This document shows positions 1-64,000 of a DNA stretch of 64,000 bases, one piece after another. This DNA is from Narcine bancroftii. Taxonomy: Eukaryota. How positions within the stretch are numbered: position 1 is the stretch's first letter; each line of letters opens with the position of its first letter. The notes beneath the pieces were generated by a model. The model was not told the origin of the DNA. It ran no database searches and saw nothing but the letters and a program-made list of their open reading frames with translations. The stretch covers positions 68,882,001 through 68,946,000 of the forward strand of contig NC_091478.1 in the NCBI RefSeq assembly GCF_036971445.1, given 5' to 3'. A program made the position numbers and the translations under genes.

Positions 1-285
1 GGCCTTTATTTATGCACACACAAAGAGTAAAAATAAACAATTACATCACTGCTAAACATTCTCAACTCCTGATTGGGAATGCAAGAGTTAAAAACAATAC
101 CCACCTCCTCTCTCTAACTCTAGCAATCACAGCACAAACAGTAAATTAATTACAACTAAGTATATCAAATTAACCTGGTCTCAGCATTGCCATTACAGTC
201 AGTCCTCTGGAGATGCCTGTGGTCTGCATCCTGGAGTCCAGTAATAGTTTTCATGCAATAGCAAGAAAAGAGAGAGAGACCAGAG

Positions 286-975
286 TGTAGTGCGTGTCGA
301 AAGAACCAAAGACTTGTTGATCCAAACCAAGGCTTTTATTATCTAAAAGACTGGAGCATATCACAAGTAGGTCGACCAGTCCAGAATGACCTGGTCTGGC
401 TAGGAGCAATCCTTTAGGACCTGCCAGTAGGTGTGGCTACACTCTCAGCCAATCACATTCATCCTACACTCTTTGGCTTGGCTTCGCGGACGAAGATTTA
501 TGGAGGGGGTAAAAAGTCCACGTCAGCTGCAGGCTCGTTTGTGGCTGACAAGTCCGATGCGGGACAGGCAGACACGATTGCAGCGGTTGCAGGGGAAAAT
601 TGGTTGGTTGGGGTTGGGTGTTGGGTTTTTCCTCCTTTGCCTTTTGTCAGTGAGGTGGGCTCTGCGGTCTTCTTCAAAGGAGGTTGCTGCCCGCCAAACT
701 GTGAGGTGCCAAGATGCACGGTTTGAGGCGTTATCAGCCCACTGGCGGTGGTCAATGTGGCAGGCACCAAGAGATTTCTTTAGGCAGTCCTTGTACCTTT
801 TCTTTGGTGCACCTCTGTCACGGTGGCCAGTGGAGAGCTCGCCATATAACATGATCTTGGGAAGGCGATGGTCCTCCATTCTGGAGACGTGACCCATCCA
901 GCGCAGCTGGATCTTCAGCAGCGTGGACTACCATCTGTACATATACACATTGGTGATAGAATCTGTATCATCACA
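286..975 (-). mobile_element. LTR-like element (probable solo LTR) interrupted by an RTE fragment
   Basis: TGT...ACA termini, minus-strand AATAAA (tttatt ~335), sequence resumes after the RTE piece at ~928; no clean TSD. Confidence 0.4.
471..927 (-). mobile_element. 5'-truncated RTE-clade LINE, 3' end
   Basis: ORF 523-897(-) GHVSRMEDHRLPKIMLYGEL...FPCNRCNRVCLSRIGLVSH; near-identical reverse complement of 16640-17100 including the gccaagccaaag tail. Confidence 0.92.
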
Positions 976-2280
976 GAGAAACTCCACTTGCTGCTTTTTC
1001 CAGTGCAGAGCCCATCCACAGGATCTGTGAGGTCCAATTGTGCATCAGTCTTCCCCATGGACAGATCTAACCCTTGATTTGCAGGCAAGGTGACTTCTGC
1101 AATCCACTTTCTGTCCAGGTTCCAGACCAAGATCACATGACATTCCACCCCTTAGAACTCACCATGCCAATCCATTCACAGGCGAGTACCCCACAGCCAT
1201 ATTTACATTACACATAGCCCATATCCACTGATGGCCCAGCAAGTGACTAGTCTCCTACTCATTTAGTTTGATCACCAATTCTAATGTGCAGCAAATGAGT
1301 GGATTACCAGATTAGACAAGAATGTATGTGCATCACTTATACTGATACACCACCAGTACCATCTTAATCTCTGAGCAAGTAGTTTAAGACCATCTTGACT
1401 CCTTGTGCTGAAGTGCCATGGCCACCTCATTGGCCAGCATCTCCACCACGTGACCATTCGTTCAGGTCTTCCTCCTGATTTACAAGGCATATGGTGGCAC
1501 ACATCCCAGATAGTAGCCACTATACCTTCCCATCGGTAGCCAGGTGTCAGCCTAGCAGCCACACATCCAGGAAGTACCATTTAGCCCCCAGGGAGCACCC
1601 ACCTTCACTGGGCCGTCAGCTGCAGATGTTACTGCTTGGATACTGTTCCTGTTCGCACTCCCACCAATTGCTCAGATCAGAGCTAGTTGTCAAGTTTATA
1701 GTCATCGGATCATAAAAGTACAACCCGACAAGCATGCTCCAGTTCTTGATTCAAAACACAGACAACTATATATGCAGGACAAATTTCATCTATGCAAATA
1801 AATAGTTTCATGCATATAAGCATCTCAGATGTACCATAGACACAAATATTCCCAAGACCTGCTCACCATTTAGTGATTCAGAGTCAGGATTTTGTTTTGG
1901 TAGATTGTGGGGTGAAGCTGGTTGGCAATCATTACCTTCCCAACAAAGGAATATCAAAACCTGTGAAGCTGGACAGTTTCTCCTTCTCTCCCTCTTTCTC
2001 CTCCACACACCCCCCCCCCCACCCCCCACCCATTCTGTTTTCACTATCACCAGGGATCAATGCTCATGGCAGTCTTTTAGTACTGTTCAAGTTGTTGGCT
2101 CTGTCAGTGTATTCATCAGCTACACATCCAACCACCACTCAGTACCATCATTCTCAAAAATATCATCACTGCACAGTCCAATCTAAACCTCTTGAACCTG
2201 GCTTGCAGCACCAAATGTGTTCAGAATTAGTTCAACGGTTTTAAAGAGAAAAAAGGCTTGATGCATACCATTAACAGCAG

Positions 2281-2580
2281 TTTTATTTACACACAGGGGA
2301 AATTACAAGAAGGCACAGACTAACCCAGAATAAATACAAATAACTCCACATCAGGTGGAAATAAATCACTGCTAAATATTTTCAACTCCCAATTGGGAAT
2401 GCAAGGGTTAAACACACAATGCCAATCCTCCAACTCTTGCAATCACAACTCACTAATAAACAGTAAATTAATCACACCTAATAAGTATATCAAATGAACC
2501 TGGTCTCCAGAATTGCCCACAGCTCTGGATACACCTATTGCAGTCAGCTCTTTGGAGCTGAATATGGCCTGCATTTCATT
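2281..2580. repeat. Second copy of the dispersed repeat also present at 1-240
   Basis: Shared blocks cactgctaaa..tcaactcc..attgggaatgcaag..gttaaa and cagtaaattaat..aagtatatcaaat.aacctggtctc; family not identified. Confidence 0.7.
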
Positions 2581-4100
2581 AATGGTCTTCATGTTATGAT
2601 CGCTACTTCCTTGAGGCTCGAATACCTTTAATTCCCTATTGACCTCACGTTCATTGCACATCACCCAATGTGAAACTGCAGATCCCCTGGTGGGATCATA
2701 AACCAGCTGTTCAAAAAAGCTATCCCTTAAGCTTTCTACTAACTCTCCTGGGATCCAGTAATTTCCTGCCCAATCCTATCATTTTGAAATCCCCCCCATA
2801 ATTATTTTGACATTATCCTTGTGACATGCCCTTTCTATTTCCAGCTGCAACTTTAGTCCACTTCCTGACTGCTGTTTGGGAGCCTGTATATAATTGCTAA
2901 TATGGTCTTTTTACCCTTGTCATTTCTTAATTCAACCCACAATGATTTTACCACTGCAGACCCTATGTCCCTTCTTTCCATTGATTTAATGTCATTACTT
3001 ACTATCAGAGCCACACCTCCACCTCTGCCTACCTTTCCTATACTGGATATTGAGCTCCCAATTGCATGCCTCTGAGCCATGTTTCAATAATGGTCACAGT
3101 ATCATATTTTTTAAGCTGAATCTGTGCAATCAGGTCAACTCTCTAACACTAGATGCGTTTAAATATAGTACCCTTAGACCTGCTACTGACACCATTTTTA
3201 CAGTATTCCTGTTGAACAGCACTTTCTCCTGCCTGCTCACCTGCTCTTCCTTTTTTGTTAAGGACTGACTCTTTTCCTCTTTCTCCATTGTAGCACCCCA
3301 TCTCCCTACTACCCTAATCTCCTCACTCTCATTTTGATTCCCACCTCCTCTCCTCCCACACTAAACTAGTTTAAACTCTCCCCAACAGCTCTAGCAAACC
3401 CTCCTGCCAGGATATTGGTCCCATTCCAGTTCAGGTGGCATCCATCCCCAGAAATGATCCAGGAATCTGAAGTCCTCACCCCTGCACCAACTCTTCAGCC
3501 ACACGCTCCTATTTGTACCCTGTCTAGCATGTGGCACAGGCAAGATTACCAAGATTACCACCCTTAGATCCTACCTTTCAACTTCCTTCCTAACTTCTCT
3601 CAAAGACCTTATCTCTACTCCTATTTATGTCATTGGTCCCTAGGTGGACCACAAATCTGTCTATTCCCCTCCCAATCCAAGACATCCCTGACTGTGGTAC
3701 CTGGGAGGGAACAGATCAACCTGGAGTCTCAATACATTCTAACAAATATCCTGTCTGCCTTCCTAACCAACAAGTCCCCTATTATTAATGCTTTCCTCTC
3801 TCAGCTATTTCTGAGCCAGAGACTTGACCACCTTGACATCCTTGGTAGATCATCCCCACCAATAGTATACCTATTGTCAGTGGGAACATTCACAGGGGTA
3901 CTCTGCACTACCTATGTCTTCCTTTTTCCTCACCAGCTATCTGTATCCTGTCCATTTGGGGTGACTACCTCCCTATAACTCTTCTCTATTACTGCCTCAG
4001 CCTCCTGAGTAATCCACAGTTCATTCAACTCCATTTGCCAAGCTCAATCTGTAAGAAGCCAGAGCCAAATGCTCTTTCTGCAGCTGTCTGGGACAAGTAT
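2580..4100 (-). mobile_element. Degenerate CR1 LINE (ORF1 remnant and endonuclease region)
   Basis: ORF 2853-3080(-) GRGGGVALIV...SLWVELRNDKGKKTILAIIYRLPNS is a typical CR1 APE segment. Confidence 0.8.
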
Positions 4101-4584
4101 ACCTTCCCAGATCTCCCACAGCCCGAGCTGACTCCATTAACTTGTATGGTAAATTTCCTTACCTGGTCTTACTTCCCCAGTTTCAAGCAAGCATACTCCC
4201 CTCCTCAGGCACTGAGAAACAAAAGTGCTGTTTTAATATCCCTAAGCCTCACTAGCTACCACCAGGGCTATTGCTCCTTTCATGTAACCTTAAGTCTATC
4301 AACACAACTACTGTGCAGCCCTACAATTTCTCACACCTGTATTCAATTATCCAATCACAGCTTCAACACTTGACAGCAATGAATCACTTAACTGTTTAAC
4401 CCTTAATGGTTCCAAAGCCAACTGAAAAGAAGGTAAGATGCCCTACCTTTTTAAATCTGCCCCCCGACTTACTGACATCACGTGCCTGTGTAGTAGTGCC
4501 CTACCTGACCTTGCCCTTTACAATTTAAAATAAAAATTCAAAAACAATTCACTACTTACAGTTTTTCCAGCGACTGTCCTCTCG

Positions 4585-5575
4585 CTCTCCTGGCTGCGCA
4601 CTTCGATGAGGACTAGTTTGTGTTCTTTTTTCCCCTTCTTGAAGTTGACATTCAGTTCCTTAGTTTTGCTATCATTGAGTGCAAGGTTGTTGTTGTGACA
4701 CCACTCAACGTGCTGATTTATCTCACTCCTGTACTCTACTTCATTGCTGTCTGTGATTCTGCTTACAACCATAGTGTTATCGGCAAATTTGTAGATGGCA
4801 TTTGAATTGTGCCTGGTCACACAGTCATGGGTATAGAGCGAGTAGAGCATTAGGCTCAACACGCACCCTTGAGGTGTGCTGGCATTGATTGTTGGTGACG
4901 AGGAGACATTATTTCCGATTTGTTCTGACTGGTCTTCTGATGAGGAAGTCAAGGATCCAGTTGTGGAGGGAGGTGCAGAAGCCTAGGTTTCTTGAAGCTT
5001 CTCATTTGTTCTAGTCCTGTGATTTTCAATCTTTTTCTTTCCACTCACATACCATGTTGATGCAATCACGAAGAAGCCTCACCAGCAGTTACATTTTGTG
5101 AGGAGTTTGAAAAGATTTGGTTTGTCACCAAAGACTCTCAAAAATTTCTACATGGAGAGCATTCTGACTGGTTGCATTACTGTCTGTAACACTCAGGACA
5201 GGAAAAAAAACTCCAGAGGGTTGGTAACTCGGCCTGTGACATCACAGGCACCTGTCTTCACTCCACCGAGGACACCTACAAGAGGCAGTGTCTTAAGAAA
5301 GTAGCCTCTATCTTCAAGCACCCCCATCACCCAGGCCATGCCCTCTTCACTCTGCTACCATCAGGAGAAAGGTACAGGAGCCTGAAGACAAGCACTCAGC
5401 GGCACAAGGACATCAGATTCCTGAATGAAGAATGAACCATAGACACTGCCTAACTTTATATTTTTCTTCCACTATTTACTTTGAAATGTGGGTTATAGAA
5501 TTTTGCACTGTGAAGCTGCAGCAAAACAGCACATTTCGTGACATGTCCCTGACAATAAATTCTGATTCTGAATTT
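4585..5575. mobile_element. Rex1/Babar LINE fragment: RT part inverted (4585-4990, -) plus 3' end (5055-5575, +)
   Basis: PQGCVLSLMLYSLYTHDC...YKFADNT on the minus strand; LKRFGLSPKTLKNFY..ESILTGCITV and a caataaattctgattctgaa tail on the plus strand. Confidence 0.8.
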
Positions 5576-6895
5576 ATTCAAAAATTCATTTTTGGTCTCT
5601 GCTCCAAGTTTCTCACAAAGTTTCTGGGGAGATGCTTCAAATGCCAGCACAGGATAACAACACAGCTTTCAGAATGCTTGGTCATGACTCCCTTTTCACT
5701 CATCCACATAGGGTGAAAATGTCTTGTTTCTGCTGAACGAATGCAAACGGTTGAGACTCTCCAACTTTCTGAATCCTTATACCTGCATCACCAATGGTCA
5801 TACACTGCTGTGGCTCTTGACTGAAGAGAATTTAGCTGCAAACTAATTTAAATTAATATAGGCATGCAAAAATGAAATCATCCCCTACCTCACTAAAATC
5901 CAGATGCTCCAGTTTACTAGTCACTGAAATTTATTTTTATTCATTTTGCCATGGTTACTCATCAACACCTTTAAATGGAAACATTAATGATGTGCCCTTA
6001 CTTCTGAGATAGCCAAATCTTCCCAATCTAATCCTCAGTAATTTTAATTTTTTTTATTTAGAATCACCTACTGCACCTAATTTTACATGAATGGTCAAAA
6101 AATCAAATTAGGAGTGGCTTCCTACAGATAAGATTCAATATTCAAGATTATTGTCATATGTAACATTATACAAAATTGCATTTTGTTTGCTGCTCCCGCA
6201 GCCTCTGCAGCCACACAGACTTCAGTCCAAACCATCGGTAACCTGAGCTCCAGATCCAAACCCCCGTCACAATCAGGATGCCTTCAGCCCCTGAGGCCCT
6301 CCAGGAGACCCTCTCTCATCCCAGTTCCGATATCTGGTACCCTTTCAGCCAGTCTCAAGCCACTCTCCAGTATTCCACAGCCTAGGTGTGAGTCCTTTGA
6401 CCGCAGATCGGCAGCAGCCTGCTTGGTTTCCTCACGTCGTCTCCAACAGCCGCTGCAGAGCCCCTCAGTGGTCCACAGTGGTCATCATTCATAAGGTCAT
6501 TTCCTCTGCTTCTCCTATTCAAACAGGGGCAGTCTCGCTGTTTTCTGGAGACCTACGCCAGTCCTCTGCTTCTCCATGGTCTTCAACCTCTTGAGGCTGC
6601 TTGCCATCTGGGACTCAGACTCTGCGGTTGCAGGATTTTAAAATAAAACACTGTCAGCTCCTTTAACAAGCCATTTAAAGCCCATATGGAGCCATCGGTA
6701 GTTGGACTGGGTGTTGGAACCCTGCAGAAGAGCACTATGATTCTGTTCCCTGAATTCCCTGGGTACACACTAGTGGCTGTGCTGTTATTGCAATAGATAG
6801 TCCAAACTGTTCCTACTTTCTTTTTATTGATGTTGAAGAGCAACTGAAAAAAAAATCAACTGATCATAAGGAAAATGCAAATTAAAAAAAAAAAA

Positions 6896-6928
<33 letters not shown>

Positions 6929-7425
6929 TCTATATATATATATTCCATTCAGAAATTACTGGTAAAGGTTAAACATCAAACAGAAAATAAGTACAATTTT
7001 AGTGACAATCATGGTGTTAGGTTTTTCTCACTGTTGGGTCACTCTATTACAAAGAATGCACTTTAATTATTCAAAATTGGAAAACGACAGTAAAATGGGG
7101 CATGCGTAATTGAGTGACAAAACCATGCATGAATTCTGCAAGAATAAATATGGTGGATAGTTGGACTAACAGGAAGTTAAACACATGAAGATCTAGGACG
7201 CCTCCAAGTGGTCAAGTTAGCCCTAGGATACAAATGAGCCTGTGAAGAGGCTGGTGATCAGGACATCAAAAGTGAAAGAAAACTATTAAACAAAATTGAT
7301 TGTGAAGAAAGATTTTAGAGAGAACTCAAAGAAAGAACAAGATTTTACCAAAAAAAATGAGGATTGTAAATGGTTCAGAAAGACAGCATTATGGAAGGTA
7401 GAAGATTCAGAATTGCAGCTCTTAA

Positions 7426-7784
7426 ACCCCCTTTCACACTTGCCAGTGATCCCAGGAATCAAACGCCAATCAGCCTTTAAAGTGGCAAGTGTGAAAGCAA
7501 AGTCTGCTCAACACTGGTGTCACACCAGGGATTGCCGACTTGACCCCTAGTACAATCCCCTGCATCTGCAGACACCGGAGTTGAGGTAAGGCAAGTGTGA
7601 AACAGACAATTGCATTGCAGGCACTTCTTATTAAAGGTAGAACAAGACCAAACGCTGGGGATAAACCCTTGCAAGTGTGAAAGTGTCCCAGTTAAGAGTG
7701 GTCTAATGTGAAAAGCCAAACCCCCATTCCTATCCTGGGACACCGTAACAGCCGATTTACTGGGATGCAAGTGTGAAAGGGGCT
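7426..7784. mobile_element. Non-autonomous PIF/Harbinger-type MITE
   Basis: TIRs (a)cccctttcacacttgc / gcaagtgtgaaaggggct, flanked by TAA/TTA. Confidence 0.75.
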
Positions 7785-8554
7785 TTACCCACATGCAAGT
7801 ATTGTTTTTAAAAGTAAAATGAATAAAGGAGAGGTTCACTGATACAGGATGGAGAGAACAGGGGCATTTAAATGACAAAAGGGGTGGTAATGGTCTAAAT
7901 AAGAAACAAAGGATGGCTCCAAAGAGGTTCAAATAAGTTGCGCTGAGCAGCAGAGAAAGCAGGAACCAGGAAAACAAAATTGGTAGAGAGAACTTTCATG
8001 ACCCACAAATATGAGAGAAAAAGTTTGAATTGAAAGCAAGGTTAGAGGCCATCCAATTATGGGGAATATCATTCAAACCAGCACCTCTCATTTCCTCCTT
8101 TGGAGGGAACAGCCATCCTCCCTTGCCTGTTGGCCAAGAAAATGATTCAAGCTGTTGAGAATGAATCATAAATATAGAAATAGTAGGTGATTTGGCCCTT
8201 TGCACCTGATATTGATCACAATAGCGGCTCACCTTCTACCTAATTGCCATTTACCTGTCCCTTGACTCCCTTATGCAAGTCTATAAATTGTATCAGTCTC
8301 TTTTTAGTATTAATTCAAAGACCGCGCTTCCTCAGCCCTTTGGGGTAGAGAGTTTCAAAGATTCACAACCCACTGCACAAGACATTTTTTTCTCTGCCCT
8401 AAATGACTTGCACTCCCTTTTCTGAGCCGAGACACCTTGATTCTGAACTCTAAGCCAAGGAAATATCATCGCTGTATGCAGCCTGTTAAGTCCTGAAACT
8501 TCAAATTTCAATGAAGATTCCTTTACTTCTTCTAAACTCTGCTGAAGAGAGACC

Positions 8555-9910
8555 TGATCTCGTACACAAGACAATAAAAACAGGAGCAGAAACAAGCCAT
8601 TCAACCCATCGAGTCTGCCCCACCATCCATTTTCCCACTCAGCCAACCCCACACCCCAGCATTTTCCCCATAACCTTTGATGCCCTGGGTCATCACAAAC
8701 CTACCAAATCTCTGCCTTAAATGACTTGGCCTCCACCACCACCTGTGGCAACAAATTCCACAGTTTCATCACCCTCTGGCTAAATAAATTCCTATACGTC
8801 TCTGTTCTAAGTGGATGCCCTTCAACCCTGACACTGTGACCTCTTGTCCTAAATAGAATCTCCCACCATGGGAAACAACCTTTCTGTATCTACTCTGACT
8901 ATGCCTTTAAACATTTGAAATATTGCAATGAGATCTCCCCAATTTTCCTAAATTCCCATGAGTTCAGGAATACAGGTTGTATGATAACCCTTTAATTTCC
9001 AGAATCATCCTAGTGAACCTCCTCTGAACCCTCTCCAATGTCAGCACATCCTTTCTTTAACAAGGAGCTCAAAATTGCTCACAATACTCCAAGTGAGATT
9101 TCACCAGTGCCTTATAAAGCCTCAACAACACATCCCTGCTCTTATATTTTATTCTTCTTGAATTGATTGACAGCATTGCATTTGCCTTCTGTGCTGCCGC
9201 CTCACCTACAAGTTTACCTTCAGGTCCAAGGACTCCCAGGTCCCTTTGCATTTGGGAATTTTCAATTTTCTCCCTATTTAGAAAATAATCTGCCTGTTTA
9301 ATGTTTTCCTACCAAAGTGCATGACTGTACACTTTCTGACATTGTTCTTCATTTGCCACTTCTCTGCCCATCCTCTCAATTTGTCCAAGTCCTCTGCAGC
9401 CTCCCTCAACACAACCTGCTCCTCTACCTACCTTTGTATTATCTGCAAACTTGGCAACAAAGCCATTCATTCCATAATCTAAATCATTAATATACAACAT
9501 AAAATAGCAGACCCAACACTGACTCCTGTGGAACCAACCAGAATTTTATCCCTGTATTTTGACTCTCTGCTTTACGCCAATCATGCATCTACCCGGTATG
9601 TTTGCTGTTATATCAGGGGCTCTTATCTTGTTAAGTAACCTCATGTGCAGCAATTTGTCAAATGCCTTTTGAAAATCCGAATACAAGTGCACTGCATCTC
9701 CCTTTCCAGCGTGCCTGTCACCTTCCCTTAAGGAAACCATGCTGCCTTTGGTCTATCTTGTCATGTTCCTCTAAGTATCCATAACCTCATCCTTGATAAA
9801 CGACTCCAACAGCTTCCCAACCACTGATGTTAGGCTAACCATTCTATAATTTCCTTTCTGTTGCATCCCTCCCTTCTTGAATAGTGGGGTGACTTTTGCA
9901 ATTTTCCAAT
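8555..9910 (-). mobile_element. CR1 LINE RT and 3' end, degenerate
   Basis: Minus-strand DFQKAFDK, YINDLD..FVAKFADNTKVG, LRLYKALVKSHLEYC. Confidence 0.88.
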
Positions 9911-10114
9911 CCCCTCTTTCAGTCCTGCCAGATCATTACCAATCTCTCATTTGTGGTATACTTGCCATTATTGGAACCAGTCCAGTGAATCTTCACTGCT
10001 CTCCCTCCAAGTTAAGGAGATCAGAACTATAGTCCATATGCAATCTCACCAGAATCCTACATATCTTTACTCCGATATCAAATAAGAACATGGCCTACCT
10101 GCCATTTGCCTTTG

Positions 10115-12755
10115 TAGCGTGAGTACAGGGACTGCTGTGAGTAGAGGGACCGCTGTGCCTTGGTCTTCACTGAAACGTACCTGGCTCACTTTATTTCGGG
10201 CTGACAGAGATGCTGCTCTGTGTGGTAAAGCTCGTGGAAGCTCGTGGTGGTGGCTTGTGCATTTACATCAACACGGAATGGCGCAAGGATTCTGCACAAG
10301 TCTTTGGTCACTGCTCAACACTGGTGAAATTTGTGACTGTCAGATGTTGTCCATTTTATCTATCGCGGGAATTCACCACGGTCCTCATAGTTGCAGTGTA
10401 CATCCACCCAGTGCTAATGCTAAGGAGGCAATCTGGGAACTGTATGAGGCTATAAACAAACTGCAGACCGCACACCCTGACCATCATCGCTGGGGATTTC
10501 AACCAGGCGAACTTCACATCAAGGTCACCGAAATTTCATCAGTATGTGCTACAAGAGGGGAGAACACATTGGACCTTGTGTATATTAACATTTCCACCGC
10601 ATATCGGGCGAAGCCTAGCCCCCCACCTTGGATACTCATGCAAATCCCAGCATTCAAACTGCTCATCAGATGCCCCGGACCAGTTCAGAAGCAGGCTAAA
10701 ACCTGAGTAGCAGGGCCATTCATGCACTCCAAGACTGCTTTGAGTGCACCGACTGCCACATGTTCAAGGAAGCAGCAACTGGAGGCGACTCCATCAATCT
10801 GGAGGAGTATACGGCATCAGTGACCAGCTACATTAGTAAGCTACACTACTAATGTAGTGCCCAAGGCCATCATAACTCAATCCAATCAGAAGCCGTAGAT
10901 GACTGCTGAGGTGCGTGTGCTGCTCAAGAATGGAAATGCTGCTTTCAGGGCAGAGGACAAGGTAGCTCTAGCTATTGTAAGAGCCAAGCTGTCTAAGGCC
11001 ATCAGGGAAGCACATTCATGCCTATCACATTCATACTCATTCACAACACTTGCTGGACAACAAGGATATGTGTTGCATGTGGAAGGGCATCTAAAATATC
11101 ACCAACCATAATACTACACCATCTACCTGTGCTGATGATGCCTCCCTCCCAGATGCACTGAACACCTTCTACGCACATTTTGAGGTGAACAATTACATTG
11201 CAGAGAAGAAAACCACCTCTCCTCCAAATTATCAGGAGCTGTGCCTTGCAGTGGCCGACATGAAGAGAGAGCTAGACAAGGTCAACCCACGGAAACCTGC
11301 TGGACTAGATAATATTCCCGGAAGAGTTCTCAGGGGATATGCGGCTCAGCTAGCAGATGTTCTCAATGACATTTTTAACATCTCCGTGAGTAGTACCATG
11401 GTCCCAACGTGCCGAAGAAGTCATCTGTGTCCTGCCTCAATAACCTCTTCCCTATTGCACACACATCCATCATCATGAAGTGCTTCGAAAGACTAATCAT
11501 GGGGCATATCACGTTCCTACTGTCCCCCATCGCTAGACCCCCTGCAGTTCACATACAGACCCAACTGCTCTACAGACAATGCCATCACCACCACCTTCCA
11601 TCTAGCCCTCACCCACCTGGAAAACAAGGACTAGTATGTTCGAATGCTGTTTATTGACTTCAGCTTGGCATTCAACACAATCATACCAAAGTATCAGTTA
11701 AGAAAAGTGAGCCTACTGGGACTAAACACCTCCCCCCTGCAATTGGATTCTCAATTTCCTGTCAGGGAGACATTTCAGATCAGTAACAGCACTTCCAAGA
11801 CCATCACACTGAGCATGGGTGGGTTGGGGGGTGGGGGGGGGTGGTGGGTAGCCAGGGCTACGTACTTAGTCCACTGCTATTCACTCTGCAGCTAAACACA
11901 GTTCGAACCACATCAACAAGTTCGCTGACTACACGACTGTGGAAGGCCTGATCAGTACAAATGATTAGTCAGCATACTGAGAAGAGGTGCAGTCGCTAAC
12001 GGACTGGAGAAGAGTCAACAACCTGTATCTGAACATTAAAAAATCAAAAGATGGCTGTCAACTTCAGGATGGCTCACCGTTGAGATCATCAAGAGTATCA
12101 AGTTCCTTAGAGTGCACTTGGTGGAGAATCTCACCTGGTCCCTTAACACCAGCTCCATAGCCAAGAAAGTGCAGCAGCCCCTCTACTTCCTGAGAAGGCT
12201 GAGAAAGTTAATCTTCCACCCTGCATCCTTTATTTCCCTCAGAAACCTGAGGTATGATACCATAAACCCTGGAAATTTTCTACAGAAGTGTGGTGGAAAG
12301 TGTGTGACCGGCTGCATCACATAAAGCCCTCCAAAAAGTAGTGGACACAGCCCAGGACATCACGGGGAAAACCCTTCCCATTATTGAGTATATCTACAGG
12401 GAACACTGCTGTCGGAGAAAGACCCACACTACCCAGCACACATTCTGTCTTGCTGCTGCCATCAGGAAAGAGGTATTGGTGCCACAAGACTGCCACCAGT
12501 TCAGAAACAGCTTCTACCCCTCAACAACAAACTCATTCAGAGACTCATTTAAGAGCTCTTACTTTTGCACTTTTTTGATTTTCTTTTTGTTCTCTCTGTA
12601 TTGCAGTCAGTTTGTTTACATTTGTTATCTGTTACATTTTTATTTGTTTATACTGTGTACAGTTCACTTTTAGCACTAACAATAAGTGGTAATTCTGTCG
12701 TGCCCACAGGGAAAAGGAATCTCAGGGTTGTATGTGATGTCAGGTATGTACTCTG
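10115..12755 (+). mobile_element. Rex1/Babar LINE, degenerate (endonuclease + RT + 3'UTR)
   Basis: [52 protein letters not shown]; family-type tail aagaatctcagggttgtatgtgatgtc. Confidence 0.88.
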
Positions 12756-15234
12756 ATGGGGGAGGTCATATGATGCCATAGGGAACATAGCACTTCCTTA
12801 CAACTCCCGGGGACTTTAGCTAAAAAAGTGTTAATTAAGTAAACTTTTTATTATCAGTTATTTTAAAGTCTTTTAAAAGTATTGACAACTCTAAATATAA
12901 TGCACCAAAAAAAGAAAAAAATCTCCAAAAACTACTCCGAAAGAAAAACTTGAACTGAGGAAAGAAAAAAATCTGGGCCTACCTCCAACGAAGCCGACCA
13001 TTGGAGTTCTTCTTGGATCTGCTGGAGACAGCCCTGGAGAGGGACCGTCTCATGGAACCATCTCTGCAGCTCTCCACAAAGATGGCTCCATCCCAAAAGT
13101 TACTTCAGCACCACGCATGCGTGACTCCTCACACATGCACGCTGTGGACACAAAAATTAAAGGGAAAAATCTTCACCCCTCTTAAAGGGCCAGTCCAGCA
13201 CTCCAAGTTGACAGGAAGAATAACACTTACCTGGTATGGAGGATGATTCTAGCGATTCTATAAGTGAAGAGGAAGATACAGGTACAGAAGAAGAAGAATT
13301 CAAAGACAAGGCAAAGTTTTTAAAGAAAAAAATTGATAAAATTGAGGCTAAAATTAATAAACTCAAATACAATAGAGAATAATTTTAAATTTTTAACTGG
13401 AGAAATATAACAAGTAAAAATTAATCTAACCAAATCAATAAATAACATTTCACAAAGGGTTGATAAATTAGAAGAAAGAATTAAAGACAACCGCGAAGAA
13501 GTTCAATGTATTGCAGAAAGAACAAATAATGAGGACTGCTTTGGTATCTAAGAATAAAAAATTGTTCAAGGCCAAGATGTAATTCCTTTTTTTCAAGATT
13601 GGATACTGCAAATATTTGGAAGAGAAAATTTTGATTGAGAGCTCATCATAGAGCTCTCCGACCAAAACCGGGACCGAATCAAAGACCTTGGTCTATATTG
13701 ATTAGATTCAAGCTCTTTTGAAGAGGAGGAAAGAGTTCAATCCAGTTAAGAAGGCTTTATATGATAAAGGTTACTTATTTGTGTTGCAATACCCAGCTAC
13801 TTTGAAAGTTTTTATTCCAGATCAGCAGAACGTCTTCTTCACCAACTATATTAAAGCCGAGGATTTTGTAAAAGATCTGCCCATGGCTCAACTACCAGAA
13901 GAGGACTTGTTGAAATTATTTATTAAAATGGGGACTATTCATAATTTTTTTCTTTTTCTCCGGGTGTTAGGGGTTGTGTTTGTTAAGTTTCTGATGACTA
14001 CTTGTATTCTCGTGGTTTAAGCACAACCCATAAAATAGAGAGTGGTAATCCTGGTTTTTCTGGCATTTTGGGGAGGGAGGGTTTTCTTTTTTTTGTTTCT
14101 TAGTTTAATTCTTTCCTATAATGTTTTTATTTTGAACAAGTTCAGTGTTTTTGGATTGCAGATGAAGACACCTCAGGCCAATTTGATTTATGGGGATTCT
14201 TCCTGGATAGGAATGTATGGTGATAATTTGGAAAATAATGGCTAAAACAGTTAAGATATTGAATTTTAATATTAATGGGATTAACAGACCCATAAAAAGA
14301 AGGTATTATTGAATATGAAGAAATTAGGAGTAGATATTGCTTTTTTTACAAGGGACTCATTTAACTGAAAGTGAACATTTAAAATTGAAAAGAGGTTGGG
14401 TAGGTCAGAAGGCTTTCTCTTCATTTAATTCTAAAGCTCGTGGAATGCTAATTTTATTTTTAAAAATTACCAGTTAAAATTCAGATTCAGCAGGAAGTTA
14501 TCTTATAGTAAATTGTCAAATATTTTCCGAAGTATGGACTTTATTGAATATTTATGCACCGAATTTAGATGATCACAAATTTATACAGAATACTTTTTTA
14601 AACTTAGTGAATGTACATAAAAATGTTTTGTTGGGTGGTGATTTTAATTTTTGTTTAGAACCTGTATTGGATAAATCTTCAAGAAATATAGTGAAATCAA
14701 AATGAAAATTTTTAATGTAATTGATATATGGAGAAGATTGCATCCTAAGGATAGGGATTATTCTTTTTATTCTATCAGGTTTGATAAATATTCTAAAATT
14801 GATATTTTTTTTGCTTTCTGCTCAAAATTAATCAAGAGTGATTGCTGCGGATTATAAGCTAGATTACTATCTGACCATTCCCTTCTTTTAATTGAGTTGG
14901 AATTTTCAGAAAAACAACATTTAATTTACAGATGGAGATTGAATTCTTTATTATCGATATGACTAGATTTTTCATATATAAGACAACATATTCAGTTCTT
15001 TTGTGAAATTAATTTACATTCAGTTGAAAATGTTTGTTATTTGGGATACATTGAAATCATATTTACGGGATCAAATTATAAGTTATTCTTCAAAACTTAA
15101 AAAAGAATATATGAATGATATAGACAAATTGGAAAAAGAAATAACTTTATTGGAAAAAGAAATTCAAAAATCATCCTCTTATATATAGAACTTTAGTAAA
15201 TAAAAAAAATTACAATACAATGTTAATATATAGA

Positions 15235-17102
15235 GGAGAAGCCCAGTACCTCTTCAGTGGATTGCAGTATGGTCGTTTTCAGTTGATCCCAGAGGGTTTC
15301 AGGAGACGTGTCCGCGAGGCAATTTGCATCCTCAAGCTTTGCTTGGAGGTTTGCCTGGAAGTTTCCTCTCACTACGTCTGACTGCATGTTTCCAACATTG
15401 AACCTCTTTCTGGGGTCTCCACTGTTCTTGAACTTTGGCTTGAAGTGAAGGTTGAGCTTGCAGCAAACAAGCCGATGGTCAGTGTGGCAATCCGTGCTGG
15501 GCATGACCCTGGTGTGGAGCACATCTCATTTGTCTCTTCCTCGCACCAGAACGTAGACCAGGAGGTGCCAGTGTTTGGATCGGGGATGCATCCAGGTAGT
15601 CTTCAGGCTGTCTCTCTGCTGGAAAAGGGTGTTAGTAATGAGAAGCCGCTGTTCTGTGCAGAGTCCCAACAGACAGGACAACTACTGACATGGTCTTTGC
15701 CCTCAGACAGCTCCAAGAAAAGTGCAGAGAACAAAACAAAGGACTCTACATCACCTTTGTTGATCTCACCAAAGCCTTTGACACCGTGAGCAGGAAAGGG
15801 CTTTGGCAAATACTAGAGCGCCTCGGATGCCCTCCCAAGTTCCTCAACATGGTTATCCAACTGCACAAAAACCAACAAGGTCGGGTCAGATCCAGCAATG
15901 AGCTCTCCAAACCCTTCTCCATTGACAACGGCGTGAAGCAAGGCTGCGTCCTCACACCAACCCCCTTTACTATCTTCTTCAGCATGATGCTGAAACAAGC
16001 CATGAAAGACCTCAACAATGACATCCGGTACCGCACGGATGGCAGTCTCTTCAATCTGAGGCGCCTGCAAGCTCACACCAAGACACAAGAGCAACTTGTC
16101 CGTGAACTACTCTTTGCAGACGATGCCATTTTAGTTGGCCATTCAGAGCCAGCTCTCCAGCTCATGACATCCTGTTTTGCGGAAACTGCCAAAATGTTTG
16201 GCCTGGAAGTCAGCCTGAAGAAAACTGAGGTTCTCCATCAGCCAGTTCCCCACCATGACCACCAGCCCCCACACATCTCCATCGGGCACACAGAACACAA
16301 AACGGTCAACCAGTTTACCTACCTCGGCTGCAACATTTCATCTGATGCAAGGATCGACAACGAGATAGACAACAGACTCACCAAGGCAAATAGCGCCTTT
16401 GGAAGACTACACAAAAGAGTCTGGAAAAACAACCACCTGAAGAAACACACAAAGATCAGTGTGTACAGAGCTGTTGTCATACCCACGCTCCTGCTCGGCT
16501 CCGAATCATGGGTCCTCTACCGGCATCACCTATGGCTCCTAGAACGCATCCATCAGCGCTGTCTCTGCTCCATCCTCAACATTCATTGGAATGACTTCAT
16601 CACCAACATCGAAGTACTCGAGCTGGCAGAGTCCGCAAGCATCGAATCCATGCTGCTGAAGACCCAACTGCGCTGGGTAGGTCACGTCTCCAGAATGGAG
16701 GACCATCACCTTCCCAATATCGTGTTATATGGTGAGCTCTCCACTGGCCACCGAGACAGAGGTGCACCAAAGAAGAGGTACAAGGACTGTTTAAAGAAAT
16801 CTCTTGGTGCCTGCCACATTGACCACAGACACTGGGCTGATATCGCCTCCAACCGTGCATCTTGGTGCCTCACAGTTCGGCGGGCAGCAACCTCCTTTGA
16901 AGAAGACCGCAGAGCCCACCTCACTGACAAAAGACAAAGGAGGAAAAACCCAACACCCAACCCCAACCAACCAATTTTCCCTTGCAACCGCTGCAACCAT
17001 GCCTGCCTGTCCCACATCGGACTTGTCAGTCACCAACGAGCCTGCAGCAGATGTGGACATACCCCTCCATAAATCTTCATCCGCGAAGCCAAGCCAAAGA
17101 AG
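15235..17102 (+). mobile_element. Young RTE LINE with inverted 5' segment, nested in the L1
   Basis: 15235-~15665 encodes the APE end and linker on the minus strand; ~15680-17102 is forward; tail gccaagccaaagaaga; probable degenerate TSD aatatataga/aatagacaga. Confidence 0.9.
15690..17072 (+). CDS. RTE reverse transcriptase, uninterrupted C-terminal 460 aa of a 5'-truncated ORF
   Basis: FVDLTKAFDTV, GVKQGCVL, LLFADD, FTYLG motifs; C-terminal Cys/His finger-like motif. Confidence 0.9.
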   Translation: MVFALRQLQEKCREQNKGLYITFVDLTKAFDTVSRKGLWQILERLGCPPKFLNMVIQLHKNQQGRVRSSNELSKPFSIDNGVKQGCVLTPTPFTIFFSMMLKQAMKDLNNDIRYRTDGSLFNLRRLQAHTKTQEQLVRELLFADDAILVGHSEPALQLMTSCFAETAKMFGLEVSLKKTEVLHQPVPHHDHQPPHISIGHTEHKTVNQFTYLGCNISSDARIDNEIDNRLTKANSAFGRLHKRVWKNNHLKKHTKISVYRAVVIPTLLLGSESWVLYRHHLWLLERIHQRCLCSILNIHWNDFITNIEVLELAESASIESMLLKTQLRWVGHVSRMEDHHLPNIVLYGELSTGHRDRGAPKKRYKDCLKKSLGACHIDHRHWADIASNRASWCLTVRRAATSFEEDRRAHLTDKRQRRKNPTPNPNQPIFPCNRCNHACLSHIGLVSHQRACSRCGHTPP

Positions 17103-18985
17103 AATAGACAGAACAGAGAAAATGCTATTACAATCTAAGCAGAAATATTATGAGCTAAGGGAAAGATCACATAAAGTTTTGGCTTGGCAGTTAAAAGCAA
17201 AACAATGTTCTAGCACAATTAATGCCATACAACAGGATAATGATGAAATGACTTATAAGCCACAAAGAATTAATGATGTATTTAAGGAATTTTATGAGAA
17301 GTTATATACATCTGACTCACTACAAGATGAAGAGGCTATAGATAATTATTTGTTACAATTAAGATTACCATCTCTGACTCAAGAAAGTTTAGATTGATTA
17401 GAGAGTTCTTTTACTGAGCAGATTTATGATGTGCTTACTAGTTTACATAATAATAAATCTCTGGGTGAAGATAGGTTTCCAGTTGAATTTTATAGAGTTT
17501 AAAGATTTATTGATTGCATTATTTATGAAAGTAATAGAACAAGCTTCTAATCAACGTTGACTTCCAGAAACTTTCTCTATGGCTATAATTATGCCTATTC
17601 CTAAAAAGGATAGAGACCCATTAAAATCTACTTCTTTTGGACCTATATCTTTGCTAAATGTAGATTATAATATTCTAGCAAAAGTATTAATGAAATTGGA
17701 TTAATGAATATCTTCCTGATTTAATAAATATGGATCAGATAGGTTTTGTTAGAAATAGACAAACTTTGGAGAATATAGTAAGGTCATAAAGTATAATTCA
17801 TTTAGCTAAGAAAGAAAGATTTGTTTTATTGTAGCTTTAGATGCTGAAAAAGCTTTTGATAGGTTAGAATGGGATTTTTAAAATTTAAGGTGTTAAGTAA
17901 ATTTGATTTTATTAATTTTATAAATTGGATTAAGGCCTTATATAGTAGTCCCAAAGCTAAAATGATTACTAATGGACAGATATCTCAATCTTTTAAATTA
18001 GTAGGCAGAGGTGTCCTTTATCTCCAGCTTTGATTGCTTTAGCTATAGGACCACTTGCACAAAAAATTAGAGATGATCAACAATTAAAGGGATTTGAGAT
18101 AAATCAGATACAACATGAAATTAATTTATTTGCTGATGATGTATTAGTTTATTTAACTCAACCACAAATATCACTACCAAGACTTTATAGTCATTTGTTA
18201 GATTATGGTAAGATAAATTGGGATAAAAATAAAGTAATGGAACTCGTAAAAGAAGATTATTCACAATGTAGCCAAGCAGTTTGTTTTAAATGGACAGATA
18301 AGATTAAATATTTAGGTATACGTATTGATACAAATTTGAAAAATTTATATAAATTAAATTATACTCCATTACTTAAAAATATAGAGGAAGATTTTTAAAA
18401 ATGGGTAAATTTACCGATGACGTTAATTGGGAGATTTTTCCACGACTTCAATATTTATTTCAAACTTTATCTATATCTTTACCTCAAATTTTTTTTCAAA
18501 ATTTAATTAAGGAGGTTAGGAAATTTCTTTGGAAAGGGAAGATGGTAAGAAAAGTCATTAGAAAAATTAACATGGAAATATGAACATGGAGGATTACAAT
18601 TTCCCAATTTTAAGAATTATTACAGAGCACCACAATTAAGGTTTTTAGTTTTTATGTTTGTTAAAATTAAACCATCATGGGTAGATATTGAATTAAATAA
18701 GATAGAAGTTAAACCAGATTGAGTTTATTTATAAATGGGATTTTAAATCTAATGCAATAGGCAAGGAAGCTCTGATATTAAAATATTTGTGGAATATCTG
18801 GAATAAAGTTAAATTAGAAATTGATGGATATACTCTTTCATTAAAAAACATCATTAATTAATCCCTTATTGATTTTTTTCAGAAGATAAGCCCTTTTTTT
18901 GAACATATTGTATCAGAAGGGAATCTCTAATTTGGGGACTGATATGATAATAATAGATTGATGTCTTTTATCAATTAAGATGATA

Positions 18986-19358
18986 TTCTTCCACCTGGAC
19001 TGCAGTGGGTGAATGCCTTGGTTACTGTGAAGGGCCCTTCCCTTCTTGGTTCGTTCCACTTTCTTCACAAAGCTTGCACGTAGACCTGGTCTCCTGGTTT
19101 AGTTGGTCCTTCCCCTTGGACGGTTTCTGGCTCCTTCAGTTTCTCCTGTGTAACTAATGGTCCATTGGTTAGTTATTGCATGTATTGTTTTAGCTCCATT
19201 ACCAATTGCTCCAAACTGGGTCCTTTGTACAGGCCTCTCCATTGGGACTCTGGCATGGGTCTCCACATGAGCACTTCATGTGGTGTCAGGGACGTCATCC
19301 GATTATTTTGCATGTGGTAGCTCATTAGTGCCAATGACAAGGCATCAATCCAGTTAAG
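18986..19358 (-). mobile_element. Retroviral/LTR-element integrase C-terminal fragment
   Basis: NWIDALSLALMSY...TSLTPHEVLMWRPM, then GDQVYV..KWNEPRREGPFTV (GPY/F module). Confidence 0.75.
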
Positions 19359-19529
19359 CACCTGAATGCAGCTGGCTGAAAGCGGAGGTTAAAAGGTCAG
19401 GCTGCTGACGTGGCAGTGAAGTCGTCAGCCTGAGGCGCCTGGCGTGAATCTTGAAGCACATTGCGCAGGCAGGCTAGTGCAGATTCAGTCATTTTGTTTA
19501 GCAGTGAAGGGAAACAGTGCATTTGAACA

Positions 19530-20558
19530 ATGGCTCCAAGAAAGGCTAGTAACTGGTCTGAAGAAGAGGTAAGACTGCTTCTAGACCACCTGACTCATGA
19601 ATCCCAGGAAAAGGAGCTTACTGGGACAGTGAGGGATGGTCCCACTTTTGAACGGCTGTCTGGATTGCTCGCAGCACAAGGGCACCAGCGCAGTAAAAAA
19701 CAGGTGGTCTCGAAGCTGAAGAGCATGAGGAAGAAATTCCACGCAGTCCTGGACCACAACAGGAGGAGTGGCAATGGGCGCAGGAAGTGGCAGTACTTCA
19801 ACCAGTGCCACACTCTCTGGGGGGTTAGCTGCTCAGCTACTCCCTTCAATGTAGCCAGCGCTCTGGAGACCCCTGAATCCCCAGAGCTCATCCCTGAGGG
19901 ATCTCAGGATTCACACAGCAGCAATGGAGGAGACATTCCAGTCCAGGAGGCCACCGCCGAGGACCTGGCAGCCATGGATTTGGATGTCTCCGAGAGAGGA
20001 AGCGCAGAGGTCACTGTCCCTGGAAGTGGTGAGGCGACATTCTCAACTGAGAACACAGGTACAGTAGCATTGAGGTTGTGATTATGGAGAAGCACTTAAG
20101 TCGAATGCTGATGCACTTTTCCTGTTTCCACCCACAGCCACTGGTCCCAGACGCAAGCGCCAGTGACTGACAAAAGGGCAGGTTCTCGCGAAGGATCTGC
20201 AGGCGATGATGTTGGTACTTGACAAGGAGGACAGTGAGAGAGACTGCCAGCATGCAGAGGAGGCGCTGGATCACGAGTTATGCTTGCCGACCAGAGGGAG
20301 GACGAGGCAGCAACGCGCCGCTCCGAGGTGGAGAAGCTTGCCCAGTCGATGTCTGAGTTAGCGGCCTCCCTGTGGGGACTGAGTGCTGCAATGGACAGGC
20401 AGTCAGTCATCTTCAATAGATTGGTCACGCGATTGGAGGCCTCCCCATCCCCAACCCCACAGTCATATGGTCAGCCTCATCCCATGTACCTGGCCCCTCC
20501 ATCAGTATGCCATTTCATTCCACACCAGTGCATCACAGTAGTGGACGCTTTGGCATGA
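19530..20558 (+). pseudogene. Harbinger Myb/SANT-like (trihelix) DNA-binding gene; exon 1 19530-20058 open, intron 20059-20137, exon 2 disrupted
   Basis: NWSEEEVRLLL...RSKKQVVSKLKSMRKKF...WQYFNQCHTLWG; exon 2 gives ATGPRRKRQ* and then a frameshifted coiled-coil. Confidence 0.82.
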
Positions 20559-20786
20559 CTGAGATGCTGGGATCCAGTACTGGTTCCTCATTTTCCCCTC
20601 CCCCCAACTCGTTCCTCTCAATGCTGCTAACCCACTGTTCATTTTTGTTGTTCATGAAGCCCCTCATAAGTGCAATGTTATGTGCGACACTTTAAGGATG
20701 GAAACATTCAGCAGTGAGATGCTACGATGCTGGGTGGTTGTGTTTATTGTGTTTACTGTTTTAGTGTTTGATCTACTGTGTTCAAG

Positions 20787-20966
20787 CTGAGGAGCTCAGA
20801 CCGGGGCCCATCTCCGGGAGAATGCGCAGACGGCCGGCTCGGCGGATTGGAGCCGATTACCGGGGAGCGCTCGGCGGCCATTGGGGAGGCCGGCTGGCTC
20901 CCATCCTGCTCGCATGGCGCAGTTCAAGCTTGTGGCCTATTTCCCCCAGATTAAAGCAGCGAGGAG
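20787..20966 (+). repeat. Diverged copy of the CDT1 5'UTR and first 17 codons (source 23415-23618) inside the Harbinger
   Basis: Shared ggagccgattaccggggagcgctcggcggccattggggag and tcctgctcgcatggc...gcctatttcccccagattaaagcagcgaggag. Confidence 0.97.
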
Positions 20967-21182
20967 TGGATTTGCACTGTTATTTGTCCATTCCATGGTT
21001 TCCTTCAAGTTTAAGAATGATGTGAAATGTTAATGTTGAGATATCGACCTCAGATATTTATGAGTCATTGTGATTTCTCAAAGAACATCTTTTATAAAAT
21101 TTTTGACAAGCACACAAGTCACAAGTTTCATTTATATTCACTCATTCATTCGCGAGAGCACATAACAGGACAGGCAGCAAGC

Positions 21183-22778
21183 TCAAGTCACCACTTTGGG
21201 TGTGGAGGGTGGAGGGGGGTACAAGTCATGGAAAATGGGGAGCTGGGTAACAGGGACATACCCTTCCATGATGGACATGATGGCAGAATGGATGGCCTGG
21301 TGCCCATGGTCCTGCTGATCAGCACAATCTGCGCTATTGGGTGCAGGACCATCTGCTTCAACTAATGTCCACTCTGAAGGGAAGTCTTCCTTGTTAATCT
21401 CACATATGTTGTGCAGTACACAGCAGGCAAACACAACATCTGGGACTAAGGTGGTAGAGATATCTAGACGCTTGGTCAGGCATCGCCAGCAGCCTTTTAG
21501 ATGGTCAAATGCATGTTCCACCACTATCCTTCCTGAATTAAGGGTCTTGTTAAATCTTCGCTGATCCTGATCCAGTACTCGGTGCTGTGTGAACCCCTTC
21601 ATCAGCCAGCTTCGTAGGGGGTATGCCGCATCACCCACAAGATATGCTGGAACCTCCACTCCCTCAACATCCTTGGATACCTGCAGGCACAATGATGCAG
21701 ACATGTAGTTAACTCATGCACCTGAATGTTGACACAGCCAGCATGCATAACATTTGAAACATGGAACTTTGAAGGGTGAACACTCACGTCACGAGGGAAG
21801 AGGTATCTGCCCTGGTCCTCAGCTTTTCTAAACAGAGGAGAGTTGGCAAGCACTCGGACATCATGCGTGCAGCCCGGCCACCCCACAAACACATCTGAGA
21901 AGCTGTAACATGAATGGACATCACAGTGGAAATCACACAGTGAAATTATAGTCATTGGAAATGTGATGTACATCAATAGAGGCTTAACTCACCAGAATCT
22001 GTTGTCAACCACCGCTTGCAGAACCTCCGAATGCCACCCTTTGCGACTGTAGTAGGCTGCAGCATCCACGCTGAGAGTGATAATCGGAATGTGTGACCCA
22101 TCAATGGCACCAGCGCACACTGGGTATCCCCTTTGGGCGAAGCCATCAATGGTCTCCTGGAGACATGCTCCACTTGGCAGGGAGATGAAATGTTTACCAA
22201 GGAACTTCCTCAAGGCAGCAGTCACCTCCTGCACCACCATGCACACGTTGCTGACGCCTATTCCAAAGATGGTACTGATGGATCGATACTCACAAGGAGT
22301 GGCATACCACCACAAGGCCACAGCTAATTAAAGTCCGAGCTGCAATGGTCACTGTAAGTCCGGCCTATGTGCCTTCAGGTGAGGTTCTATGAGTTCCAGC
22401 ACAAAGTGAAAGATGTCACGCGACATACGAAAGTGTCTGCTCCACTCAGCATCATCAAATTTGGTGAGGACATTACTCCAGAACTCAGCAACCTGTGGTC
22501 GGTTCAACCTCCAGAGAGACCAAGGTGTCACCATAGCTAATTGACTGACCAGCAGCATTCGCCTTTGTTTGCATGCTTACGCTCCACGCGCCTTTCGACT
22601 GCTGTCTTCTTGCCCTCAACCTTTGCAGGAACCTTCTGATTGCACCCATGCGATTTTCAGATCTCAAGGACGGTTGAAGAGCTTCAACAGCACAAATAGC
22701 CTTTCCAAGGTTCTGCCGTATCTCATTCTGAGCACTCAGAAAGGCTGAAATCATCATCATTATGTCTCCTTCCTGCAC
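21183..22778 (-). pseudogene. Harbinger DDE transposase (HARBI1-like family); exons 22778-21993, 21902-21788, 21680-21183
   Basis: HFRMSRDIF, GAIDGSHIPI (D), VGWPGCTHD, YLVGDAAYPL (D), RIVVEHAF.HLKGCWRCL (E), CCVLHN; GT-AG introns in phase; stops and a frameshift in exon 1. Confidence 0.92.
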
Positions 22779-23362
22779 AGGGTTTGCCCTGTGTTCCTTC
22801 TTGTCGCGCTCAAAATGACATCACGCCAGTGGGGGGTGGGGAGGACAGCTGACACTGGGCAGGAGCGGAGTGGGGTCAGAGCTGCATCCTGTGCAGCTGT
22901 CTCCTTTAGATGGCCAGCGTGGCACTTTAAACGCTGCCACCTGAACGGCAATTCAAAGGGCCGCTTCTGCTTCTTCAGGCGCATCCTTAGCGGAGAATGC
23001 ACCTGAAAGAGCCGAGTGAGTCAGACATGGCTATTCTTACCGCAATTAAACTAACTGCGGAGCCTTCGGGCAGTGGACAAGAAGGGGTTTCGTTGGAAGA
23101 AATGCTCATACGTATTGCAACCAATTCTGCCTAGCTAATAGAAATGGAAAGTTTGGAAGATAAATAAATTAAGAAAAAAAACCCACAAGTTTATGGTTAA
23201 ATCAAGAGGAAATTGTGGCTGGAACTTGTTTGGAGGCGATGGGGGTCCGAACTATCGCGCGGGAATGTAACAAATGGACAAGAAAGCAGAGCGGACGGGT
23301 CGTGAAACCAGGCATTAAAAAGAAGGGGGAGCCTTGATGAATCAGTCAGCCAGCGAAGTCCC

Positions 23363-23384
23363 CACGTGACCCGCGGGTCACGTG
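23363..23384. promoter_or_regulatory. Perfect 22 bp palindrome with two E-boxes in the CDT1 promoter
   Basis: cacgtgacccgcgggtcacgtg. Confidence 0.7.
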
Positions 23385-23388
23385 TTGG

Positions 23389-23400
23389 TTTGGCGCGAAA
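23389..23400. promoter_or_regulatory. Overlapping dual E2F site in the CDT1 promoter
   Basis: tttggcgcgaaa, the reverse complement of the DHFR-type TTTCGCGCCAAA; CDT1 is a known E2F target. Confidence 0.85.
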
Positions 23401-23565
23401 TTTCGGAGCTGCCCCTGAGGAGAGCGGAGCAGCTCGGACAGGGGCCCACCTCCGGGAGAAGGCGCAGACGGCCGGCTCGGCTCGGCTCGGCGGATCGGAG
23501 CCGATTACCGGGGAGCGCTCGGCGGCCATTGGGGAGGGAGGCCGGCGGGCTCCCGTCCTGCTCGC

Positions 23566-24099
23566 ATGGCCCAGCTCAAGCTCACGGCCTATTTCCCCCA
23601 GATTAAAGCAGCGAGGAGGAGAGACGCGCCGGCGGTGAAGCACAAGGCGGGGAGCGGAGCCGGCACTGGATGGCGGAGGAAGGCAGTGCCCCCCGCTCCG
23701 GTGGGGGACCGGGACAGCCGGCCTCCGGCGTTCATCGAAGCGCCCGAGCTCCAGGGAGGCTTGAAAGCGGAGGCGGCGGCCGGGCGTGGAGGTGACACCC
23801 CCCCCACCCAGGGGGGGTCCGCGCTGGAGTCTCTGGTGACCCCGGTGAAAGGGGAGCAGGCGGGCCCCGGGGCCGATTCGGGAGCAGCCGGACCCGGACC
23901 CGGTGCCGACGGGACGGGTAGGCGGCGGCGCAGCACGGCGAAGAAACGCCACCGCTCCGAGCCGACCGATGAAGGCGAGCCGGCAGGTCCCCGTGCGCAG
24001 CGGCCGCGCCGCGTCCCCTCGGCCCGGAGGTGCCTGGTGCTGCAACCGGACGAGGCGCTTCAGCACACGGGGCCCCTTTCGGAGGCGTCCGAGGCCCCG
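23566..24099 (+). CDS. CDT1: DNA replication licensing factor Cdt1, exon 1
   Basis: MAQLKLTAYFPQIK N-terminal PIP box; RxL-type motif SARRCL; donor CCG|gtaaga, phase 0. Confidence 0.9.
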
Positions 24100-25329
24100 G
24101 TAAGAAGAGACATTCAATTGGGGACGTCCCAAAAACACTCGTCGCTGTTTAGAAAATGGAAGGAGAAAGAAATGGGTCTGCGATTTGAGTCTTTGTCATG
24201 ACCCAAGGAGTCTGTTGGGAAGGGCTCGGTTAATTGGGGGGGGGGGTCTCTGGGCTGACGAGAAGCTTGGAGGTGCTGTGGTTAAAAAAAACCAGCAATG
24301 CTGGAGAAAGTCCGCAGCCTCCAAAGGAGGTAAAGGTATGTTACCTTCACCTCGTGCCTGAGCCCTTCGATAAAGCATCCGAATTAAAGGGGGGGGGAGA
24401 GAAAACAGACCCGACAGCCAGATAAAAGGCTTGAATTTGCAAAGTGAGATTTGGCTTTGCTCTGAAAAGAGGCAGGCAAGAGACTGAAGAGCCTATTTCT
24501 CCCCCTATTGCCCTTATGGTCTTGTGTGCGAGGGGAATGATCATAGGTGGGTGGTGGCTGGCCTGATGGGGACGTGCCCCCAGTATGATTCTGAAGATCG
24601 GCTTTCCTGGGATTCAGGCAGGGCGGGTCTATATTAGTTTGATGGTGGTGGACTGGCCTGTGACCAGTAGTGTGGTGCAGGTATAGCTTTGTTCATCACT
24701 ATTCCTCGTGAATAGATGGAAACTACTTGGTGTGATAGTAAGGTAGCCATTGACTACAAAATGGGTTGTATCGTGCTCCTTGACAAACATAAAAGTAAGA
24801 AATAGGAGTAGTTCATCTAATCCACTGAGCCTGCTCTGCTTTTCAATAAGTTCATGGCTGGTCTGGCCACGGACCTTTCCTATAAATCCTTATATTCCCG
24901 TAATGCTGACTGTTAGAAACTTTCTCCACAAACTAAACATTTCCTCCTATCCACCCATAACCCTTTATTTTTCTTGTAACCAAGCGCCAAAGAGATTTTT
25001 TTAAAAGTCCCTATTGTACCATCTTCCACCACCTCACCTGGCAATGCCTGAGGTAGTCTATTTTGCTCCTTGGCCAGAGAATTTCACAGATTCACCACCC
25101 TGGGAAAAGCAATTCCTCCTTATCTTTATCCAAAATCTACTCTGAATTTTAAGGCGAAGTCCCCAAGTTCTCACCTCACCTACGAAAGGCAACAAATAGA
25201 TAGATTATTGTATATGTTTCTGAAAGACCTTCTTCTGAATTCGGGGAATAAAGACCCAGGCAATTCAGTCATGCCTCAGACTAACCTCAACTCTGGAACA
25301 GCCTAAACATTGGTACTCAACCTTTATTG

Positions 25330-26170
25330 CACTAGGCCCCACTTTAACTTTTCAAAAAAGCATTTGCCCCACCATTAGTGGAAAAAAGTTATATATTCAA
25401 AAGAAGATTTAATTAACTCATTTACTGCAAGTCCACTTCAATGCAATTAAGGGCAGGAATACACTGGAACACATATTTCATATTCAACTACTACTTCAAT
25501 ATGTAAACCCTCGCAAACACACATTCAATAATTGTAGTCACTTCAGTGGGAACCTTGCCCCTGACACTGGGATGCAGATTTTTTTTTGATTCGAGGGATT
25601 AATTTTGTTAGTTTCAATCATAAAATCTCCATGTTTTGTAATTTTCATTCAGTTTTTCTTAGCTTATCACTAACAGCACTGAAGCCACATTCTGCTAAAT
25701 AAGACAATGGAAAATGTATCAATAGTTCCCTTGCTAAAGTAGTCTAATCTTGCATGTTCTGCATTTTTATCTGTTTAAACAGATGTTCACATTTGGCATT
25801 AACTTTAATGGCATTGATGCACTTGATCACAGAATGCAGTATCGTATAGAACAGGGGAAAACTTTTTTGGCAACTAAGTTCTTGGTAGTTAACACAATGC
25901 ACAACCAACAGTGACATAACTTTACTACTCTCCTTGGGGGAAAAAAATCTTTTGAGCAGTTTTCTTCAATGCTGCCAGTGAATTCTTTCAAAATATGGTG
26001 CCGCATTCTAATTGTGTATGTAAAATGTTAGGAATTATTACTTTTAAACACTTTCATTTTATAATTTTAATGTTAGTGATTAAGATTCCACATTTATTAA
26101 ACTTGATTTTCACTGCTAGATAAGTTATTTGTTTAAACTTTCTGTTAAAAATTCGTGTAATTATGTGTAT
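25330..26170 (-). mobile_element. hAT (Buster/Charlie) transposase 3' fragment in CDT1 intron 1
   Basis: 25665-25745 is the reverse complement of the hAT dimerisation-domain sequence at 50990-51060 (FP.SYL.ECGFSAV). Confidence 0.7.
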
Positions 26171-26184
26171 TTTGGAAAGATCGA

Positions 26185-26660
26185 TAAGATTGAACAAGTG
26201 CAAAGACAATTTACAAGGATGCTGGGACTTGAAGAGTTGAGTTACAGAGAGAGGTTGAATGGGCTAGGACTTTATTCCTTGGAGCATCAGTGAATGAGGA
26301 GAGGTTTGATAAGAGGTATACAGAATTATCAGGGTATGGATAGGGTAACTGCATACAGGCTTTTTTTTTAATGGAGGTTCTGTAAGACGAGAACTACAGG
26401 ATGTGTTGAGGGTAAAAGATGAAATGTTCAACAGGATTATTGGGGGGGAATGTCTCCATTCAGAAGGTGGTGAGAGTGTGGAACAAGCTACCAGTGGAAG
26501 TGGTGGATGCGGGTTCAATTTTGAGGTTTAATATTGGAAGTGTATGTGGATGGGAGGAGTAGGGAAGGTTATGGTCTGAGTGCAGGTTGAAGTAATTGTT
26601 TGGCCTGGACTAGATTGGCAAAAGGGCCCGTCTGTGCTGTGGTGTTTAATGGTCCTAATA
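26185..26660 (+). mobile_element. CR1 LINE 3' fragment
   Basis: tttacaaggatgctg..gagttgagttacagagagaggttgaat..ctaggactttattccttggag, typical CR1 C-terminus. Confidence 0.75.
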
Positions 26661-27054
26661 TATGCAGTGTTATGTCCTGACAAATTCAATGTACATTATT
26701 GATGACTGTTCTTTCCAACCTTTCTTGTCAACATGTTTGATTTCAAATTTTTTTCAATTGTTATGTGGTGTCATCAATTTAGTGCTGATTTCCTCTGATA
26801 AATTGCATATTTCCCACTTTCACTGGCTGTGTTACCATCAGAACTTGCTCTCTGATGTATGTATTATAATAAAAGTTGAGAGCCTTGCAGTACAAAATCC
26901 AAATGTAATCTAATTACAATTACCAGGGATGTACTGGAAGCTGGTGATACAAATGCATCTTATTGTGGAAGGTTTCGTTTGTTGAGTTATATAGGTTAGG
27001 ATAATATTGTGGGCCGAAGGGCCGGCACTGTAATGTTCTATGTTTACCTTTCAG

Positions 27055-27141
27055 GATTCACCTGCACATGAGACCACAATTTTGAATCAAGGAATTTCCA
27101 ACTTTCCAAGATTACAAAATTTAAGCAGAAATAGCCAGCAG
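27055..27141 (+). CDS. CDT1: Cdt1 exon 2
   Basis: tttcag|GAT...CAG|gtaaga; 87 bp, open, phase 0-0; poorly conserved region, inferred from splice sites. Confidence 0.75.
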
Positions 27142-27305
27142 GTAAGAAATTTGAACAAAACCCATCAACCTGTGGCCTGTGATACACCTGGCCTTGGTGT
27201 TCTGTTGAATCAATAGAAAAGCCGACTGATAATTTCAGATTCTGAAACTAAATATTAAAGGAATTTATGTTGAAAACACTTGTCTTCAATTTGTTTGTGG
27301 TGTAG

Positions 27306-27526
27306 GTTCTGACTGTGCCTAAAAAGGAAGGTCTTTCAGCTTTAAAAAGCCAGCTGCAAAGAATTCGGAAGTTCAACCATAATGCTAAATTACTTGTTCC
27401 TTCTGAATTGAGTACTGATACCAAGAATCGTCTTAAACTGGTTCGTGAACTGCAATCGAAAGTACAAGAAAACAAAGAGCAGAAAAAGACAAAAGAGCAG
27501 GATGAAAAGTTAGGTGTGGATGAAAG
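27306..27526 (+). CDS. CDT1: Cdt1 exon 3
   Basis: tgtag|GTT...AG|gtgagg; LKSQLQRIRK...LKNRLK-like (TKNRLKLVREL); phase fits exon 4. Confidence 0.85.
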
Positions 27527-27653
27527 GTGAGGAGAAAACAAGTTTTAATAAAAACTTGTAGAACAATGTAAAAATACAAAGCAGCAAGCCTGTAAAAGTC
27601 TTCAGTTCATGTTTAATTGATCACAGCTGCCTTCCTAATTCATTTCCTTCCAG

Positions 27654-27848
27654 GGTGAAGGCCCCAGCATACCAGCGTTTCCACAACTTAGCACAGGATG
27701 TCCCCCCGGGCTTGGCTTTGCCTTTCAAATACAAGGTGTTGGCAGAGATGTTCCGTTGTATGGACACTGTTGTGAGCATATTGTTCAATCGCTTGGAGAT
27801 CATTACCTTTGCTAAGGTGAAACAAGGTGTTCAGGACATGATGCGGAA
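27654..27848 (+). CDS. CDT1: Cdt1 exon 4 (geminin-binding domain start)
   Basis: [39 protein letters not shown]...QGVQDMMRK. Confidence 0.97.
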
Positions 27849-29365
27849 GTGAGTACGGATCAGATTAGCATCTAGTATGAACTCTAGTGACTCTGTTTGG
27901 AGATATCTATTTCTGTCCTTGGCTATCAGAAAATATTAATTGAAAAGAAGTTTGTGTGCAGAGCTACAATTTATAATTCATTCCAAGAAATACTTTTTTT
28001 TAATGATTATCAATTGACATCGAATAAATGCTTTCCAAAACACCATTGAAAGCTTTGTGATTATAAAATTGGGTATCAGGCAACAATCTCTCAGAAGTGA
28101 TATTTTAGATTGAATATTTAAAAACAAAATGAAGGAACTATTGAAATGTTACTGATGGAGCAGAACACCATAGGAAAAGATGTGCTGATCATGTTGCTAA
28201 ACTGAACTAATACCATGATTCATATCCTTATTCACAGATATGACTAAATGCCTCTTGCATGTAACTCTTGTGTCTCTCCACACCCTTTTCCCCGATGGCA
28301 TGTTTCAGCATCTATAAACACTCTCAATGTAAAAAGAAACAAAAATATCATGGTCTCTTATTTAAACTTTCTGCCTTTCACCTTAAAGCTGTGCCTTCTA
28401 CACCCTGAGGATTATCCATCTTGTCCTTGCATCTCTAATTTTATAAACTATCAGGTTTTTGATCAATCTCTGTTCAGAGAAAACAATTTTGGTGTGTTCA
28501 GCCTTGTAACTGATGTTTATGTTCAGATGGAAGCTGTTTAAGACATCTCATTCAATGTGTTGGTGTGACAATTTTGCAAGAATATTATCAGAATGTTCAT
28601 CAGTTCTATTTAACACCACAAAAGTTACACAATATGAATTGTATTTATTCAGATTTATGTTTAGATGTCGTCAAGTTGGTACTTTTTTGCATTCAACTTG
28701 GCAATGTTCCACAATTAAACCTTTTTGGCTTGAAATGGGTAATTTATTAGAATGAATAACTGGAGTAAGATTCCCACAGGATCCATTGTAATTTTTACTG
28801 GGAGATGTGAGAGGGATTAAAATTTGTTCAAATTGCTTTGGCAATGGCGAGCAAATTTTGTTGCTATAACTTGGAAGTCAGATACTGATCTGGGAATGGA
28901 TAGATGGCATGCAGAAGTTTGGAGTTCTATTCCACTTGAGAAAATCCTGTTGAACATTTTATCTTTTACCCTCAATCTCTTATAATTTAAGAGGTAAATA
29001 TACATTTTGTGAAATATGGAGCCCATATTTACAAACTGTTGGTATTAAAATTTAAATGTATCTTGAACATTCCCTTTCTCTTATAGGTCTCTAAACTTTT
29101 ATATGTTTAAAAGTATCGGAAAGTGAAGTACTCCTGTTGTGGTTTTCTTGTCCTTTTTTTTTAGTTTATAGGTTTTTCTTTTTTAAACTTTTCTTAATAA
29201 AATACCACATGTATTTGGATTAAGTTTGAAATATTGTGACATGTTTGCTAAGTAGTTTTATATTAAAGTATATATCAAAATGCTTACAAACTAATACAAT
29301 ATATTGGAAAATTAATTGCTGGTTATGTTAGCTTACAAACAGTTAATCTTGGAATATCTTTGTAG

Positions 29366-29511
29366 ACAATTTGAACAGCGAAATATCGGACAGATTAAAA
29401 CGGTTTACCCATCTGGATACAAATTTAGACAGGAAAAGGGAATCCGAACATGGAATGACTGTGTAAAGAAATCCAGCTACCAGCTCACCATCGATCCTGT
29501 GTTTGAAGGAG
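29366..29511 (+). CDS. CDT1: Cdt1 exon 5
   Basis: QFEQRNIGQIKTVYPSGYKFRQEK...SSYQLTIDP; ag/gt boundaries. Confidence 0.96.
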
Positions 29512-31204
29512 GTAAATGCTCTTCTCAGGGCTAAGAGTGAATTATATTGGATATTTTCTGGCTTTGTCATTTATGGTTTTTTTTAAACATAGACTTTGTA
29601 TGATTTTACCATTCTGATGAGTGTCTGACATCTTGCCATTGGTCATTCACACGGGAACGACCAAAATTGCAAATCTCCATTTCTGTCCGCGATTTTAGAC
29701 AGCATACCTGGCATTCTCCAAACAAAAAAAGCGCAACGTGTAACTCAGCGGTGTCTGTGTCTAATGTCACGTATAATATACAGTATTTATCAGCGTGTTA
29801 GACCCATTTGTTTTACCCAAAATATGGCTCAAAAATATTCTCCATGTTTTGTCTGCCAGGTTGAAATTAGGGTAATTTCAACCTGACAGTAATCCTGCCA
29901 GTCCCTGCACTGGTCACTGTTGTATTGAGAAAGTGTCTGGTCCATGAGAGATGAGTCTGAACACAAGGGTTTGCTATCAAATGTCACTTTTATTAAAACA
30001 CAACACGCATGGAAATAAAGCATATACGCGCACAATGTGTAAAGGAGCTTGCAAAAATGCACAATTCATAAAGGAGTGTGGGAATAATGCTTTGTGATTG
30101 CCCTCACAATCTAGCAGACCTGGCGTCAAATCTGGGGTTAGGGTTCAGGTTAGTTTGTCAATATGTGGGCAGCAGGATAATCATCCCTCTTATTTTCACT
30201 GGTCTCTGAGGTTTTGCATCACTGTAGATAGCCACTTTTGGTCAGTCCATGCTTTCATTTCTAGCTTGCTTCTTTCTAGCTCTTAGTGGGATTAGTTGTG
30301 CATTTTGATATGTCCTGATGTATCTGGATAGTGGGTGACCTTGTGTTCACACCTTGGGGTTAGATTTGGGATAGTGTTAGGGTTCAGCATGTGGCTGGAG
30401 TTAGAGCTAGGGTCAGTGTTAGGGTTAGGCTTAGCAGCCCACATCAACATAGAGAAGGCAGTGGACTGCCAGGACAGCGGGTTGTGTGAAATAGCAGGCA
30501 GCAGACCACTGAGACAGCGGGCTGCGGGAAAGTCCAAGCAACAGGCCACCGGAGAGAGCAGTCAGCAGTTTAAAAAAAAAAAAAAAAATTACAAATATAC
30601 TAAAAATTAAGGTAGACAATACACTTTGACCTGAGTTGGTTTGGGAATGCCTGCAGTTTATTTTAGACTGCAGGCATTCTGGGAAATTGACAAGGAGTCT
30701 AAGAGGAAAACTGTTGGAACAGGCATGGGACCCTCATTCCCATTCCAAGCTTTTTACATGGCATGTGTTCTGGGGAAATGGGAATAATTTCCTGAAACAC
30801 AGCAGCTGAGTTTTTAATAAAAACATCTTTGTCTATCTTCAGTCACATTTGCATTTCAAGAGGGGACAGAAGGTCTAGACAAAAGGTGTCTAGTTGGTGA
30901 GATAAACAAGAATTGAAGCAGCAGTTGAATCAGCCCTCCTCTCAAGGTTGGGTGCTTTTCTGCTTCTCCCCCTTGGGTATCACTTCCTTGCTCTCAGCAC
31001 CTCCGGAACTTGAACAGCAATTATGAACCATTTTTTAAAATCTATGGCCCCCATGGGACTCTGCTCAAAGTTTATGGGCCCCATTCCTTGTGAAGCAGTT
31101 ATTTAGTTGGTTTCTTCCGTATTTCTCTTACTACTGGTGACCTATAATGTCAGTCTGTGGCCCACCCTTAAATATGCTGTGTCCGCTATTAAGAATGGCT
31201 GCTC

Positions 31205-31318
31205 CTTCTCCGTCTGGTTCGGAAGTGCTCTGTCCTTCTGATCGAAGCTAAGGCCGAATCCCACCCGGCGACTAGCAGCAAAAAAGAAAAGAAAATGAAA
31301 TTAAAAGAAAAAAAACAA
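31205..31318 (+). mobile_element. Short retroposed insertion with A-rich tail and 14 bp TSD
   Basis: aagaatggctgctc (31191-31204) / aagactggctgctc (31319-31332) flank a ~75 nt body plus A tail. Confidence 0.7.
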
Positions 31319-32301
31319 AAGACTGGCTGCTCGAGAGTGTACTCTTGACCTGTGGAAAAGAATTCATTTAATTTTAAATAAATGAAACTACCCAGACACT
31401 TTTGGCTATTGCAAGTTCTGTGCGATCTCCCTTTCTCCAGCCCTCTAACACCCAGAATTGATTCAGTTTGGAATTACGTGACTGTTGGGAGATGATGTAC
31501 CTGTTAATCTTAGTTTATTGAGGCAAAGCATCTTAAATCACTCAGGATGTCTCATCTGAAAGTTGGTGATGGTTTCTGAAAAGTTGATGGATTGTATGGT
31601 TAGTGAGTGACTGAAATCCTTCATCAGTTGGTGACAATTATTCTCCCAAGTCAATGTCCATTTTCCAGCCTTTCTAATGGAAAGTTCAAATATGTGCAGC
31701 CCGATCAGATTTTTTTGCCTCAATCTAATTGACTGCTAGTTTACCTTGAAGATGTACCCCTTTTTATAGATGTGTCAGGAGAAAGTACCTCTCAGCATCT
31801 GCCCTGTCAAGTCTTTTGAATCTTGCATTACTCTAAGGGACTCTAAATCCAATCTACTTGATCTTTCCAAAGATATTCCTCCCATGAAGTCAATCCTATG
31901 ACATCTAGTGCCCCACCATAAGATAAAATGACACACTTGTCCTATTTGTTGCTTTTTTAAAAAAATATTTTTTCCTTCAATTTTAGGTTAATAACTGATT
32001 AGCTAATTATTTAATAGTTGTATTTTTCTAGCTTTTTAAAATTGCTGTCCCAGCTTTTAAAAAAAAAAACTTAGCTTTGCACTTTCTGGTTATCAAGCAG
32101 CAGTGTGGTCACTCCTTGCTTGTATTTTGTTAATTTAGCTCCTTTTTGTTGCTTTAATTCAAGTCTCGTTCTTCACGGGGTGTTGGGGGGGGGTGGGGTG
32201 GTGGTGGGTGGTAGTAGAGCTGAAGGATATTTTTGGTTGAATGTCTTATTTATGAATGCCTTTTTCCTGCTTTCCCCCCCACCCCCCCCACCCCTTTCAA
32301 G

Positions 32302-32405
32302 AGGAGAATTCAGAAGGCCACACACAACTAACCGCTTCTCTCATGCTTCAGCGCCGTCGCATTTTCATTCGAAACTTGACAAACTTGGTCAAGCAATACC
32401 ATAAG
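32302..32405 (+). CDS. CDT1: Cdt1 exon 6
   Basis: QLTASLMLQRRRIFIRNLTNLVKQYHK|gtaagc. Confidence 0.95.
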
Positions 32406-33004
32406 GTAAGCTTCTCTGTCCTGTCTTCAAGCTATGGTGCCTGACATTTTTGGTATCAATACTTGTGTTGCCAGCACACTGGCAATGATGCTAGGTTCTG
32501 CCATCTAGTCTGTCCAAGGACAGTTTGTTTTAATTCTAGAAGGAATACTTCTGATCTGTAGTGCCATGGAAAGCATGTTTAGTGTGGAAGTGCATTCAAT
32601 TATATTTTTAAAAAGAGCAGATTAAGATTTGGCTCAACATTAATTCATTTAAGAAGCTTAATTAAGCATATTTTGAATGCTCATGGTATGACTTGGATTG
32701 ATTTTGTGGTGGTCAATGGGGAATTGTCTGACATAATTCAACTGATTTGTTGTTAAGGACATTCTCTGGTTTGTGACCCTTCACATCCAGGTATTTTAAA
32801 AAAAGTTGTGTCTTGCACTGATCTTAAAAAGTAGTGTCTTGCTGATCTTGCATTTATTCCTTTTATCAGTGTCTGTACACTACAACAAAACACAATGCAA
32901 CCTTCAATGGTACTTGCAGGTTCCTAACATGACAGACTATCTCAATAGAAGGTGACAGCAGATGTGTGCAAACACCACTATTTCCAACTCCTAGGGAATG
33001 CACA

Positions 33005-33459
33005 AGGCTCTTTCAAACTGCCATGTGAAATGGGGTTAACCGATCGATTTGCATGGTTAGCAACTGAATTACATGGCGATTTGTAAGGGTCCAAATAGGT
33101 CCTTGTCCTACCTCAGGGGTGGTTAGGGAACCCTGTAAAACTTACTAGCACCCAGGACCGGTTACTCTGGTGATGTGTGTGCTTGCATTGCAGGGAAACC
33201 CCTGGCTGAGGTGCTCCTGTCGCGATTGGGGGGAAGAGTGGGGGCCATGATCGGGGTGTGGCAGTGGCCACAGCTGCAATTAGGGTGGGCATGGGGGGGG
33301 GGGGGGGTTGCAGTGTGCCACTGCTGTGAACGCCATGCTGGTTCGCAGCAACGATTCAATGCAGGAGGAATGGCAGTCTTCCTTGTCCATTATCCTCCAT
33401 GCTGCTAGAACTGCAGAGTCCCAAGAGGGATACCCGGGTGCTGTAATTTGAAAGCACCT
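33005..33459. mobile_element. Harbinger-type MITE, same family as 55075-55641
   Basis: Left end aggctctttcaaactgccatgtgaaatggggttaacc; right end tttgaaagcacct. Confidence 0.65.
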
Positions 33460-33478
33460 ACTGTTTGTTCATTGCTAA

Positions 33479-34481
33479 TGTTATGAGCCCAGAGGACCCC
33501 AATATCCAGCAGCAATAGATATTCATCAAGATAAATGGTTACTTAAACAAAAGTTGCTTTTAATTATCTTTAAACATGAAAACAGAATCAAACTTTAACT
33601 TATTACTATTAACTTTACCCACTTCTAATTCTAAGCGCACATGTATGTAAGTTCAGAAAAGTTCTTTGATTCACAGTCCAATCTCACTTCACTCCACCAA
33701 GTTCACCAGTATCAGGCAATTCTTAAACTGTGCAGAGAATTTAACATTTATGAAATTTCACCAGGCTTTTGTGCTTGAAATGTCAATGGTTACTGCTCAG
33801 AAAGGTTTTTGTTGGGTTTCAGAGAGATTTGTTGCTTGTTGGACACAAACTGATTCCTTCCGATCAACCACTTCAATGTCTTGCTGAAGAAACTTACCCC
33901 ATCAGGGTTTTCCAAATGATAACCTCTTTCTTTCAGGTCACCACTGAGTTCCTTTTTTTCCCCCTTATTTCAAGTGAAACATTATACAGCCAGTCCTCTC
34001 TTATGTGGACCACAATGGCTTTGACCAGGCTGAAGTAAGAACTCACAACCTGTCTTCAAAATGGGGTGTCTCCACAAGCTTGCCAGCTTGTCATGTTCCA
34101 GTCCCAGCTGCTACTGTAGAAGTCTTCCCTCCCTCTCTCTCGCTCAGAGAAAACCACATGGCCCTCTTAGAACAGCCAATTGCCTTCTGACAGACTGCGG
34201 TACTGGACCTAATCATCCGAGTCCGTTCATCTGTTGCTTTCCAAAACAATAATCCATCACTCCAGTGTGTCCAATTAACATCTACTTGTGAAGTCATTCT
34301 TCAAAGCTTTTGCAAAGGCACTCGGAGCCTGGACTGTCTGGCTTGAGCAGAGCTCTGGCATTTTAAATGAGATCTGTTTTGAAGTGTTTGAATATGATGT
34401 ACACTTAAAAAAAATCTGCCACCATTTATCTCCTTTAAAACATATCTATATACAATAGAAAATATAACATAATTTGTCACA
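33479..34481. mobile_element. LTR-like repeat of ~1 kb
   Basis: TGTTA...TCACA termini; no convincing TSD. Confidence 0.35.
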
Positions 34482-35522
34482 CTGCTTTATCAAAATCCTG
34501 GAACAACAAGAGTAGTTGCACTGCTGGTGTACCTTCAATGTGTGAACTACAAGAGTTAACGAAAATTCTCAAATTTTTGGATTGGTATTCTAGTACAGAA
34601 CCAAGGGTGCGCTACTTTGGAAGTGTCTTCTTTTAGGTGATGTCAAGTGGACACTCTGTTGTGCTAATAAATTAATGCAAAGTTTCTATGGCCTTGAAGA
34701 TTGGGAGATTTATCTCTGCCGGAGAAAACAGGTTCTAATTCATTGTTTGAAAGCATGATGATGAATTACTGTTACATTATTGTTTGCTTACAGCAGTAAC
34801 TGCAATTTTCCATGTGTACTTCATTGGCTGTGTGCATTTAAAAAAAATCCTTTGGCACTCCATCCATGCTCATTTTCTTGTACATTTGCATAATTTCAGA
34901 AGTAGCAGAGAGGCCAGTAAAAGTTGACCTTGCCAGTAGTGCTCACAGCCCATAATACAGAAATTGTGCAGTTGAAACTCTGAGGGATAAACCCATTAGT
35001 TGGTGTCTGCTTTAGTTTATCAGTGAGCAATACTCGTAGAAGATTGCTGTACTTTTTTCTGCTAATAATTTCTCTTAAGTATTTCTGAGTTGTTAATTCT
35101 GCAAAGGCCTGGTGCAAAAGGGGTGTTTGTTGTCTCCCAACATGTTCCTGCAGTAAAATAACAGTTCTTGCATTGCAAACTCCAGGATATAAAAGATAAA
35201 ATTTCATGAAGTCCATAAATGCTCATCAAGACAATTCCCTTGTGAACATTTGAAACATTGACAAAAATAGGAATCAGGAAAAACTTAAATATTGCCACAG
35301 GCGGTTGTGGAGCCTTCGTCATTGGGTGTATTTAAGGCGGAGATTGATAGGTTCTTGATTAGCCAGGGCATCAAAGGTTGAGGGGAGAATGCTGATGAGT
35401 GGGAAAATGGATCAGCTCAGGATTTAATGGTGAGGTAGACTCGATGGGCTGAATAGCCCATTTCTGCTCCATTGTCTAAGGTTTTTTTTAATTACGACAC
35501 ATTTTATTTTTTCCCCTCCAAG

Positions 35523-35711
35523 ATATTTTTGGCTTCGCTTAATCCTCCGATGTATGTTCCCGATGACAAGTTAACACGATGGCACCCACGTTTTAATGTG
35601 GATGAAGTTCCAGACATTGTTGCTGCTGAACTTCCACAGCCTCCAGATTTTAAAAAGCTAACAACTGCTCAGGAAGTACTGGATAAAGCTCACAGCATGA
35701 TGAGCTCAAAG
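35523..35711 (+). CDS. CDT1: Cdt1 exon 7
   Basis: [47 protein letters not shown]. Confidence 0.97.
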
Positions 35712-36194
35712 GTACCACTTAATGTTTTTAAAAACCTGTAAATTATTTGGTGAGTTCAGTCTTTGTGGAGGGGCAGAGATGGGAAAAATTTTGTTAAAGT
35801 ATGGTAGTTTCAGTTGACTACATAAAAACATTTGCTAAGTGAGGTGAAAAAAAAACTTGGTGGGGGGGGGGGGCAGCAGAGCCCTGGTTAGAATGGCTGT
35901 TGGGGGTGACATTCATATTATGTTGTTCAAGTTTTAAAAAAAAACTTGACCTTATAGAATTCACAAGCCACTACCCAAAATTTTTAGATGTGCATTTAAA
36001 TTTACTCTTATTCTATATCAATTTGTTCTTTACTTTGAAGTATATAATTTTAAAGCATGGAAACAGCTGCAGCAGCCCAAGTTGTCTCCCTAATAAGCAA
36101 GTCCCGATTACCTGTGTTCAGGAAATAGCTGTAAAAACCTTTCCTATTCATGTACCTGTTGAATGTCTTTCAAATGTTAGAGTTGGCCATGCTT

Positions 36195-37330
36195 AGAACA
36201 TAGAAAAGTACAGGCCCTTCAGCCCTCGATGTTTTGCCAACCCATTTTTTTTTAAAAAAGGTACTAAACCCATCCTACCCTGTAACCCACTATGTGCCTA
36301 AGAGTCTCCAGGCACCCACAAATGTTTTTTTACAAAAACTAGCCCTTGATGTCCTCCCATAAACTTTCCTTCTTTACCTTGTACCCCATCCTCTGGTGTT
36401 TGCTATTCCTGCCCTGGGAAACAGGTGCTAGCTGTCTATCTATGCCACTCATAATCTTATAGACCTCTATCAAGTCTCCTCTCATCCTTTTTTTAATTTA
36501 TTTTTAATGTTCATAGACATTAAAAATTCAAACAGTACAATCCCTTTCAGCACATAAATACAGTCTGTATTTATCCCCCCCACCCAAATACAACTGAGAA
36601 TATGGTCATATAAATTATACAGATACAAATACTGGTGGGGTAAACAACCCCTACAGAAACCAAGGAAAAAGCCAAGGCGAAAAAAAACCCCAGGGTGACT
36701 AGATTTAAAAAAAAACTAAAAAAAAAAGCACGTCATCTGCATCGTCCTATTTCCTTAATCCCACTCATTTCCCTGCTGGGACAGATTGTTACAGTACCCA
36801 TATTTCAAAGGGGTGGCTAGTTCAATCTGCATACCCATGTATTTCCTCCATAGATTATATGTGATTTTTCTCAAGGGGAATGCAACTGCATGTCTCCTCA
36901 TCCTTCTACGCTTCAAAGAGAAAAGTCCCAGTTCTACTAACCTTGCCTCATAGGTCTGGTTTTCCAATCCAGGCAACATCCTAGTAAATTTCTGCGCCTT
37001 CTCCATAGCTTCCACATCCTTTATATAAAGAGGTGACCAGAACTAATCTCAATGTGTCTTAACAAAGATTTGTAGAGTTGCAATGTTTCCAATTTACTCT
37101 CGCTAGTTCCTGCCTCATCCCTTCCCCAGTTGAGCACTTTCCCATTTTGTCTATTTTTATCCTTTTCCATAGCTATTGTGAAGCAAAGGGAGCTGTGGTC
37201 ATGCTCACCAAAATGGTTCACCACCTGACCAGATTCATTACCCAGAACTAGATTCAATATGGCCTCTCTCATCAGCCAGTCCTTCCTGAACATACCTGAC
37301 AAACTCAGCCCCGTCCTTCTACCACTTCCT
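36195..37330 (-). mobile_element. CR1 3' fragment with a nested L1 3' end (~36490-36892, -)
   Basis: AMEKAQKFTRMLPGL (CR1); insert has polyT, a PLRKITYNL C-terminal motif and ctcatcctt direct repeats. Confidence 0.75.
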
Positions 37331-37741
37331 GTAGCACAGTGGTTTTCAGACTTTTTCTTTCCACTCACATTCCACCTTGAGTAATCCCTATGCCATAGGT
37401 GCTCTGTGATTAGTAAGGGATGACTTAAAGTAGTATGTGAGTGGCCGGAAAAAAGATTGAGAACCATTGCTCTTGACCCAATTGTTACTGAAATATTTTG
37501 CTTGAGAAAAATTGTCATTGGCCAATTTCCTTGAGCTATGAAACTGTGCACCTAATGAATCAATTGGGCATGATTAAAACAGTGGTTATCAAACTTTGTT
37601 TCCACTCACATGCCACCTTAAGTAATCCCTTACTAATCAGATAGCACCTATGGTACAGGCACTGTATGATGTGGTACCCATTTTCTAAAAATGTTCTGGG
37701 CTGAATGTTGTTCCTGTGACTTGAATTTTTTTGATTTTCAG

Positions 37742-37894
37742 ATGGAGAAAGCACTTGCTAACATGGCCCTCAAATCTGTAGAAACTGTCACAGCTGCTAA
37801 TGTTGAACAAAAGGAGCAAAATGTCACAAATCCATGTCCAAGTCCTGGTTCTTCTAATGCACTGAAAGGGATTTCACAGAGTCTGCTTGAAAGG
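37742..37894 (+). CDS. CDT1: Cdt1 exon 8
   Basis: MEKALANMAL...ALKGISQSLLER|gtaagt. Confidence 0.96.
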
Positions 37895-38214
37895 GTAAGT
37901 GACCTTGGCAACCAGAGATTTTTTAAAATCCATGATATATAATCCCCTTGATTTAATGCAGAATTTCCAATTCATTTTGTTGTGGCGAGCATAACACTAT
38001 CACTAGAGTTCTAATCTTGCACTGTCTCTGTATGTGGGTTTCAGTTTACTCCCACCCTCCAAAAACATACGAGCCTTGTAGGCTAATTGTGTATTTGGGC
38101 TCATGGTCTAGAAGGGCCTGTAACCAAGCTGTACCTCTAAATTAAATTTGTCTGGTTTCTATTTTGCAATGTGTACATCAGAAGCACAAGTAATAATAAC
38201 TAACTCTTCTATAG

Positions 38215-38416
38215 ATTCGTTCCAAAGAAGCTCAAAAAATTCAGGCAGCAATGACGAGGAATATGGCACAAACTGAGCGTCTTCACATGATGATGAGACT
38301 TCCCGAAATAACAAGAATTTTGCGCAATGTCTTTGTGGCAGAGAAGAAACCAGCTTTGAATATTACAGTGGCATGCAACAGAGTAGTTGACAGCTATCGA
38401 TCTGCAATGACCCTGG
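38215..38416 (+). CDS. CDT1: Cdt1 exon 9 (MCM-binding domain)
   Basis: IRSKEAQKIQAAMTR...RLPEITRILRNVFVAEKKPAL. Confidence 0.97.
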
Positions 38417-39479
38417 GTAAATATTTCAAATAATGATAAATGACAAGACAACCCATTTGGCTACTTGTGGTATCCGATTTAATACTTGAAATTTTCGAAT
38501 TCAAAAGTCAAATTTGGCAAGTGAATGCAGGGGTGGTGGGTGAACAGGACTTGATGTGAATCAGGGCACCAACCTCCTGCTCTTGTGCATATTATAATCG
38601 GCTAAAGTCCAGGGGTGGACATTGTGGAGTCGGCAGTGTGAGTGTTGATTCCTGTGCATTAGGATGAACTTGAGGAAATGTGTTATTGCAAATTCTAAAG
38701 AGGGACTTTAAAAGATTTGTCTGCGAGTTAAATGAAATGAAGGGAAATGGCAATTTGTTTATTAGGTGGTCTAATTATTAATGGATAAATCTTTGCCAGT
38801 AACTGAGGAACTCCTGCATACTTGGGAGAGTGGTTTGAGCAGGCTATTTATAGTGGAAGGAAAAGTCTTTCATCTTGGCATTTCACAATGGTTCTTAGTT
38901 TGCTGCACAAGAGCAAGGCTTGATAGAGCCATGTATGGCAAACAATCTGTCGTATCCATTCCCTTAATCAACAGAAGGTGTAGGTGAAAGCTTACTGGGA
39001 GGGGATGTGAACCAGGGCAAATGACCATGATGGAGACTGGAAATTCAAAGATGGAGATGGGGTTTGGTTGAGCATACTGATAATCCAAAATATCACTGAA
39101 TGGGGGAGAAGGGCGTAAAATTAAACCATTGAAATTTTACAGGGCAGATACGATTTGTAGGAGACTTTTGAGGGCCACTAAAGAAAATTGGTCAGGATGG
39201 TAAAGGAATAGTTCATTGTAGAAAATAAATGTAAATTGAAGGTAGATTTGGAATCCCAAAATTTTGCATTAACAAGTAGTGATGAGGGTATGGAATAGAT
39301 TTCTTTGAATAATGGGTGAAACATCTGTGGATGGATACTGGAATGAAACTACTTTAAGATGTTCTAAAGAACATACTTTTTCTAAAATTTCAAAAATAAA
39401 ATTTAAATTTGGAGTTGCCTGTTCATTATACTGTACATTTGGAATGAGCTGATTCACGAAGTAACTTTTTGAATTTCAG

Positions 39480-39643
39480 TTGAAATGGAGAAACATCTGC
39501 GGCTACTGGCTACAATTGTTCCTGACTGGCTGAATATACACATTATCAGGAAGGACGTGTATATTAAGTTGAACAAGAATGTGGAGTTGAGCATCATTGT
39601 GGAGAAAATTGCAAAAAAGATAAAGGAAGAGGAAAAAGTGTGA
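39480..39643 (+). CDS. CDT1: Cdt1 exon 10, last coding exon
   Basis: EMEKHLRLLATIVPDWLNIHIIRKDVYIKL...EEEKV*; spliced CDS totals 1995 bp. Confidence 0.96.
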
Positions 39644-41139
39644 TATTTTAAAGAATGTTCTGCATCTTTATTAGATGACAGGAAACAAGGATACTGGAAT
39701 GAGACAACTTGAGTATTTGCAGATCATTATTTTTCCTTCATTATTAAGCTTTACATTTGTACAGCGGTAGTCTCTGTACAGTGTGAAGATTACTTATTGG
39801 GGTTAAGATTTTGACAAGTTAGGCGCGATAGATGAATTCAGCTTGAACTGTGGATTCAAAGAATATTTGATCTTTTTGTGCAATATTCAGTTGATCTTCC
39901 AGGAACTTTTTCAAAAGAATAGCGGTATGTGCAATTTTTCAAAAATTTGTGCTTTGAAAATTTGTGCCGTTAATGTTAAACTGAAAATTAATGTATGAGC
40001 AGTGGGTAGTGGGGTTAATTTTAAGAAACAACCTGATTAAATATTTAACTTGACTTTTGGTTTTTATTTCAAATCTATGAACTGATTAGCATTTAGTTTT
40101 GTAAAATACACTGTCACCTTCAACAAATATGTGTGGAAGGATGTATGATTGCTTCTTGTATTTGTCATTAATTGCAATGATAGCTGTTCTTATTCACTAC
40201 TTTATTGTTCCATATTAGAACTTCAGACAGGAAATTGGAATCTTATCATGGGGAAAACTAGAGCCTAAATCTGATCGGGATTGACCACTTGGCCAGAATC
40301 TCCACATAATCATTATAATCAGTTATTATGCCAGCACACACTCCTGCACATTCTGCTCAGGTCATACAAATTACTTCCCTGTTGCATCTTTTGGTAGGTT
40401 GATCAACTTCAACAAAACTTGAACGATACAACCAAGGATCTAGTCAGTTTTTTTTTTTGGATAAGCATGAGGCTGTTTACTTAACATGAAGAATGGTTTT
40501 CATCTCTGGACTCCTTCCATCAATGTGGGGTTTGTGGTTCTGCTCTATTTCTAAATCTCCAACATCTGCACTTTATTGTTTGACATTTTTCAGTGATGTT
40601 TGCAGGTTTGCTCTTGGAGACTTTGCAAAGTGCAACATTGGTTGCAGTGTCCAAGACAGAGTAGTTATTCCCAAATTAAACTGCCAGAATGATGTGTTGT
40701 TTTAGAGCAGAACCATATGTCTGATCTATTAAATTGTAGACAAGAGACTAACTGCTGGAATCTAGTCAATCAACTGCAGAAGAAACTCAGGGCTATGAGC
40801 AGTATTTGTTTTCTGAGGAGGAGCACTTTCTGCTTGACCAATGGAGTTCCTTAGGCAGTTTGCCTTTTGTACTATTTCAAAAACCTAAATATTACACCTG
40901 TATCATTTAATGACATCTATAAAAATACAAAAACTCAGCAATCTTTTTTATGTTGCCCATTAAACCAACGTGACAGTCGAACAGATGAATAACAGCATGG
41001 TGAGGCTTAAAGTATGCACAAAAGGCTTTAAAAACAGGAGCATGAGTAACTAAGATGTTGCTGTGTTTGGAGAAAGCAGTCAGCAACTAGCCAGGCGTGC
41101 ATGAAGATCACATCAATGAGCTGAAGCAGACAACTAGAG

Positions 41140-41822
41140 CATGGATCGTCCTCAGCAGGGGATTCTTTAGGAACAAACAAATGCAAAAAAATGGAGCCAC
41201 TGAAATATTGTCACACCCAGCTGAGACCCCAGAGGAGTATGATGTGCAGAACTTGTCAGAGGCACTCCATTATCACTAGAGTACACGAGCATTCATTCAA
41301 ATTAAAAAGCTCAGCTTCTAACATTAAATGGGATGTATCTCAATACAAGAGCTATATTGAGAGCATCTTGGCCAGCTGCATCAGTGTGGTACAGTTGCTG
41401 CAGAGAAATCGATCAGAGGTGAATCCACAGGACCACAAGAGTAACTTAGAGGATCACCCCTTATCAACATGGTCTACCAAGATCAATGACTGAAGAGGGC
41501 TGCAAAACACCAAATTTCATGATTCAAAATCATTAATGACCACTCACCCCCCCCCCCCCCCCCCCACTCCCACACAGCATCTGCTCCCATCGGGAAAGAG
41601 ACACAGGAGTATCAGAGCCAGCACCACCAGGCTGAGGAACAGTTTCTTCCCATAGGCAGTGAGAATGCTGAAAGACAAAAGGAACTACTCCTACTAACGA
41701 TGTGAGATTCTCCTTTACGAAACAATATTTATTTGAATATATGAATGCGTCTTGCATGTGTGTTGTGTCTGGTTGTGTCCATTGCTGTTTCACTGGGTTG
41801 CACTTATACAATCAGATGATTT
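41140..41822 (+). mobile_element. Rex1/Babar-like LINE 3' fragment between CDT1 and APRT
   Basis: YKSYIESILASCISVW-like segment; ctcccatcgggaaagagacacaggagtatcagagccagcaccaccaggctgaggaacagtttcttcc. Confidence 0.7.
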
Positions 41823-41869
41823 GACACGATACAATGAATTGCAATTTCGGTGCAGGATGACACTGGTGC

Positions 41870-42009
41870 TTAGAACTGAACTAGTGAATGAAAAGGCACA
41901 CAATTCAGTTTTTCTGTACCATTCAGATCCTTAATTTCAATTACAACCAAGCATTCAAGAACATCAGCTCCAATTTTCTTCATTAGATCGTAGGCAGCTC
42001 TCAGGGTAC
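41870..42009 (-). CDS. APRT: Adenine phosphoribosyltransferase exon 5 (last)
   Basis: GTLRAAYDLMKKIGADVLECLVVIEIKDLNGTEKLNCVPFHSLVQF*. Confidence 0.96.
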
Positions 42010-42244
42010 CTGCAACAACAACAAAAAAAGTTTATTCAAGCATCTGATTCCATTAAAAACTTTAAACTACTTGAGAATTGAAAGGTTAAATAGTTTTCTA
42101 TTTAATTGTAACACTAAATAAATCTGCCTAGAATTTCAATGATCAATTCCTGGGCCAGATGTAATAATGTATCATGGGAGATGGCAAATCACAATCTCCT
42201 TTCCATTGATTTCAAAATCAAACTATTCAAAGTCAAGATCTATA

Positions 42245-42670
42245 CAGATAGACCCCAACTTACGATATTTCAAAGTTACATCGATCAGAATCAGTTTTGA
42301 ATGAAGCTAAGTCATGGTCTATCTGTATCAACGTGGTTACTTTTCCTTCTAGTGACATCAAGGAAATGTGCATTGACGGCTGATCGCCCAACGCCTTTTT
42401 AAAAAAAAAAGTGATTTGGGATGCATGTGCAGACTGCCATCTCTGGGGAGGAGGAGAGAGCATGAGCATGTACAGACTGCCTTCGCTGTCCAAAAAGCGG
42501 GGGAGTAGATTGGGCGGCTGCAGGGAAAGGAATGTTGAGCGCATCTCCCTCCAGCAAGTTGCACGAAGCCTTCTCAGTGTCCTCTCCCCAACTGCCCACG
42601 CATCCGAGCTCCCAACCTCAATTTACGATAAGTCCTGGAACCCAACCCCTTGTACATCGGGGTCTACCTG
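42245..42670. mobile_element. Tc1/mariner-pogo (Tigger-like) MITE in APRT intron 4
   Basis: ta|cagatagacccc ... ggggtctacctg TIRs. Confidence 0.65.
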
Positions 42671-42818
42671 CGCACACCTAAAGAGAGATTAGGTCAAGTT
42701 GCAATGTAATGGGATGTTAAACTCTGCTGTCGATTTTGATAAAAAGCCTAAATGCTTAAATCACAAAGTTCCAACATATTCTAGGCCAAAATTCACAAAA
42801 TTGTGGTATATCTTGTAC

Positions 42819-42897
42819 CTCCAGTTGCAATTAAATCATCAAGGATGACAACTTTTTGCTGTGATTTCACACTATCAATTTGTATCTCTAATTCTGC
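42819..42897 (-). CDS. APRT: APRT exon 4 (PRPP-binding motif)
   Basis: [27 protein letters not shown]; 79 bp. Confidence 0.97.
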
Positions 42898-43003
42898 CTG
42901 TAAAAAGAGAAAAGCATATTTCAGGACATGATAATGTGTTACAATTATATATTACATAGATTATAATATCTTCATTTTTTTTATACAATAAAAGAAGGAT
43001 TAC

Positions 43004-43137
43004 CTCTCCATATTCTAGATTGTAGCTTATGGAAAATATTTTACCCGGAAGTTTTCCTTTCTTTCTAATGGGTACAAAACCAATTCCAAGTCTCTGTGCC
43101 AGAGAAGGACCAAAAAAAAATCCACGGGCATCCAAAC
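43004..43137 (-). CDS. APRT: APRT exon 3
   Basis: [32 protein letters not shown]...YNLEYGE; 134 bp. Confidence 0.97.
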
Positions 43138-43523
43138 CTGTGGAACACAAAAACAGGGCTACTGCACAAAAGAATTGATCATATAGAGCAGCTTTATTCT
43201 AAATAAATCGGTACACATATAAAATCCTGTAATTTGTGTGAAAATGCTTATTTTTGAGAATTAAAAATTATTCATCTACACTTCCTTCACAAAAGATTGG
43301 AAACAATTACAAAGTAAAATGTTCTCCTAAATTGTTTGCCAAAAGAATAACCTAAAACAACCAATGACATGAATGAAACAGCCACATGTAAAATATTAGC
43401 CTATAGAATCTAGATATATGAAAAACTGAAGGCTGAATCTCACTCACATTCATGTCACACTCTTTCAGGATCTCCCCATGTCGCTTAAAGATCAAGTAAC
43501 CTTTCAAGAAACCTCTGACTTAC

Positions 43524-43627
43524 CCACAATTAAATCCATTTGGAGAAACTTCCTTTTCAAATGATCTTCAAGCAGGTCAATAACTGCATTAAAGGCTCTA
43601 GGATCTTTCAAAATGGGGAGAATGTCT
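43524..43627 (-). CDS. APRT: APRT exon 2
   Basis: DILPILKDPRAFNAVIDLLEDHLKRKFLQMDLIV; tttcag| and |gtaagt boundaries; phases fit. Confidence 0.95.
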
Positions 43628-46600
43628 CTGAAAATATATTGGGGATAAGTCAATTATAGTAACAAAATATTGGAACTGCTCAACATCAGTGTTCTGTAGA
43701 AATGAATACCAAGTTCTGAATGAGACAACTGTTACCAACCCACTTGTTCTTGCTACCAAAATGATTGCCTTGCTGGTCAATGCTTGAAGCATGTGCAGAC
43801 TTATTTGGGCATTAACAGTAAACATGCATTTTTACCAGATTAAGCATTTGTTTTGTCTGTAGATTCAAGGACATTTGATAGTAGAAAATGATTGGTATAT
43901 AGATTCATCATCAGACATTATAGCAGAGCAGAAAAAAAATTAGGAATGCAGTTACAAATGTGCAAAATGCATTTGCTTCATCCAAATCATTACTGATATA
44001 CAGATATAATATAAACAAAGACAAATTGAAATAGCTATTTCACAAATTCTGGTGATGGGTTAGTTGTGTAGTAACTTGCAGAAACTTCAATATTGCAATA
44101 TGTTCAAATTAATCTTTCAATGGGCAACCATTCTATTTTATATTCAAAATTGAGGATATTACAGATAGGAATTGTATTACTGTGAGTGAAAACAGGTTTG
44201 GTAGGTCTCAAAGGCAAGAAGTCTGCGCACTATTTTGGTAAGGAAGGATTTTATTTACAGAAGGCAAGTGTGGGAAATGGTAACAGATAGAGCACAAAGA
44301 CAATTTACAGCAGCTGGGAAAAAAATAGTGGACAATAACAAAAGTGAGGAAAATAGCGTGTAAACAAAATACAATGAACTGGAACATACAATGATCAAGG
44401 AAAAATCACTATGATGCCCCACCATCCCTTGACTCAGTACAACCACGGACACAAATTAAACCCCCCTCTTAACAGTGCACATCTTACCAACAGTTTCACC
44501 AGCGCCCTTCCATGTCTCTAGGCTCAGAGTGAAGCAGGGTGGACCTTCGCTGGCAAAGGAGAACAAAGGACACATGGCACCTTTAGGTTCAGCCCAGGTT
44601 GTTAGTAGGACCCAAGAGCTCAGTGCCAGGAGGATTAATCCAATTACAACAGCCAATGGCCCAAGGCCAAGAACAGGCAGGCTGGAGAGTACAGTCCAGG
44701 TCATTTACATGGACCCAGCGGCAAGGTGTGCACTAATGGGTGGGGTGAAATCAAACCTTGATTGGCAGCTGGTGTGTCCTCTGACTAGGTAGGGGGCAGT
44801 GCTGTCACGTGACAGCCACAACCTTTCCCAATATAATTAACATCAGAACAATTTTAAAAGTATTTTTTAATCTATTTTATTCTAATCATGACCAGAGAAT
44901 ATTGCAGGTTCCATACCTGGTTTCAATTCAAGATGCCATACTCACAAGATTGATTTTGTTGAAGTCAAGTCAACTGCTTTGGGATGCAGAAGCACCTCAA
45001 CAGCAAACAAATGACAAGCAAAATTTCTCCTGTGGTTTTATTTATCAAAATCTGTAGGAATTCTACCATAGAAGTAAGCCAACGATCCATCATATCCAAG
45101 CTTATTAACAATAGAGTTCACAAATTAATCTGAATGCTCTCAAATCGCTTTAACCTTGACTATTCTCTCTGTGCACTCAAGGGGGCCCTGAAGAGCCAGC
45201 TAAGTTAGTAAAAACACAAATGCTGGAGGTAGGTCTCGCAGTATCCAAAGGAGGTAAAGATATATTCAGCTAAATTAACTCCATGAACTTTATTAATCAA
45301 GTGGGCCAGGAAGTAATTAGGTCCAGTAATAAAAGATGGACTGGGTAACAAAAATATGAACAAAATATTAAGATCCAGGTAAATGCTTTTTAAAGTGTAA
45401 ACTCGAATGAGCAAAACAATCATAAGGGGACCAATCTGCATCAGTCAAATTGTCACAGGTATGATTCTTTTATATTAGAAAAGAGAAAATCGCTCAAGTT
45501 CTAGGTACAGTTGTTGTAATAGTCAATATTATGAATATTATAAATGCAGATTCTGTACAGAGTTGAAAATGTTGGCAGAAATTATAATAATCTGTTGGAG
45601 GAACTCAGCAGATTGAGCAGCATCAGTGGGAGAAAAAGAATGATCAACGATTCAGGTTGGAACTCCCAAGTCTTGACGAATGGTTCCAGCCCAAAACATA
45701 CCCTGATCGTATACTGTCAACTCAAGTCCATGATGGTTCCTGACCCTGCTAGGTTGATGGGTCGAATATACTTTGTAATACAGTCCATCAGCTTAAGCTA
45801 TAGCTGGTTTATCGAACACATTACAAAAGGGAAATAAAGAACATAGTACAGGTCCTTTGGCCCACAATGTGCCAATCTAGATATATTGAACAAAAAAACC
45901 TAAATCCTCCCTACCTTATATCCCTCTATTTGTCTTAAATGCCCCTGTTATTTCACCCTCCACCACCTCCCCTGACACTGCATTCCAGGCACCCACAACT
46001 CTGTAAAAAAACCTTGCCCCTGGATGTTTCCCCTAAAACATAAATTCTCAAGGTGGAGCATGGGAATATTTTGGTAGGGCACAGGTCTTAAGAATATTTT
46101 AGTGGGGCATAGGAATATTTTGGGGAATATTAAAAAGTTGGTTTGAAAACAAACTCGTTAGGTCGGTGCGAAAGATGTGACTTGGCAACATTGTCAGTTC
46201 AACACAATTGTGGTATTTTCCAAGTGAAATCAATTTGTTCTTTTTATTTTAATAACATGTGTTTTTGCTCTTCTGACATTTCTCTGTTGTTTATCTTATT
46301 TTAACTGTTGTTATCCTTGGTTAATATTATATATTTTTTGACCGGTCTTATTGTTTCAACAATCATGTCTCCGTCCAGACCCTTTTACTTTTTCAGTTCA
46401 GTAGTGAGTGAGATCTGTACATATTTTTGTGCACTAGTGTATTGTTGGGGGGTGTGGGGGGGTAGGGTCCACCCAAGGTGCCAGCCTGAGGACGCCAAAA
46501 ATCAGAAAAAAAATAGGGACCTCAGAAAGTAAAGCATGGAGCAGTTTTGATGCACTCTCTACGTGAAAAAAAATGTTAGAAACCATGCTAGTGTTTTTTC

Positions 46601-47731
46601 CCCATTTTTTTTGAGGGTCAGTATTCTTCCTTTGATACGATCATTACTTTTATTACATTTTTTCAATTCTAAGACATATTGATAAATCTGTTTCAGGCAG
46701 CTCGCACTGTTATATATTCAAAATGAGCAGTCCAAGCAAGCAAAAGGTTCGTCACGATTCAGTGGAGTTCTTGAAGTTTGGGTTTATACCTGTTGTACAT
46801 GATGAACATGCCATCAGACTTTGACAAATGAATCCATGAAAGCAGGCCGTCTTGAAGCTCATTTGAGGATAAAACAACCCAGCCATGTCAATTCAAAATT
46901 GGAATATTTTATATCACTGAAAGAGAAGTTTGAAAATATATCAAAAAATCACTTCATTATTCGCTGTGCAAACTACAGCCCTGAATTGTACCCTTGAAGC
47001 TGGTAGCAAAATATGGGAAGAATCATACAATTGGGGAGGAACTGATTAAACCGCAATACCATTATATCTCAAAACAGTTCTGAAAAGGATGACAAAGATG
47101 TCCAAACAGTGCCATTGAATAATAGTACTGTCTGCAACAGAAGACATGGGTCAAGATGTTGAAAAACAGCTTATTGAGAAGTTGAAATCACTTAAGTTCT
47201 CAATACAACTGAATAAATCTTCCGTAAAAGACAGTGAGGCGGAGGAGTCACGTGATGGAGTAGTGGCCGGACGGTGAACTCCAGCCCTCTCCAGAAAAGT
47301 CGGGAAAAACAAAGGAAAACACAAAGGCACAGAAATAAAAGTTACAGAAAAGTGAGTATAAAGGTGGAAAGAAGATGGCGACAAAAAAAGAAAAATTGAA
47401 AGCAACGATAAGAAGAGAGGAAGAGAAGACAAAGGAGGAAAAAGGTGAAGGCCTTACCTGTCCGAAGAGGCCTGCTGCGGAGAGAGAAACCCGCTCCCTC
47501 AGGTCGGTAAATAATGGACTACAAAAATGGCTCGCTGAGCCGAGTAAAAGTGCGCAACCGCGCATGCGCGATGAGCATGAAAAAAAACACACCGACGGGA
47601 GGGGGGACCAGCTGGGGAGTCGATCTCCACAGCCGGCAACGACAGCTGCAGAACACCTGCAGCAAGAAGAGACCACAGAAGACAATGGAAACAAGAAAGA
47701 AGAGAAGGAAAGGGCAACAAAGAAACAACAG

Positions 47732-48582
47732 ATGGCCAACCCAGAGGAAGAAGAAGAGGAAGAGGAAGAGTACAGTGAAATAGAAGAAGAAAGGCAAGAT
47801 AAAGAAGGTACTTTCTCTTATTAAAGGATACATGGAGTCATTTAAAGAATGGCAAACACAGGAATTTAATGATTTAAGAAAAAGAATAAACAACACAGAA
47901 GAGAAAATGAATAAAATAGAGATGACCTTAACAGAAATGGGAAAGAAAATGGACAAGATGGAAGAGCGGGCAGTAGCAGCAGAAATGGAGGTAGAAGACT
48001 TAAAAAAGAAATTGGAGGTATCTAATAAAAAAACTAAAGAGACACAAGAACTACTAGCTCAAAAAATAGATACAATGGAAAATTATAACAGAAGAAATAA
48101 CATAAAGATAGTGGGCCTTAAGGAAGATGAAGAAGGCAAGAATATGAGGGAGTTTATAAAAGAGTGGATCCCTAAGACCCTAGGATGTCCAGAACTACAG
48201 CAAGAAATGGAAATAGAAAGGGCACATAGAGTATTGGCCTCTAAACCACAACCACAACAAAAACCAAGATCTATTGTAGTAAAATTCCTAAGATATACTA
48301 CAAGAGAAAAGGTACTGGAGAAGACAATGGAAAAAGTAAGAGAGGGCAACAAACCACTGGAGTATAAAGGGCAAAAAAATCTTCATTTATCCAGATATAA
48401 GTTTTGAACTCCTAAAGAAGAGAAAAGAGTTCAATACAGCAAAGGCGATTTTATGGAAGAAAGGGTATAAATTTATACTAAAGCATCCAGCGGTATTGAA
48501 AATATTTATTCCAGGACAACAAAACAGACTATTCTCGGATCCAGAAGAAGCACGAAAATTTGCAGAACAATTACAAAAATAG
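47732..48582 (+). pseudogene. L1 ORF1p (coiled coil, RRM, CTD) with two frameshifts
   Basis: ORF 47832-48407 plus out-of-frame flanks MANPEEEE... and IYPDISFELLKKRKEFN...FAEQLQK*. Confidence 0.85.
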
Positions 48583-48720
48583 ACTGAGGGAGGAAGACGG
48601 GTAATGAGAGTTAAAATGATCACGATTGATATGTATGTGGGTAAAGACAAAAATAGACTGAGGGATGAAGACGGGTAATGAGAGTAAAAATGATCACGAT
48701 TGATATGTATGCGGGTAAAG
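48573..48720 (+). repeat. Tandem duplication, 2 x 74 bp, at the ORF1 stop
   Basis: acaaaaatagactgaggga.gaagacgggtaatgagagt.aaaatgatcacgattgatatgtatg.gggtaaag occurs twice. Confidence 0.9.
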
Positions 48721-50108
48721 AGGTATAAGAGTGAATAGAGACAATGTGCATACGTAAATGTATCTGTACTTAGAGGAAAATATAGATAGTATAGACAAGA
48801 ATTAATAAGGGAAGGTAATGGAATAGAGAGAATAAGGAGGGAATTAAAAGAGTGACCTTTGTGACATATGAAATGTGAAATCTTTTCTGGGGGGGGGGCG
48901 GGGTGAGGGGAAATAGCGGTCATTGCAAAATCAGTTGACGCTTGCGAGTGGATTCGCAAATCCAAATGGAGAGGGGAGATGTGGTTGTCCGACAAGGGAT
49001 AAAGGACAACTCAGGAGGGGAAGGGGAGATTGGGGATAAATAAGATAGAAATAGGAGAATAAGGAAAATGTTGGATGTTGTAGGAATGTTGTCTTATAAA
49101 GAGTTGAAAATAAGAAAACAGAAATGGAAAAGGAGGAAAGGTAATGATGGAAAAACGGAAAGAGAAGATAAACAAAATATAAAAGGGCTACGCTGAACTA
49201 TATGACTTTAAATATTAATGGAATACATAACCAAATTAAAAGGAAGAAACTACTAAATTTAAATGAATAAATGTATTCCATTGGAAAAAATAACATATAG
49301 GTTAAGAAATAGTATTGAAATATTCGAACAAGTATAGGAGCCTTACATTAAATACAATAGCGAAAACCTACCGGGGACAAACATTACCTAAGTTGATGGA
49401 AGGAGAAGGAAAGAAAAGAATGGACTCAGTAGAATTTCTGGTGTATTTTTGTTGAATGACAACATTGTCTGACTGGCTTAATGCAACCTAGATTGTATAC
49501 CTAAAATGGATGAGGGGGGGGGGGGTGGGGGGGTGGCTTGGAAGGAGGGGGGGGGGAGAAAAAGTCACTGTATATGTGTGAAAAAGAAATAGAGTATATC
49601 ATGGCTAATGTGATTTATGGTGTAAAAAATAAAAAATTAAAAAAAAAAGACAGTGAGGCTCTGTTATTGGCATACATGAGATATATCGATCAGGAAGAGT
49701 TTCAAAAAGATGTTGTTTTGTGAATCACCACTATTGCAGATGATATCTACAGCAAGCTCAAAAATTATTTGGATGAAATTGAAACACCAAAAGGAAACAT
49801 TGTATCTTGTGCTGCAGATGGTACACCTGCTATGATGGGTAAAAAAAACAGGATGTTTAAAATTAATGAAGGATTAAAATCCAAACATGCTGGTTGTGCA
49901 TTGTGTTAACTACTGAGAATTTAGTTGCCAAGGTTTCCCCCGTTCTTCATGAGATACTGACTAAATGTATCAATGCCATCAACGCTAATGCCAAATGTGA
50001 ATGTCTTTTTAAACAGTTTTGTTATCAATAAAAATGTAGAATATGTGAGATTATTGCTTCACATTGAAGTAAGGTGGTTGTGAAGGGGAAACTACTTTAA
50101 AAGGTTTA

Positions 50109-50372
50109 TTCCAACCTGAATCGTTAATCATTCTTTTTCTCCCACTGATGCTGCTCAATCTGCTGAGTTCCTCCAACAGATTATTTTAATTTCTGCCAAC
50201 ATTTTCAACTATGTACAGTATCTGCATTTATAATATTCATAATATTGACTATTGCAACAACTGTACCTAGAACTTGAGCGATTTTCTCTTTTCTAATATA
50301 AAAAAATCATACCTGTGACAATTTGACTGATGCAGATTAGTCCCCTTATGATCATCTTGCTCATTTGAGTTT
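50109..50372 (-). repeat. Inverted copy of 45399-45662 inserted in the hAT transposase
   Basis: Continuous reverse-complement match of ~264 bp with scattered substitutions. Confidence 0.95.
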
Positions 50373-51412
50373 TTGAAGGACAAACCTGAAATGAAGCTCT
50401 TACTAACAGATGGCAAAGCTTATGTGAGTTAGTTGACAGACATTTTTGAGAAACTAAGTACAATGAACAAGCAACTCCAAGTAGCAAATATGATGCTCGT
50501 TGATGCAAAAACAAAGATATTTGGATTCATGACACTTCCAGAATTCTGCCAAAGGAATATTTCTGCAAGATTGGTTGAATAACTGTGAGGTAACTAATGC
50601 TGCTACAAACATCATTGTTGACCATTTGAAAATGTTAGTTATCGGTTTCAATGATAGATTTTGTGATCTAAAGGCAATGGATTTTCCCTCTTGGTTAAAT
50701 CAGCCATTGTTGGCGGACTTATCTGAAGTTCTAGTGCAATAGGAGTTATCTGAGTTACAACATGGTGAATCTGTGAAAACTCTTTTCAAAGTGAAAAGAA
50801 CCATAATGTAGCTGTCTAATGAGATCAAAAAGAAATACCAAAATACCCAAGCAAGGAAACTTCATTGTTGACCATTTGAAAATGTTAGTTATCGGCTTCA
50901 ATGATAGATTTTGTGATCTAAAGGCGATGGTTAATTCAACCATAATGTAACTGTCTAATGAGATCAAAAAGAAATACCCAAACTCGACTACTTTAGCAAG
51001 GAAACTATTGATACATTTTCCATCATCTTATTTAGTTGAATGTGGCTTCAGTGCTGTTAGTGATTTGCTACAAGCTAAGAGAAACTGACTGGAAATGACA
51101 AAACATGGAGATTTATGGTTGAAACTAACAAAATTAGTCCCCTGAATCAAAAAAATCTGCACCCAGTGTCAGGGGCAAAGTTCCCACTGAAGTGATGGTA
51201 ATTGTTGAATGTGTGTTTGAGAGGGTTGACATATTGAAGTAGTAGTTAAATATGAAATAAGTGTTCCAGTGTATTCCTGACCTTAATTGCATTGAAATGC
51301 ACTTACAGTAAATGATTTAAATAGAACTACTTTTGAATATATAACTTTTTTCCACTAATGGTGGGGCGAACTTTTTTTTGAAAAGTTAAAGTGGGCCCAA
51401 AAGCAAAAAAGG

Positions 51413-51536
51413 CTGAAAGTGCTAGCTAGTATGATCATATTCATTTTTAACAAAGTGGCAGTAGATGGTGTTTTTTTTAAAAGAAAGTGTTGTCATTTTA
51501 GATGTTGGACAAATGCCATGTAGAATTCCTTTTGCA
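51413..51536 (-). repeat. Inverted copy of 53001-53123 inside the hAT right TIR
   Basis: ctgaaagtgct.gctagtatgatcata...tagaattccttttgca matches the reverse complement. Confidence 0.93.
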
Positions 51537-51738
51537 CTGCCCTAAACTTTCTTCCCTTCATTTTGTACGGGTGTCCTCTGGTGTTTGCTATTCCTGTTCT
51601 GGGAAAAAGGTGCTGGCTCTCATAATTCTGCCACCTCTCATCCTTCATCACTCCAATGAGAAATAGCCCTGCTTACTTTCCTACACAAGACATTTTCTAA
51701 TCCAGGCAACATCCTGATCAATCTCTTCTGCACCCTCC

Positions 51739-52654
51739 TGTTGGAACCAAGGAGTTGTAATCATGGAAAATATGCCTATGTACTATTCATTAATCCATTA
51801 CTATATAACAATTTACTTCAATTATACTGTTTAAGGGAAATATTAATGCAATTAAGTAACAGCTACAGTATGTAGAAAAGTTGGCTGATTATAGTACGTG
51901 TAGAATTTGCTGCCTCCAAATACAAAGAGAGAAAATACTTTCATACCCAAGGTTACACTGCTAATTGTAAAACACACATGAGAATAATAGGATAGCAGAT
52001 AGGAGAAGTTAGACAGGATGAAGTTGAAGGAACCATAGGGACAGTGATTTATTCTGAAACAGGCCAGTGACAGGACGATAAGTGGATTGCAAGGGTAAGT
52101 GATAAGAGTACCATGACTGAGAATGTAAGAGACAAACAAAATGGATAAACCAATTTAGTAAGAATACTAAGTCATAAGGATACATGGGAGGTGTTGATTA
52201 GAACAGAAGACTATGGCCAGACAAGAACAAAAGAATAATTAGAAATATCTGTGGTATGAATTGACTTCTGATCAAAACAACAGGATATTTTGGCCTTGGG
52301 GATTAAGATACGAGGTCTACACCATAGATAATTGCAGAGCAGGAAATTGCTTGAGATACATCTTAGGCAAGGAGCCTATCAAAGAAAGCCAACTTTTGTT
52401 CAGTGTAACAATGTTGATCTATATAAACAGAAGAGACTGGACAGTAGGGGTCAGTCTTAGGGAAAAATAGCTCACTGAGCAGGTGACCTATGAACTAACG
52501 ACTGAACCTGAGCTCTGTTAAGCTTTATTCTTGTGCTGTGTAATAAACTGACTGTTGAACCGAATACCTTCTCCTATCACTTCATTCAACGAGCACGCTG
52601 GACTCAGACGACACATAGACTAAATTGAGGGTAGGGTAAAGCCAGAGCCCGACA
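51739..52654 (+). mobile_element. Solo LTR (916 bp), antisense to APRT
   Basis: TGT...ACA termini, 4 bp TSD ctcc/ctcc, TATATAAA 52420-52427, AATAAA 52542-52547. Confidence 0.88.
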
Positions 52655-53499
52655 CTCCCCATTGCTTCTTTCATTTTATTTTGTTACTTTTTAACTTCAT
52701 TGATATTTTCAAGAAATTTGATGCCAAGTCACTAAATTGGTAAAACGTGTCCCCCAACTCTCAGGAGAATTAAAGTTTCAACAAACTCCATTGAGATTCT
52801 ATAATAAATACATCCTCAGCTGCTAACTCATTTAAAACATTCTCACATCATTATGAAAATGGACCCAGTGAAACTAACCCACTTAACCAGTTTTATTTTA
52901 GCTAGTCCACCATTCCTCCCTCTTCACCCTGTCCTCCTCCAAACACCCACTCTCCTCCATCTGGGAACGCATTCCTGGGCTCCCACTCCCATGGAATGTT
53001 TGCAAAAGGAATTCTACGTGGCAGTTGTCTGACATCTAAAATGACAACACTTTCTTTAAAAAAAAAACCATCTACTGCCACTTTGTTAAAAATGAGTATG
53101 ATCATACTAGCCAGCACTTTCAGTGGCTAGACACTGGGTACAGCATTTAATTATTGAGCCAAATTGATACATTATGGTGATGGACCTTTCTAACTGCATT
53201 GAAGACCTCCAATTATTTCATAAATATCCAATCTTTCAGAAACAACATTAAATTTAAAATTCTCACCACAAATGTTATGGGTAAAATGTTAAATTTCTGT
53301 TAAAATTAAATAGATTTAGTAACTGGCTGCAAACTTGGTAAAAGGAGTTTAAAAGATGAATGTGCAAGGAGTTGGAGTGATACTATTGTTTAAGTGGAGA
53401 AAAATTGCAAAGGAGCCAAATACTATTGAGGTGTTCTTGTGCAGGAATCACAATTGATTTCAAAATATTTCAGAGTATATGTTAAGATGCAAAAAGCAA

Positions 53500-54235
53500 A
53501 ATTGCCAGAGTAATTTTGTACTTTGCCAAAGTAACAGCCATACCCGAATGGTATGTTTCTTCCCAGATGCCAGGGATGTCTGATCGAGTCCACAGTATTC
53601 TCAGGCGGGAGGGTGAGCCAGTCAGATGTCGTGGGTCCACATGGGGACCAATGACACAGATAGGAGTCCTGAGTAAGGAATTAGGAAAGAAGCTGAAAAG
53701 CAGCATCTCAAGGGTGGCAATCTTGAGAATGCCACTTGTGCCACGCGCCATTGAGGGTAGGAGAAGGAATTTGTGGTCGATGAATGCGTGGCTGAAGTGT
53801 TGGTGCAGGCAGCAGGGATTCAGATTGGGATCTCTTCTGAGGAAGGCATGACCTATACAAGGACAGGCTGCATCTGAACTGGAAAGGGACCAATATCCTG
53901 TCAGGCAGGTTTGCTAGAGCTGTTGGGAAGGGTTTAAATTAGTTTGGCAGGGCGACACAGAATGTGAGTGCTGAGAATAAGGCAGGTCAAAAGCATGATG
54001 CAATATGTCCTGAGTTTGTTCGGAAGGCCAGGCAGAGGAGAAAATGTAAACATAATCAGCAGGTTTGACACGTCTATTTCAATGCTAGGAGTATTAGGAA
54101 TAAATGAGATGAACTTCGAGAATGGATCAGTACGTGAAACTATGAAGTTGTGGTTGTTACACAGACGAAGAAGCTACAGAACGAATGTCTTCTGAGTTGG
54201 TGTGGGTGGAAGGGAGCAATCATTGTACTGGGAGT
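53500..54235 (+). mobile_element. CR1 ORF1/ORF2-start fragment
   Basis: MPGMSDRVHSILRREGEP, MNAWLKCWCRQQGFR, ctgcatctgaactggaaagggaccaatatcct. Confidence 0.72.
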
Positions 54236-54456
54236 ACAGGCCGTCCCCAGGAGGAAAACATCCAATTTACAAACAACCCATAGTTACAGAGACAAGCCGT
54301 CTGGAAGGAGAATGACATCAACATCCATCCAGCCGTCACCGCCGTCCAAAGTGCGTCTGGAACCGGCCACAGGCGGATGGAGCAAAGATTCAAAGTCCCC
54401 TCCGCGCCTTGTTTCTCTGCGGCCCAGTGTGCGGGGGCAAGACGGCCTCCAAGGAC

Positions 54457-54884
54457 CCCCCTGCACGGAGTCCCGCGCGCCCCCCGCCTCCCCTGCACGG
54501 AGTCCCGCGCGCCCCCCGCCTCCCCTGCACGGAGTCCCGCGCGCCCCCCGCCTCCCCTGCACGGAGTCCCGCGCGCCCCCCGCCTCCCCTGCACGGAGTC
54601 CCGCGCGCCCCCCGCCTCCCCTGCACGGAGTCCCGCGCGCCCCCCGCCTCCCCTGCACGGAGTCCCGCGCGCCCCCCGCCTCCCCTGCACGGAGTCCCGC
54701 GCGCCCCCCGCCTCCCCTGCACGGAGTCCCGCGCGCCCCCCGCCTCCCCTGCACGGAGTCCCGCGCGCCCCCCGCCTCCCCTGCACGGAGTCCCGCGCGC
54801 CCCCCGCCTCCCCTGCACGGAGTCCCGCGCGCCCCCCGCCTCCCCTGCACGGAGTCCCGCGCGCCCCCCGCCTCCCCTGCACGG
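54457..54884. repeat. Minisatellite, 13 perfect 32 bp units plus a partial unit
   Basis: (ctgcacggagtcccgcgcgccccccgcctccc)n, period 32 from 54461 to 54877. Confidence 0.97.
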
Positions 54885-54900
54885 GGCCTCGCGCACTCAC

Positions 54901-54989
54901 AGGAACGTTATGCCCGGCTTGGGGAAGTCGAGGAAAGTCTGGACGCTGCCGCGCACCAGCCGCAGCTTCTCCTCCTGCTCCGAACTCAT
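54901..54989 (-). CDS. APRT: APRT exon 1
   Basis: MSSEQEEKLRLVRGSVQTFLDFPKPGITF, donor CT|gtgagt, in a CpG island; spliced CDS totals 546 bp. Confidence 0.94.
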
Positions 54990-55040
54990 TTTTTCAGCAT
55001 CGTGGCGGGGCCGCGGGGGAAGGAGCGCGAGGGGGCGCGG

Positions 55041-55052
55041 CATGACGTCATG
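55041..55052. promoter_or_regulatory. CRE/ATF palindrome upstream of the APRT ATG
   Basis: catgacgtcatg containing a full TGACGTCA, 52 bp from the ATG. Confidence 0.7.
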
Positions 55053-55074
55053 ACCCGGAGAAACGCCACGCTTT

Positions 55075-55641
55075 GGCCCTTCCACACTGCCATGTGAAAT
55101 CGGGTCAACCGGGTAATTTGCTCAGATAGCGACCCGGTTACATGGCGAGTTGAAAGGTCAACCCGGTCAGAACCCAACCGGGTTCACCCCATTTTACACC
55201 GCAGTAGCCTCGTTTAAATTGCAGCTCCTGGGTGGCCCTCCTGGGACCCGGGTCCGATTACTGGGGCAAAGGTGCTGGAAGCATCTTTCAAATTGCAGGG
55301 GGATCGACCCATTAAATCACCAACTCAGCGATTTAAGGGGGATCCTGTCCCCGCATTGATGCATCACACACTCACCGGAAGTACTGCCAGATGTTCAGAT
55401 GATGGCTGCCCGGTGACGTATGCCCGCAAGTGGGTTGGCCATTTTCGTTTTCAAATCACCCGTGGACAAGACCTAATCAAGTTTAACTGGGTTCCCTGAC
55501 TACCTCTGAGTTAGGTCAGGGACCCGGTTGGGTTCCGACGGGGTTGACCAGGTCAGATCTTTTCTAACTGACGTGTAATTGGGGCGCTAACCGGGCAAAT
55601 TACCCGGTTAACCCCATTTTACATAGCAGTTTGAAAGGGCT
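55075..55641. mobile_element. Harbinger-type MITE with long TIRs, immediately upstream of APRT
   Basis: ggcccttccacactgccatgtgaaatcgggtcaaccgggtaatttgc / gcaaattacccggttaaccccattttacatagcagtttgaaagggct. Confidence 0.85.
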
Positions 55642-55775
55642 GAATAAAACAGAACAGTGCAATTGCAAATTTTATGAAATGTTAATTGTTAATTAAACAA
55701 TCAAAGAAATTTTGGCAATTTCTATTATAGCACAAAGCTTGTTCTCCATTTAAAGGTATGATTGAATCTCTAGGC

Positions 55776-56961
55776 CACACATGTGAAACTCTGGCCCGCG
55801 TGCCTTGGCCCACGATATAATTATATTTGGCCCGCAAGATCATTTCAAAAATGTATTAGAGGTGGCCCGCCCTGCAGCGAGAGCCGATGCTGTTTTTTGG
55901 TAATGTCACCCCCACCATCCTCCCCCTTCATTGCACATCCTTCCCCATTGTAACACGAGAAATTGTAGCACGACAAGTCTGTCGATGTCATCAGCCGACA
56001 AGCCAGTTGGAAGACTCCCCGCACAACCAGTCACTTCTCCCACCTGTCAAGCGGTGCGGCGGATGGGCGAGCGCCTGTGATTTCCTGTCGGCGTGACGGG
56101 CGTGGCAGGCTGCGCACGGCCCCCGGGCAGCGTGAGCCCCGCGCGACTGGCACCGGACGGCCCTTCCACAGCGTGAGCGCACTTCTCCCGGTCGCCACGG
56201 CCTTCAGCGCTTGCACCCGCATGGACCCCAGGGACGGCTGGTTCAGCCCTGCACGTGAAGAGAGAGATGGTGGCTGTCCACAAAGGCTGATCGGCGGCGC
56301 GCTGGGCCTGAGTGGGTGGGTAAGCAGGGGTGGGAAGAGGGTGTAGGTGAGGAGTAATGGGCAAGGGAAGTTATGGTGGTGCGAGGGGCAGTTAGAGGGA
56401 GGGATGAGTAGAAGGAGGGGTGGATAGGGAAGAGGTAAAAGGGGAGGGGCAGGGCGAGTAGGGGAGGGGTGATTAGAGGGTGAGAGATGGTTAGAGGGAG
56501 GAACAGGTTTAGGGGAGAGGCAGTAGAGGTGTGTGTATAGGATGGGGTGGGTAGAGGCAGAGCGAGTGGAGTGAGGGGTGAGTAGAGGTTGGGTAAAGGA
56601 CTGGTCAGGTAGAGGGATGTTGGGTCGAGGGTGAATAGAGGCCTAGAGCCTGAGGAGTGAGCAGGAAATGCTGAGTCCTGATGCAGGCCAAAATGGACAC
56701 AGCCTGTGAATGCTGACTACATCTCCACAGGGACCAAATAGGTTTCCCTCAGGTCAAGCAAAGGGTGAACTTGAGCTACCTACTCCTGACCTGTAACATT
56801 ATTCTCCTAAAGTTATATCCTAAAGTTTAACATTACATATGTTGAAAGAAGAGAAAACATGCAGATGTTGTTGAAAATTTTCAATAAATATTTAGTTCGG
56901 CCCTCGACTTAGTCCAAGTTTTTAATTTTGGCCCTCCGTGAATTTGAGTTTGACACCCCTG
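55776..56961. mobile_element. Non-autonomous hAT (Charlie/Buster-type) element
   Basis: Perfect 8 bp TSD ctctaggc; termini cacacatgtgaaactc / gagtttgacacccctg; subterminal tggcccgc repeats. Confidence 0.88.
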
Positions 56962-59854
56962 CTCTAGGCCCTTTCAAACAGAGTTACTTACTGGCAATGG
57001 GGAAGCTGCTTTGCATTCAGAACACATTTCACATGGTTGAGAGGATGGAAATAGTTGAATGCATTTCTTGTGTAGATTTCAAAATGTTCTATCTCTTGGG
57101 AAGTATTGAGGCACTAAAAATGTTTCAAAATGTAAGTAATGTGAAATGTAACTGATGAAAACTAAAACCAAGCTTTACTTGTAAACTCTTACTTTAATAA
57201 TTCTTGCACCATGCAGGTTTTGGAGATGCTAAAGGACTCATTTGCAGTGTATATGGTATTACACAGAACTGCACTAGTTCATTGAACAAGCCCATATTAA
57301 TCGTTAATGTTGAAAATCTAGACAACTGTGAAGTATGTGGCCAGTTATTCACAATAAAGAACCCCATGGACAGGTCAGTTACTATTATTAATATTAGTTA
57401 ACTTAACAGTTTAGACACATTCTAATAGTGTACAAAATAATATGTGGTGGGTCAGAATTTGCTAGTAACTGAACAAGGTTGTTCATACCTTGATGAAGGG
57501 CTCAAGCCTGAAATAATGGTTATGCATATTTATATTTGCTGTATAAATTACACCGTCTGACCTGCTGAGTTTCTCCAGCATTGTGTTTTACTTCAATCAC
57601 AGTGTCTTCCATGTTTTACTCTTAAGCACAAGTTTGTTCAGGATCATAAATGATACAAATGCACATGAAATCCTCATCAAGTATGAATATTCATACTCAT
57701 CTGAGTTACCTCAGCCAGTGTAAACATTCCCTTTGACCAGCCTTCATTTTTTAAGAAATTATTCTACTTAACCATTAAACCCACTATAAAGTTGAATAAT
57801 GTTAATGTGCGTCATACAAAATATTTTAAACATGGAGTTTCAGTGAATCAGGTCTTGAAATCTTCAGAATTTAAAAATAAAAATTGGATGAAAGAAAGGG
57901 ATAGAAGTTAACAAATTCCATTTGATGTAGTGGTGTCAATGAAGACATCTCCTTTCAAGGAGATACTTTTGATGAATATCAAACATTAGAAAAATAAGTT
58001 AATCTCCATTTGGGCAGATGGGCACATTTTAACAAATAGTGCCTGTGCTTGTAATGATGTGACATAATATGAAGGTGATGACCTGCGTAGACACAATCAT
58101 GGAACACCAAAAAGATATTCCCTGAAACAATGAATACAGTAAACAACACATCAATAACATTGCCAATCTACCAGCAACTTACATCAAGAAACGCAATCAC
58201 CACAAATTGCTGTTGATGAGTCCTGCTTCTCAGCTTCTTGAGACCTCGAGTTTTAACCTCTCCGTAATTTTCATGCGGTTACTGTATTTGTGTGCTATTT
58301 GTACATAAAGAAGCATCTAATTGGGGCAGATATTGGAATCAAATATAGAACAAGGAGTTTACTTCACAAATGTGAACATGGATGACTTTCTATCAAATGT
58401 TTGATTTCAGTACTCTGCTCTGACATTGAATCATTTAATCTTAGCACCTGGCGCAGGGAGTTCCCCTTCATTGAGTTCACTGGAGGTGTGAGAAATTGAG
58501 GGGGCGGGGGGTTAGCATTTTATTAATTTTTTGTTTACTTTAATGCTTTTAGGTGTTCTAATTTTAAAAACATTTGAAGTTTTATTATTTATTTAATTCT
58601 TTGGAATACTTGATTGTTTTGAACATCAGATCCTACCCGAAAACTTAAGGAGATTTTCCTGTGTGTTTTTCATTACCTTTGGATGGGAAACCCTTTTATT
58701 ATACAGAAAGCGTGGACGGTCTCAAAAGCTTTTTGAATATCGGAGGACATCCTCGTTGCTGCTGGAATATTGAATGAGTGGTGGAAAACCACCAAACTCT
58801 CTGCTTGATTTCTGTTTGAGGCACTGGTTGTTCCCTAAGTTCATGGCCTGCATCAGTGCAGGTGATTCTTCTACTCTGCTTTCTATAAATTGTCAAGTTC
58901 TCCAACACATTCATTCCAGTGATGCCAGCATCAAAAATGTTTCCTCGGTTAATAAATCCTCTCTACTGTTGTTCTTAGGCTGAATTCCCCCTACTCTTTG
59001 AATTTTCATAATTATCCCCTCAGCATGTGAAATACTTTGACTTAGATTTGTCATTTTAAGTGTTTATGAACATTATTTTTGTAAATGTAAAGTAAGGGCC
59101 ACTACCTTCTCACTGTTTTTTGTTTGTGATGTAAATTTACAGACTGAAGTTATCGGATGGAAAGTCAGTTATAAATGGCAAGATTGAGAGGACTTTTGTA
59201 TCTGAAGAACCCCCGGACCATTCTGGAATAGCTTCAGGGATGGTGTTTATGAAATAAACACAATTTGTCGAAATCCTGTTTAAGCCTGAGAGACCTTGGT
59301 CCAGCACTGGATGGTCTGTGGACCAGAATGAGTAAAGGCTCAAAAATGGCTTACTTCTTGTCCAATTTTATATTCGGAGGAAGAGTGATGCTCTTGTGCA
59401 CACGCTAAACAAGATTAATGTTGACTCATAAACAGGGATTATATTCCCTTGGCCTTAAAGAGATGATTTCATTTGATGCTGACATCTTGGCTGGTAAGTT
59501 TAGAACCAGGATTATTGTTTATAATCAATGTATAAACCTTTTTTGGACTGGGGAAAATTTTGTAAAAATTTGGACTTTACTACCTTCAGGGACTTTGAAT
59601 ATTCAGTTCCTGAGTATTTTCATTTCTGAGGTTTAAACAAAAGATTTAGTGGAGAGTTATTTAATTTTTAGGATCTAAGAGGATTGCATAAAGGGCATTG
59701 AGAACATGATAATGAAAAGGAAGGTACAAGTATATACAGGTACTTTCTCCACATGATCTTAATAAGTAAAACATTTAAGATGTAACTAATGGACAAATAG
59801 AACTGTCATGAACAAATCCAAAATCTTTGTATTCCCAGGAATAGATTTTGCGAA

Positions 59855-60125
59855 AGAAACCATTGAATATTACAGCACAGAAACAGGCCCATCAGCCTTT
59901 CTAGTCTGTGCCAAACTATTATTTTGCCTAGTCCCACTGACCTGCACCCATTCCAATATCCCTCTATACCCTTCCATCAATGTTCCTGCCCAAATTCTTC
60001 TAAAATGTCAGAATTGAGCCCGCATTCACTACTTCAGCTGGCAGCTTGTTCCACACTCTCGCCACTCTCTGTGTGAAGAAACTCCTCCTAATGTTCCCCC
60101 TAAACCTCTCCCCTTTCACCTTAAT
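59855..60125 (-). mobile_element. CR1 3' end fragment
   Basis: acagcacagaaacaggccc...gttccacactctcgccactctctgtgtgaagaa. Confidence 0.7.
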
Positions 60126-60761
60126 CTGTTGTAAATAGATGCAAATCATATGAAATGCTAATTTCTGATGACATAACATGTAATATAGACACCAAAATCA
60201 TTTACCTTTCAGTCATTCTATTTATTCTTTCTGATATAAATGAAAAGATACAAATGGAAAGCCCAGTATGTATTACATAGAGTAGAAAATCAAGTAGAGT
60301 AAAAGAATGGAAAGTACAGGCATCTTTTTATCCTATTTTTATAATGGAAGCTGATCACGTGAATCTGCTTCACTAGTACTGTAGGAGAATGCAAACTTGT
60401 CATCCAGAAATGCATGACTCTGAAAATCAGAAATGAGCAGGCTCATTTATAATCATACAAAATTTCTCTTTTATCAACTGAGGAATTAAAATACAAGAAA
60501 ATTAAGGTCTAGTAGAATCATATACAACAGTAGTTAGGCTACAGCTTAACTACTGTATTGGGCTTGAGTATTACAAATGATTTGTACTGCAGTGAGATGG
60601 TGAGGATTGACCAAAAAAATTGAAGTATGAAAACAGGGTGGATATGAAGGGGGCATAGATTCAAAGTAAATAGAAGTATTATAGGGATGAGGAAGAATAC
60701 AGTACAGCTGTACAAGAAAAAGGCCTCACATTAATAAAAGTACTAGTTATGGTAATATGTA

Positions 60762-61000
60762 TGGTTAGCATAGCGGCTAGTGCAACAGTTTCCACAATGC
60801 TATTACAACACCAGCAACCCAGGATTGAATTCAGCACTGACTGTAAGGAGTTCGTACGTTCCCCCAGTGTCTGCATGGGTAGGTTTTTTCTCACCCTTCA
60901 AAGTGTATGGGAATTATAAATTCATTGGTGTATTGAGGGAGGGGGGGGGGACAGAGGCTCCTGGGCTAGAAGGGCCTGTTACTGTGCTACATGTCTAAAT
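60762..61000 (+). mobile_element. tRNA-derived SINE (HE1/V-SINE-like)
   Basis: ggttagcatagcggctag (A-box-like), aggattgaattc (B-box-like), ctgtaaggagttcgtacgttcccc..gtgtctgcatgggt core. Confidence 0.6.
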
Positions 61001-61014
61001 TTGCTGTACTGATG

Positions 61015-61340
61015 ACGCTGCACCTGGAGTATTGTGTGCAGTTCTGGTCTCCTTACTTCAGAAAGGATATACTGATTTTGGAGGCAGAGCAGAAGAAGTT
61101 CACCAGGTTGATTTCAGAGATGAGGTAGACACAGGACTATACTTGCTGGAATTCAGAAGAATGAGAGGAAACCTTTATGAAAGGGATTGATAAGTTCGAG
61201 GTAAGAAAGTTGTTCCTCTTGGAGGTGAGATGAGAACTATTGACAATAACCTCAAGATTTAAGACGGATTTGAGGAGGAACAGCTTTTCTCAGCAAGTTG
61301 AGAATCTGTGGAATTCTCTGACCAAGGAAGCCCTACTTCT
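61015..61340 (+). mobile_element. CR1 3' fragment
   Basis: cacctggagtattgtgtgcagttctggtctcc (HLEYCVQFWSP). Confidence 0.8.
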
Positions 61341-64000
61341 CAATTTGTTGCTGGGTATTTTTGATGTCAAATATGTGATGTTTATATTTGGGACTATAAA
61401 CGATTACAGGGATCATCTCAAAAACACAAAGGGTTTGAACATACCAATATAAAATTGAAGTTAGAAATAACAATGAAAAAAAAACCCGGTAGATCCATAA
61501 ATATAAAGAAAACTGACTCATTTGACATCCATGATGCAGACAATGAGTATGGCTGAAGATCAAAATTTTATTTGAAAGAATGTACAGGAAATTAACGCGA
61601 GAAGTCATGATTGGTGCAGTTATTGAGCCACTCAATAATCATCCTGAGACAAAATTAAAATGTAGAGTTTGTATTATGCAGTGTTTACATACCAACAAAT
61701 TAATGCAATATAGAGGTTAGACTTGACATAAAAAATACATTTTCTTTTGCAGTACACAAAATTAACAGTAAACAGCATAAAAGGTCACAAAAATACAAAT
61801 ATACAAATCTAAAAGTTTAAATCTTTTTTCTAGAAAAAATGGTTACAAAAACACAACAAAATATAGATTAATGCTTTCAAGGATGTTGGTGGGAACGCAG
61901 TGATTCTAACATCAAGATATGACCAACACCTATGGAGTTGGAGCAATATTCCAATCCTGAGACTGAAGCTTTATTTATTGGCTTTTGCAAAACTTGCACT
62001 GACCATTTCTAAAACCATTGCAAAAATCACAGACCAAACCTTGCTTTCAAATACAAATTTACAAGCAAATTAAATGCTTATTATTTAAATAGTTTTGGAT
62101 AAGCTAATAAAAATTGTTAGGTTTCAGAATGCTCAAACACTTTCAAGCTTTCTACAATGATACCAGCAACTTGAATCTGTGTGAAACAAATGAAAATTGA
62201 TTACATTTACATGAGAATCTGACATTTGTGCCATCTCCCACCTTTTATTGTAAGTTAATACAAATTATAACAATTCCTATAATGTTCTGAAGCACAGTTA
62301 GTGGAATGAAAGTCTTCGGAGTACACACATTACTGTGTGGACGATAATTTGAAATTTAATACTATTGATATTAGTTTTGATACAGGTATTGATCAAATCC
62401 TACAACCAGAAAAGAGCACTTAATTTAATAACTGTTCACAACATCCATGAACACATTGTTAAAGCTACATTGTGAAATTTGGACTGAAAGGTATCACTAT
62501 CTGAATATTTGCGATATTAGCTGGGTAACAGCATGCATGACAAAAAATTCTACTTTTAAATAAAACCATGAATGCTCAGCAGTATACTTTTACACTTTGT
62601 CATAATGGTAGTAAAACATCCTGGGATGTGGTTGATTGAATGCATGCCTGCAATGGGCTGTGTGTGCATCTAATGCAAAGAGTATGACCGATGATGGAAG
62701 TCCAAAACTGAAACAAAAAGTATTGAAAGTGATCAGCAAGTCAGGCACCATCTATGGAATATTAATAATCTGACCAAATATCGACATGAAAGGAATCAAA
62801 ACATGCTGGAAAATGTGAGCAGGTCAGGCTACAAATGTGGAGCTTTTAGGCCGATGATCTTTCATCTGGTTCTGCCTGACCTGCTGAGGATTTTATGCGT
62901 TTCCTTTTTATTTACGGTTTCCAGCATCTTCAGTATTTTCTTTTTAAAATTTGTTTTTCTCCTCACAAAAGCTGCCTGACCTGGTAGTTCTTTCCATCTT
63001 TTTTTCTAAATTTTATTTCAATGAAATACAATCATTTCAATTGAAGATTAATTACAATCACAACAGTGTTTAAATTTACACTTAAACCACTGCTAATATT
63101 TGAAGACAGAAAATGTGTAAATCTGAGAAGATACTAATAGAATTCAGTTCTTGAAGTGATAACAGTGAGTAAAAAGCACAAATCTCAAACTTTGAGGAAC
63201 AAATACTAAGGCTGTTGGTCAACTGAAAAAACTAATGTTTGTATCAAATAAAAAATATTTATTCCTTCCTCTCCATCATAAGATATGTTACATTGTCTGC
63301 ATATATAGGTTGTCTCAGCCAATCACATTCCACAAGAATTGCAATAATTTAACCCTACTGCACTGAAGAAAGTATCAAGTTGATCAATATATTTTAATCT
63401 ATTTCACTTCTATGATTTACATAATTTTCCTTCTATCAACCTGCACAGACAAGTTTAAAAACTACAAAAATTAAAACCTGTCAGCATTCCTTCTGAGAAA
63501 CTTTAACCCAAAAATTAGTGTAGTGTTTTTATATTTTTTGCACTTAAAAAAACTCACGATTTACCAAGGTAAAAAAGTTTTACAAAGGGAACAAATGTAA
63601 TAAATTGCCTGTTATGATTCATTAGTTGATTCACTTAAACTGTTTTGAAAAGCTACATTTAATTCTTAGACCAAAGTTTAATGTTATAAATGTATGCATA
63701 AAACATTCTAAACAATACAAAATTTACTGCAAATGTCAGTAAACAATATAAACTTTGTATGGTTAGTTCGAGAATTCAGCAAGGTTCTCATCAAAATGGA
63801 CATTTAACTTCAAATGTGAATGCCAACCATCCTAACAAACTGGTCCCGACAGAAGGATGTATCAAAATTCCCAATATAGCGGGTTTAATAGGATTATCTC
63901 TTTATCAAATAGGCTGAAAGGAAACTTCCATGCATTAAAAATTTCCAGTAGCACAAACATGAACAACATTTGTCAAACATTAAAATACATTATACAGCCA

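What the first reader, a model, noticed from the sequence alone, without database searches (positions are those of the whole stretch)
20787..21033. Harbinger transposon carries a captured copy of the neighbouring CDT1 5'UTR and PIP box
Seen: 20787-20966 is a direct, moderately diverged copy of 23415-23618, lying between the convergent Myb and transposase genes 2.6 kb upstream of its source. The copy keeps the ATG (20914) and opens a 39 aa ORF, MAQFKLVAYFPQIKAARSGFALLFVHSMVSFKFKNDVKC* (to 21033), compared with CDT1 MAQLKLTAYFPQIKAARR. The copied source starts ~15 bp downstream of the E2F site, near where a TSS would be expected, and excludes the promoter motifs. Known: the Cdt1 N-terminal PIP box binds PCNA and serves as the CRL4-Cdt2 degron; Pack-type DNA transposons capture GC-rich gene 5' ends mainly in plants. 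Inference: this is local template-switch or RNA-templated capture in a vertebrate Harbinger, and might yield a PIP-box micropeptide or decoy.
Basis: partly seen in the sequence, partly recalled or inferred. Interest (0 to 1): 0.8.

Follow-up and report, generated by a model that had tools for sequence, protein, structure and literature searches.

The report
CDT1 start captured twice by transposons
A dead DNA transposon next to the replication gene CDT1 was patched with a copy of the gene's first 180 bases, a known kind of repair accident that probably does nothing, but an older, unrelated transposon had captured the same gene start and carried it to at least nine places in the genome.

Summary
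The copy is real: 20789-20966 matches CDT1 23414/23426-23618 with 13 substitutions and 2-3 indels. All 39 scored sister Harbingers lack it; their empty site shows 3 nt lost, no target duplication, no poly(A), and a 4-nt microhomology at the 3' junction. A genome search finds no mobilised copy. This is a single-copy Pack-TIR made by local repair, a class already described in vertebrate PIF-Harbingers (Tan 2021). The 39-aa ORF looks passive: its tail is the family's default sequence, the degron threonine is lost, a new out-of-frame ATG precedes it, and this element is broken. No transcript of the insert was listed. Following the weak hits gave the better result: an older hAT-like element with 6-bp target duplications carried CDT1 5'UTR, exon 1, part of intron 1 and part of exon 5 to at least 9 loci, and a derived MITE family keeps a 24-nt CDT1 relic. 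Multicopy Pack-TIRs are rare in animals. Both captures begin within about 3-25 nt of each other, where CDT1 RNA-like contigs begin, which keeps RNA-templated repair alive (about 0.3) against DNA gap filling (about 0.6).

The parts
19359..23013 (.). PIF/Harbinger DNA transposon copy; left 158 nt with the left TIR are missing; right TIR ends at 23013, about 380 nt upstream of the CDT1 E2F-like site
   Evidence: sisters 3.5-3.7 kb with TWA-type flanks
19530..20558 (+). Myb/SANT gene of the Harbinger (exons 19530-20058 and 20138-20558); premature TGA at 20164, 1-nt loss at 20503
   Evidence: PF13837; 13 of 20 sisters have no stop there
21183..22640 (-). Transposase gene remnant (5' limit approximate); premature TAA at 22328-22330, 1-nt and 7-nt losses at 22573 and 22598
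   Evidence: PF13359; 17 of 19 sisters have no stop there
20789..20966 (+). Captured CDT1 5'UTR plus first 17 codons, replacing 3 nt of the element
   Evidence: absent in 39 of 39 scored sisters
20963..20966 (+). 4-nt microhomology shared by element and CDT1 at the 3' junction
20914..21033 (+). 39-aa ORF: 17 CDT1-derived codons plus 22 codons of default Harbinger spacer sequence; overlapped by an out-of-frame ORF from a new ATG at 20822
   Evidence: tail open in 19 of 20 sisters
23389..23400 (.). E2F-like palindromic site of the CDT1 promoter (label recalled), not included in either capture
   Evidence: sequence
23414..23618 (+). Source of the Harbinger insert: CDT1 5'UTR and PIP-box codons
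   Evidence: RNA-like contigs start at 23394 and 23419 and end at the 24100 donor (weak hint)
23427..24476 (+). First segment captured by the older hAT-like element: 5'UTR, exon 1, about 375 nt of intron 1
   Evidence: 61-69% identity
29321..29452 (+). Second segment in the older element: end of intron 4 and first part of exon 5, joined to the first segment
   Evidence: present in 7 of 9 carrier loci

Best explanation
A Harbinger inserted just upstream of CDT1. At or after that time a double-strand break in its spacer was repaired by templated synthesis: the right-hand end annealed to CDT1 exon 1, 2.6 kb away, through a 4-nt microhomology, copied about 180-200 nt towards the transcription start, and was joined back with 3 nt lost. 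The template was most likely the neighbouring DNA (transposition-independent gap filling). The patch has since drifted neutrally in an element that cannot move. Shown: single copy, empty sisters, junction anatomy, origin from present-day CDT1, broken element. Inferred: break repair, DNA as template, neutrality. Independently and earlier, a hAT-like element captured the same gene start and did transpose (at least 9 loci).
For: 39 of 39 scored sisters (of 262 candidates) lack the insert; junctions; the insert query finds only itself, the source and four old 72-81% copies. No TSD or poly(A). The insert shares with present CDT1 the loss of a ~50-nt UTR segment and the D-to-A change that old copies lack. 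Of 13 differences, 6 arose in the source, 6 in the insert (3 CpG-type), 1 unclear. Insert-lineage non-CpG change 3-4 of 140 vs element 121 of 3200 from the family majority: same order of age. Distance under 5 kb, internal breakpoint, small deletion and microhomology match the gap-filling class.
Against: The 5' junction has 0-2 nt of microhomology, and the 5' breakpoint falls within about 3-25 nt of that of the older capture and between the starts of two RNA-like contigs; plain DNA gap filling does not predict this. The core PIP residues (Q, L, Y, F) and the +4 lysine are kept and the ATG context is unchanged. Capture after insertion is not shown: CpG retention 15 of 18 vs 77 of 124 gives P=0.11, and no orthologous empty element was seen.
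Confidence: 0.6

Rival explanations
1. RNA-templated repair: the broken end annealed to the nascent CDT1 transcript, was extended by a reverse transcriptase (LINE in trans or a repair polymerase) and ran off at the cap, so that the 5' breakpoint marks the TSS. Outcome equally neutral.
For: Microhomology lies at the end that would prime on sense RNA, the other end is nearly blunt. Two independent captures start at nearly the same place. Spliced RNA-like contigs start at 23394 and 23419 (contigs cannot show a start, one study, weak hint). Class 2 templated insertions have this anatomy and are argued to be RNA-derived (passages). RTE-like RT is in the window.
Against: The insert lies within exon 1, so no splice junction can testify. 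The older capture holds unspliced intron 1 and intron 4 sequence. A promoter-bound roadblock to DNA synthesis would give the same shared breakpoint (inference). The same polarity is possible on a DNA template.
Confidence: 0.28
2. Whatever its origin, the insert acts as antisense or small-RNA source against CDT1: divergent transcription from the CDT1 promoter runs leftwards through the transposase gene and across the insert.
For: Head-to-head layout. The minus-strand AATAAA near 21095 found 16 times among 20 sisters is absent here and the next one (20743) lies beyond the insert. One RNA-like contig (22925-23243, low depth) bridges this copy's right end. Family members are present at high depth in the RNA-like runs.
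Against: The insert diverges from its source at a neutral-looking rate on both lineages; the bridging contig has no strand and may be DNA.
Confidence: 0.07
3. The ORF is translated as a PIP-box micropeptide or PCNA decoy from the Myb 3'UTR.
For: ORF open; core PIP box and +4 lysine kept; ATG context identical to CDT1; an ATTAAA lies at 20950.
Against: Thr of the degron is Val; of 4 coding changes that can be on the insert lineage 3 are non-synonymous; an insert-lineage change made an out-of-frame ATG at 20822 whose ORF overlaps the peptide; 9 ATGs lie between the Myb stop and 20914; the promoter motifs were not captured; the left end of the element is lost; the tail is open in 19 of 20 sisters.
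Confidence: 0.03
4. Assembly artefact, or a genome-wide repeat not derived from CDT1.
For: None found.
Against: 13 substitutions with lineage-specific states; read-derived contig across the 5' junction; only 6 matches genome-wide, all CDT1-related; PIP codons belong to the spliced CDT1 transcript.
Confidence: 0.02

Closest known systems
Single-copy Pack-TIRs by gap filling (Tan et al. 2021, PMC8277862; read abstract, sections 7, 8, 9, 12, passages, and a search of the supplements)
   Same: Source under 5 kb away on the same chromosome, microhomology at one breakpoint, internal breakpoint, small deletion, one copy; PIF-Harbinger cases in Xenopus with sources about 1 kb away are listed.
   Different: Cartilaginous fish (their only one, elephant shark, had 0); host is a full-size two-gene element; the same gene start had been captured before; orthologous empty element not tested.
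Multicopy Pack-TIRs (Pack-hAT-N8_XT with CAPSL 5'UTR; Ssk-FB4; same paper)
   Same: For the older element: hAT-type ends, GC-rich gene 5' end, distant copies with one shared chimeric structure and distinct TSDs.
   Different: At least 9 loci on 7 contigs (3-5 in the published cases read); two discontinuous CDT1 segments; 6-bp TSD; old and decayed; gave rise to a MITE family with a 24-nt relic.
Class 2 templated sequence insertions (Onozawa and Aplan, PMC5110952; passages read)
   Same: No TSD, no poly(A), microdeletion and microhomology at a repaired break.
   Different: Those are mostly from distant loci; this source is 2.6 kb away.
CRL4-Cdt2 PIP degron (PMC8871960; passages read)
   Same: Core PIP box and B+4 basic residue present in source and copy.
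   Different: TD motif is TA in this CDT1 and VA in the copy; TD survives in 3 of 8 old copies.
hAT6 (6-bp TSD hAT group; PMC12730594, passages read)
   Same: 6-bp TSD and hAT-like transposase remnants in the older family.
   Different: No phylogenetic placement done; IS3EU also makes 6-bp TSDs.

Membership tests
PIF/Harbinger | DDE_Tnp_4 transposase plus Myb/SANT gene | tested here: met
PIF/Harbinger | Short TIRs and 3-bp TWA-type TSD | tested here: inconclusive
   Met in sisters; this copy has only the right TIR and a non-TWA flank
Single-copy gap-filling Pack-TIR | Non-TE sequence with a parental copy, flanked by TE on both sides | tested here: met
Single-copy gap-filling Pack-TIR | Single copy, source nearby | tested here: met
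   2.6 kb; counts are lower bounds
Single-copy gap-filling Pack-TIR | Microhomology at a breakpoint, small internal deletion | tested here: met
   4 nt at 3' junction, 3 nt lost
Single-copy gap-filling Pack-TIR | Orthologous element without the insert in an outgroup | not testable with these tools
   No related genome held; one search gave no diagnostic piece from organism B
Mobilised (multicopy) Pack-Harbinger | Several copies with distinct TSDs | tested here: not met
LINE-mediated retrocopy (class 1) | TSD and poly(A) tail | tested here: not met
Multicopy Pack-TIR (older element) | Shared chimeric structure at distant loci | tested here: met
   9 loci, 7 with the exon 5 piece
Multicopy Pack-TIR (older element) | TIRs and distinct TSDs | tested here: met
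   3 of 4 carriers with both ends have 5-6 of 6 matching, all different; family 9 of 11
hAT6 | hAT transposase phylogeny | tested here: inconclusive
   Pfam blank; Atlas features 0.94 to DUF4371 (56% of members), FAM200/ZBED5 and KIAA1586 clusters, a lead only
CRL4-Cdt2 PIP degron | TD at positions 5-6 | tested here: not met
   VA in copy, TA in source
CRL4-Cdt2 PIP degron | Core PIP box and B+4 K/R | tested here: met
Functional micropeptide | Transcription and translation | not testable with these tools
   Only contigs available, table cut

The most novel reading that the evidence does not exclude
The CDT1 transcription start is a recurrent capture hot spot because broken transposon ends are repaired on nascent CDT1 RNA and run off at the cap. 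Two unrelated DNA transposon superfamilies did this at the same start, one spreading the piece to at least nine loci and seeding a MITE family. Some animal Pack-TIRs would then be RNA-templated, not DNA gap-filling products, and their 5' breakpoints would be fossil TSS marks.
Probability: 0.2. Interest if true: 0.72.

Novelty: new member of a known kind. Interest (0 to 1): 0.42.

Why it matters
The flagged insert alone is a clean but ordinary example of a described class. Its value lies in the pair: one gene start, two independent captures, one stranded and one amplified, in a lineage where the published survey found none. That makes a standing question testable at one locus and then genome-wide: are Pack-element 5'-end captures templated on DNA or RNA? 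The old copies also act as fossils of the CDT1 5' end and show that this ray's CDT1 lost the Asp of its degron TD motif after the first capture.

Tried and rejected
Inverted-repeat search of 18000-24500 found no TIR pair because the left end is lost. A first CpG test (19 of 22 vs 78 of 135, P=0.01) used unpolarised, miscounted sites and was dropped; the corrected test gives P=0.11 (the 15 of 18 is my hand count). My notebook's '40/40 sisters' is 39 of 39 plus the window itself. The idea that the old CDT1 copies are retrocopies was rejected: they hold intron sequence and TIR ends. The idea that the insert came from an old copy was rejected (identity and shared derived states). The idea that the 24-nt motif is native hAT sequence was disfavoured: none of 6 transposase-bearing copies showed it next to the left end and L100 diverges where it starts. 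A cryptic splice origin for the intron 1/intron 4 join was considered: a GC-donor-like site coincides but the acceptor is not AG. No RNA holder is on record; no listed RNA-like contig holds the insert, but 4309 pieces were not shown, so this is no evidence. Joints skipping the insert carry the sisters' 3 nt and are read as sister copies. Pfam on old transposase pieces was blank. A weak CDT1_C hit on the Myb tail (E 0.012) is taken as chance. Earlier-findings look-ups were empty. No complex prediction was run. Paper searches with no report of this case: (open-access library only; Repbase/Dfam not searchable, so the elements may be catalogued there).

Full report
Observation. The direct repeat is present as described. 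Window 20789-20966 aligns to 23414-23618 with 13 substitutions in 178 columns and gaps of 10 and 4 nt, plus a further 10 nt at the 5' end in one of two possible readings. The source is CDT1 exon 1: a downstream exon hits PF08839, and exon 1 is identical to a 664-aa protein labelled CDT1 of Narcine bancroftii, whose exons map across 23566-39640. The copy lies between a Myb/SANT gene and a DDE_Tnp_4 transposase gene. A DNA-run contig with no differences crosses the 5' junction.

The host element. Twenty fetched sisters define a 3.5-3.7 kb Harbinger; this copy spans 19359-23013 and lacks its left 158 nt. It carries a premature stop in each gene and frame-breaking losses. It differs from the family majority at 121 of 3200 non-CpG sites (3.8%; sisters 3.1-5.4%). 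The right end has 2277 candidate relatives.

The insert is a single local event. Of 262 candidates 40 were scored; the 39 sisters all match both flanks and none the insert. The empty site shows that 3 nt were replaced, with no TSD and no poly(A); 4 nt are shared by element and CDT1 at the 3' junction and 0-2 nt at the 5' junction. The insert as query returns 6 matches: itself, the source (86% with gaps) and four at 72-81%. Using eight old copies as outgroup, 6 of the 13 differences arose in the source, 6 in the insert (3 CpG-type) and 1 is unclear. Three or four non-CpG changes in 140 sites do not differ from the element's rate (P=0.22-0.39), and CpG retention leans younger without significance (P=0.11). 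Capture therefore happened at or after insertion.

The ORF. The last 22 codons are default spacer sequence, open in 19 of 20 sisters. The core PIP box and +4 lysine are kept, which is likely by chance at about 4% divergence (my estimate). The degron needs TD at positions 5-6 (passages); source has TA, copy VA. Of four coding changes that can lie on the insert lineage three are non-synonymous. An insert-lineage change created an out-of-frame ATG at 20822 whose frame runs to 21025. Promoter motifs were not captured. Expression could not be tested.

The older capture. The weak hits led to 9 loci on 7 contigs (L057-L065, plus a 99.97% duplicate on C505) with CDT1 5'UTR and exon 1 at 61-69% identity (the protein search ran in a stricter mode, so this is a floor). 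Seven also hold part of intron 1 and the end of intron 4 with part of exon 5; five show the direct join. They share termini with a family of 120 candidates. Six-bp TSDs match at 5-6 of 6 in 9 of 11 elements scored and in 3 of 4 carriers with both ends, each different. Transposase remnants of the family resemble DUF4371/FAM200/KIAA1586 clusters (a lead; their link to hAT is recalled), and 6-bp TSDs are described for hAT6 (passages). Carriers differ pairwise by 14.5% on the exon 5 piece, about 1.5 times the per-copy age of the Harbinger (my arithmetic). They keep a ~50-nt UTR segment and the Asp codon that present CDT1 and the insert both lack, so the two captures are independent. None of 20 further family loci holds exon 1 or exon 5, but 8 of the 9 short members aligned carry a 24-nt motif matching 23427-23450 (19 of 25 in L082; 0 of 5000 shuffles), starting where a transposase-bearing copy diverges. 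I infer that this MITE descends from the CDT1 carrier.

Shared breakpoint. The old capture starts at the position homologous to 23427-23428, the new one 3-5 nt upstream of it; if a 32-nt tandem unit seen in five old copies was ancestral in CDT1, the old start moves to about 23405 (read by eye). Spliced RNA-like contigs of two samples of one study begin at 23394 and 23419; contigs cannot show a start, so this is a weak hint. The old copies were found with the insert as query, which forces overlap but not a common start.

Mechanism. Best reading (0.6): DNA-templated gap filling of a break in the element, then neutral drift. Main rival (0.28): synthesis on nascent CDT1 RNA with run-off at the cap; the old capture's intron content argues against mature mRNA, and a promoter roadblock could give the same coincidence on DNA. 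Antisense regulation (0.07) is allowed by the layout and by loss of the sisters' poly(A) hexamers near 21095. Peptide function 0.03, artefact 0.02.

Comparison and novelty. Tan et al. 2021 report 370 Pack-TIRs in 100 animals, 56.9% within 15 kb of the source, 67.6% with microhomology, 4 multicopy; Harbinger occurs 37 times in their table (I saw two rows) and elephant shark has 0. The flagged insert is a new member of that class. The multicopy hAT-like CDT1 element is a new member of the rarer class. I found no report of either, nor of repeated capture of one gene start (open-access library only). Interest 0.42.

Noticed in passing
L057-L065 (G000 C5, C8, C15, C16, C17, C21, C23; duplicate on C505): Older multicopy hAT-like Pack element carrying CDT1 exon 1 and part of exon 5, 6-bp TSDs; derived MITE family with a 24-nt CDT1 relic.
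   Followed up: yes
window 23584-23589: This CDT1 has TA, not TD, in its PIP degron; old captured copies show that D was ancestral. The 5'UTR gained 6 substitutions since the Harbinger capture, 4 of the 6 from A/T-or-neutral to C/G or T to C/G, as biased gene conversion might give (inference).
   Followed up: partly
window 19408 joined to 22845: A high-depth internally deleted derivative (MITE) of the Harbinger family appears in three of the four runs laid.
   Followed up: no
window 20370-20560 and 21290-21660: Sister Harbinger copies are deeply covered in two RNA-like runs with joints that look like transposase introns; some family members may be transcribed.
   Followed up: no
window 24260-24476: CDT1 intron 1 holds a high-copy repeat (1289 candidates); the internal join of the old capture falls at its end.
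   Followed up: partly
window 18980-19358: Fragment resembling an LTR-element integrase by eye (recalled; Pfam gave no such hit) abuts the truncated left end of the Harbinger, within L1/Tx1-like remains; an RTE-like LINE lies at 15240-17100.
   Followed up: no
window 54390-55121: Minus-strand exon resembling APRT exon 1 (recalled, not tested) with a GC-rich minisatellite behind it; fits the CDT1-APRT tail-to-tail order recalled from other vertebrates.
   Followed up: no
L077, L078 vs L061: The right end of one carrier plus its flank recurs at two other loci (89-95%), so it was copied again as part of something larger.
   Followed up: no
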